Source: Octopus vulgaris (Eukaryota). From it: 64,000 nt of DNA. Below, piece after piece: positions 1 through 64,000 of this stretch. Location: positions 74,710,001-74,774,000 of the forward strand of contig OX597815.1 in the NCBI GenBank assembly GCA_951406725.2. Direction: 5' to 3'. Every line of letters begins with the position of its first letter. Positions within the stretch are counted from its first letter, which is position 1. The notes under the pieces were generated by a model. The model saw only the letters and a list, made by a program, of their open reading frames with translations, had not been told where the DNA came from and did not search any database. The position numbers were made by a program, and so were the translations under genes.

Positions 1-87
1 TGTGTATATATACGTATATACATATATATATACACACACACATACACACGCACACACGCAAACACACACACACACACACACACACAA

Positions 88-232
88 TAATTTCCAAGAT
101 ATAGCGCCCTAGATCATTACAGATCCTCATCCATGTTTAACAGTTGGAATAAGGCAGTCTGGGTCAACTGCTTCTTTTGGCTGTCTCCACACGTATACTC
201 GGCCGGTGGTCTGAAATGAGGTAAGGGATGAC
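88..232 (-). mobile_element. Tc1-like transposase fragment, inverted copy of ~868-1012
   Basis: Near-identical reverse complement of the 'DESSFT...VYVWRQPKEA...PTVKHG' segment at 868-1012. Confidence 0.8.
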
Positions 233-345
233 TATGTTTATATGTACACACACACACACATATCTTTATAATCAAGGATAAAATCTATATAGGATTTTAT
301 CAAGTAGCTAGCTTGTAAAAAACCATTTAGGTAAAAATTAATACT

Positions 346-1012
346 ATGTTTTTCTAAAATTGCTCCTTCTTTTCAGATATCATCAAAAAAAGGTAATTAA
401 AATTCATTAAAATTACAGATCTATCGGACTTTCAAAGAGGTCAAATTGTTGGTGCTCGTATGGTAGTCGCTAGCGTAACGAACACAGCCGAAATGTTTGG
501 TGTATCAAGAAGTACTGTCTCAAAAGTAATGACAGCCTTTGAGAAAGAGGGAAAAACCTCCTCGTCGAAATAAAACTCCAGAAAAAAACCAAAACTTTCA
601 GATAGGGATTTTCAGACGCTTACGCTAATTGTTAGAAACGATCACAAAAGTACAGCTCCCAAAATTACAGCAGAGCTTAATGGCCACCTCGATAAACCAG
701 TTTCCACAAAAACTGTTAGCCGTGAGCTGCACAATGCCGGATTTCACGGGAGGGCTGCAATCAGAAAACTACTACTTTCAAAAGCAAACGTTGCAAAGCG
801 TCTAGGGTGATGTAAAAACCTACAGAATTGGTCCCTGGAACAGTGGAAGAATGTTATTTTCTCGGACGAGTCATCCTTTACCTCATTTCAGACCACCGGC
901 CGAGTATACGTGTGGAGACAGCCAAAAGAAGCAGTTGACCCAGACTGCCTTATTCCAACTGTTAAACATGGATGAGGATCTGTGATGATCTGGGGCGCTA
1001 TATCTTGGAAAT
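346..1012 (+). mobile_element. Tc1-like DNA transposon, 5' half (decayed)
   Basis: Translates to DLSDFQRGQIVGARM...VSRSTVSKVM...IFSDES...PTVKHG with stops; homologous to the full element at 46966-48206. Confidence 0.85.
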
Positions 1013-1071
1013 TATTATGTGTGTATGTGTGTGTGTGTGTTTGCGTGTGTGCGTGTGTATGTGTGTGTGTG

Positions 1072-1099
<28 letters not shown>

Positions 1100-1108
<9 letters not shown>

Positions 1109-2517
1109 TTAAACATCTGAGAGTGTGTGTGGCGGTCAGTTTTTGTGCAGTTATTCGCAGATACGTGTGCTGTGTTCATGTCCTCGGATGGGTCTATGCA
1201 TGATTTTCTAGATGTACGAGTAACACAGATCTTATCCACCTCTTACATATGCTTAGTTGTCTTTGATGGGGTCTTGTATGCCGACTGTATGTCAAGGTAT
1301 AAACATGGATATGTGAATGAGGCTAAATTTCAACTTACCTTGCTTGGTGGAATCCAGATTGGTAGTTGAACGTATCGAGTGTTCATTGACGGTAGGTGGC
1401 GATGAGTGCCGATCTTCTTTTGAGTATCTGCTTGTTATTGAATAAAATAGTAATTTTTCATTAATATCTGTTGATGGGATCATTACTATTTATTGTTGAT
1501 CCCTCAGGGTCAGTGTTTGCTGTCTTCATCGGGTTTTGGTAGTAATTCTTCATCGTCGCTGGTAGGGGTTGTGCCTAAAGGACATAATTTTTATAGGATT
1601 ATTATATTTCTTCATTTTATTTTAAAATACGGTGAGGCACTCTTCTGTAGGTATGCCATATCTGTAATATAACGACACAAATAATAGCATGTGTATGTGT
1701 GTATGTGCGTGTATGTGTGTGCGTGTGTGTGGTGTATAATTGTAATAAGCTCCACTACTTCATATTGTTATAAGTATTACTTAATAAGTATTATGTTGCA
1801 TTCATTCTATATTTATATCGGTAGAAGATCAGTTTTCATTTTTTACCGATGCCTACCTTCAGAATAGAAACCGTAACTTAGATTTCACTCCATTTTTTTC
1901 TCGGACGAGTCATCATTTACCTTATTTCCGACCACCGGCCGAGTATACGTATGGAGACAGCCAAAAGAAGCATTTGACCCAGACTACCTTCTTCCAACAG
2001 TTAAACATGGATGAGGATCTGTGATGATCTAGGGGGCTATATCTTGGAAATCATCCCAATGGTTCCCCTTCATGGCAGAATTAATAGTCTAGACTATTTA
2101 AGCATTTTATCTGATCAAATTCATCCTATGGTTGTGGAACTGTCTCCGGGGGGAAACACAATCTCTCAGGATGACATTGCACCAATTCACACAGCTAAAT
2201 TTGCTACTGAACGGCACCAGGAACTTGTGAAGTTGAACATCTTATCTGGCCACCACAGTGCCCAGATCACAATATTACTGAAAATTTATGGTGCATTTTA
2301 GAAAAACAAATAAGAGTCGATATTCTCCACCATCATCACTATAAAAACTGAAGACTGTTTTAGCTGAAGAATGGACAAAATTTCCTTTGGAAACAATTCC
2401 AACTTTGTACGATACCATGCCTGGTGGAATTCAAGCTGTAATTACTGCCAAAGACTCAATATTAAAATAAATTTGTTTGAAATTTTAAGATGTTTCCATT
2501 ATTTTGTTCAACCTCTG

Positions 2518-2571
<54 letters not shown>

Positions 2572-3160
2572 TGTTTGTGTGTATGGGTGTTTGTTTGTGC
2601 GTGTGTGTACGTGCGCGCGCGCATGTGCGTGTGTGTGTGTTTGTATGCGTGTGTATATATATGTGTGTGTGTGTGTGTGTGTGCGTGTGTGTGTGTTTAC
2701 GCATGTGAGAGTGTGTGTGGCGGTTAGTTTTTGTGCAGTTATTCGCAGATACGTGTGCTGTGTTCATGTCCTCGGATGGGTCTATGCATGATTTTCTAGA
2801 TGTACGAGTAACACAGATCTTATCCACCTCTTACATATGCTTAGTTGTCTTTGATGGGGTCTTGTATGCCGACTGTATGTTGATGTATAAACATGGATAT
2901 GTGAATGAGGCTAAATTTCAACTTACCTTGCTTGGTGGAATCCAGATTGGTAGTTGAACGTATCGAGTGTTCATTGACGGTAGGTGGCGATGAGTGCCGA
3001 TCTTCTTTTGAGTATCTGCTTGTTATTGAATAAGATAGTAATTTTTCATTAATATCTGTTGAGGGATCATTAGTATTTATTGTTGATCTCTCAGGGTCAG
3101 AGGGTTTGCTGTCTTTCTCTGATTTTGGTGGTAATTCTTCATCGCCGCTGATAAGGGATG
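1100..3160 (+). repeat. Direct repeat of ~460 bp (~1100-1565 and ~2690-3160), probable Penelope-like terminal repeat fragment
   Basis: Near-identical sequence and identical short ORFs (1127-1369 vs 2715-2957); each copy starts in a (TG)n tract. Family assignment is inference. Confidence 0.7.
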
Positions 3161-3320
3161 TGGTGATTACGGAGTTGCCAAGTGTATCTAGATAGAGATA
3201 AACATACATATACATATGTGTATGTGTATTTGAGTGTGTGTGCTTGTATTATATTGATAGCCAGAGATACAGACACACAAATAGATAGATAGATATAGAA
3301 ATAGATAGATGATAAACGTT

Positions 3321-3406
<86 letters not shown>

Positions 3407-4207
3407 GGGAACCTATCGTCATTATCATCATTATTACGATCATATTACTCTGAAATAATTGTAAATCAATATCAGAAGAACAATATAGAAAAAATGCTAG
3501 CTTATTTTAGCAGTTTAATTGCCAGTCCCTAACATTCGGAATATATTGTTCAGCTGTGAAGTTACTGATGTAGAAAAATATAACCAACACAACATATATT
3601 ACATTCATTAGATTACTCCCGTTTTAATTGAAGAATTTATGTGCGTAGTTCTTAGCACCGTGTCTCTTGTAAAATACATATCTTATAACGTCACTATGTG
3701 TGTATCAGTCAATAGTAATTGCGAGAAAGTACAGCTCAATGATATGTGCCCCGCCGAAATTGTTTCTTCTTATGCTTAGGAGAAATGGGTATTTTCAAAT
3801 GAAAAGTTGTACAAATATACCGAAGTAAGATAGGAAAATGACAGCTGACCTCATAAATTGTAATGCGGAATACGTAAAAGAAAGGGAAAATGGAGTGAAA
3901 TCTAAGTTACGGTTTCTATTCTGAAGGTAGGCATCGAAAAAACTGAAAACTGACCTTCTACAGATATAAATATAGAATGAAAGCAAAATAATACTTATTA
4001 AGTAATACTTATAACAATATGAAGTAGTGGAGCTTATTACAGTTATATACCACACACATGCACACACATACACGCACATACATACATACACATTATTATT
4101 TGTGTCGTTATATTACAGATATGGCATACCTACAGAAAAGTGCCTCACCGTATTTTAAAATAAAATGAAGAAATATAAAAATCCTATAAAAATTATGTCC
4201 TTTAGGC
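1574..4207. repeat. Inverted repeat pair with ~320-bp arms (~1574-1895 and ~3886-4207)
   Basis: cctaaaggacataatttttatagg...gatttcactccatttt recurs as its reverse complement at 3886-4207. Confidence 0.8.
1896..2517 (+). mobile_element. Tc1-like DNA transposon, 3' half with terminal inverted repeat
   Basis: ORF 2011-2301 (QDDIAPIHTAK); ends in tgtttccattattttgttcaacctctg followed by TA, matching the TIR of the 46966-48206 element. Confidence 0.85.
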
Positions 4208-4244
4208 AGATTATTTTTATTTAATTTTGTTTGATTTGGTTTCC

Positions 4245-5840
4245 CAGCAATCCTCCTCAAATCGTGCAAACTTGCTCTGGCAAAACCACTACAGATTCTC
4301 TTCCAGAGTTTTCTTGCAAATGGCAAGCTGCCAATCAACCTGAAGTAGGAAATAATATGTCCAATCCCTAAAAAAGGAAGCAGAGCAGATGCCATCTCTT
4401 TGACCTCACACTTCAGCAAAGTCACGAAACGAATAGTCATAGATAAACTAAACGCATTCCTGGAAGAAAACGACTTGTTGAGTGATACCCAGCATGGTTT
4501 TCGACCAGGTAGGAATGCCTGACACAGCTCCTACAGTATTATGACTGGGTGTTGAAGCAGTTACTCGACAACTCAAATGTGGACGTAATATACTTTGACT
4601 TTGAAAAAGTTTAAGATAGAGTCGATCATGGTATGACATGCCACAAACTGCACGATTTTGGCATAGCTGGAAAACATGGAGAGCGGTTACATGATTTTCT
4701 GAAAGATAGAAGTTAGGCAGTGGTGGCCATTAGAGCCACCTCAAAGGAAACACAAATAGTGAGTGGTGTTCCACAAGACACTGTCTTGGGACGGCTGCTT
4801 TTCATAGTGGCCCTATCAGATATGCTCTCAGCTGCCCGGATAGCCATCCTTGCTAGCTATGCAGACGACCCGAAAGTCTCGCAGAAAATATAAAACCCTA
4901 GCGATGTTGCACACCTGCAGCAGGAGTTGGATGCAATTTACAGACGGGCTGAGGACAATAATATGCAATTTAATGCTGGCAAATTCCAAACTCTGCATTA
5001 CCAAAACTGAACGAAAAACTTACAGGGTACACTGGCCCAGGGGGTATTACAATCCCAGAAAGTATATCAGTGCGTGACCTAGGTATCGACATGAGTGATA
5101 ATACCTCTTTCCAAGTGCACATTACCAAGATGGCGACAAAGTGCATGCAGCTGGCTGGCTGGCTGGCTGGATCCCGAGAACCTTCAAAACCAGAGAGAAG
5201 GAAACCATAATAGTTCTTTGGAGAACATTCGTCCTCGGTTGCCTGAACTACTGCTACCGACTTTGGTCACCGTACAGTGTAAAATTAACAGCAGACCATG
5301 AAGCAATCCAGCGAAGCTTCACAAAGAAGATCGTCTCATTGCAACAGCTCAGCTACTGGGAAAGGCTGAAACAGCTACGACTCTACTCCCTGGAGCGAAG
5401 GCGGGAGAGATATGCAGTAATATACATCTGGAAGAACTTGAAAGGGTTTATGCCGAATTTTGACATTGAAAGTTACACAAATGCCATAACGGGTTGCTAC
5501 TGCACAGTGCCAAAGATCCCAACAATGCTGTCGCGCTTCAGGACCAGTTACTGCAACAGCCTGGGTTTCAAGAGCCCACAGCTTTTTAATATTCTCCAAA
5601 AGAGCCTGTGGGACCTACACAAAGTGGATGTAGGTGTTTTCAAAACAAAATTGGATCTCTTCCTGTCGAGAGTCCTAGATGAACCTACCTCGCGGCAGGA
5701 GACACAAATGAGGGCAGCGACATCAAACTCCCTTGTTCACCACATGTCATATATCAGAAGAGGCTCTCAATAATGAGTGTAGCAAAACGGCGGTGCCCCA
5801 GTATTCCCGTAGCTATGAAGTGAAAACGATAAAAAAAGTG
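4245..5840 (+). mobile_element. CR1-clade LINE, 5'-truncated and decayed RT region
   Basis: QHGFRPGR, VDVIYFDFEK..DRVDH, SGVPQDTVLG, YADD motifs across frameshifts; ORF 5141-5773 with 'SYWERLKQLRLYSLERRRERY', typical of CR1/L2-group C-termini. Confidence 0.85.
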
Positions 5841-6086
5841 GTGTTAATCCGATAAAGTTTACACCCTTAAACCCTTCATTTACTTATTGTTAATTTGAAA
5901 GTGGCATATAAAAATTATTACGCTTAGACCCTTCATTTATTTTTAAAAGAGGCAGTAGCTTCCTTCAGAGGGCCGCTAGGGACTCGGGACCACTTCAATT
6001 GTCTTCGTCGTCAAATTTTACAGAAGAATAAGATTTTAGTTTTTATATCCACGCAGTAGTTTTTCTTTCTATAGGCAGACAGACAT

Positions 6087-6140
<54 letters not shown>

Positions 6141-6384
6141 TAAATATATAGATAATAGTTTGGGTATGAAATGCAAAATATGTATATAAGCATATATGGA
6201 AAATGAGAGAAAGCAAAAGATGGAGACTTTCAGACGATGAAAATTTAAGTATAAATATATAGATTTTTATATTAACAGATCTAACTTACACAGAGTACAA
6301 ACGACGGAGAAAATTAAAGGGGTGGAGGAAAGGTATTATAAGTCCAACAGATGTTTCTGGGGTTTCGGAGATCCATGATAGTTT

Positions 6385-6712
6385 TTCGTAAGCCTAATAC
6401 TTATTCTATCTGTCTCTTTTGCTGAACCGGTAAGTTACGCGAGCGTAAACACACCAACATCGGTTGTCAAGCGATGATGGTGGCGGGACAAATAGACATA
6501 CAAACATTATATATAAATATATTCTTTTATTCTTTTACTTGTTTCAGTCATTTTACTGTGGCCATGCTAGAGCACCACCTTTTAGTCGAGCAAATCGACC
6601 CCAGGACTTATTCTTTATAAGCCTGGTACTTATTCTATCGGTCTTTTGCCGAACTGCTAAGTTACGGGGACACAAACACACCAGCATCGGTTGTCAAGCG
6701 ATGTTGGGGGGA

Positions 6713-6789
<77 letters not shown>

Positions 6790-6990
6790 ACATATATAAA
6801 TCAATTTATGTAAAATATTATATAATATATGAGACAAAACCACTATTTTAAAGCCAAACAACATATATACGTCTGCGTTTTTTAGTTTCCGTCTACCGAA
6901 TCCACTCACAAGGCTATAGTAGAATAGACTGAACCCAGAACCATGTGGCTGGTAAGCAAGCTACTTACCACACAGCCACTCCTGCGCCTA
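6385..6990 (-). mobile_element. tRNA-derived SINE copies (same family as 33525-33930)
   Basis: Reverse complement of the aggcgcaggagtggctgtgtggtaagtagc head plus internal (CA)n and the core 'accgatgctggtgtgtttacg' segment. Confidence 0.75.
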
Positions 6991-7405
6991 TTACATATAT
7001 ATATAATTGTTGTATTTAGGAATGGTCATTTTGCCTGTTTAAAAACACACGCACTATATATTTGGTGTTACTTTGCTTCAGCGTTATTTATTTTTTACAT
7101 TAACCTTAATCTTATTTCGGTCAGAGTTCTTTTGTCACACTCCTGTGACCGCATCAGTGGTCCTTTGCTTTCTTTTTTCTTGTTTGTGTGTCTCTCCTTA
7201 CTAACGGTCAGCCATTTTGTATTTTGCATTTCTATTGTAGATGTCTTCATTTGCGTATGCGTGTACCTCTATGTCCGTCTATGTTTAGTTAGTTAGGGGG
7301 GGGGAGCGCCTGTAATATTCGTATCTCCTGTTTATATACGTTCGTGTAATTTGTTTTTGTTTTTGTTTTTGTTTATTTTTATTTTGTTCATGTGTTTACA
7401 CCTAC

Positions 7406-7457
<52 letters not shown>

Positions 7458-7501
7458 CATCATCATCATCATCATCATTATTATGTATGTATGTATGTAT
7501 G

Positions 7502-7537
<36 letters not shown>

Positions 7538-7695
7538 TTTTTAAAAATATTTTTAAAAAGTAACCACAAACTGGTTACAATATAAACAAAACTGAAAACA
7601 TAATAAATTAAAATACACAGATAAATAAACAAATGGAAGTAAATAACAAAATACATTTTTTATTTAAAAAAAATTTTTTTTAATATTTAAAAAAA

Positions 7696-7777
<82 letters not shown>

Positions 7778-7934
7778 CATACATACATAATAATAATGAA
7801 TTTTTCCCTGTAAGTTAGGATTAATATTGTAAGTTAGGATTAATATTCCCTCAAATAATTATTATATATATAGATCAAAGGGATGTGTTATAATGCTATT
7901 CCATTCATACTGAATGCATATGTCATGTCTACCA

Positions 7935-8528
7935 GACAGTGGCTTTCATGGCTTCTCATCTTAACTGATTGGAAGTGTTATAATGTACATTGTTTTGTCT
8001 TGGTATTAAAGATGGGCACTGGCTCTCATGGCTTCTGATCTTAAATGATTGGAAGTGTTATCGTGTACACGTTTTCTTTTGGTATAAAAGATGAACTACA
8101 GCAAATATTCTGCTCAATACCACAGATTTGCTTGTCAGTTGTTTAACCATAACCAGTTGAGCATGTCCCTTAGTGGCTGACGATATGTGCATCTCTGATC
8201 ATGAGCAGAAGTAGTGGGGGAGCATCATAGCCGTGTGTTGAAAGAAATTCTTGGGGGTTTGGATAATTCACATTTGGAAACAGGTGTGGTTCGTTCAACA
8301 TCCTTAAACAATCTTTATTCAAGGAACTTTTGAGCGGGATGGGCTACCCGGCCAGAAGAAAATTCTAACTGGGCCCCACCTGCAAGGTCATGCGCTGTTT
8401 ATCTTGATATGAGATCACCATGTCGTGCACATATGGTTGTGATGCAGACGGGTAGTCATGATGGGTATACTGGGCTTCGTATATTTTACTCCAGTGTCAT
8501 TTTGTTGGCATGCACAGCTCTCTCACTC

Positions 8529-8530
<2 letters not shown>
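7935..8530. repeat. Interspersed repeat abutting (TAA)n, with an internal ~80-bp tandem duplication
   Basis: ggctttcatggcttct..atcttaactgattggaagtgtta... occurs twice (~7940, ~8021); the segment ends at the TAA array at 8530. Confidence 0.5.
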
Positions 8531-8593
<63 letters not shown>

Positions 8594-8596
<3 letters not shown>

Positions 8597-9300
8597 TAAA
8601 ACAGTGGACCACCTAATCTCTGGATGTAAAGTCTTAGCACCAGTGGAGTATAAATTAAGACATGACAGAGTTGGCCAATATCTACACTGGCTAATAAGTC
8701 GGCATTACAATATCAAAACTGCCGACAAGTGGTATAATCACCACCCTGAGGCTGTAACTGAAGGAGAAAATGTAACGATTCTGTGGGACTTTCCAGTACA
8801 TACAGACCGAACCATCAAGGCCAATAAACCAGATATTGTTGTGAAAGACCAAAACAATAAAGTTTGCTTATTGATCGACATGAGCATCCCCTGTGATCAT
8901 AATATCTCAGCGAAAGAGTTTGACAAGCTCAGAAAATATAAAGACCTACTCATTGAAATTGAGAAAATGTGGCATCTCAAGGCGGTTACAATACCAGTGA
9001 TCGTAGGAGCACTAGGAATGATCAAGAAGGGAACCGAAAATTATATGAGAATGATCCCTGGCTTACCATCCCTGCAAGAAGTGCAAAAGATTCTCTTAAC
9101 TGGTACATCACACGTATTGAGAAGAGCATTGTCGATGTGAGAACTGTTGCTGCTCATGTATTTTAATTTAACTTAAAAAAAAAAAATGAACGAACTATTG
9201 AGTTTGGTTTAATGGCCTATCAATGTATACTATGAGTTTCTTTGCCCTAGGAGTCGGGAAGACACTCGGCAAGAAATGGAAGCAAATTTGAAAGAAGAAA
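8594..9300 (+). mobile_element. R4/Dong-clade non-LTR retrotransposon, 3' fragment (restriction-like endonuclease)
   Basis: TVDHLISGC...RHD...LWDF...KPDIVV...LLIDMSIP...KLRKYKDL...PVIVGALG motif set; flanked by (TAA)n. Confidence 0.9.
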
Positions 9301-9359
9301 AAAAATGATAATAATAATAATAATAATGGTGATGATGATGATGATGATAATAATAATGA

Positions 9360-10075
9360 AAAGACTTGACAACATAAGGTTGCAAATAATGTCGATATTG
9401 TTCTCCTGCAGCCTTGCCTTTATTCTGTCGTAGATTGCCTTTTGCCCATCTGTCATGTCACCATTAGTTTTATTGTATTTTTCCAAACCATCTATATGTC
9501 TCTCGTCGAGTAAGCTATCACTGTTCGTTTCCTGTGGTTTATTAGAGATTTCACCTCTGTTTTCTGCTATGAGATTACTTTTATCAGTAAGGACTGTATT
9601 TTCATCGTTTCATCTGCTACTGTTTTCCAATAATTGTCTTTTGATAGCTTCGAGCTCTACTTCTGTGAACCAACGATGTTTTCTTATTGCTCTAGCTTGA
9701 TCACATAATCTCTGTTCCATGAGTTGTAACAATCGTCCTTTCTCTCCATTGATCGGTATCCCTTAAGATGAACACCATTTTCATCAACGGGGTTGCTCAG
9801 GTAGTAACACGCCATGACCACAGTATTGACTTGTTTGTTTCATCTACGCCGTGTGTGCTGGTCCCTCGCTGGATAACGATAGACTGGGGTCAGACCAGTA
9901 TCTCTGAGCCTGTCGTGTGCAACATTGTCACCATCAAGGGCTTCAGTTTCATTACCACCGTTATTCACAATATTTTGCTTTTTCATTGTCATTCATATGA
10001 GGTAGCGATTATCAGGTTACGCAATTACCAGTGTTTTATTACTAGATGTATCAACAATCAGAGCATAGGGAAATT
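9360..10075 (-). mobile_element. R4/Dong-clade element, N-terminal fragment
   Basis: Minus strand gives EQRLCDQARAIRKHRWFTEVELEAIKRQ, resembling R4/Dong N-terminal regions; flanked by TAA/TTA tracts. Confidence 0.6.
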
Positions 10076-10089
10076 CTAACCACTTCCTT

Positions 10090-10162
<73 letters not shown>

Positions 10163-10559
10163 CATCACTGATATTATTATTTGCATTTTTTTACTATTTG
10201 TCATTGTTAAAACTTCCTCTGATCCGACATGAGTTTTGGCTAAATTATTGTCATTTATCAATATTATTATTATCACAGTTATTACCGTTATTATTATTAT
10301 TTCCAATTATAATTAAAAGGTGATATTAAATGTTTAATTTTAACTTCTGTCTTGTATTTGAGATAATTATAATTAGGAGCAAAAGAAACAGCTTGGTGAA
10401 CAGATTAAATTGCACAGGTCTGTAAATAGATTCAGCAGATGGTGAAGAGATCAGCAATGGGCATTACTGTGCGATAAGGAGACAAAAGAGGCCTCACATA
10501 GCATAGATTGTTCACAATTTAAATTGGTCGGTTACACAAATCACAAATTTGTGATATGC

Positions 10560-13390
10560 TCAATCGATTTAGACAGCAGCCGTAGACAGGACCCGGTTAC
10601 TGGAAGTTGAATGCGTCCTTACCGGCTCGCAAACACTATAAGGACCGGGATAGAGAGCTAGTTAAGAGGCAGTTGACGAGAGCTATCGTCAACAACCGGA
10701 AGTAGATCGCTCTGAAGAGAGCAATTAGAGTAGAATCGATAGCGTTTAGCAAAGAGTTAGCAATAGAAAATATAGATTAGAGGAAGAACTAGTTAGCAAA
10801 CTAGAAGAGGCTATAAGGCATCGCAACCAACGTGTTAGCGGCGAGAATGGCCCTTGACCATTTCTTTCAGGCGAAACACGAAGGGTGCATTGTCAAAGCT
10901 AAGGCCCGTGCGCTAAAACACGAAAGGTAGAGATGTGACGTGGAAGCAAAACCACAATTAAGTCTTTGATGGATCAAGATGGACGCTTGCTACTCGTTTC
11001 TGAGCAGATATGTGCGACTTTCCAGCAGCATTTTGTGCAGATATTTGGGGAGGGTGATGAGACGACGACGGTAGCAGACTACTTCGTACCCAGACGGCCT
11101 ACCACTGCTCTCAGTAACGGACACAAGATTCTGCGAAAAGCCGACTACAGCCCACTAAAATACGGGAGATGACGAGCAATTGCACAATTCGCAAATCGCC
11201 CTGTTTGGACGATCTGCCCTACGAATTCTATGTTTTCATTCCAAATTTGTTTGGCAGCCTCTTGGCAGATGTCAACAGTAACTGGCAACAGAACGGGAGA
11301 ATTCCTAATGCCGTAACACTGCTGAGAAAGGATGCCGACAATGGAGACGTGCTGGGGGAACTTTTGGCCTTTGACTCTGCTAAACACAGAATTTAAATTT
11401 TTGGCCAAAGTGTTAGCGTAAAGGTTGGCGCCTTTCGGTAGTCTGGTCAGAGAGGCACAAAACATTCGCAATCCCAAGCAAATCTATCCACGACAACCTC
11501 CATCTTATGCGATATATCGTAGAGGAGGCTGGAACTAAAGCTGGCTTTGGTGAGGCCCTAATCAATTTAGATCAGTCGAAAGCTTTCGATAGGGTAGACT
11601 ATCACTACTTGGAAGCCGTCCTTAAAGCAGCCTGTTTCGGACCCATTTTCAGAGGCTAGATTGCTGCAATGTACAGCGGCACCTGTTCGGTGGTCAAAGT
11701 AAGCGACCACCTATCGGGACCATTTAGTATCGCGCGTTCGGTCCGTCAGAGCTGCCCGCTGTCACTTCTTCTGTATATGCTGATTCTCGAGCCACTTCTG
11801 CGGAAGTTGGGACAGTTAAGAGGCATCCCTTTCGAAATTAGACTCGAGAGGGCAGTGTCTGCTTACACGGATGACGTCACCGTAATGGTGCCAGACGCCT
11901 CCGAAGTGGAAACGGTCGGCTCCATTGCAAAGGAATATGAGTCAGTTGCAGGGGCTAAAATCAACGCCGACAAGTCGGTGGGATTGCAACTGGGCACCTG
12001 GAGAGGCAGATGATGCCGTCAGACGGCGTCGTCGGACGCTGGACTGATTGACCAGTTAAACTGCTCGGAGCTTGGTTTGGTCCCGACCTGCAGGTGGATA
12101 AGAATTGGGAAGAGGTGACGAACAAGGTGGCCTGTCTTACCCAGAAATAGAGGAGAGGAAGTTGTCTCTGAAAGGTCGGGCAGAGGTGGCGAATGCCTAC
12201 ATCGCCTCTCTCATTATTTATCGTCTGACCGTCGTGCCTTGACCAAGTTACTGCTTGATTAGATTGGAACGTATCCTACTTATTTTTTTGTGGAAGGGAC
12301 GTGTTCCAATGCTCAGGTGGTCGGTCTGTTACCAGCCCCCTCTGCTTGGCGGGTTAGACATGCCATGGCGTTTGATGCGCAGACACGCATTCAGATTGCG
12401 CCACCTGCAACGATTTCTAGAAGATGAATGTGTGTGGGCTCCGTTTGTGGGTCACTCATTTCCGCAGCTCGTCTCCTTGACGGAGCTGCAGTCCTGGGAA
12501 AAGAACAGGCAGAGACTTAGAATATTGTCAGGTGCTCACTGTCCTCTACAAGTTGGGCAATAAAATCGGTGGATATTCCAATTTAGCTATATACAGAGGA
12601 TTAGTAACGGGGAAGTGCGACGACGAACTCGGTGAGACCCTAGGCGACAACGTGCTCGGGGAGACCCTAGGCGTCGACGAAGACGAACTGGCAAGTCTAT
12701 CCCGAAGGACCGTCCGGTCGAGGACTACTATGGATAATTTCCAGATGTCTTTGGCCTGGCAGTGCTACTGAGGGTTGCTACTGGTTCGAGATAAACTCTA
12801 CAGGCACGGATGTGCTGTCAAACGTTCTGTATGCATTCGGTCAGTGTCTGGACATTGCTGACTTGTGGAGTTATGTCGAACAGCTGCTGTCTGGTGTGGG
12901 ACAGATCATTCTCTCAGTTGAGTCCATATTGATGATTGCCCCGCCGCCCTCCTTCAGTCGGGCAGGCAACGCAATTTTCTTTTGTCTGGTGGCTGTAGCA
13001 AAAGAGGTTGTCTGGTGGACGAGGCTGAAAGTAATGAGGACAGAAACATTTCTCTTTGATAAAGCCCTCATCGACTTTTTCAAGTTTCACTTGGAAAGGA
13101 AAGTGAGGGTAGAGAATGGGGTACTGTCCTCGAGTATATTTATGAAAAGGTGGGTGAAAGCTGCGAAAATTTCAAGAGTGAATTGTACCACTCTCAGTGT
13201 AGACCTGTGAGTCAGAAGAGAGGAGTTGGATATGGCTCTTGTCCTTGGAATTCAGAGTGATCTTGAATGGTGGAGTTCCTTAGTTATCTCTAGAGGACCT
13301 CCTGAATCAGAGGGACCCCATCACTATCACTTTTTTCATTCTAGTATCGTATACTATGCATACTTCCCTTCTGTTGTATACCGCGTATAC
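10560..13390 (+). mobile_element. Tx1/L1-clade LINE ORF2 remnant
   Basis: GPGYWKLNASL, LLNTEFKFLAKVLA, NLDQSKAFDRVD, VRQSCPLS.LLY, SAYTDDVTV, WKGRVPM, GGLDMP motifs with many stops and frameshifts. Confidence 0.9.
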
Positions 13391-13424
<34 letters not shown>

Positions 13425-14010
13425 GAAGGTAGCGAGCTGACAGAATCGTTAACCCACAAGACGAAATGCTTAGTAATATTTCACTCGTCACTATGTTCCG
13501 AATTCATATTCTGCCAAGGTCGACTTTACATATCATCCTTTCGGGGTCAATAAAATAAATACCACTTGAACAGTGGGGTCGATGCAATCGACTCATGTCT
13601 TCCCCAAATTTGCTGACCTTATGGCAAAATCTGAAACCGTTATTATTAATATTATTAAGGCAGCGAGCTGGCAGAATCGTTTGCTCCCCGAATGAAATGT
13701 TTAGCGGCATTTTGCCTATCTTCACGTTCTAGGTTCAAATTCAGCCGAGGTCGACTTTGCATTTCATCCTCTCGGGGTCGATAAATTAAGTACTTGTGGA
13801 GTACTTGGTTCGATGTAATCGACTACACCCTCCCCCAAATTTCAGGCCTTGTGCCTATAGTAGAAAGGATTATTATATTATTATTATGAAGGCGGCGAGC
13901 TGGCAGAATCGTTAGCACGCTGGATCAAATGCTTAGCAGTATGTCGCCCGTTTCTGCGTTCTGAGTTCAAATTCCGTTGAGGTTGATTTTACCTCTCCTC
14001 CTTTCGGGAT
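13425..14010 (+). mobile_element. Cluster of three tRNA/CORE-type SINEs
   Basis: Repeated head ggcggcgagctggcagaatcgttag, B-box-like gagttcaaatt and core 'gtcgactttgcctttcatcctttcggggtcgataaa'. Confidence 0.8.
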
Positions 14011-14638
14011 TATTATTGTCATTATCATTATCATTCATTTGTAACAAAAAAAAAATACTGATTTCTAATATTAGCACGAAGTCACGAATCAATCTGTATA
14101 TGACAAATACTTAATTTTCCGACTTTGAAATAATGAGAAGCAAACTTATCCATTGTAGATTTGAACTCAACTCTTTTACGTTTCTGCGATCATAATGCCA
14201 TATGATCCTTGCCTGTACCAGGCAAAGGGTTGTGTCTGAACAATGTACTTCATTTAAAGCTGTTCCAGTTTACTCAGCTGAAAATGAGTAACAGCTTAGT
14301 ACTGGTGCAGCTCTCTTTCTCGCCCCAGCTGGGTAAAAAAAAAGGGTGGAAATGTTGAGAGGATGTTTATGCGTGCTCTTGGTTCCATGAGCACAGAAAA
14401 CAAACTAATGAAAGGGTGAGGGTAATGGTTAACTATTTTTATGTCATCTGTTTCTACAGACATCATGGAACAAATCAAAACTAAACAAAGAAAAACTGTG
14501 ATAAAAAATATTTAACTAAAATAATTACTAAATATTAATAACATTGTGTTAATTAATGGTGCAAGAGTTTATCAATAAATAAATTTGAAACCGAGTCGAA
14601 ACGAATTAAATATAATCATTAACAACAGTTTTTCTTAC

Positions 14639-14690
14639 CTTCAATTCCTATACATAAGATTACCAGTCCAAATACTGTATATTGTTTCAT
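14639..14690 (-). CDS. Probable first coding exon (signal peptide) of a second gene
   Basis: ATG then MKQYTVFGLVILCIGIE, ending G|gtaaga (strong phase-1 donor); basic-hydrophobic-small signal-peptide pattern. Downstream exons not identified. Confidence 0.55.
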
Positions 14691-14951
14691 CTCTGTTTCT
14701 GCATTTGCTCATAAGAGTGAATATGTGAAAAGTGTATATCTGTGGGGTTTTTTTCTACGTTTTGGAGACTTGGCAAGATAAATTTATTTTAGTGTAAAGT
14801 ATACTCTGTTCTGCTTTCGACGAAACGGAATACAAGACTCAGACTGAAATAGCTGGATACCGGTTTTATTTGTTGCTTTATACCTTTAATAATAATACAT
14901 CCTCTTCTCACCCAATCTTAATACACATACAAACATACATACATATATGAA

Positions 14952-14987
<36 letters not shown>

Positions 14988-15060
14988 TGTATGTATGTAT
15001 GTATGTATGTATGTATGTATGTATGCATGTATTGTACACACACATAAGCACGCACATATG

Positions 15061-15157
<97 letters not shown>

Positions 15158-17399
15158 AATTATTGTATACAGTGCTCATATATATACATATATATATATA
15201 CTTTCATGCAATCGTCATTGTACTGTTTAATAATAAATCAATTCTTTTACTATAACAACGTCAGAGCTGTGTTCTTTTAAATATATATATATATGTGTGT
15301 ATGTATGTATGTATGTATGTATGTATTACTTTTTTTCACGCATTTGTATATATTTTTGCAGTTGCGGTAACTTCAAGGTCCTGTTTGTTGTTTCCGCTAT
15401 CATTCAGGGAACAAATGAGTTTAATATAAGCAAGTTCTAACAGGTTATTAAAATGATCTTGCATGCCGCCTCTTTGTGATAATATGGATTATAAATTGTA
15501 TTGTCAGATATCAGAACAGCTAAAATTTAAATGGTTATTGGCACCTTGAACTGAAATGCTAATACAGACAAAGAGAAATTACCTAGAGTTTATTTCAATG
15601 TTTGATAGGCTCCTTAAAAATGTTTCCTATTAATTACTTTTATTTCGGAGTTGTACCTATCTATTTGTCAAGCAAATAACTTAATCTGCAACTGTGTTGA
15701 AACTGAAGCAGTTACATCAAGGAAGAATAATTTAATAAGATACAAAGTTCTTGGATTCCCTTTGAATTTATTTCATGAAGTGTCAAAATCTTCGTCACCC
15801 AAATGCGACCAAGTCTCAAGCACAGCTCCAGTGATACTCTAATTTTTGTTGGTTGCTTTCATTCATTACATGTTATTTACGAAAAAGTATCTATTGTTTG
15901 CATCAATACATTTTTTTTTTTACATAGACTTCATATTCTTACTGTGTTCTATTCAATATTTTGCTTGATAATATAATATAAACTAAGGTGTCGAAGAAAA
16001 ATCATCCTGAGGGTGGAGACTACAGTCAAGCTGGCTGCTGACAGAATTTTGAAGAACAAGTAAATTGAGGTCGAACTCGTGTCGCAAACTCAACTCAGCA
16101 GAATTTTGCCACCATGTTACCTCAAGGCATTTCTTGGTAGATGTGACATTGCCTGTGAACTTAGTAGGTCATTCTCAGATTCGTAGATGGACGCGATTAT
16201 TGTTCAGTCTAAACTTCAGTAGATTCGAAGGGAAAATGCGAACGGTGAGAGAATTTGTAGAAGTTACCATTCTGGTCAGGAATGATTGAACAAAGTGTTT
16301 AGTGTATGGTCCAGAGAATAGGTGTGGGTGAGGCGTAGTAAGAATGGTATAGGGGAAAAAGTCATAAATTAGGTGGGTCTAGAGAGAGGTGTAGATTATT
16401 CACTAATTCAGAAGGTCAAAGCCTTTTTTAATGGAAGTAGATATGACATAGAGAATATATTGAATGAGAATCATTCGTGTCGAATGTTTTTGAGTGTCGG
16501 CCAATCAGTATTTGTCAATCGAATGTATTTCCTTCCGACGCAGTCAAAGTGCTAGTGTAGTAGTGGCGGTACCATCCCATGTTTAGGAGACATTCCTTAA
16601 CGTAGATATATGCAGGAGGTTGGCAAATGACCATAGCTGATATGTCTATTGGCATTGAAGAGTGATGGAATTATTTTTGCAACATTGGATATATATGAAA
16701 AATCATCAGAGATTTCGAATCTATTGTCTGTAGCAACTTGGGATTTTTATTGTATGATCCGAAATATATAGTACTATCTGACGTGCCCGATAATTCCCAG
16801 AAAAGCGGGGCTTATACTTTGGTTCCGTTCTCATAATTGTTTCGCTAATCCAATAACAACAGTACAAAGTATGTAGCCCTTAAAACGAGTTTTTTTTATA
16901 AGGATCTTGTTTTTAGCAATTCCCAATAAGTTATGAATGCCCAAATCGTGAAGTCAGTTACGTAATAACATGAAATTAGTTACTCGATAGTAAGAATTCA
17001 AATAAAGTAGCCTCGAAAAAGGCTTTAATGTTTTCCCAAAGTATATAGAACTTAGGAGGAAATACCAATAAGGTATATATACCAAAATCGTGAAGCATTG
17101 TACGTAATAACAGGCTAATCGGATATGAGATAATAACAATTCAAAGTAAATGACTCTGAAAAGGGCTTTTGTGCGTTCCCAGGGAATATAACCCTTAGGG
17201 GAAGTAGTATTGAAATAGATTCACAATGAATGTAGAAACACACTGGCATTTAGTTTTACAGTAGACATACAAATAAATTTGCATATAGATTTGAAATTAA
17301 AATAGCATGTAGATTATCAAATTCATTTACAACACTTACAGTTAAATAATAAATACCTGATGATTTGATGAATTTTACTAAGTTTGCAGAGCTTCTTGA

Positions 17400-19290
17400 T
17401 AAACAACATTTTTTATCTAACCTTGTGGGGCATAAATAAACAAATGGTTAGGATTGCTGACTCTGGAGCATCCCACATAAAGTTGGCTATGGGAGAAAAC
17501 TGGTTCCGCAAGGTTCAGATCTACCACATCCAATGCTGTCCCTGGGCCTTGTTAATGCTCATTGCAAATCTCAGTTTCAACGGGAATTGCAGGCGCTTGT
17601 ACTGGAAAGGCATATCCGAGGGAATAAGTGGGATTCTAAGAATGAATACAGGCTCACCGTTTGCTTTACCAGAAGTTTGATGTTTAAATCATCAACTGTC
17701 ACATTCTTTGGAGCTGAAATGGCACGGGTGGTTTTCAGCCAGTTGTCGTCTGTAACCTGATTCCTTAGGTTAGGAAGCATTTTATTCATTAGACCCTTTA
17801 AATCAGATACCATGCCCAAAAGGCAAGCTTAGCCGGCCATCCTTCTCGCCAACCGAAGTGCCATTACCGACGTCCAACAGTTGCATTGAAAAGAGTCTGC
17901 CTGCATCATCACCACTGAGCTGCAGTCTCATGCTGGTTGTGAGTCTCAGTTTTTGCACACTACTCCATAGGTACCTCATCAGCTCTTGTCTCATTTGGAG
18001 CCATGGGAAGGGTTTGTCTAAAGTCTCCTGAAAGCAAGACTCTGACATCTCCCATGAGCCTGGTGTTGTGTCTCAGATCCTGAAGGGCCATGTCAAGAAC
18101 TTCAAAGGAAACTTTATGGCTCATTATTACCTCATCTCAGATGATCAACTTGTATTCACCCAGAAGTTTGTCTTTTATAGAACCACGACTGATGTTGCCG
18201 TTTACCTTCTCTTTTTTGGACAGGTTCAAAGGGAGTTTGAAACAGGAATGAGTTGTGTGGCCACTACTTAGCAGAGTTGCAGCAATTCCACGTGACGCCA
18301 CTGTTATGGTAATGTGTTTCATTTGGCGCAGTTTAGCCAGAATAAGGTTGATGACAAATGTCTTGCCAATTTCACCTGGAGCATCCAGAAAGAAAATACC
18401 TCTTCTTTCACTTTCAATGCTTGAAATGGTGGTCTTATAAACACCCAGTCTGTCCTCTATCAGTTTGTGTTCATTATTAGCTATATACGCCGTCATTTCC
18501 TCGATATCATAGTAGATTTCTCGCAGGTACTCAAATACGAGATTGTATTGTTTGCTGCCTGCTCTGGTTGTGGCAGACCAAATGTGGCAATGCCTTGACC
18601 TCCCATAGCTTGCACTCGGTTGTCCAGATCAAGTAATTCCTCGTTGTAAATGGCGTAACTGAACGTGGAAATTTCCGCTGAGGCTTGCCTTTGAATCCTT
18701 TGTAGGATGTCCTCAGCCATGCTGGTTTTGTGAGTCGTCCAAAGCGTGAGTGGTTCACCCAAGCCACATGTCATCAACATGATAGAAAATAGCTGGCGAA
18801 GTTGAATTGGTGCTCTACCTCATCCAGTGTCTGGTTCCATTGAGCATCGTTCTCCAGTAGTCCATGTCTGGCGCGGGCTTCTCTGTAGGTCGTGCATACT
18901 TCCCCATTGTGTCTTCGAAGGTCTGACAGTGTGCAGCAGTAGTCGCAGAAAGAAGCACTCCTGCTGATTAGGGTACACAGTGTACACCCACCCGATGGCC
19001 CCACTTCTGAAGATAGCACGTTCTTCCTAGCCCTCAACGCACGCTCCTTACTTGCGTCTGTTCCATCTATTGTGTGTTCAGTATAGTACACGGGAACCTC
19101 AATATAGAACAGCGTTTGGGCATGCAGATCATATTGGCATAATTTGAAGAAAGCTGTCAAAGTGGTTTCTGATGGATACAGAACAATGTTTCGAGCATTG
19201 TCTTCTTTGAAATATACACGCTGGACATTTTCAAGATGTACATACAGATTCATCACTGTAGGATGCCTCTCGTGAATTTCGAAGCCTTCG
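17400..19290 (-). mobile_element. Helitron Rep/Pif1-helicase remnant
   Basis: LYVHLENVQRVYF, TTLTAFFKLC, FFLDAPGEIGKTF (Walker A), VASRGIAATLL..G.T.HS.FKLP, LLDVGNG motifs. Confidence 0.9.
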
Positions 19291-21496
19291 TTAGCGGAAG
19301 GTCGTGGTTGTGTATGACTATTTATATTAAGTTTGAAATGCTAGAAGTGAGTGTAATATATTTAAAGTTGTCAGGGTCTGAAATACTGATCTTCATAAGA
19401 AAGACGGGTTACTTTTCTTTGGATAGATTCCTATCGAGAGAAAAGGAAGGCTTTGGTGATATCAGCAGCCAATTCTGAAGTGCAATGTTTAAGTTACTAG
19501 AAAAATTTCTAGTAGACATCTTAAAGCATTGAACTCTATCACTGTAAATAGAGTCATTGATGACAAAGTGTTTTGATCATGGATAAAACAAAACCGCTAC
19601 AAAAAAAATGCGAAGCCTTCAACTTTGTGTTTCAGTACACTTACAATTTGATCTCTTAACGATGGTTTTGATTCCATCAAATAATAAGCTAACATTCGTT
19701 AAATAAACATAAATTCTTGGTGGTCAAACTGGTGTGTAGTAAGTACATTGTAGAAGCCAATGTTTACTGAAGCACAAAATAGATAAATCGAGGTGTGTTT
19801 TAGAACGTGAATAAAAAGTCAACGTGTATTTGATGCATAAACAAATTGATGTTAAGAAGTCAAGCCAAGCATCAACAGTCAACTTCCTGTTGTGTACTAT
19901 TATCATCAGTATACACCAAGTGACTTTTGAGATTGCTAATAAAATGATAGATCAATAGCAGATATATCAGTTTCTCGATGACAACATACAACTTATCCAA
20001 TAATGTAATTATATTCCTAGAAAAAAAAAGTCCTAGAAAAAAAATGTTGCATGATTTTTGTATGTGGCAAGGGTAGATTTCTTTTTTGAGCAGTAGTATT
20101 TTGTCCATAGATTTTGCAAAGGATGTACAGGTCGTGAAACAAGTTGAATAGCATTAAGCTATTCATTCAAATTAACATTGATAAAAGTTAACTGACGATA
20201 ATGTATATTATTCAATTTATAATCTACGACGAAACATGCAAGGAAACTAACGCAATACACGCACATCATGGTTGGTTAAGGATTCTGGTTCATTACTTGC
20301 TTATGCTGTACGGCAAACAAGTAGTTCAATTTGTTTATAAATCTTTTATCGTTTACTAATTTCAATCATTGGACTGCAGCCATATTGGGACACTGCTATG
20401 AAGGATTTTTGTTGAATAAATTGACCCTAATACTTACGTTTTATTTTTTAAAAGTCTGGTACTTATTCTATCGGACGCTTTCTCGATTGATAATTGCTGG
20501 TGTCAATGTCCAAACAACAAATAAAGGACTTTAGTTGATATTGCTTACTACCAGTTTCCTATGTCTATATACACTTTTAGGGTAAAGACTTGTATGGTCA
20601 TGCCGCAGCTATACTCCGTCTCCGTATGCAGGAGTCAATATTTCATCAGACGGTGAAGAAGTTTTGTTCATGTTTCGGCCCTTTTCACTATGATATCAGT
20701 GCTGCCCGGGACCACCTACCGATGAAGGTGACAGAACTCTTACACACCGCACAAGCTTTGTTGCGTCAGTTGCTGTGCATATGGGCCAAGTGTTTCTATC
20801 ATCCTAAATGCTTGTCCTTGCCACACCACTCCTACTCTCTTTTGAACCAGATATAATGGTTTACTTTTTCAGCGATTTACAATTTTCTGGCAACATCTTT
20901 TCTCACCTTCGCAGTTAGTTCAAGACACCTGAGCATGTAAGTCTCGAGGAGATATTTAATGAGTGTTTTTTTAGTTTACTCGGGTCGACAAGCAGCTGTC
21001 GAAAGGTTTGTGGTTTGAATTTATTCTCACCACTGTTAATGTGAATTTATGTTTATGAGAGTTAATTTTAAATGCCCCAGTCTCCTCTGCCAAAGGATAT
21101 CATAGGATAAAAGGTATCACAACTGCGAACAACTTAATCGTTGTATAATTTTACAAGTATTTTGTTAGCAAGCTATTCTTAGCTGAGCACTAGTTATGTA
21201 TATGAGAGGTGGATGGCCTTCGTTTGATTTGAGTTCTGAAGATAAACTACAAGATAAGTAGTTTAGACATACCTTTATGAACCAATTGGTTATGAACTCA
21301 TCATTCGTCATTGGTATTTTAAGGCTTGCTAAAAGAATTTAAGTATAAAGTTAACTTTAAGTTACATCCAATTTTTAGAGGTTTAACGCGCCTTGCAAAA
21401 TAAAAAGACTACAGATAATTTGCACTCATCTACACTGGTAAATACAAAAACGCGCGAACTCATACACAAGTATTTTAATACTATGTGCCTCTACAG

Positions 21497-21650
21497 CGGC
21501 GAGCTGGCAGAAACGTTAGCGCGCCGGACGAAATGATTAGCAGTATTTCATCCGTTTTTACGTTCTGAGTTCAAATTCGTCCGAGATCAACTTTGCTTTT
21601 CATCCTTTCGAAATCGATAAATTAAGTACCAGTTGCGTACTGCGGTTAAT
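21497..21650 (+). mobile_element. CORE-type SINE
   Basis: Same head and core as 13425-14010. Confidence 0.75.
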
Positions 21651-22132
21651 TTGTTTTGCGAGAATTTGGTTAGTAATTGTTATTATTTATTGATATTGTT
21701 GCCATTTATTGTTAAATTTTGAACTTTTCTTATTGTTCTACGTTCTGTTTTAACAGACGTAGTGGACTGGTGTTCCCCTCCTTACGGAGGGGAAAATGAT
21801 TTTTGAAATAATTTTTAAAATAAATTTTGGAAAAAATATTTTGGAAAATATTTATTTTTGTGAAAAGGAATTCGGAGGATAAGTCTTCTAACCTGACCAA
21901 GCTAACCAAAGAGCAACTGTAAAACAAGACAAATGAACGAAAATGTGAACGAAAGTCACATAAATGCAGTAAACGGAAAAAGGAACCAAAAAGAAAAATA
22001 AATGCTGAAAACTATAAAATGAATAACGGAAAGTAAACCCAACTGAAGACAACCAAAAGAAAATTTATTTTGCCACCGCAGTCGGTGTGAGCAAAGATAA
22101 ATTGAACATAGAGCTAGATTCACTGCGGCAAC

Positions 22133-22200
<68 letters not shown>

Positions 22201-22202
<2 letters not shown>

Positions 22203-23131
22203 CGAGCAGTATAGCCCGGCGTTGCCCGGGTTTAAGTTAGGATTATTAAGCTAATCAACCGCTTTGTTTCAAACTAAACAAAGTAACATCGACGTCAAAT
22301 TTGAGCGAAATCCGTTGAAATTGGTAAACTTTTGGCTGATAACGGGTTGCAGAGAATTTGATTGGGAAATCCCATAAGGAGTCGGTTTATCGATTTTTCC
22401 ACTCATCGATTGTTTTTTTGTTTTTTTAGAACTTAAAGCATTCAAAGATCCCACGAGTCCTAAGTAACGCCGGCATCTAGTTTGAACAAAATACATCAAA
22501 ATTGGTAAAATTTATGGTTGGGTGTAGTCAATTCTAGTGGGAAATCCTATAAGGAATCGGTTTATCGATTTTTCATCCTGATTGAATGGAAAACCTCATA
22601 AGGAATCAGTTTATTGAAGATATGCATTGGAGAAGGTTGCCTCGGAGATCTGCATTGTAGAAGGTTGCATCGAAGGTTTGCACGCTATTATATATATATA
22701 TTATATAGAGGGCATTATTACACATAAATGCCGCACGCTAGGAGGGACTCTTAAAGTCAAAACTACCAAAATAAACATATCGTACCGAATGCAAGTCTCG
22801 AAGCAAATAATTTAGAAACAGAATTTAGCTGCAGATCACTAGTGATTTCGTAATCAACGCAGCAACTGCGTCCCTTACTCATCAGTACAGCGAATTCAAG
22901 ATATATAATGAATGAACAAAATCAACATACCAGACGAACAATCATCGTATCCACCGTAGAATATAGAAATGTTCACCCCTCATACATCTATGTAAATGGC
23001 GGGCTTTTTTTTCTCTTATGAGGTCTTTCACGCTAACTACTTGATAATTTCTTATGAAGATTTTATCCTATTTTTAAATTATATATACATATATATATAT
23101 ACACACACAATATGTCACATTCTCTACTATA

Positions 23132-23195
<64 letters not shown>

Positions 23196-23530
23196 ATATG
23201 TCACATTCTCTACTATATATATGCTGTCGCCTACTCTCTCTCCTTCTCTCCCTCACACACACACTTTCACTCCGCTACGGCAAGGAGGGGACTTAACTCA
23301 TTTTAGCAAACTTCAAAATTGGTAAAAGTTATAGTTGAAAATCGATTTTTACCGCTCTCCGCGGATGCCTCGGGAAAAATAAGTCGACAAAACCCAACTA
23401 GGATCGTGACGAATGTCCTCCTAAAATAGGAGCGACATGCGTGCTAATTTGTAGACGTGCATAAATTACATTCACGTACACACACACACACACAACACAC
23501 ACGCATCCTGCCATTTATAGATATACAGAT
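22201..23530 (+). mobile_element. Non-autonomous Helitron/Helentron-like element with a nested insertion
   Basis: 5' tacgagcagtatagcccggcgttgcccggg hairpin end, internal short repeats, and a 3' cacacac...catttatagatatacag end; inserted in (TA)n. Confidence 0.55.
22821..22897 (-). ncRNA. Type I hammerhead ribozyme motif
   Basis: Minus strand reads gaattc-gctgta CTGATGA gtaa[...]ttac GAAA tcactagtga TC tgcagc-t-aaattc: stems I, II and III all pair, core is canonical, cleavage triplet AUC. Confidence 0.85.
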
Positions 23531-23852
23531 TAAGGTGGCCTATTCGCAACTTACAACCAAAAGGCACAAGTATAAACATCACTAAGGTGACTAAGCATTG
23601 CTAGAAATAAGAGTCAAAACAACTCGTAGCCATGGGGAAGTATTTATCCGACAAGGGAGACAAGCTCCCTGTTTTGCCATTTATGGAATCAGCCTCTGAT
23701 TCCTACGGTATTTTCTACAAACTGACAAGGCGAGTTAGCTATAACTCTCGGCAACCGGGTGGGAGTCACTAATGAAGATTAATCAAATCCGAAATCATCG
23801 ATGATCTAGTTCTGTCCTGCTTGCTGTAGGGAACTTGCCTCCCTTGTCAGTC

Positions 23853-23916
<64 letters not shown>

Positions 23917-24077
23917 TATATAGTTATCAAGTAAGAGGAGTTTAATACCTCTGAGGGGTAATTAAATCCAGAGTCGCTCCTAGCTATTAGCTGGGTAGGT
24001 ACAGTCTTTTGTAATGTTGTACGGTAACAAGTGGTTCGTTTGGTAAACCGGAGTTTAGGTTATATAAGAAAAGAAAT

Positions 24078-24240
24078 TGGATGTAATCACAATGAGAAAC
24101 TCGTGGTTTACACCGATATGTCTTTAATTAAATAGATAATAAAGAAGGAAGAAGCAGATATGAGGGTATCCTTCTTTGTTACCTATTTAATTAAAGACAT
24201 ACCAGCGTAAACCACGACTTTCCCATTGTGATTATATCCA
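24078..24240. repeat. Fold-back hairpin with 72-bp arms
   Basis: tggatgtaatcacaat...aaagaagga / tccttcttt...attgtgattatatcca, 8 mismatches. Confidence 0.85.
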
Positions 24241-24243
24241 TTT

Positions 24244-24346
<103 letters not shown>

Positions 24347-24355
24347 GACAGAGAC

Positions 24356-24436
<81 letters not shown>

Positions 24437-24691
24437 TATGCGTGTGTGTCTTTGTGTCTGTGTTTGTCCGCCCATCACCGCTTGCCGACCGGCATTGGTG
24501 TCTTTAGTCCCCTTAAGTTAGCGGTTCGTCAAAAAAGACCAGGCTTAAAAATTAAATACTAGGGTCGACTTATTTGACTAAAACAAAATCAAGGTGGTGC
24601 TGCAGCATGGCCGCAGTTAAATGACTTAAAGCAAGTAAAATAATAAAAAAGATATACCTGCTTTCTTTGTTCGCCTGTTCGCTGCGATATT

Positions 24692-24760
<69 letters not shown>

Positions 24761-27533
24761 TCTTAATGAAATCAGCAAACAATCAACGCTACTGAGCAAC
24801 AAAAAGAGAACAAAAATACTCCGCAAATATAACATCACAGAGAAAGATTTGCCTGAAATAAAAGAAAAGCTGAAGCAAGATATCCTTGCCAAAGCACAAA
24901 AGATCCGCCGGTACGAGAAACGCCAACGCTTCTTTGAACAAAACAAAAAGTTCAACTCCAACCCAAAAAGTTCTACCAAGAACTGGGCAAAAATAAAATA
25001 GAAGTCACTGCAGCACCAACGGCAGAAGAATTGGAAGAATTCTGGAGAGAAATATGGTCGGCGAACGAACCACCAAAAAAAAGGAGTATCAAAATAACAA
25101 ACTCGGCATCTGAACAACTTTGGACCCCCATAACAACTGAAGAGGTCACCCAGGCACTGCAAAGACTAAGCAACTGGAAGGCACCTGGGCATGACAAGAT
25201 CCCCAACTTCTGGTTGAAATATCCAACAGGAATGCACAAAAAGCTGGCTGAAAACTTTAACAACGTACTAGCAGAGCCAGAGACAATGCCTGAATGGCTC
25301 ACGAAGGGGAAAACCATCTTAATTCCCAAATCAAATGAAACAGAAAAACCAGAAAACTACAGACCAATAACCTGCCTCCCTACTATGTTCAAGGCATTTA
25401 CTGCAGTGATATCACAAAGGCTGAACAAGCACCTGGACGAAAACAAACTGTTCCCAGAAGAGCAGAAAGGATGCCGCAAAGGCTCATATGGCTGTAAAGA
25501 TCAACTAATGATTAATAAAGCCATAACTGAAGACAGCCACAGAAAGAAGAAAGGCCTCAGTATGGCCTGGATTGACTACAAAAAGGCGTTTGATAGCATC
25601 CCCCACACATGGATCCTCGAAACACTAGCCATTAACAAAGTAGCACCAACAATCATAAAATTCATAGAGCACTCTATGAATAAATGGCAAACAGTCCTAC
25701 ACCTCCAAACAAAAGAGGGACTCATTAAAACCAAAGACATCTCCATTAGAAGAGGAATATTCCAGGGAGACACGTTCTCTCCACTCCTTTTCTGCTTGGC
25801 ACTGTCACCTCTATCTGATATGCTAAATAGAACTGGATGCGGATATAAATGTTACGGCAAAACGATCAGCCACCTTTTATATATGGATGACCTAAAACTA
25901 TACGCTGCAAATGACAAACAGCTGGAAACACTATTAAAGACAGTTCATGGATTTACCAAAGAAATAGATATGAAATTTGGATTAGAAAAATGCGCCAAAG
26001 TAACCATGAAAAGAGGAAAACTAGTTAAGAGTAACAACATCACACTAGATAAAACCAATGAAATAAAAGAATTAGACCAAAGCCAAACTTACAAATACTT
26101 AGGAATCCATGAACTAGATAAGACACAACACACACAAATGAAAGAGAAAATAAAAAAAGAATATTATAGACGAGTTAGATCAATACTAAACACAGAGCTC
26201 AATGCTAAAAACAAGATAATAGGCATCAACACTTTAGCTGTCCCAGTTATAAGTTACAGCTACAATATCCTTAACTGGACACGAAATGAACTGACCAAAA
26301 TAGATAGGAAAACAAGAAAAATAATGACAGGATCTAGAATGCATCACCCAAAATCTGACATAGAAAGACTATATATACAACGTATAGAAGGTGGTAGAGG
26401 CCTTATACAGCTGGAAAATTACTATAAAATAACCACCATAGGACTGCAAAAATATTTACTTCAGAAGGAAGGAAAACTGATCCAGATAGCGGCAAAACAC
26501 GAGCAAAACAAAAAACTATTCTCAGTATTTAAGGAAGCTGACAAATACAAACAAGAAATCATACCACCTAATAAACATGAAGAAGAAGAAGAAGATGAAG
26601 AAACAACAAAAGCTATAAAACAAATGAAATCCAAACTAAAAATAGAACAGCAACGAACCATGATAAAACGATGGCAAGAAAAGCCCCTTCATGGTAAATA
26701 CTGGACTAAACTAAACGCAAAAGAAATAGACAAAGAAAAATCCCAGCAATGGTTGAGAAGTTCAGGACTCAAAGCAGAGACAGAGGGATTTTTAATTGCA
26801 GCATAAGACCAAAGCCTTCCCACCAGAAATTACCAAAAACATGTAATGAAAAGAAATATTACAAGTAACTGCAGAATATGTGGAGATGGACAAGAAACAA
26901 TAAATCATATTATCTCTAGCTGCCCAGTCCTGGCTAAGAAGGAATATATTCACAGACATGACAGAGTTGGAACCTACATACATTGGAAGCTATGCCAACA
27001 TTATGGAATAACAACAGAAGAAAGATGGTATAGGCACACACCAGAAAAGGTCACAGAAAACGAGAAAGCAACCATACTCTGGGATATGCCGATACACACA
27101 GATAGAGAAATTAAGGCCAACAGACCAGATATAGTTGTCAGATATCATGAAGAAAAAAAATGCTTTCTAATTGATGTATCAATACCGGCTGATGACAACG
27201 TGTATCTAAAAGAAATGGAGAAACTCTCAAAATACAAAGACCTGGAAATAGAGGTAACTAGAATGTGGAATCTGAAAACAGAAACAATTCCTATCATAGT
27301 AGGTGCATTAGGCATGATAAAAAAATATTCAGACAAATACATAACAAAAACACCAGGACTTACAAACACATATAACATACAGAAAATTGCACTACTAGGC
27401 ACTGCACACATCCTACGCAGAACACTTTCCATACAATAACCATCAGAGCATCACAACAAATCACAGCACATACCCAAGGCACACAGAGCTGCGCTCGGTA
27501 GTGAAGTGAAAGCACGCTATAAAAATAAAACTA

Positions 27534-27540
<7 letters not shown>
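24761..27540 (+). mobile_element. R4/Dong-clade non-LTR retrotransposon (RT + CCHC + RLE), 5'-truncated, young
   Basis: ORF 25031-26806 (KAPGHD, YRPITCL, WIDYKKAFDS, GIFQGD, LYMDDLK) continues past one stop into CRICG..ETINHIISSC, RHD, RPDIVV, LIDVS; (TAA)n on both sides. Confidence 0.95.
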
Positions 27541-27622
<82 letters not shown>

Positions 27623-27819
27623 AATTATTGTATACAGTGCTCGGGTGCACCACAACTTGTCAAAAGTGCGTGACTTTCTCCACTCTATCCATTCGGCAAT
27701 GTCACTCGGAAATTATTGCTCTGTCCGAAACTGTGATAGACGGTGATTACTGAATGTGCTGCCTGGTGGGATTGAACGAGGAACCACTTGGTTGGAAAAT
27801 GATCCGAACCATATATATA

Positions 27820-28700
27820 AAATTATCTGGAAAGTTCTGTGCAAAAAGAGATATTAATTAAATGACCTTTTAATAAATTTTATTCAATGAAATAATTTCC
27901 ATTATTATTAATGACCTTTGCCCATCTACCACGCAATTTAGATATTCCATCACCATAAAATTTGACTGGTTTTAAAGAAAAAAATTATCTAGATGCACTT
28001 TTGATTCCATCTAAATTGTTAAATGTTTTCCCTTGTAATGAGTTCTGTAGAGATAAAAACAAGTGGTAGTCGGATGGTGCAATATCAGGAGAATATGGTG
28101 GATGAGGTAAGAGATCCCAGTCAAGTTCATGTAACTTTGTTCGGGTAGCCAAAAACACCTGTGGTCAGGCATTGTCTTATTGGAACACTACCCCTTTCCT
28201 GTTGACACTCTCAGACCTCAATTCTTTGATTTTTTTAGTTCATATTAGCCCGCTGACGACAGTACACGTCAGAATTAATGATCTGGTTTTGTGGGAGAAG
28301 CTCAAAATAAATAATGCTTTTATGATCCCACCAAACACAAAGCATAGCTTTCTTGGCATGGATATTCGTCTTTGGTTGCTGTTTTGGAAAATCCTTACAC
28401 AAACTCCGGGATCTTTTCCGCACTACGTTTTCGTACATAATCCATTTTTCATTTCCAGTCACAAGTTGTTTTTAAAAAAGGCATGTTTTCATTCCGTTTC
28501 AAAAGTATATCACGAATGGAATATTGGTCCAAGTAATTCTTTTCTGAGAGTTTGTGAGGGACCCATACATAATAGAGAAAAACGTATCCTAGCTTCAAGT
28601 GTTCATTTCACACTTGTCTTTTTCAGAATGACTTGTCGACTACCACTAAAATTAATGAACTTTGTACATTCAAACTGATATACAGTTTTAATTTTATTGA
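27820..28700 (-). mobile_element. Mariner-family transposase remnant
   Basis: TGNEKWIMYEN, MLCVWWD, INSDVYC and HPPYSPDIAPSDYHLF motifs on the minus strand. Confidence 0.85.
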
Positions 28701-29012
28701 CTGCTATGAACATTCAAACTTACACCTTCTGTTTTGAACATGTTAATTTATCAACATTGAAACATTTTAATTTGTCAACATTGAAACTTTTAAAGATGTG
28801 TTTTCTAATTTTAAACTTTTACCATTGAAAAACAAAAATTATTGTTGAAACTAGTTTGGTATATATGTAAATACATGTATTTTAAACATTTTCAACAACA
28901 CATTTTTCTATATATATATGAAAATGTGTTGTTGAAAATGCACCTAAATTTCAAAAAGTCGTAAATGTTTAAAATACATTTATTTACATATATACCAAAT
29001 ACATTTATTTAC

Positions 29013-29043
<31 letters not shown>

Positions 29044-29105
29044 TGTACGTATGTATGTATGTATGTATGTATGTATGTATGTATATATGTATGTATGTAT
29101 GTATG

Positions 29106-29582
29106 TATAAGAACAGTTTGACTCAGTTCCATGCAACTTAAATTTTCGCAGGCTCGTAGAACAAACCTATTACTTTAGACATCTAGATACCTGACCAGAT
29201 AAGTACATGTGCATGTATGTATGTAGTCGCACACATGGCTGTGGCGTGGCTGTGTGGTAAGAAGCTTGCTTTCCAATCACATATTTCCAGGTTCAGTCCT
29301 ACTGAGTGAGTGGATTTGGCATATATATATATATATATATACATACGACGAGCTTCTTTCAGTTTCCGTCTTCCAAATCCACTCACTCAGTAGGACTGAA
29401 CCTGGAAATATGTGGTTGGAAAGCAAGCTTCTTACCACACAGCCACGCCACAGCCATGTGTGCGCCTACATACATACATGCACATGTACTTATCTGGTCA
29501 GGTATCTAGATGTCTAAAGTAATAGGTTTGTTCTACGAGCCTGCGAAAATTTAAGCTGCATGGAACTGAGTCAAACTGTTCT

Positions 29583-29586
<4 letters not shown>
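29106..29586. repeat. Near-perfect inverted repeat with 214-bp arms (29106-29319 / 29373-29586)
   Basis: Arms are reverse complements with 3 mismatches by eye; 53-nt spacer; arms include a SINE head. Confidence 0.95.
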
Positions 29587-29657
<71 letters not shown>

Positions 29658-31590
29658 ATACCTATGTGTGTGTGTGTGTCTTTGTTTCGGTGTTTGTCTC
29701 CCATCGTTGCTTGACAACCGGTGTTGCTGTGTTTACGTCCCCGTAACTTAGCAGTTCAACAAAAGACAACCATGAAATAAGTATCAGACGTTTAAAATAT
29801 ATTAGAAATGGAATCATTGTGATCAGTTAACCCATTTAAAGCAGTGTCCCAGCATGGCCACAGTTCAGTGACTGAGACAAGTGAAAGAAAAACGAATAAA
29901 AGAATAAAATTAGGTTAGTCAACTTATTTTTATTCGAGAAAAAATAATTGATGTTTAATTAGAATTCTTCAATAAATTCCAGAGCAAATTAACTACAGTA
30001 AAATTTGTGAATGTATAAAATTGTGATATATCAAAAGAGTCAAACAAGAATTCCTCTGTAACACTTTATTTGATCCCTGATCTCGTTCTGCTTCCTTTCC
30101 TCTTTAACCGTTTGTTTTCGCTATCATTACTACGGAACCGCATTTGCCAATGTTCTCTTGGTGAGTGAAGCCGGATTTATTGTAATATTATGTGACTGTT
30201 TACCGGTTATATACCCATGACATTTTGCATATTTCATCTGCTATTTATGATTATGATTATTAGATAACTCCAGGTTTCCTGAAACAGCTGTCAAATTATG
30301 AAAATCGTATTTTCTTATTTTACCCTGTACATTTATTCTGTATTTTTTTTTCCTGTGCTCCATGTAAATATATTTCTGTCAAGCTTAACTAGAGCGATTT
30401 CGATTTATTTACATCGCTAACAACATTGGAAAAGGTGTTAAGACTATGTTTTCCTACTCAAAAATTCTCCCTTCATGTCAAGTTCTATAGGCCCGTGGAA
30501 ATTCCACAGAGCGAAAATATTAAGAGAAACTATTTAAGAAAGAAAGGTTGATTTGCCTTCTTATTTTTATTTCGCTAAAGTTATTTCACTTCCAGTCACA
30601 ATTATTTATTATATGATTTTAAAATTTCTCTATGCTTAGCACTTTGTATTTCTCTCTATCTCTCTACCTTTTCAACGAACTTTTTAACCTGATTCCCCTC
30701 TTCATATCTTTAACATTTCTCTCCTTCTCTTCACCTCTCACTTCCACTAACCACTTGAGTGACAGCATAATGAATCGGCTGGCTGTCTCCTCTCTCACAT
30801 TCCTTCTTCCTCTCTATTGCTCCATCTCCACTCTTCCAAGCTAACGCGTAAAGTGTGAACGAATACGTAGAATAATAGTATAAAGATAGTTCAATAAAAA
30901 ATCTTCCTTTCACTATCAACACCCCCTCACCACCACCAACAGCCCCCACATCATCATCACTATAGTTTTCAGTAACAAAGCACATTTCATTTCCTTCTTG
31001 ACAATACAAATGCGAACTGCCTCTCCCTCCCTCTCTCTCTCTCTCTCAGTCTCTCTCTCTCTATCTCTCTCTCTCTTAATGTAACTGCCTCTCCTGTCCA
31101 TCTCTCTTTATCGGTCTTTTTTAACCTCACCACCAGAACATCACCCTCTGCTAAATATTGTATGCTAAACATATCTCTCTTTACCCTTTCCTCCACACCC
31201 TACAGCACGTCATTAATACTCTCTCCGTCTTTTCTCTCGTTATCTTTTTTCTCTCGCTCTTTGCCTCTCCTTTCAACTAATAACGTGGTGCATTTGGCCT
31301 TGTTACACATCTTTCTCTACTCCTTCCTCACCTACACACACTCCTCCTCCTCATTCACTTTTACTCCACCTCTCACTCCAACTCTCTTACTAATTAAAGT
31401 ATAACAGCTGAACGAACAAACAATATTACATCGATTTATAATGCATTACTATTTCGTTGTCTTTGTCTTTTGCAACACTAAAACATAAAAACATAATTAA
31501 ATTTAATGGCAGTTTATATATATAAAACATGTGAAAAAATAAACTGTAGGTGACTTTTGGGTATTTTCTTCATAAAACCGAAAGAAGAGT

Positions 31591-31865
31591 TTACAAAGTA
31601 TCAAACATTTTCTTCAAGAAATATAAGATATCTGGAATGATAATTAATCCAGCAATTACTGAAAGCATGATAATTGCTAATGCGCCCATAGTCTGAGAAG
31701 ACACTCGCTCATCCGGGGCACTGATTTTCGTAGCTATGTATCGTGAAGTTGCGTTCTTTTTCACTGTAAGTTCTTTTCGAGTGTTTTCCATTCGTTCCTT
31801 AATTTCGGCTTCAGTCTCTGGTATTTGTTCTGTACAGCTACAGATGCATTTGGATCCATTCGATC
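31591..31865 (-). CDS. Terminal exon of the discoidin-domain membrane protein gene (CxCxC, coiled coil, TM)
   Basis: Acceptor ttatattcccgtcag|, phase 1; SNGSKCICSCTEQIPETEAEIKERMENTRKELTVKKNATSRYIATKISAPDERVSSQTMGALAIIMLSVIAGLIIIPDILYFLKKMFDTL*. Confidence 0.85.
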
Positions 31866-32188
31866 CTGACGGGAATATAAAATGTGAAATAAATAAATTG
31901 AAATATCCTTTTTTAAAGAAAGAATTATATAAATGTTCTATTTAACTTGGGCTTTGGAGAACACGCCATAGAACAGAGAAATACTGGTTTGCCGTGCTGA
32001 AAAGCTTAACACGATTTTGATCGATATGTCTGTTTCGTGACATCATTTATGATAAGCTGCACCTACTTGTTGCACCTGTAGTGTGACATCATATGTTACC
32101 AAGTATTGAAGCATATGTAAGAAACGAATTGAGCATTATCATGTTATGACCATATTATTTTCTCTTATACACACTCACACGCGCTCAC

Positions 32189-32294
<106 letters not shown>

Positions 32295-32316
32295 AGAGAG
32301 AAAGATACACATTTTG

Positions 32317-32358
<42 letters not shown>

Positions 32359-32706
32359 GCGAACATACATACATATATACACATAAATACAGAGTTGGGG
32401 AGAGAACGAGCAAGAGAGAGGAGAGAGAAGAGAAAGATAATCAAAGCGACCCAAATTGAAAAATTGAAAAGTTTGCTTGTTCGGATCCCGTTTCTGTCTC
32501 CAAACAAAATATACGTTAGCAGTAATCTTCAATCAAGCCAGATCCGTAACCTTGACGTTTGTCTTTTCGTTCTAGTTAATTTTATATTGATTATTAATAC
32601 CTTAGAGACGGTACAATTTAAATTACAGTATCAACAGAAGAAGGTAATATTTATACCAATCCGTGTTTCAGTCAAAGAAACGCATAATGAAATCTTGGAC
32701 ATTTAC

Positions 32707-32778
32707 CAGTGTTTGGTGGCTCGGAAGAAGTTGACATTTGACTTTCTACTGTTGTGCTGGATATGCTTGTTTCACTAT
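32707..32778 (-). CDS. 72-nt phase-1/1 Ser/Thr-rich stalk exon
   Basis: ttattttcctcaaacag| xSETSISSTTVESQMSTSSEPPNT G|gtaaat. Confidence 0.75.
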
Positions 32779-33524
32779 CTGTTTGAGGAAAATAAAATAA
32801 GACAACGGTTATCAATATTGAAATGAAAATCGAGTTTCATTAAACCTTTGAATCGCAAGCACACTTTAGCTAATGTGATTTTGTTTGATTTTATCATTGG
32901 TGGAGGTGTGTGGCTTTGTGGTTTGGGTGATGGACTCATGATCGTAAGATTGTGGTTTCGATTCCTGGACCGAGCGACGCGTTTTGCTCTTGAGCGAAAT
33001 ACCTCATTTCATGTTGCTGCAGTCCACTGAACTGGCAAAAATGAGTAATCCTACGATGACCGACGTCCCGTCCAGGTGGGGAACGTATACGCCATGAAAC
33101 CGGGAAACCAGCCCTTATGAATCGGTATGACTCGAGAAGGTAACTTTACCTACCTTTACCTATACCACTGGATGACGCAAAAGCAGAAGAGCTCATAGGT
33201 TTGCATTTACGACTCACCAATATTCATCGTTATGTTTAGCCTTAAACACAACACTACGTGGCCGCCCTTCTTTTCGTCTTCTATGAGTAGAATCAAGCGA
33301 AATTGTTCCCGCTAAATCGTACTCAAGTGTTCACAGTGTTAAAGTTCAATTCTAAATGTACTAAGTTTGCATTAGTTGAGGATTGAAGTTGGGTTACCAT
33401 TTCGATTTACAGACTACTTACCTCCCACACTTTAGTTACATCTACCATTGGTACATTAATTATATCAGCTATTTTATGATTATATCAACTGTTTAATTTA
33501 TCTAATAATTAATATTGATTTATT

Positions 33525-33930
33525 AGGCGCAGGAGTGGCTGTGTGGTAAGTAGCTTGTTTACCAACCACATGGTTCTGGGTTCAGTCTCACTGCGTGGCA
33601 CCTTGGGCAAGTGTCTTCTACTATAGCCTCGGGCCGACCAAAGCCTTGTGAGTGGATCTGGTAGACGGAAACTGAAAAAAAGCCCGTCGTATATATGTAT
33701 ATATATATGTATTTGTGTGTGTGTTTGTGTGCCTGTGTTTGTCACCCAACATCGCTTGACAACCGATGCTGGTGTGTTTACGTCCCTGTAACTTTGCGGT
33801 TCGGCAAAAGAGACCGATAGAATAAGTACTGGGCTTACAAAGAATAAGTCCTGGGGTCAACTTGCTTGACTAAATGCGGTGCTCCAGCATGGCCGCAGTC
33901 AGATGACTGAAACAAGTAAAAGATTAAAAG
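33525..33930 (+). mobile_element. Full-length tRNA-derived SINE
   Basis: aggcgcaggagtggctgtgtggtaagtagc head, ggttcagtc B-box-like motif, internal (TA/TG)n and a 3' gaaacaagtaaaaga tail. Confidence 0.8.
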
Positions 33931-34704
33931 AGTAATTAAAGTTTGACTGTATTCATAATTTCACTAAGATACGAGTCACCTGGCATTCGTTTAATTAATC
34001 GATCACATTCGGTCTTCTTTATAACTTGTCTATAATTAATTAACTGATCAGTTTCCGTAAATTATTAGTAGATGCAAATACAGAAGCGGACAGTGCATAT
34101 TTCATGGGTTATCACTAAAATTTTTCAGATTTTGTTTACCGTTTTCAAATTTTCATCATTTCTGGACGGAGAGATTATTTTGTTTTGCTTTTTAAGAAAA
34201 TACTTGTTTAATTTTATTTTCCCGTTTATATTGAAGACAGCGTTTTAGTTTTCCTAATGCTACTGAGTTTTTTTATCATGAAGCAATACTTAACTGAACT
34301 TTCATGAGGGTGATGCGATCGATTTTCAGATTAAACGTTAACAAATTGACTGCCATTATGGAAAAATGTATGCAAACACTGGTTGAATATATTAAATTTA
34401 TAACTTCCCTGAGAATATTTATTTATTCATGGTAACGTTGGGGTCATTTTCAGCACTGTATTGTATTAAATTAATGGAATTTGATATTACATGATGTGAC
34501 TGATGGATACAACTGCGATGCTAAATAATGAAAGAGCATCCGATTTTACAACCTGAAATACAGAACCTTTTATCTAAACAAAACATAGTCTGGTAGTAAT
34601 CTTCTGTGAAACCAAATCCGTAATCCAATTTTTAAAAATTCACTTTACATAGATTATTAATACTCTAGGGACGATGCAATCCAGTTTATTTATATAAGAA
34701 AATA

Positions 34705-36971
34705 CAATAGAACATCGCAGTACGAGTGCACCATAGTAGGAGTAATTTGCTGTACGAGCCGAGGCCCGTGCGGATTTTTGTCTTGAAACACGAGCGGAAA
34801 TCCGCAGTAAGAGTAAGTTTCATACAAGCGATTGCTAGTTGGCGCTGAGCTCGCACACGCCCTCCCAACAAGCGCAGACTCCACTCGCCCAGTTTATGTG
34901 TTTATCTCGTGTTTTTTCCAGTTTTTTCTTTTTTAGTCTTGTGTGCTTTTGCTATTATTTTATGATGATTAGTTGTGTTAGCCATGGGTCCTAAGAAGGT
35001 TAGTGCAAAGGACAGTACCGAGAAGGAAGAGCTGATAACGACAGAATTGAAGAAGGAACTCATTGATAAATATGAGAGAAGAGTATGTTTAGTGGACATA
35101 GTACGTCAATACGGCCGAAGCATCGACGACCTGCAACATCCTGAAGAAAAACGACGAGATCAAGGCCGTTACAACAGCCAAAGTTTGTCACCAGGCTCTC
35201 TAAGCAACGCACATCTGTCAATGAAGAGATGACGGAGACCATCACCTGCGAGAAAGCACGAGCACTGCAGCAGAACCCTGGAACATCGACGGAGGAGACG
35301 TCAGCAGACGCACTTAGGGCCAGTCACAACTGGTTTGATAATTTCAAGAAGAGGACTGGTGTTCATAGTGTCGTCAGATATGGAGAAGCAGCGAGTTCTG
35401 ACACGAAGGCAGCTGAAGATTTCGCTCGTAAATTCCGTCAGCTCATCGCAGCCGAGGAGTACATCGCAAAACAGGTATTCAACTGCGATGGAACTGGACT
35501 TTTTCTGGAAAAAAATGCCTAGAAGAACCTATATAAGTGCAGAAGAGAAGAAAATGCCAGGCCACAAGCCTATGAAAGATAGGCTAACTCTCTCTCTCCC
35601 TTTGTACCAATACGAATGGAGACTTGAAGATTAAGCCACTCCTTGTCTACAATTCCGAAAATCCATGAGCGTTCAAGCCGCACAAAATCCTGAAAGAGAA
35701 GCTGCAGATCATGTGGAGAGCAAACGGACCAGCAGGGAAAAAGTACCTTCTGAAGAACGATCTTCCTCTCAAGAACCTTCCCATCCTCGACAATGCTCCT
35801 GCTCACCCTCCTAACCTCGAAGATGATATCCGGAATGAATTTAAATCCATAAAAGTTCTGTACCTTTCAACGCAATACCATCCCTATCTTGCAGCCCATG
35901 GACCAACAGGTGATTTCTAATTTTAAGAATTTGTACACCAAACACCTGTTTCGTTGGTGCTTTGAAGTCACCGAAAATACAAATCTAACCCTTTGTGAGT
36001 TTTGGAAGGAGCACTACAACATTGTTTACTACCTGTAAATCATCGATATGGCTTAGCAGAGCGTAACGAGGAGAACCCTTAATTCTGAATGGAGGAAACT
36101 ATGGCCTGACTGCGTATCCAAAAGAGATTTCGAGGGGTTTGAGTCTGAGACACGTGTAATCGAGGAGATAGTGTTTCTTGGCAAGTCCATGGGCCTCGAG
36201 GTTGACGATGGGAACATTAACGATCTCGTCGAGGAACACTCAGGGGAGCTGACGACAGATGAACTCTTGAAGTTTCAGGAGCAGCTGCATTCGGATGCGG
36301 TGGATGAGATTGGTTCCCCAGGGGAGGACAGTGTAACGGAGAAGGCTATCTCTACGAGTGACATAAAGGCAGTGTTGGCAAAGTGGCAGTATGTTTCTGA
36401 ATTTGTAGAAAAATATCATCCTGAAAAAGTATCTACAGGTCGTGCAGCTGCTTTATTTAATGATACTGCTCTGGCGCATTTTCGTAACATTTTGAGAGGC
36501 AGGAAAAAGTAAACTTTCCTTGGTATGTTTGTAATGAAACGACCAGCGTGAAAAGAGAAGAAAGTGTTCAAAAAGCTAAATTAAGCGAAGTGAGAGAGAA
36601 AACGCCAGAAATCGTTCTTCAAGTCTTAAGGAAAGGACATTCTCTTTCCAAACTGTAATCCTCCTCCTCAACGCTCCATTGTCTTCCTCGCGCACAAATC
36701 GTCCCATCTTTAAGGTAATTCAGTTAATAAAACCAGTTTACTTATTTCTTTTGCATTCTCTTTTATTATGTTTTATAATTATTTTCCTTGTAACTGTACC
36801 TTTTCCGTTTTAAAATCCATAAAAAATTGTTCTCGGGTGATTTTGGTGGGATGGAACGGATTAATTGTATTTTAATTAATTGCAAAGAGGAAAATTGATT
36901 TGTAAAACGAGTAAATCATAAAACGAGCTCGGTCATGGAACGAATGAGAGTCGTACTGCGAAGTATCACTG
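34705..36971 (+). mobile_element. Tigger/pogo-family DNA transposon (decayed, both TIRs present)
   Basis: TIRs caatagaacatcgcagtacga / tcgtactgcgaagtatcactg with TA flanks; MGPKKV, ASHNWFDNFKKR, GEAASSD, QVFNCDGTGLF, LDNAPAHP, QPMDQQVI. Confidence 0.92.
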
Positions 36972-37027
36972 TATTATTTATATTATCAAAATTTCATTAA
37001 AAGAAATATTTAAATTTAGACGTTTAC

Positions 37028-37099
37028 CAGTTTTTAGTGATCCGGAATAAGTAGTCATTGAGTTTCCTATTATTGTGCTGAATATACTGTTTTTATTAC
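37028..37099 (-). CDS. 72-nt phase-1/1 stalk exon (paralog of 32707-32778)
   Basis: ttttattttcctctgtcag| xNKNSIFSTIIGNSMTTYSGSLKT G|gtaaac; open frame. Confidence 0.65.
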
Positions 37100-37665
37100 C
37101 TGACAGAGGAAAATAAAACAAAACAAAGCAATAACTGTGCATAATGAAATGAAAATTAAATTAAAACTGTTTCATTGAACCTTTTAATCCGCGAGTACAC
37201 TTTAGCGGATTCGATTTTGTTTGACTGTACCCTTGGAAAACGTAAAAGTTGTTGGCTAAATATATTTTGGCAGTAATCTGTCAACCCGAATCCGTCACCT
37301 GATTTTGATATTCGACATTCTTTTAAACCTCACTTTACATAGATTATTAATACATTAGGAATTGTATAGTCTAATTTACAGTACCCGAGTACGAATATGT
37401 GAAGGTGCGTAGCATAGTAGTAAGAGGGTTTCACTCACGATTTTAAGACTATGATTTTGGTTCCCAGAACGGGCAGATCATTGTGTTCGGGGAACATTAT
37501 AATCTTGATCACTTTTATGCCAGGGAAACCAGGGAACCAGCCCTATGAATCTTAGGACTTTAAACAATATTTTGCGTTCTTTTTCAGTAAATATATATAT
37601 AAGAAAATATTATTTATGTCTATCAATATTTCAATTAAAGAAATATATATTTAAATCTTAGATAC

Positions 37666-37737
37666 TAGTGTTTAGTGATTCGGTAGAAGTCAGCATTTGG
37701 TTTTCCTTTGTTGTGCTGGATACACTTTTATTGCTAT
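37666..37737 (-). CDS. 72-nt phase-1/1 stalk exon (paralog; weak donor)
   Basis: tgttcctctaacag| xSNKSVSSTTKENQMLTSTESLNT A|gtatct. Confidence 0.55.
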
Positions 37738-39004
37738 CTGTTAGAGGAACATAAATAAAATAAGACTGTAGTTATCAATAATGAGATGAAAATGAAATAA
37801 AAACAGTTCCCTAGCAGTTCAGTTATAAATTTTCTGATTTATTTCGATGAAGTGCGTTCTGAGATGCGACGTGCATAGAAATATATTTCACGTCTCTACA
37901 GTTATTCTTTAGTTTTTTAAAGTTTAAATTTTACTGCATTATCATACTAAAAAAAAAGAAACCGTTTGTATATATTTAGTTTTATGTACCTAAAGTTTTA
38001 CATGATATGGTTGATGGGAATGTGTGACGTTACGGACTCACTTGTCTCAAAATGAAGAGTATTTCTTCTCATTACTTGACTACGTCGCTGTCTAGTTTAC
38101 GAGGAGTTTACCGCTTGCACTGCAGTGTCTGCCACCATTGAAATATTAACTTCTTTTTGACAAAATTCAAAGGTTTTATTTTTAAGGAGTGGGTAAAATG
38201 GATTTAGAATATCGTAACGCTCATGTCTTCTCCGAGGATGAAGAGGGTAAAGAACTCCTCGGTCATGAATGACTATGAGATTGCACCTAGAAAGTTCCTC
38301 TCCGAGGCACAAGTCCGGGCAAAGTTGTTTATGGGAGACCATCAGTCGCTTCTTCATACCAATCTCCCTTCTCCACGTCACTAATATTATTCAAGGGAAA
38401 GGCGAAGCCCGATACAGCTTACCACCAGTGACGTCACGACTAATACACTAATACCCTCTCCAAGGGCATTAGTGACCTTAAGAGAAGTTGAGTTTACACC
38501 AAATGAAGGTTGAAGTTGGATTATAGTCTCGTTTTACGGAGTGCCTACCTCCTACTCTTCATATACATTCACCGTTCCTTCGTTTATCAGATCAATTGTG
38601 CATTGATATAATTTACTCATTGAAAATGTTGATTGTAGGCATCCTGTGACTTGAATACGAGTCACCCAACTTTCGATTCGTTAATCAATCAAATTCAATA
38701 TCCTTAAAAACATCTATAATTGATGAGTTTCTATCTATTATTGCTAGATACAAATAAATATAAAAGGTCACAATGCATACTTGTCGGGTTATCTCTGAAA
38801 GTTTTCGAATTCGTGTTCAAATAGAGTGAATATTAAGCTGCGGAGACGAAACGCGAAATCACCTTCAGCTGTATTTATCTCCGTATAGATAAACGAAATC
38901 AATGTTTTTTCAGTATAGATTAAAGAAAAATAGTAAGTCCCTTGGACATTACAATGTTCGAGTCATAGGTCTCATAGGGCGTATAAGCAACGAGATCACA
39001 ATAT

Positions 39005-39185
39005 TTTAGCTGAATGGGACGCCAGTCCGTCGCAAGGTTACTCATTTACACCTGAGTGAACTGGAGCAACGTGAAATGGAGTGTTTTGCCTAAGAATACA
39101 ACGCACTGCGCCGCCCGAGAATCGAAAGTACGATCTTGTGATTATGGGTGCAACGCCTTAACCATTAGGTCATGCGCCTTCACAT
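39005..39185 (-). mobile_element. tRNA-derived SINE
   Basis: Reverse complement begins gtgaaggcgcatgacctaatggttaaggcgttgcac with ttcgattc B-box-like motif; related copies at ~32902-33160, ~37400-37560 and 63907-64000. Confidence 0.65.
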
Positions 39186-40203
39186 AGAGAAACGAAATCA
39201 AATTTCATTCACTCTTTACCGTCTAGGTCACTAAGTGTACCTAATCACAGTATTTTGAATTTTGAAGGCGAGCATAGTCTATTGATTTAACGCCATGTTT
39301 ATATCTGAGGACTTGATTTTATCCATCCTGGGCAGATGAATGGAAAAGTGAATTTCGGTGGGAGTCAAGAGCATCAACGGACGTCCTTATATATCAATCT
39401 ATTAAATGAGTCACTCTATCAATTTCCATCGATTTCTAACAACAGTACAGAGGCAGTTCTACCAATAATCATGATTTCTTGATCGGCACAGGGTCTCAAG
39501 TTTAAGAAAAGGAAACAGTCAGTTATATCGATCACCAGTACTTGATAGGTACTTTATTTTCTCGACCTCGGGAAAATGAAATTGAAGTTCGCAACAGAAG
39601 GAAATACAGTCTGAACGTAAAATGCCGTAACTAAAGGTTTTTTTTTTAATTTTTCGAATCGCTGCTAAATGATCGCTACTAAACTCTACCCTTAATATTA
39701 AGTGAATATCAAATATATTCAAGTTCGTGAGTTCCATTCCTGGCAGTGCGTTATGTCCTTGGACAAGACACTTTATTTCACGTTGCTTCAGTTTACTCAG
39801 CTGGCAAATATGAGTAGTACCTGTATTTCAAAGGGTCAGCCTTGTCACATTTTGATCACGTTGAATCACCCTGAGAAAAATGTTAGGGTACACGTGTCTG
39901 TGGAATGCTCAGCCACTATCACGTTAATTTCATGAACACGCTGTTGATCGGATCAACTGAAACCCTTGTTATCGTTACCGGCGGAGTGCCAGTTTGAATA
40001 TATTAAAGATATTAAAGAGGACATACGGTTATTTAGTTTCGTCTCATTACGTTTTGAGTACGAATTCTCCTGAAATCTTGTTAGCCTTTATCTTTTCGGG
40101 ATCGATGCAGTAAAGTAGCAGTCAAGTACAGGAGTTGTTATAGCTGACTATAACCCTCTACCTATTTTAGAAAAATATTAAGCAAAATACAAGTAATACT
40201 TAC

Positions 40204-40275
40204 TGGGAGTTGTAAAAGTACTGGAATTTGAAGTGTTGCTCAATTGGCCATTTTCTCTTCCTGTCGGTTCACTGC
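40204..40275 (-). CDS. 72-nt phase-1/1 Ser/Thr/Asn-rich stalk exon
   Basis: cccattttttgaattccag| xSEPTGRENGQLSNTSNSSTFTTP A|gtaagt. Confidence 0.8.
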
Positions 40276-40447
40276 CTGGAATTCAAAAAATGGGAATAAC
40301 AATACAGGATTTTCTGACACTTATCTAGTAGTTGCTATAAGCAGAAACCACTACACAGATTACAATAGTGCATTATAATTAACATAAACCTTACTGGTTT
40401 GCTATGTAAGCACAAATATTTGCTGTCATGACAACTAAAAGTCAGGT

Positions 40448-40880
40448 ATCATATACTTCTTTCAGAGGGCGGCGAGCTGGCAGAAACGTTAGCACGCCGG
40501 GCGAAACGCTGGGTGGTATTTCGTCTGCCGTTACGTTCTGAGTTCAAATTCCGCCGAGATCGACTTTGCCTTTCATCCTTTCGGGGTCGATAAATTAAGT
40601 ACCAGTCACGCACTGGGGTCGATGTAATCGACTTAATCCGTTTGTATGTTTTTGTTTGTCCCCTCTGTGTTTAGCCCCTTGTGGGTAGTAAAGAAATAGG
40701 TATTTCGCCTGCCGTTACATTCTGAGTTCAAATTCCGCCGAGGTTGACTTTACCTTTCATCCTTTCGGGGTCGATAAATTAAGTACCAGTAACGCACTAG
40801 GGTCCATATAATCGACTTAATCCATCTGTCTGTCATTGTTTGTCTCCTCTGTGTTTAGCCCCTTGTCGGTAGTAAAGAAA
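40448..40880 (+). mobile_element. CORE-type SINE with tandem duplication of its 3' ~185 bp
   Basis: Head at 40448; segment ggtatttcg..gtagtaaagaaata occurs twice; atatacttctttca flanks both ends as a probable TSD. Confidence 0.85.
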
Positions 40881-41699
40881 TATATACTTCTTTCACTAAT
40901 TATCTAAAATGCCAGTCAAATTTCTAGTAAAAATATTTATTTGCAAGTGCCAATCTTAAACAATCTGTGTTTTATTTTGGGCAAAGGACCAATAGGAATT
41001 CGAGTCAAGTATCTTTCACTTTTCTTAGTCATTGTGACCATACTGGAGCACTGCCTTGAAGGGTTTTAGTCACACGTACCGGCCCCAGTACTTACGTTTT
41101 TAATACCTGGTAGTTTTTATATTGGTCTCCTTTGCTGGACCGGTACATTACCGGGACATAAACAAGCCATTGTCGAGCACTGGTGGAGGATAAGCACAAA
41201 CACGCGCGCGCACCTACACACACGCGTACACATACATACATACATACATACATACATACATACATACATACATACATACATACATACATACATACATACA
41301 TACATACGTACATCCATACATACATATACGCCTATTCAACAGACACAGCCTAAGAGTCTTTTTGGTATTAAGAATATTTTAGTTAACATCCATAGGCCAC
41401 GATTGGAGGCGGAATATTCAAGTAGGAACTACAGCAGATGCCCAGTGGGAGGCCAATGCGAAACCAAGTGTTTTAATTTATCATTTTGTATCTTTTCCTT
41501 TGAACGGCAGATCGAGGAATTAATTTTTTGTAACTAAGCACTTTCAAACTTCAGACACTGGTAGAATGTGTCATATAAAACATCTTTTACTCTTAGTGTT
41601 GTTGAGAAAAGTTTACATCTTCAAAGTTATTTCGTGTTAAAGTAGTCGTATTTCGGTAATTTCAACCAATCAATGACGTGTATTCAGCTGAATAAAATT

Positions 41700-42200
41700 A
41701 CTGCATTCCCAGAATACAGAATGATACTACCTTAAACAACTGGAACGTTTCCATCAGATGTGTCTCAGACGGATCTATGGCATTAAGTGGGAGGACCGCA
41801 TCAGTGATCTTGAAATATTGGAAGGCTCTCGGTGCGAAAGTATAGAAGATCTTGTGTTAAAGCAAAGGTTCAGATGGAGTGGTCATCTGGTCAGGATGAA
41901 GGATTCAAGGATGCCAAAACAACTCTTTTATGGAGAGTTAGCTAAAGAAGAACGACCCCCCCACATAAACCAAAAAAGAGGTATAAGGACTTGCTGAAGG
42001 CTTCCTTAAGAGATGCTTGCATCTCTCCTGACACATGGGAGGGCATAGCTATTGATCGTAGCAGGTGGAGAAGGCTTGAGCACGAGGAGACAGAATACAG
42101 AATGATACCCTTTAGTGAGCATATTGAGAAATGCGCAAAGCCACTACTACCACACTTTTTAATCTTTCCTTTCAATGTGCTATTGGAACACCAACACAAA
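41700..42200 (+). mobile_element. RTE-clade LINE 3' fragment
   Basis: LERFHQMCLRRIYGIKWEDRISDLEIL...RWSGHLVRMKDSRMPKQLFYGEL. Confidence 0.85.
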
Positions 42201-42556
42201 TTAGATTAAACAAGGAAACATTCTTCATTAAAACATATAAGCCTGAACTTAACCATCCTAACATTCTTATACAGAGAAACTCATCTCATTGAAAAAAGAA
42301 AAAAATATAAAGCGATTATCTCCCTTATACCGGAAGAAATCCCTTATTACCTCCCCAGCCTGGAACTCTTCTTTGCACTTCATAATGAAGACATGACACG
42401 ATGTAGGTAAAGAAATTTGAGAAATTTGAAAAGTTTACACGAAACCGATTATTTCTCCAAAAACTATGTTACTATTTACAAAATTTTATAACATAACGAC
42501 TTAAATATATTCTTCAACCTTATAAAACAAGCCTCTGTAGTTTTTTTACTCTTTTT

Positions 42557-42640
<84 letters not shown>

Positions 42641-42942
42641 AGAGAGTGAGTGAAAAGAGAGAAATGTACTTTGTATATATGCGTAAATATGTATGGGTAT
42701 ATATGTGTATATGTGTATGCATGTATACACTACGTGTGTGTGAGAGAGCGTATTTATGATATTTTTATTTTTTTACTTCTTTATTTTTTTTTACTTACCG
42801 GTTTTATGCAATGTAATTTTACTTAATATAAATTCCTCCACCCGTCAAAAGCATATTCTTCTTAGTAGATACAGATTTTCTTTTATAGCGCTAGTAAAAC
42901 CAATCATTCTTCTACTATTAAGTTGCACTTAACCACATCATA

Positions 42943-44193
42943 TCAGGTCGTCCCATAAGTTCTGTCCGAATTTTGAATAAAGAAAACAAGTGATCAAATG
43001 TTATATTTAACTGAAATTTAATCATCAATGTACTTTCCCTGATTATCTAGGACTTCCATCTATTTACAAGCTTTTTAATCCCATCAATGTAAAACTCTTT
43101 CGGTTTCAAAGCGAAGAACTCTTAAATGTCAGTTTCCACCTCCTCCTGGCTTGCGAAAGTTATGTCCCCCAAATGATTCTGTAAACTACGAAACAAATGG
43201 TAGTCTGAAGGAGTAAGGTCGGGAGAATAAGGTAGATGAGGAATTTTTTCCCACCCAAGCTCTTCGATCTTCTGTAATGTGATCTTTGCAGTGTGGGGTC
43301 GCGCATTGTCCTGATGAAATATCACTCCTTTTCGATTCACTAAAGTGGGTCTTTTTTTCTTCAAAGCTTCGTTTAAATGCTCCAATTGCTGACAGTAGAC
43401 TTGAGCGATGATTGTTGCATTAGGTGGTAACAATTCAAAGTGAATTACTCCTTTGCAATCCCACCAGATAGAGAAAAGAACCTTTTTCCCATGAAGTTCC
43501 CTTATCGGTTGTGGTTGAGTTTTTTTTTCCTTTTACCAAGCCACTGTTTACGACGTTTAACATTTTGATCGAAGATCCATTTTTCGTCACCACTCACAAG
43601 TCTATCCAAAAAGGGTGAAATGATTTCGCGAGAATGGAGAGAAGAGCAGATTTCAACTCAGGATTTGCGGTTGCTTTTGCACAATTCATGAGGCACTCAT
43701 TTTCCAAGTTTAGGAACCTTTCCAAGTTGTTGAAGATGACAATGAACAGTTGTATGGCTTGAACTAAACTTTATTACCAATTTTCTTCAAGTAATACCTC
43801 AAGGAGCTTATCATCAAACTCAACTGGACGTCCTGTTCGATCTTCATCTTCAAGGTTGAAATCTCCACTTCTGAATTTTGCAAACCATCATCTACAAGTT
43901 CTTTCATTCAAGCATTCTTTCCCATAAACTGAGTGTGTTTCGAGTCGCTTCGGCTGCAGAGTTTCTTTTTTTGTACTCATAAAGCATTATGTGCCTCAAA
44001 TGCTCTTTGGATACTTCCACGTTAGAAAGGGTTTTAATCAAAGAAATTTTAATTCTATTATCCTGTAAAATAATATTTAATTAATTTAAATGTACAAAAA
44101 TGCATAAAAATAATTTTTAATGCCATTAAACATTCTAAAATGCCATTAAATTACATTCAGTTTTAATCGGACAGACCTTATGGGATGACTTGA
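42943..44193 (-). mobile_element. Mariner transposon, full length and decayed
   Basis: TIRs tcaggtcgtcccataagttctgtccga / tcggacagaccttatgggatgacttga with TA TSD; HQDNARPH and YSPDLTPSDYHLF. Confidence 0.93.
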
Positions 44194-44487
44194 TAGATTA
44201 AATTGCAACTGTCAAGATACATACAGCTACTAGGTGTCATTAACACTAAGAAGATCTGATAAAGGTACTTCCTCTTGCCTGTGACACGGACACTGGGCAA
44301 TTAAATTAAGAGAGTAGTCTGAAATTTATTACTTTTAAACCCCTTCCACATTATTTCAATATTAACAAAATTGAGCAGAAATATTCGAACTTTGAGAAAA
44401 AATAGCATGGCAATTACATGCCATTAAAGATCGAATAATTATGCATAATACAATATGCAGCGCTTGTGTTGTGCACGTGAAAGCTAA

Positions 44488-44582
44488 TTAAATCGTTGAC
44501 AATGCATCTTCATTCTTCGTGTTTTTTCCAATAAACTCTGTGAATTCAATTGGCGTTCGACCGTGAAATTTACGAATTGTTC
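44488..44582 (-). CDS. Candidate alternative terminal exon (soluble isoform)
   Basis: Acceptor attcttttcttgtgacag|, phase 1, xTIRKFHGRTPIEFTEFIGKNTKNEDALSTI*. Confidence 0.3.
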
Positions 44583-45059
44583 CTGTCACAAGAAAAGAAT
44601 AACAACACATACGGATTGTTGTAGCAATAAGCGGACAACTTAGCAGGGTTCAACTTCTACACAGTATTTAATGAAATATTCGCCTGGATTTAGTTAATCA
44701 CTATTTTCCTTCACTATATACAGGGTGTCCCAGAATTAACTATCTATTTCAGTAAAATCGGACAATTAAAAAAAAAAAACTCTCTTTTATTTATGCTTAT
44801 CATGTTTAATATGTGTTAAAAGTGTATAAATTTTTTATTTTGTTTATAATTTTATAATTTGTATATAATTTTTTTTTTTATAATTTTACTTTCATTTCTG
44901 TTGGATTCCGCTAATCTATTCACGACTTTTGTTTTTCAATTTGGCTGCAATCACATTCTCTACCTCCATCCCGAGGATGGAATAATAATTTAGCTGAACT
45001 TAAAGAATGCATTCAGTTAGCAGTGCGAGAGATAATTCCTGAAATACTTTAAAATGTGT

Positions 45060-45660
45060 TTTGCTAGGCTTTTTATTGGCGTCAGGTCAGCAACTTGAAG
45101 TGTTCCATTTCAGATCACTCCAAATTATCCTTGGTGTCGGTGGAAGGATAATATGCCTCATAGCGAAATCCCCTTGAGGACTGGGATCTACGACGTTGAG
45201 GCCTGCATCCTTCGTCGTCTTCTCCGCTGGGTTGGCCATGTGATTTGGATGCTGGGTAACCGGTTCCCAAAAATTGTCCTCTTAAGCGAGATCGAAACTA
45301 GAAGTAGGCCTCAAAGACATCAAAAGCTTCGTTTTCACGATCCTCTCAAGCGGGCTCTCATTTTATTCCGTGTCCCTTGTAATCAGTTGGAGCTCCTAGC
45401 TGTTAATCCGAAAGAATGGAGGTCTGTGGGTGATGCTTGCGTAGAACGCTTTGAAAGTGAACGCAGGAGGAGAGCTTGTCATCAACCCCCTACGGCTGTT
45501 GTTCAGTGCCTTCAATGTGACAGGACTGCCTATCTCGTATCGGTCCTGTCAGCCACGTCTACTCCCATGAGGAACAATATGATAAAGGCGGAGGAGGATG
45601 AATGTCTTGGATCGACTCTGTCATCACATTTGATGGGCTGTCATAAGCAAGCTGATGTAA
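45060..45660 (+). mobile_element. RTE-clade LINE 3' fragment
   Basis: LRWVGHVIWMLGNRFPKIVLLSEI...RPQ...KLRFHD.LK and a C-terminal CxxC. Confidence 0.75.
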
Positions 45661-46215
45661 GTAAAGTATGTGTACATACATGCATATATCATTTCGGTCA
45701 TTCAGACATGTTTTCTTTCCTTCAATAATAAACTGTATCCTACGTGACCATCGAATATTTCGTTATTGTTTCAATTACAGAAACATTTAGGATTTCTACT
45801 TTCTTTTGTTTATTTGCTTGGTTTATGACGTTGCTGCAGCTGTTGCCGTTGTTGTTCATACAGATTATATTGTCATAATTTTAAGAGAAACAAGTCCCGA
45901 CTGGTCATCACCTCCGCTCCCCAATAAGACTATAAGAGACTGTATGGGAGTGTAACAAGAAAACAAAAAAACATGTTGCGATAAATATTTATGAAATCCT
46001 AATTAATGTTAATCAATTATTTATATCTTAATATTTCTGTAACTTGAATCAATTCTCTAGTTCATTATCATAAAAATCTTTAATGAAATTAAACAATTTC
46101 AGGAAGATTAATGCATCAAAATGAAAATTAAAATATTTCTCGAATGTATTTTCACAGATCATATTTGTAGATTTCTTTTATATTTTTGTTTCTCTTTTGT
46201 TTTTTTTTTACTTAC

Positions 46216-46317
46216 TGGCTGTCGATGAAGGGGCATTGAGTTCGGCCTTTACAGATATCTCCGCAACCTCTGATACTGTTACGGCTAATATTACGTTTAA
46301 ACTGCTGCAAGTTGAGG
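46216..46317 (-). CDS. 102-nt phase-1/1 exon of the membrane protein gene
   Basis: tgtttcctgcaag| xSTCSSLNVILAVTVSEVAEISVKAELNAPSSTA A|gtaagt; the acceptor is less certain than the donor. Confidence 0.6.
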
Positions 46318-46540
46318 CTTGCAGGAAACACATAAGCAGTGGAGTGAATTTATCAATATTTCGGTTTTATGGAGAATATTTTTGTTCCGTAATATAAATA
46401 TCTACTGATTTATAGCGCGGAACAAGAAATCGTGCACTTACCTAAAGTATTGATAAATTAATATCTGTATTTCTCATGCAACATTTAGTTTTGTGTCTAT
46501 ATTTCAAGTCAACGTTAAGTAAAATACAAGCAATACATAC

Positions 46541-46618
46541 CAGATATTGTAGGAACACTGTAACTTTCGGTTGTGCTCAGATGATCAGCTGTTGTTTTCA
46601 TTTCCTCCGGTTGATCAC
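46541..46618 (-). CDS. 78-nt phase-1/1 stalk exon
   Basis: cttctttgaataccag| xDQPEEMKTTADHLSTTESYSVPTIS G|gtatgt; upstream intron is homologous to that of the 40204-40275 exon. Confidence 0.75.
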
Positions 46619-46965
46619 CTGGTATTCAAAGAAGTCGTAAACCAGAACATAAGGTTTATGTATTCGTGGTTATATATTAACACCACCATATAACAAATCA
46701 GAATAGTGCATTATAATCAACATAAATATCCTACTAGTTTGGCAATATATTCATAAATGTTTAGTGCTTTGAGAATTAAAAGTCAAATATCAAAGAATTT
46801 TTTAAGCTCCTAAAATGCAAGTGGAATTCCTCGTGAAAATATTCATTAGAAAATCAGTAGTCATATACAATGCCATATATGTGTGTAAATATATATATGT
46901 ATGCATGTGTGTGTGTATGTATGTATGTATGTATGTATGTATGTATGCACATATATATATATATA

Positions 46966-48206
46966 CAGGTATTGGACAAAATAATTGAAAAAGACCTTAA
47001 AATTTCAAACAAATTTATTTTAATATGGCGTAGGACCGCCTTTGGCAGAAATTACCGCTTGAATCCTACAAGATATGGGCTCGTACAAAGTTGGAATTGT
47101 TTCCAAAGAAATTTTTGTCCATTCTTCAGCTAAGAGTTTCCAGTTCTTCTAGTGATGATGGTGGGGGATATCGACTCCTTATTTGTTTTTCTAAAATGCA
47201 CCATAAATGTTCAATTATATTAAAATCTAGGGACTGTGGTGCCCACATAAGATATTCAACTTCACTAGAATGTTCCTCGTGCCATTCAGTAACAACTTTA
47301 GTTGTGTGAATTGGTGCATTATCAATCCTGGAAGATTGCGTTTCCCTCCGGAAACAGTTCTGCAACCATAGGATGAATTTGATCAGATAAAAATCCTTTG
47401 TCTTGACTATTAATTCTGCCATGAAGGGAAACCATTGGGCCGGCGGATTTCCAAGATATAGCACCCCACCCAAAATCATCACAGATACTCCTCCATGTTT
47501 AACAGTTGGAAGAAGGCACTCTGCATCAAATGCTTCTTTTGGCCGTCTCCACACGTATACTCGGTCGGTGGTCGGAAATGAGGTAAGGGATGACTCGTCC
47601 AAGAAAATAACATTTACTCCACTCTAAACGCTTTGCAACGTTTGCTTTTGAAAGTAGTGGTTTTCTGATTGCAGCCCACCCGTGAAATCCGGCTTTCTGC
47701 AGCTCCCGGCGAACAGTTTTTGTGGAAACCGAGTTCTTGAGGTGGTCATTAAGCTCTGCGGTAATTTTGGGTGCTGTACTTTTGTGATCTTTTCTTAAAA
47801 TTCGCGTAAGAGTCCGACGGTCCTTATCTGAACGTTTTGGTTTTCTTCCGGAGTTTTGTTTCGACGTGGAGGTTTTTCCCTCTTTCTCAAAGGCTGTCAT
47901 TACTTTCGAGATAGTACTTCTTGATACCTCAAACATTTCGGCTGTTTTCGTTACGCTAGCGCCTACCATACAAGCACCAACTATTTGACCTCTTTGAAAG
48001 TCCGATGGATCTATCATTTTAATGAATTTTAATTACCTTTTTCTGATGGTATCTGAAATGAAACAACAATTTTAGCCAAACATCTTAAGCAGCACTAACA
48101 ATGAATAAAAAAACATAAAAATAAACAAGCTTTTGATTGCTTTATAGATATTTCAAAATTATGATACTATGATGCTAGGTGTTTCCATTATTTGGTCCAA
48201 CCCCTG
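46966..48206 (-). mobile_element. Tc1-like transposon, full length and frameshifted
   Basis: TIRs caggtattggacaaaataattgaaa / gtttccattatttggtccaacccctg with TA TSD; ORFs 47526-48017 (HTH) and 47126-47602 (DES, DNAPIH, DFNIIEHLW). Confidence 0.95.
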
Positions 48207-48956
48207 TATGTGTATGTGAAAGGGTGCGTTTGTGCGTGTATCTGTATGCATATGTGTGGTGTACGCCATATTTTCTCCCGTTCTAAGCATTTTCTCTCAT
48301 CTACTTTATCAATATAGAGTCAACTTTAAGATATCGATACATTTTACTTACACAAATACAATTTCACATCTCCATTCTTCAGGTTTGTTAGAGTTCCTGT
48401 TCTCCCAGTACAATTAATTAGTATGTCGTTCATAAAATTCTCAATTGTACTTTCGTTTATATGGCATATTGATGGAGCTAAAATAAATCAATATCTTTAA
48501 ATATTATCAATATGTTTACTGAAACGATCGATATGCTTACATAATTTATGTACCTTTGCAGGGCCATCACTTGAATATTACTTCGAAAGAAATCAAAGAA
48601 AAGGGATCTCATAGCATTACGGCAAGAAATATATATTTCATCCCCACAGGAGTAGCACACTTAATAACGCACACATTTCCCTCAAACACTTCATGATAAC
48701 TCTTACCGGCTTTACAGCGAATTCAACCAATGGACATAACTCCTAACCTAATCCCTTGCTCATTTTCGTTTCACCATCTTTTTCATAGGAACCGCAACCA
48801 GATGTGTCCATTCACCTCCGATAATAGAGTGCAGTCACCACATTCCTTTCCATATCGGCTAACTCTGATGAGCGTAAGGTTATATAATCAGATTGCTACC
48901 TAAGAGAATTCCTAGCGCGATTGGTAAGATCAGCCGTGATAACTATATCATACTGT

Positions 48957-49026
<70 letters not shown>

Positions 49027-49149
49027 ATGCATATATATATTCCTTTTTCTTATACTCTTCTATTATTTTACTTGTTTCAGTCATTTTGACTGAAGTGGAA
49101 GACGGGAGGAAGAGGGAAGGGTGGCTAAGGTAATATGTGAACCATGACA

Positions 49150-51960
49150 TTTGTGTTAATTTGCCCCACTAAATCCAACTTAGGTCGAATTAATAAATGC
49201 ATTATTGACCGTATTCTACCCCTAGTTAGGGTTAACGTCAAGCTTCCGCTCTGAAATTGCACACGAGACGTCATCACTTGGTTTCACTCTCTTCATGAGA
49301 AACAACACAACCATATCCTTCACTTTGACATTTCAAATTATTATTCTTCTATATCACCAATTCTCTTAAATAAAGCCTTAATCTTCACCCGAAAATATGC
49401 TCCCACCTCCCTATCGGATATCAATATCATCCTAGCTACAAAGAAAACTCTGATTCATTTTAAGGATAATAATTGAACCTGCAACTCATCTACGGATTTC
49501 TTCGATATAACCATGGGCGCATGACTTAATTGACCGATTCCTTCTCCCCCAAATTAAACAATATTTCCCCAACCTCTCCAGTGGATTATACAGGGACGAT
49601 GCACTCCTTTCATCAACTGGATCATCTCGACCGTCAGTGGAATGCATCAAGGAAATCCCATACATTTTTTTTGAAAACTATAACCTGAGTATTTCATTCG
49701 AAATTGACACTAAGGGGGCTAGTTTCCAAGACGTTACTTTCAACTTAAACACAAATCTATATCACCCTTTTGATAAACCCAATCAATCTTTACAATATAT
49801 AAATGTCCTCTTTAATCACTCTATACTTACTTTTAGTAGCGTAATCACAATCATGGCTATCAGAATCTCTAACTTATCTGCTAACGAAGAAACTTTTAAC
49901 CAAATAAGCGGCTACCACGAAAAAAAACTATCATACCCCCAACACTAAACTTAAAACTAAAATAACACATCTCTTTCCCAATACTAACCCTGAATCTACG
50001 GACACTACTTTCACTCTACACCAATCCAACAACTCTAAAAAACCCTTACACATCACACTCGGCCGCCCTACTGGCGACCCCGAGCCTATAACAGCTACAA
50101 GCATCCCTTCCTGATCAACTCACTTCAGCCATATACTCTAAACATTCTAAGGCCAGGTAGCCGGAAATCTTATGGTTCGCACCACCTTTCTCTCTCCAAC
50201 TTAAATATCTACCTAAACTCTTCTTTAAAATCTTGAAATCTAACTTTCTATCACAGCGTAAATACTATCCCATATTTAACAAATCATCCGTGAAAATCTC
50301 CTACTACACCACACCTAATTTTGGATCCATAATCGCCTCTTCGAACAAACACAAATTCCAACACCAGTACTCTGAACATCTAAACTCTCACACTGCATCC
50401 CAAGTTAGCCCACATAGTAGCAATAACACAACCCTTAGTAATCCCACTCAATTAAACGATAGAATACTCAAGCAATCATCCTACAATCCTACCCAGGCAA
50501 CGACAAATACTAGCTGCAATACCATTTCCCAATCTAATACAAATACAGATTACCTTTCAGGTTCTCCCCCACTAGCAATGAACAAACGAAGCTCAACCTC
50601 ACTAGCAGTAAACCCCAACCGTGGAACTTGTAGGAAAACTTGCAATTGTCGTGTCTCTCAATTTTGCCCTCTTGCAGTCTTCTGTCTACGCAAACATGTA
50701 ATCTACAAGTACCGTGTTATAACACCATGCTCCCACCAAACAAGGACATATATCGGCGGCACCGTAGATTTCGAGTCCATGTGTGCTACCGTGCACACAT
50801 GAACTCTTTCTCCAATCCAAATTCTAATTTATCAACCTCCTTAGCAACGTATGTACACAACTTTAAATCTCAAAATATTCCATACGCCCTATCCTGGTCC
50901 ATACGCCCTATCCTGGTCCATAGTAAAAGTTCCCTTTTACAATGCAAACATCGGCAAGTGAAATTTATGTCTAAAAGAATCATTAACCATTCTTCGCCTT
51001 CATAACTCCTCATTACTTAATAGATTCTCAGATGTCATTTATTCTTGTAAACACAAGTACTACTACTCATCTTTCACGCACTTTGCTAATTCTATGTAAT
51101 CCCATGATAAGTTTCCATATCCAAAAAAACTTAAATTAAGACAAAGTCATCCTAACAGCCTACTACTTAAAAAATACTACTCCTCCCCCTCTTAGTCTTT
51201 CTCCTACACACTTTTCCAATTGCTTCCAAATTCTTCAAATCAACTCCTTCCCACTTCACTCTTAACCTCTCCTCTCTCCCCAGTTTAAAAAAAATCTACT
51301 TGACAGTACTTCACTCCTTCGAAAACTAACCAATCTACATCTACCCCTTCCATATTCACACCCCTCTATTCAATTTCATACACTTCTCTTTACCATAACA
51401 CCTCACCTTCAATACTGACCCAATTCCTTTGTCCCACAAATAATCACATTTTGACCACCATCTCATCCCCACTTTATCCCCCCTCCATCTCTCATTCCTC
51501 TTTACACACCTTACTAATCTCCCTCAACCACTGAACCAGTCAACTTTCAAATAATAGCCATCCCCATTTTCACTATCTCAACCTTTAACGCTATAGCTCT
51601 CATACAAATAAACACAAACGTCACCATTCACATACTACCAAAAACAACCTTCCTTCTTCCTCTCACTTTCCACCTCATCATTAATCCTAACCCTGAAATG
51701 TATTTCCTTCTCCCACTAATCTTTGTCTAAATACCCCACAACTTCCCTTTCTAATACACTTAGTTCTCCACAAAATTATGCCATCTTTAAACTCCATTCT
51801 GTCAACACCTCAAATGTAGAATTCTTCTTTGAAGACGGAGGCTGGTATTATCCGATAATGGAATCAATTTACAATCATTATTCTGGATTACCAAGCCCCC
51901 AAAACAGCTGTTGGACACATAAAACTCTTATTCAACCTCTTTAATTCCTGATATAATTTC
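49150..51960 (+). mobile_element. Penelope-like retroelement remnant (RT, C-terminal GIY-YIG, 3' terminal repeat)
   Basis: FDITMGA, GLYRDDAL, FQDVTFNL...YIN..NH, IFNKSSVKISY, CNCR..CPL..CL..VIY..TYIG, SWSI, NLCLKE, SCKH motifs; degenerate hammerhead-like motif at ~51824-51916. Confidence 0.85.
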
Positions 51961-52236
51961 CATTGTGTGTAATTCGGACCTTTTTATATGTAAACATATA
52001 TACATTAATAGAAATATTAAAATTACTAAGTCTCTCTAAAAGAGATTACGGCAGCGTTACTGGAAATTAATAGTTATCGCCATACTAATATGGCAGTCTT
52101 ATAAATATAAGACTAAAGCTGGCGCTGATTAGCTCCATGAGGCCATCGCCTTAAGCTAGCTATTTGACACACAAACTGCGTCCATTATAAACCTTCGAAC
52201 AAGGGAGGTCAGCCGCTTCATCCTGCCAGTCAGGCA

Positions 52237-52280
52237 GCTACAGACGACGTTTCAGGGTTGTTGCCCCTTATCAATGAAGC
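52237..52280 (-). ncRNA. Minimal type I hammerhead, U3-A8 core variant (copy 1)
   Basis: gcttca TTGATAA gggg caacaa ccct GAAAC gtc GTC tgtagc; one mismatch in stem I. Confidence 0.6.
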
Positions 52281-52309
52281 GTAGTCAGACTTGCAGGTGT
52301 CGCTACTGA

Positions 52310-54033
52310 AATCTTTATTATAGGCACTAAGGCCCGAATTAAGAGGGGACATTACAAACAGGACGTGAGGTACATAAAGTAAAAAAATGGAAAATTATGA
52401 ATTGAAATGGATATTTATAATGGATTAGATGGAACAGCTTACGAGCCCCCCAAAACTTGCAGTTTCATTTAAAATACAATTTTACAGTTTACAATTTTAC
52501 AATTACATATATTACTCTGCTACGTCGGGCGCTCGTCTGTAATGCCTGGTTCTTCATCTGTTATATACTCTATTAAGCTCTCTTGATCCACAATAGCTGG
52601 TAAGGTGTCATAACGTACATATAACCATTCAAATATTCTATAATCATATGTCATTTTCTGCACTGTCTCTTTCTCCACGATTACCGCCTTCCACAGGTCA
52701 TCATATATTTCTGGGTTCAACTTTACTCTAATTAAGCCTTTCCTACTTGCCAACATCTTTTCCGTATTTTTGTCCTTGTCGTATAACATTACCACTCTGT
52801 GTTTCTTTCCCTTGGGTCTTCCTCCTCTCTTACAAGCTTTCAACTGCTCTTTCATTCTTCTGTCCCATTCTTCCTCTGCTGTTAGTTTTACCGGTTCACT
52901 CACTTCTGCTTTTGTATCCTCTTCTCCCGTTCGGTTTTCCTTCTCGTCAGTAATCTTGTTTTTCGCTTTTTTCTTCTTCTTTTTTTATTCTTTAGGTGGT
53001 GATTCCACCCGCGTTCTTTTTCTATTTTCTTTCTCCAACTCTTCACCACTTTCCACATTATCTGTAGTGACGATTTCCTCCTCCACACACTCATCTTGCA
53101 ACTCATTCGTTAAAGTCTCCAGTGCTATCGTTTTCTCCCGCACTTCTCCCAGCGGACACACATCCTTCATGTGGCCTCTTATTTTGCATTTGTAACACCC
53201 TGGGGTCTCCTCTCCCCCACGACTCTGAGACGTGTCTCGTCGGGGAACACCAACTCCTCCGGGATGTTATACAGGTCAGGCACTGTAATGTGGACCAACG
53301 CCTGCACTGCATAACCCCACCACTTTACATCTTTTGATTTTTCGACTTTCAATATTTCCACGTTTTCTTTGCAGTTAAACACCACTGCTGCTAAAATCCT
53401 TTCCATATTTAGTTCCGGCGAAATCTTACTTATTCTTATTCTTACTGCCCTTTTCCCGCAGTAGCTTGGTAAACACACCCATTTTTCTGTTTTTAAAATT
53501 TTCGTTGCGTTCTTCTTCGCCTCGTCTTCACTTTTAAAGTGAACGACCACCGTTGCGAACTTTCTACCTCTGTTGTAGTAGGTAGACTCTCCTTCTATTC
53601 CTTTAAGACAGCATTCAATTTCCTACATCGGTGCCACTTCTATTTTCTTTGAAGTCACGCTCCACGTTTTGTACGTTATAATCCGTTTCTCCGCTTCTTC
53701 CGCTTCTTCTTCGGGTGGTGTGACCTTCACACAGTCACCCACCCTCTTCAAGCTGTCGAAATACTTGTTCAACGTCTCCCTCTCGACGATGACTTCTTCT
53801 AACTGCAATTCGTTCGCAACCAGGCCCTTGCCTGCTGCACCCGCATACGTCTGGGTTTCCATTTTCGAGAAAAAATCTCAAAAACTTCACCACGCCGTAA
53901 CAACTTCCACCACCGGATTCGATCTCACGAACCGCGACACTACAATAAAGTAGTCAAAATTTTTCCGACGCCAAAAAAATACAGCTACACACCAATAACG
54001 TAATCCTAAATATCCTACACCAAAATTCAAAAA
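52310..54033 (-). mobile_element. ORF1-only (gag-like, CCHC zinc knuckle) retroelement with 17-bp TSD
   Basis: TSD gcaggtgtcgctactga at 52293-52309 and 54034-54050; disrupted ORF from METQTYAGAA (53862) to stop at 52520 with CYKCKIRGHMKDVC; AATAAA at 52314-52319; no RT or endonuclease motif seen. Confidence 0.75.
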
Positions 54034-54336
54034 GCAGGTGTCGCTACTGATCGTCCCAGTTCGAAGGCTTTATTTACCTAGTTTCGGTGGAATACATCCA
54101 CTTGTTTACAATAATAGAAATATTAAAATTACGAAGTCTCTCTAAAAGAGATTACGGCAGCGTTACTGGGAATTAATAGTTATCGCCATACTAATATGGC
54201 AGTCTTATATATATAAGACTAAAGCTGGCGCTGATTAGCTCCATGAGGCCTTAAGCTATCTATTTGACACACAAACTGCGTCCATTATAAACCTTCGAAC
54301 AAGGGAGGTCAGCCGCTTCATCCTGCCAGTCAGACA

Positions 54337-54379
54337 GCTACAGACGACGTTTCAGGGTTGTTGCCCTTATCAATGCAGC
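54337..54379 (-). ncRNA. Minimal type I hammerhead, U3-A8 core variant (copy 2)
   Basis: gctgca TTGATAA ggg caacaac cct GAAAC gtc GTC tgtagc; stem I fully paired. Confidence 0.65.
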
Positions 54380-54699
54380 GTAGTCAGACTTGCAGGTGTC
54401 GCTACTGAAAAAAGGCAACAACCCTGAAACGTCGTCTTTAGCTGTCTGACTGGCAGGATGAAGCGGCTGACCTCCCTTGTTCGAAGGTTTATAATGGACG
54501 CAGTTTGTGTGTCAAATAGCTAGCTTAAGGCGATGGCCTCATGGAGCTAATAAGCGACAGCTTTAGTCTTATATTTATAAGACTGCCATATTAGTATGGC
54601 GATAACTATTAATTTCATATATACATTTTTCTATTTAATTTATTTAAATTTCTTGAGCACTACGAAGTGTATTCTATATAGAGAATACCGGTCTCTAAG

Positions 54700-54740
<41 letters not shown>

Positions 54741-54838
54741 AAGGGATATAATAAATATCCTGGAAACAGCTGTAAGACATTCTATCTATAAATATTCTAA
54801 AATCTGCACAGCCTTGGTTTTTTATCTTATTACGGAAT

Positions 54839-54904
<66 letters not shown>

Positions 54905-55060
54905 ATATAAATATAAGAGAGTGGTCACTATATTGATCACTCTAGCACCAGTTAATCCAAAAGGTTTCAACCACGAAAATACATGTTTCCCATGAAAGCC
55001 AGTACGACTGTTAGCTCACACGGACAGGGCAAATAAAAAATAACAAAAATACAGATTATT

Positions 55061-55136
55061 TTGGGACAATTGTTTCGCTATTAATGAATTAAATGTAATA
55101 TTACTTACAACAATCCATTTGTAGCTCTTCAGCCAA
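55061..55136 (-). ncRNA. Type I hammerhead ribozyme (sense to the host pre-mRNA)
   Basis: Reverse complement of the 55717-55792 motif. Confidence 0.85.
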
Positions 55137-55716
55137 GACTATCTGGATGAAATCCACTCAATCACACGCCAGATTTTACCATAACGATAAATACGCGTGC
55201 GGTTCAATTGATTACATCGGACGTTATAATTCAAATGCCCCAACCAACAGCGCGCCAAACTCACACGGAAACAAATACAGCATTTAGAAATAAATGCAGC
55301 ATAATTATAATTAATTAATAAGGGTGAGAGAATTAGATACTAATTTAATAGTATATTTATTCCACACCAAGTGGCCTAGTGCTACGAGAAACCTGGATTA
55401 TTATAATATTTTATAACATATTATAATATTTTCACAAAATAAATATAAGAGAGTGGTCACTATATTGATCACTCTAGCACCAGTTAATCCAAAAGGTTTC
55501 AACCACGAAAATACATGTTTCCCATGAAAGCCAGTACGACTGTTAGCTCACACGGACAGGGCAAATAAAAAATAACAAAAATACAGATGTGAGTTTGGCG
55601 CGCTGTTGGTTGGGGCATTTGAATTATAACGTCCGATGTAATCAATTGAACCGCACGCGTATTTATCGTTATGGTAAAATCTGGCGTGTGATTGAGTGGA
55701 TTTCATCCAGATAGTC

Positions 55717-55792
55717 TTGGCTGAAGAGCTACAAATGGATTGTTGTAAGTAATATTACATTTAATTCATTAATAGCGAAACAATTGTCCCAA
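55717..55792 (+). ncRNA. Type I hammerhead ribozyme
   Basis: ttgg CTGAAGA gcta[...]tagc GAAAC aatt GTC ccaa; palindromic stem III acaattgt; predicted cleavage after C55788. Confidence 0.85.
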
Positions 55793-56249
55793 AATAATCT
55801 GTATTTTTGTTATTTTTTATTTGCCCTGTCCGTGTGAGCTAACAGTCGTACTGGCTTTCATGGGAAACATGTATTTTCGTGGTTGAAACCTTTTGGATTA
55901 ACTGGTGCTAGAGTGATCAATATAGTGACCACTCTCTTATATTTATTTTGTGAAAATATTATAATATGTTATAAAATATTATAATAATCCAGGTTTCTCG
56001 TAGCACTAGGCCACTTGGTGTGGAATAAATATACTATTAAATTAGTATCTAATTCTCTCACCCTTATTAATTAATTATAATTATGCTGCATTTATTTCTA
56101 AATGCTGTATTTGTTTTCCGTGTGAGTTTGGCGCGCTGTTGGTTGGGGCATTTGAATTATAACGTCCGATGTAATCAATTGAACCGCACGCGTATTTATC
56201 GTTATGGTAAAATCTGGCGTGTGATTGAGTGGATTTCATCCAGATAGTC

Positions 56250-56325
56250 TTGGCTGAAGAGCTACAAATGGATTGTTGTAAGTAATATTACATTTAATTC
56301 ATTAATAGCGAAACAATTGTCCCAA
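56250..56325 (+). ncRNA. Type I hammerhead ribozyme (tandem copy, 533 nt downstream)
   Basis: Identical motif; predicted cleavage after C56321. Confidence 0.85.
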
Positions 56326-56603
56326 AATAATCTGTATTTTTGTTATTTTTTATTTGCCCTGTCCGTGTGAGCTAACAGTCGTACTGGCTTTCATGGGAAA
56401 CATGTATTTTCGTGGTTGAAACCTTTTGGATTAACTGGTGCTAGAGTGATCAATATAGTGACCACTCTCTTATATTTATTTTGTGAAAATATTATAATAT
56501 GTTATAAAATATTATAATAATCCAGGTTTCTCGTAGCACTAGGCCACTTGGTGTGGAATAAATATACTATTAAATTAGTATCTAATTCTCTCACCCTTAT
56601 TAA

Positions 56604-56665
<62 letters not shown>

Positions 56666-56991
56666 TTGGGTAGATGTATGTTTACATATATAGAAAATAG
56701 ATATATATATAAGAACAAAACCACTCTCGGACGGAAAAGAGATGTATGGCTCATCACAGGACTTGAAGCACGCATCTGACTTTCGATTACCCACAATTGG
56801 AAATTTAATTAATTTTTTCAACGCACTCATCTTGCTTTTGATTAAGGGAACATGTATATTTCCATTTTTCATTTTTTTATTAATTTGTAATAAACGTAAG
56901 CACAAATGAGATCTGAAAGAAAATAATGAGTAATTAACACATTAATTAGATATATAAAACTACATTAACATAAACAACTGTCTATTCTTAC

Positions 56992-57184
56992 CGAATCCAA
57001 GAAACGATATTTCTCTCAAACCAACATTTTCTTTTGCTAATCGACCTTCACATTTAGAATACACGCTGTTCACTTGTATTTCCACGTAATTACTCAATAC
57101 ATTAGGCGGTAATTTTAAAATGTCATTGTATACATTGGTGTCTAGGTAATCGGTCATGTTGTTTTTTATCAATTTAAATCTGAC
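56992..57184 (-). CDS. Exon: C-terminal half of an F5/8-type-C/discoidin-like domain
   Basis: ttatttttctcctcag| (phase 0) VRFKLIKNNMTDYLDTNVYNDILKLPPNVLSNYVEIQVNSVYSKCEGRLAKENVGLREISFLGF G|gtaaga. Confidence 0.85.
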
Positions 57185-57740
57185 CTGAGGAGAAAAATAA
57201 GATACATTTAAGAAACACAGGCAATTGTGACAATAGAAATGGGAGAGAAAGTATACAGCACACTAAATATTACATCTTATGTGTCAGTTAATGGACTGTT
57301 GCCAGTCCGTTGGATGGCTTTCTTTTGTATTATGTCCCATAAGTACAACACAAAGAATTTTGTATAAAGTAAGGTTTTATCGGCTGAATACATGTAGATG
57401 TTGCAGATCAGTGAAGGCGACGGAAGGTAAATTTGTTTTCGTCACTATAACATGAATCCAATAAAGCTTATATGTTTTCTTTAAACAAGAGGTATTGATC
57501 ATTTATGAAAATGGCCCTTTGAGGTGTAGAATATACAGAATTTAATCTTCAACAGCTTTATATTTCATGTATACTGGTTACATTATATTGTGTTCTTAGT
57601 TAAATGTAGAGCAATCTTCAGCTGCACAAAGACATAGAATTTAATTAAATTAGAACAGATGGACACATTAGTATAATTAGACCTAAAAATCTCCAAGAAG
57701 TAAGGAGATAGATAAAAACATGTCTCTACTTCAGCATAGA

Positions 57741-57891
<151 letters not shown>

Positions 57892-58459
57892 CACGAGTAT
57901 ACACACACACAATTTACTTTAAGGTATAGATGAATTAATTTTAGTCGTAACCTCCCCACTCTTATAAACACCAAGCTAGATATTTGCTATACGAATGTGT
58001 GTGCACCAAACCACACGTGTACGTATGCTTCCATTTTTGTGGATGCTTGTATGAGCCAGTGTACACGCGCCATGCAGCTTGCGCGAGGGCATTTATACAT
58101 CCATATCTGTTAACGGTTATTTTTAATACTTTTCTTTCTGCATTGCGTGTTTATTTCTTTATGTATGTATCTGTTATTTTATTTTTGACCCTGTAAATAA
58201 CTGAAGATATATCCTTTGTTTTGCTGGCTTTTCTTTCTATGAAATGAGAAGATAAATTGCGGAACTGTTATTTTAACGAGTTATATCTATTTATCACCCG
58301 ATGAGACACATCGGCACCGCCGGATGCTCCTGAATCAGTTGTTAAGTGTCCCACCTGTGAGGGACCGATGCTAGATGTGTTGAAACAATTGTCATGATTA
58401 ATAAAATTTCTTGTATATTCCATCTTCCGTCTTTCATTTACCATATGTGTGTGTGTATG

Positions 58460-58493
<34 letters not shown>

Positions 58494-58611
58494 TGTATGT
58501 ATGTATGTATGTATGTATGTATGTATGTATGTTTGAATGTTTGTATATATGCATATCTAACTGCTGTTTTCGTGTTGCGAATTATAAAAAGAAATAGAAA
58601 AGAAAACCTAC

Positions 58612-58841
58612 TTGTACGTTGTCAGTTTTAACGGTTATATTTTCTATCTGCTCCCAACAGCCACTCCTTTGATACAATGATATTCTAGATATTGAGTAGA
58701 CAGCATCGAAATAGAATTTAATCCAAGCTCCTGGGCCCTCCTCGTCTGTTGTCCATTCTGTTGCTTTATCTGAATCATAACTGGAGTTACATTCTCTGGA
58801 AGGTTTGGGAGCAGTTGATTGTGAACAATTTTTAATTTGAA
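58612..58841 (-). CDS. Exon: N-terminal half of an F5/8-type-C/discoidin-like domain
   Basis: ctttcctttttcttcgaag| (phase 1) xQIKNCSQSTAPKPSRECNSSYDSDKATEWTTDEEGPGAWIKFYFDAVYSISRISLYQRSGCWEQIENITVKTDNVQ|gtaggt; 'D.D..T.W....G..AWI...F....I..I.L.QR' pattern. Confidence 0.8.
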
Positions 58842-59149
58842 CTTCGAAGAAAAAGGAAAGAATAATCCAGATTATTATTGTTAAAAAAATCAAAAGTACT
58901 AGTAATGTAAATTTTTTCATTGACTTAGACCCTCCGCTATATTGCTGGCTTTGTGCCAGAATGTTAAACCAATACATAACTTCACTATATTACATTTTCA
59001 CTCCAGTAAAATTATACTCTACACAAATTTACATAATTATTTCAACTATTACATATTTGCTTCGAATTAGTTATTCTTAAATCTATGTCATTTTCCAGTG
59101 TCATTTTTAAGCATAGTTTTAATTTTGTATTCTTTCCGTCAAGGGACTA

Positions 59150-59510
59150 AGTCGGTTACATTGACTCCAGTACTCAACTGGTACTTATTTTATCGAATCG
59201 GTGGAATTTGAAATCAGAACGTGCAGACGGACGAAATGCTGCTAAGCGTTTCGCCCGCCGTTCAAACTATCCTGTCAGCTCACCGCCCCTCATCTCAAAG
59301 TTTCAAATTTTGGCACAAGGTCAGCAATTCTGAGAAGGAGATAGTCTTTTAAATCGACCCCAATGTTCAATTGGTACCTATTTTATCGACTCTAAAAGGA
59401 TAAGGCAAAGTCGACCTCGGCGGAATTTGAACTCAGAACGTAAAGACAGTCAGAATGCCGCGAAGCAATTTTCCCGGCGTACTAAAGTTTCTGCCGGCAA
59501 GTTGCCTACA
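59150..59510 (-). mobile_element. Two CORE-type SINEs
   Basis: Reverse complements of the SINE head and core seen at 40448. Confidence 0.7.
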
Positions 59511-60149
59511 TCTCACTTAATATTTGTAATCGTCTAGCATAAAAATTATGTAAATCGCGTAAGTCTAAGCTCCTTAGCTTCTGGGAATAAGGTTAGACAA
59601 CTGTCGTGCCGACGAAGGCTACTGAGCCAGAAACATACATCATCTTTCCACTTATTTTCAGATTATAAGCCAGACCTTTTCCTTACTGATGTCAACACTG
59701 GAGAATTCTTCACTGTTTAGATTGTCTTCCCTTTCAAAGTGAAACTGTCCATAATTGCTATTTGATTATTATAAAACATCCTCTTCCGGCGGAGATAATT
59801 TTAATAAATCCAGAATTTATGAGGGATGATATTGGATATATCTGTATTTATCTTTGTAATAAAAAAGTAACATTGTTTAGATCAATTTTGAAAAGACGAA
59901 TCATTATTGGTAAATTCATGGAATACCAACTGGCTTAGGGGGGTCATTATTTCGTGTCTGGAAATCGTACTAAATAACACTCTTTCGGTTCGATGGAGTG
60001 CCTTTCAGTTCTGATCTTAAATTTTCTCATTTGAAACAATGTGTTTGCCTTATTCAGAGTTATATACATCTCGAAGTTGGTCAACACTGTATAATTGAAA
60101 TATAGCCAAGCGAATGACAAAAAATAAATGGTAATAAAAGCTAACTTAC

Positions 60150-60281
60150 TTTTTAAATATTCTTTATCAAATCTATCTCCGTCACATTTGAGATTTCCCA
60201 CGTTGTCAGTTTGGTAATATAGACTTTTACAAGACTCCAACTCCATCGACAGAATAGAATTTTCAAGTTGTGGGCATTTTG
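60150..60281 (-). CDS. 132-nt phase-1/1 Cys-containing exon upstream of the discoidin domain
   Basis: ttttatttttgcag| xKCPQLENSILSMELESCKSLYYQTDNVGNLKCDGDRFDKEYLK A|gtaagt; phase matches the 58841 acceptor. Confidence 0.75.
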
Positions 60282-60408
60282 CTGCAAAAATAAAATATAT
60301 AGGCATGTACCCATGTATACTCTCTCTCTCTCTCTCTCTCTCCATCTCTCTCACACATACACACACACGCACACACACACATACATACATACTTACATAC
60401 ATACAAAC

Positions 60409-60478
<70 letters not shown>

Positions 60479-60479
60479 A

Positions 60480-60781
60480 ACAAGGCTGATTGTCAGGCAA
60501 ATGCATCCACATCATTTGGAAGCAACAATCCTCAGCGGACAAGGAGAAGGAGAAAATGTGTTTATTCCAAGAATTCCACTGATTCCAGCATACATGCTCT
60601 TTAAATTCAAGAGACTGAAAATTCAATAACTGAACATTTTTGGACTTCACCTCATGCAGCGGTGCTTTCCCATGATCAGATCTATATTGGTTGTTCCAGA
60701 GTTGGAAATGGCAACAATCTCTTCATGGTCACACCAAATGGTAGAATCAAGAATATTGTTTATCCTACTGCTTTACAATGA
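60480..60781 (+). mobile_element. Helitron helicase C-terminal fragment
   Basis: GENVFIPRIPLIP...FKFKR and CF.HDQIYIGCSRVG..NNL....NGRIKNIVYPTAL*. Confidence 0.8.
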
Positions 60782-60924
60782 TCTCCAAATGTTACATTGA
60801 TACAAAATTTTCCAAATGCGATACTCTGTGATATAAATCTGAGACGGTAGGATACCAATAAATGCTTTATTATTATTTCGCTGTTCAGTTTTGGGCCTGC
60901 GGCCCAGTTAGCTCTTAGCGGGAG

Positions 60925-61620
60925 TCAGCTTGAAAGTCCGCAAGTCCATCTCTTTTGGAACGTACACTCTGACAGACATCTTTTCTCCAGCCACACCGTC
61001 CTTTTCAGATGAAAAGAAAATAATGATCGTAAATTGTGACCAGAGATAAAGTTGACTGTCTTAATTCCTTTTATCCTAGTCTTCCATACTGACTCTTTCG
61101 CTGTTGCTACAACTGTGAGAAAGCAATTCTTACCTTCGTTCGTTAAAACTACCGGTGGGTCAATTTTTATAATTGACTCAGTCGACAGCTGTACTCTTCC
61201 TTCGCCGGACAACAGGTGTTCAGCATAAGCCCACATTTCAGATATCTCCGGACACTGAACAATAGCATGAGGGACGGTTTCCCTGTCCGCCACCCCTCAT
61301 CTTGGACAGGTCGGCGACCGACGTTTACCGTGTCTTGCGAGCTTATCCCAAGCGGGCAAGGCATCTCTGTAGCATTGCTAGGTGAAGGACATTTGGAAGT
61401 TGTCCAACGTTCCCAACCCGAATGTACGGTGAATCAGGTTGTCCAGTTGAATAAACTCGACCCTAGAGTCGCCCTTGGGCCATCGTCGTATTCAGACTCT
61501 ACCAACCCACTATATAAAATCCGTGTGGAAGGTTGGCGTTGCCCGAGCGCTGATATAGCAAGAGAGCCTTACGGCACTCTTTATGCCATTCACTCGGCTT
61601 CCTGTTCGCAAATACTTTTG
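60925..61620 (-). mobile_element. Tx1-clade LINE 3' fragment
   Basis: LDNFQMS...NALPAWDKL..HG..CPR...ETVPHAIVQC..VWKTR; homologous to 12700-13210. Confidence 0.8.
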
Positions 61621-61810
61621 ACATAAACCAAAACATGAAACGCAAATAATATATATTTTTATAAAACATATAACTAGATCTCAAAAAGTATAAAAATGAA
61701 TGATCAATACTTTTTACCAAAATTGATCATTCGTTTTTATACTTTTTGAGATCTAGTTATATGTTTTATAAATATATATATTATTTGTTTTTTATGCTTT
61801 GGTTTAAGTC
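61620..61810. repeat. AT-rich fold-back hairpin with ~88-bp arms
   Basis: ataaaacatataactagatctcaaaaagtataaaaatgaatgatcaat / attgatcattcgtttttatactttttgagatctagttatatgttttat. Confidence 0.85.
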
Positions 61811-61873
61811 TATCACTGTTTGAGTTGCATAATAGTGTTTATCTTTAATTTATATTTTATATACATACATAAC

Positions 61874-61920
<47 letters not shown>

Positions 61921-61926
<6 letters not shown>

Positions 61927-61967
61927 AGCACTATGACCCGACAACGCCGGGTCATAATGCTAGTGCA
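61921..61967. repeat. Palindromic Helitron/Helentron-like terminus
   Basis: tgtactagcactatgacccg-acaacgc-cgggtcataatgctagtgca; related to the 22201 end motif. Confidence 0.55.
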
Positions 61968-63744
61968 TGCAAATACAGCTGCGTGCGTGCGCACATACAC
62001 GCGAGTACTGTCCAAATCTCCGACCAATCACATACAGCTGGCTGGCATTCAATTGGCGTATCAAGCTCCGGGCATTTTGATTGGGTTTGGGATAGAAAAT
62101 TCACAAAAATGTCACTTCTATTGATTCGAATTTCATCAAAATTGCAGATGAAGGTTATTTCCCTCTTTGCACACCCTAAAAAATTGTAATCATGACACAT
62201 GTATCCCATAATACTGATTTTTATGCGCAGATTCCAAAATTCCGGTCTTATAGAACCTGTTAAAAGGATTTTCTCCTGCAAAATGAAGGTCATGGGGCTC
62301 TAAAATGTGGGTGTTAAGGCCCCTATTGGGGGTGAGTGTCTTAATGTCAACCAGAGAAGTTGAATTGTTGAGAATCTTTTCAACTTGGGTCTTATATCTA
62401 TTGTTTGAATTTCTTTGAAATAGGAAATATATGTATGTTCACTGGGTTTGTAAAAGAGAGCAAAGCTACAGGAAACCAAAAGACGAATGATCACAATAAG
62501 CAGTCAGCTACCGTACCCTAGTCGTTATCACTCCCAATGTAGGATTCCTCACTATACAGGTGACAGGCGCAACCGTAAGATGCATTATGGATCTATAGCA
62601 ATTGGAAGGGCGTCACGCAACTGAAATCGACATTAACAACTGTGTGACGTGAGGGCTAAGGAGAAATGAAAGTGTCACCACTGGAGTTTGCAAATGACCA
62701 CTATACTGATATGTAACTGGACAGAATAAATTTACAATTTATAAATGTCTTTGAATAACCAGTCACTCATCCGGGAAGGTCTTGAAATCAATGTTACCAT
62801 CTGGGGACTATGTGTAACGCAGTTATAATAAAAAGACTGAAGGGATGTCTACAACCAAATAACATTACTCAACACTTTGCAATTGAATCAGTGGAGGCAA
62901 AGATGCCTCTCATTTACTTGACAATTTATGCAGCACATTGCAGAAATCACAATCAAAGTATATCTCAAAGCAAACTCTTACTCTGTTGTACCATTGAATT
63001 GCAAATAATGCTCATTTTTATGCTCGGGCGACCCTACAGCTTCCAAGAGTACAACTGTATTCGTCTTTGCTTAGATAAAATGACTAAATTGTGGGTGTTA
63101 AGTCCCCGTGAAGGGTCTTTCTAACTTGTAAGATGATGAAATTATAATAATTATTACTTCATTCGTATCTAATATCTATGGTTAAAATTTCATCAACAGC
63201 AAAAATATATGAATTGTCATGGGAGTTATGGCCTTTACGCATAGAATATAATTCCCAAATTTCGTAAAGATCCATTCAGTACTTTTGACCTAGTTTTGAA
63301 TCATAAAAGAAATGTCTAAAATTTGGGAGTTAAGGCCCCCATTAGGGGGTCTTAGAATCCTTATGAGAAGTGGAAACTTTGAGAATACTTCTTGATGTGT
63401 GTCAATTACCCATGGTTAAAATTTCATCAACATCGGAAAATTTGAATTTTCATTGGGGTTCTGCCCGCTTGAAGCCATCTGAAATTCAAACCAAACATAT
63501 TGCATTATACTCGCCCTTATGCATTGAATCTAAGTTCCAAATATCATAAGGATCCATTCAGTCATTTTTGTCCATGAAATTGTATGAAACACACAACATT
63601 ACCCTTCTGGCTAGGTTGTGATTTTGTGATCCAAATTTCAATAGGTTCAGTGCAGCAGTTTTCAAATGTATAAGTAACACACAAACACACATAAAGACAT
63701 TAACTTTGATATAATATATATTAATATGCACATATACATACATG

Positions 63745-63841
<97 letters not shown>

Positions 63842-63869
63842 GTGTGTGTGTGTGTAGTATATGTGCGTG

Positions 63870-63906
<37 letters not shown>

Positions 63907-63907
<1 letters not shown>

Positions 63908-64000
63908 GAGGCGCAATGGCCCAGTGGTTAGGGCAGCGGACTCGCCGTCGTAAGATCGCGGTTTCGATTCCCAGACCTGGTGTTGTGTGTGTGTGTTTAT
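63907..64000 (+). mobile_element. tRNA-derived SINE head (runs off the window)
   Basis: gaggcgcaatggcccagtggttagggcagcggactcg...ggtttcgattccc with A- and B-box-like motifs. Confidence 0.75.

What the first reader, a model, noticed from the sequence alone, without database searches (positions are those of the whole stretch)
54908..56610. Intronic tandem-plus-inverted array of a 533-nt hammerhead-ribozyme unit (retrozyme / Penelope terminal-repeat-like)
Seen: three near-identical canonical type I hammerheads (CTGAAGA core, stem II gcta/tagc with a long extension, GAAAC-aatt-GTC palindromic stem III). Two are head-to-tail on + with cleavage sites exactly 533 nt apart, one is on -, and the array sits between (TA)n tracts with no coding ORF. 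Known: minimal hammerheads with palindromic stem III loops act as dimers and occur in Penelope-like pseudo-LTRs and in non-coding retrozymes that yield circular RNAs. Inference: a + transcript could excise a 533-nt monomer that circularises. The - copy is sense to the host pre-mRNA, and the inverted layout would form several hundred bp of intronic dsRNA. This may be an undescribed cephalopod retrozyme family.
Basis: partly seen in the sequence, partly recalled or inferred. Interest (0 to 1): 0.82.

Follow-up and report, generated by a model that had tools for sequence, protein, structure and literature searches.

The report
Octopus ribozyme repeat, Penelope-type insertion
This is one young, intronic copy of an abundant protein-free octopus repeat that carries a predicted self-cutting RNA motif and was likely pasted in by a Penelope-type jumping-gene enzyme; it is a new member of a known class (retrozymes), and neither cutting nor an RNA circle has been shown.

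Summary
Three identical type I hammerhead motifs sit in a 533-nt ORF-less unit, arranged as a 1.92-unit forward arm (55588-56612) and a 1.29-unit inverted arm (55588 to 54904), joined head to head inside (TA)n, in an intron of a minus-strand Octopus gene. The unit is a high-copy family (roughly 10^3 copies from depth ratios). Contigs of 4 of 4 public runs join its end to its own start. In two runs, one likely a cDNA library, it assembles as a single closed loop, and no branch into a coding sequence was seen. Tandem plus inverted arms, offset 3' ends and a TA target are the published footprint of Penelope-like elements. Best reading: a non-autonomous, Penelope-mobilised retrozyme, copied past the ribozyme site three times from an RNA circle or an uncut multimer (about even odds). 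This copy is probably a poor source of circles, because its inverted arm is predicted to bury the ribozymes in a long duplex. The class is published, though I found no octopus case in print. This scan has already noted many similar octopus families on other DNA. Cleavage, circularity and the junction itself are untested.

The parts
55588..56612 (+). Forward arm, 1025 nt = 1.92 units. With position 1 as the first base after the predicted cut, it runs 333->533, 1->533, 1->291, and its 3' end runs into (TA)n.
54904..55588 (-). Inverted arm, 685 nt = 1.29 units, unit positions 9->533, 1->about 158-161. It starts 8 nt after the predicted cut site, and its 3' end lies about 130 nt earlier in the unit than that of the forward arm.
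55588..55588 (.). Head-to-head junction of the arms, with 1 shared base
   Evidence: not seen in any of 4 runs laid, which cannot show absence
55789..56321 (+). Predicted 533-nt monomer between the two cut sites; 33% GC, highly self-paired, no ORF above 54 aa, no tRNA
   Evidence: (z -7.1; 0 of 100 shuffles fold as well)
55708..55801 (+). Type I hammerhead 1 (core from 55721, predicted cut after C55788)
56241..56334 (+). Type I hammerhead 2 (core from 56254, predicted cut after C56321)
55052..55145 (-). Type I hammerhead 3 (core from 55132, predicted cut after C55065), sense to the host pre-mRNA
54839..54903 (.). (TA)n tract, left half of the likely target
56613..56663 (.). (TA)n tract, right half of the likely target
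48482..56989 (-). Host intron (8.5 kb) of an Octopus gene with F5/8-type-C-like domains (LOC115232490-like)

Best explanation
The array is one young insertion of a high-copy, protein-free, 533-nt hammerhead-bearing repeat (a non-LTR retrozyme), likely written into a (TA)n tract by the reverse transcriptase-endonuclease of a Penelope-like element acting in trans. Shown: the anatomy, the identity of the arms, the multi-copy family and the end-to-start joining of the unit. Inferred steps: (1) A source locus elsewhere is transcribed as a multimer. Pairs of hammerheads would cut it to 533-nt monomers, which a host ligase would close into circles, by analogy with mussel and axolotl. A lone hammerhead with its 2-bp stem III would be nearly inactive. 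(2) The enzyme would nick both strands of the TA tract and start cDNA from each end at two internal sites of the RNA, near unit positions 158 and 291. This offset corresponds to the Penelope 'tail'. (3) The two cDNAs would run through the ribozyme site twice and once, stop at positions 333 and 9, and be joined head to head. The template is a circle copied round more than once (about 0.5) or an uncut linear multimer (about 0.5). The Hydra clade is the likeliest enzyme class (TA target, canonical hammerheads, a dead relative nearby), but the partner is not identified. This copy itself is probably inert or weak, because the inverted arm would pair with the ribozymes.
For: Anatomy. It matches the published Penelope-like pattern of partial tandem, adjacent inverted 5'-truncated copy, one-sided tail and (TA)n bias (PMC8557442 passages; PMC3846280 passages). 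A purified Penelope protein cuts and extends both strands at AT-rich DNA and starts at two internal RNA sites that define the tail (PMC11167929). Multi-copy: 20 of 24 listed runs, from 11 studies, hold 61-90% of the unit's words. Run X1 lays 2512 contigs on the unit at depths of 6e4-1.2e6, against 81 on the single-copy flank (ratio 750-15,000, inflated by summing overlapping contigs). The end-to-start joint 56612->56080 is in 4 of 4 runs. X2 and X15 each give one closed loop contig, of 563 nt (533+30) and 566 nt. The share of laid sequence that runs on into unlike DNA is 0, 0.02, 0.07 and 0 for X1, X4, X2 and X15. A diverged copy in X4 (7 differences in 102 nt) ends at 56482 into a TA run, the same unit position as the inverted arm. 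All overlapping segments of this array are identical bar one indel and one end mismatch, and share T56123, which no contig of the four runs shows, while 20 positions vary in the family: one donor. Of 5 variable positions in the hammerhead, one is the tolerant core position 7, two are loop positions and one turns a G-U pair into A-U.
Against: No cleavage, circle or strand was measured; all runs were contigs. A closed loop in an assembly graph arises equally from tandem DNA or multimeric RNA. X15, which also gives a loop, is guessed to be DNA. X2's depth on the unit (52) is only 4 times that of another abundant repeat nearby (13), no more than the ratio in DNA run X4 (12-60 against 2.9), so no enrichment in RNA is shown. 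For the one Penelope tested in vitro, hammerhead cleavage was dispensable and uncut RNA was the main substrate. Only 1 of 9 predicted Xenopus retrozyme dimers cut in vitro. The two arms differ by a 1-nt deletion at 56114 that also segregates in the family (6% of X1 depth), so they may come from two sister RNAs. One variant (C56241A, 23% in X1) breaks the outer pair of stem I. The lack of variants in the core and inner stems is not significant (about 1 expected by my estimate, 0 seen). 82 of 91 loose ends were not shown, so a minor branch to a coding element is not excluded. No genome was held, so insertion ends could not be counted, and the junction has no independent support. The 533-nt unit shares no detectable sequence with the dead Penelope-like copy nearby.
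Confidence: 0.72

Rival explanations
1. The array is a stump of an autonomous Penelope-like element: only its terminal repeat (pLTR) was inserted, as partial tandem plus inverted copy, and the unit has no life of its own.
For: The anatomy is exactly that of Penelope-like insertions. Hydra-clade elements carry canonical hammerheads and insert in (TA)n. Most metazoan Penelope hammerheads occur as lone truncated copies. 82 loose ends were not shown.
Against: The sequence upstream of the unit is the unit itself in 4 of 4 runs, with unbranched closed loops in two, and next to nothing runs on into unlike DNA. Of the 9 loose ends shown, 4 are pieces of one palindromic library linker and 2 run into TA-like repeats. 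Two resemble diverged unit sequence (one at 18 of 30 letters, counted by hand) and 1 is unexplained. In an autonomous element the pLTR is preceded by the end of the ORF, whereas here 1.92 units follow each other with no coding sequence.
Confidence: 0.14
2. The repeat is a Penelope-derived satellite that spread or was duplicated at the DNA level (unequal crossover, fold-back repair); the hammerhead is a passenger and no RNA step made this array.
For: The 2026 preprint proposes local tandem amplification of Penelope termini. Identical neighbouring units are also expected from recent DNA duplication. TA tracts are fragile (own knowledge).
Against: Both outer ends are the 3' ends of sense arms and both run into (TA)n. 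One end position recurs in a diverged copy in another run. A second, unrelated hammerhead repeat 300 nt away has the same two-armed layout.
Confidence: 0.07
3. The array is an assembly artefact: one or two copies of a common repeat between TA tracts were duplicated or inverted by the assembler.
For: The segments are nearly identical and flanked by microsatellites. The junction and T56123 are not seen in 4 of 4 runs. Such structures trouble assemblers.
Against: Contigs drop rare variants, and X1 carries another haplotype at the flank (10 other letters and 22 gap letters in about 900), so absence is uninformative. The layout is the biologically expected one, with offset ends and a clean 1-nt junction, and the neighbouring family repeats it. 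The family and its head-to-tail joint exist independently of this assembly.
Confidence: 0.07

Closest known systems
Metazoan non-LTR retrozymes (Cervera and de la Pena 2020, PMC7229834: coral, mussel, axolotl; passages and text parts 3-4 of 6 read, supplement not readable)
   Same: ORF-less, low-GC (33%, published under 45%), head-to-tail unit with one canonical type I hammerhead per unit; short palindromic stem III; highly self-paired monomer whose predicted fold leaves stems I and II formed; high copy number; mollusc host.
   Different: The unit is 533 nt, against about 170-400 nt in that paper. Stem II has a 41-nt extension. The insertion has an inverted second arm (the word 'inverted' does not occur in that paper's main text). 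Cleavage and circles were shown there and are untested here.
Animal retrozymes as non-autonomous Penelope-like sequences (Li, Clavereau and Pollet 2026, bioRxiv 10.64898/2026.07.22.740005; parts 1-3 of 5 read, supplements closed)
   Same: Meets their definition of an active element (two consecutive units with complete type I hammerheads). The size lies within their 51-972 bp. They propose the Penelope link.
   Different: Their evidence is co-occurrence and pLTR homology in 35 genomes with no mollusc. Here the link is read from the insertion footprint, and no parent pLTR is identified.
Endonuclease-bearing Penelope-like elements, especially the Hydra clade (Craig et al. 2021, PMC8557442, passages; Arkhipova et al. 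2013, PMC3846280, passages; Frangieh et al. 2024, PMC11167929, parts 1-2 of 4)
   Same: Partial tandem plus adjacent inverted 5'-truncated copy, head-to-head junction, two 3' end positions, (TA)n target, hammerhead near the end.
   Different: No RT or GIY-YIG ORF. The arms exceed one unit and pass through the ribozyme site three times. The offset between the ends is about 130 nt, against a published tail of 30-40 bp.
[quoted passage not shown]
   Same: Type I topology, G10.1-C11.1 pair, palindromic positions 15.2-16.2 and loop 3, predicted dimer action.
   Different: No extra base between positions 9 and 10.1, a defined stem I with an internal loop, and a much longer stem II. It is nearer their 'canonical' class.

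Membership tests
Type I hammerhead ribozyme | Conserved core CUGANGA / GAAA / UH with three stems in type I order | tested here: met
   the hammerhead-compatible fold lies 1.3 kcal/mol above the minimum for 55706-55801, though a slightly wider window folds otherwise
Type I hammerhead ribozyme | Reaches the Rfam Hammerhead_1 gathering score | tested here: not met
   26.7 bits against 34; the long stem II insert is not modelled; no hit in 7 kb
Type I hammerhead ribozyme | Self-cleavage | not testable with these tools
   no raw RNA reads were offered
Non-LTR retrozyme | Head-to-tail units, each with a complete type I hammerhead | tested here: met
   joint in 4 of 4 runs
Non-LTR retrozyme | No protein coding, low GC | tested here: met
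   longest ATG ORF 54 aa, GC 33%
Non-LTR retrozyme | Many genomic copies | tested here: met
   order of magnitude only, and from another haplotype or individual
Non-LTR retrozyme | Transcribed | tested here: inconclusive
   closed loop at depth 52 in X2, whose contig on a nearby repeat ends in what I recall as a template-switch oligo; background from repeats or DNA is not excluded
Non-LTR retrozyme | Accumulates as a circular RNA monomer | not testable with these tools
   contigs cannot tell a circle from a multimer
Autonomous EN+ Penelope-like element | ORF with telomerase-like RT and GIY-YIG endonuclease between the terminal repeats | tested here: not met
   no ORF in the array; no branch seen in contigs
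Autonomous EN+ Penelope-like element | Partial tandem plus inverted 5'-truncated copy, offset 3' ends, AT/(TA)n target | tested here: met
   offset about 130 nt, longer than the published 30-40 bp
Autonomous EN+ Penelope-like element | Unit is homologous to the pLTR of a coding element | tested here: inconclusive
   no match in the window; genome and repeat libraries were not available

The most novel reading that the evidence does not exclude
An expressed 533-nt circular RNA of octopus is copied by rolling-circle reverse transcription, from both ends of one nick pair in (TA)n, by a Hydra-type Penelope enzyme. The array would then be a direct genomic print of the retrozyme life cycle, which has been proposed but not demonstrated: perfect passage through the ribozyme site three times, two fixed start sites 130 nt apart, and one arm stopping at the ribozyme cut site.
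Probability: 0.35. Interest if true: 0.6.

Novelty: new member of a known kind. Interest (0 to 1): 0.36.

Why it matters
How animal retrozymes get back into the genome is an open question; papers propose Penelope enzymes and a circular template. A young, abundant family with a readable two-armed footprint gives defined start sites and a defined RNA for an in vitro test with a purified Penelope protein. It adds cephalopods to the hosts I could find in print. A perfect 685-bp inverted repeat in an intron is also a likely substrate for A-to-I editing, which is extensive in octopus (own knowledge). The step is incremental: the class is known, the scan has noted many sister families, and this copy is probably inert.

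Tried and rejected
No whole genome was held, so copy ends and neighbours could not be counted. No RNA holder was listed on record; this is no evidence either way. The four organism labels cannot be read as four species: X4 does not cover the single-copy flank and may hold only traces of octopus DNA. X2, X4 and X15 give no cover of the flanking intron or exon, which says nothing on expression of the host gene. An exact 22-nt hammerhead pattern found 0 matches in metagenome contigs and 0 in viral contigs. ARAGORN found no tRNA, so there is no sign of a tRNA-derived SINE head. The six Rfam matches are sub-threshold microRNA models, five of them on microsatellites; rejected. Pfam did not recognise the decayed Penelope-like frames or their three relatives; that assignment rests on tblastn and motifs. 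Two look-ups of earlier scan notes by sequence and one by place found nothing, so I could not confirm that the 534-nt family of note e1-8672745 is this one. I first took five alleles rare in X1 as private to this locus. Four of them are the majority in X4, so only T56123 is kept. Priming by TA microhomology was considered: both ends are AT-rich (2.6% of unit positions are as AT-rich as the forward end; the inverted end lies at the best TA-like decamer, 8 of 10). But the in vitro work found initiation without homology, so this is left open. Literature searches for an octopus case: 'hammerhead ribozyme'+'Octopus' (5 papers, 4 listed, none on this by title or abstract); retrozyme with octopus/cephalopod/squid (the 15 listed of 4,965 hold no 'retrozyme', a weak search); Octopus+Penelope+transposable elements+circular RNA (0 papers). 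The supplements of PMC7229834 and of the 2026 preprint were not seen and could list cephalopods. Repbase and Dfam were not searchable.

Full report
1. Observation. A hammerhead descriptor run over both strands of the window found 4 type I motifs. Three are in the array and are identical (C3/C17 at +55721/55788, +56254/56321, -55132/55065). 200 dinucleotide shuffles gave 0.02 hits on average. Stem I has 4 pairs, an internal loop and 5 further pairs. Stem II has 4 pairs and a 41-nt extension that folds into a long hairpin. Stem III is two pairs closed by a loop within an 8-nt palindrome. As a hairpin stem III costs +2.4 kcal/mol, and as a duplex between two copies it gains -6.4, which fits the dimer mode described for animal hammerheads (PMC4209133). 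Rfam gives only a sub-threshold Hammerhead_1 match (26.7 against 34 bits) and none in a 7-kb search. The 533-nt monomer folds far better than shuffles (z -7.1, 0 of 100) and has no ATG ORF above 54 aa and no tRNA.

2. Anatomy. I number the unit from the base after the predicted cut. The forward arm (55588-56612) runs 333->533, 1->533, 1->291, and its two overlapping laps are identical over 492 nt. The inverted arm (55588->54904) runs 9->533, 1->about 161, with one 1-nt deletion at position 326 and one mismatch at 159. The arms meet head to head with one shared base, and both 3' ends run into (TA)n. The host is an Octopus gene on the minus strand: the exon query is 99% identical to O. sinensis LOC115232490, with a few residue differences elsewhere. 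The array lies in the intron between the exons at 57187-56990 and 48481-48350.

3. The family. No genome was held, so I used public runs. 20 of 24 listed runs, from 11 studies, hold 61-90% of the unit's words; none is on record as RNA. I laid 4 of the 20 on one full permuted unit and on 1 kb of flank. X1 gives 2512 contigs at summed depths of 6e4-1.2e6, against 81 for the single-copy flank, a ratio of 750-15,000. The tool warns that such sums are not copy numbers, and X1 carries another haplotype at the flank, so I read this only as about a thousand or more copies. Twenty positions vary at 5% or more. The joint from the unit's end to its start is present in 4 of 4 runs. In X2 and X15 the unit is one contig of 563 and 566 nt that closes on itself (533 or 536 plus a 30-nt overlap, my inference from 31-letter words). 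Almost nothing runs on into unlike sequence (shares 0, 0.02, 0.07, 0). Of the 9 loose ends shown, four are pieces of a palindromic linker that I recall as a proximity-ligation bridge, two resemble diverged unit sequence, two run into TA-like repeats and one is unexplained; 82 were not shown. One diverged copy in X4 ends at 56482 into a TA run, the same unit position as the inverted arm here.

4. Expression. An X2 contig on a nearby repeat ends in letters that I recall as a template-switch oligo, so X2 is likely a cDNA library. Its loop is one haplotype, three substitutions from the window's unit, and keeps two alleles that are minor in X1, which suits a dominant source transcript. Against this, X15 (guessed DNA) also gives a single loop. 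X2's depth ratio to another abundant repeat (52 to 13) is no higher than in DNA run X4 (12-60 to 2.9). A loop in an assembly graph cannot tell a circle from a multimer. Expression is therefore plausible but not shown.

5. Mechanism. Penelope-like insertions are described as partial tandems with an adjacent inverted 5'-truncated copy, a 30-40-bp tail at one end and a bias for microsatellites. Hydra-clade families insert in (TA)n and carry canonical hammerheads (PMC8557442; PMC3846280). A purified Penelope protein cuts and extends both strands of AT-rich DNA and starts at two internal RNA sites, the interval being the tail (PMC11167929). The array fits this with starts near positions 158 and 291 (inferred). 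Both follow a short CTTAT motif just after a predicted hairpin (weak, not tested for chance). What differs from a coding element is that upstream of the unit lies the unit again. All segments share T56123, which no contig of the four runs shows, so they have one donor lineage. The cDNAs crossed the ribozyme site three times without a scar. A monomer circle, in which the lone hammerhead would be idle, explains this simply. An uncut linear multimer does too, and uncut RNA was the main substrate in vitro. The inverted arm stops 8 nt from the cut site, as if at the 5' end of a cut RNA; one of two ends falling within 10 nt has a chance of roughly 8% by my estimate, so this is weak. The arms differ by one T-run deletion that also segregates in the family (6% in X1), so two sister RNAs are possible. 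I give circle and multimer even odds. The reading that one RNA is copied from both ends of the cut appeared in earlier scan notes before I tested it here.

6. What this copy does. In the predicted fold of the minus-strand transcript the array is 91% paired, the longest unbroken helix is 365 bp, and all 12 core positions checked of the sense hammerhead pair with the other arm. The antisense arm is transcribed first, so cutting of the host pre-mRNA is unlikely (inference). A + transcript reading in from the left meets the same inverted repeat, so release of a monomer would need a start inside the forward arm, upstream of the first hammerhead. I did not look for promoters beyond tRNA genes.

7. 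Neighbourhood. A second, unrelated repeat at 52001-54616 has the same layout: a unit of about 365 nt, a main arm on -, a 211-nt inverted arm and ends offset by 62 nt. Its hammerhead has the U3-A8 core, a variant described in PMC4209133. It is split by a 1.7-kb insert with a zinc-knuckle frame, between two copies of a 17-nt sequence. A decayed RT plus endonuclease frame at 49156-51054 matches unnamed proteins P0004-P0006 and shows the CxCX5C linker described for Hydra; P0006 has the DKT motif. It shares no detectable DNA similarity with the 533-nt unit, so it shows only that the enzyme class has been present in this genome.

8. Known and new. The element works like, and by sequence criteria belongs to, the non-LTR retrozymes (PMC7229834). 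Their Penelope origin is argued in a 2026 preprint, which also found that only 1 of 9 predicted dimers cut in vitro. It is not an autonomous Penelope element. I found no octopus case in three searches, with supplements and repeat libraries unseen. Earlier notes of this scan describe octopus families of 356-600 nt with the same footprint, including a 534-nt one in this genome that may be the same family. These are unchecked notes, not independent support. Verdict: real, a new member of a known kind, interest 0.36.

Noticed in passing
window 52001-54616: Second hammerhead repeat (about 365-nt unit, U3-A8 core at -54373 and -52274) with the same tandem-plus-inverted layout, 211-nt inverted arm and ends offset by 62 nt.
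   Followed up: partly
window 52310-54050 (-): 1.7-kb frameshifted insert with a zinc knuckle, looking like a LINE ORF1 with a short 3' end (recalled resemblance). It lies between two copies of a 17-nt sequence (52293-52309, 54034-54050), 19-35 nt upstream of the hammerhead of the 365-nt repeat.
   Followed up: partly
window 49156-51054 (+): Decayed Penelope-like RT plus GIY-YIG-like frame with a Hydra-type CxCX5C linker, followed by a 1-kb C-rich tail with what looks by eye like a degenerate hammerhead core near 51830-51860.
   Followed up: partly
window 22834-22885 (-): A single, unrelated type I hammerhead (CTGATGA core, 6-bp stem I, palindromic stem III) about 200 nt from a TA-rich tract; no second copy in the window.
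   Followed up: partly
window 57600-57690: Fragment of another very abundant repeat (X1 depth 2-5e5 against 81) beside the (TA)72 tract, with a CTGAAGA motif on the minus strand but no canonical hammerhead by my descriptor; possibly one of the 'rewired' motifs in earlier notes.
   Followed up: no
window 31594-60300 (-): The host protein has an internal duplication of about 250 aa in O. sinensis (P0001); the window holds exons for one repeat and the C-terminus.
   Followed up: no
window 47129-48032, 43125-43532, 24938-27436, 18140-18628, 11660-12010: Tc1/mariner-type transposase pieces, a 622-aa RT frame with a zf-RVT piece, a PIF1 helicase piece and another RT piece (Pfam).
   Followed up: no
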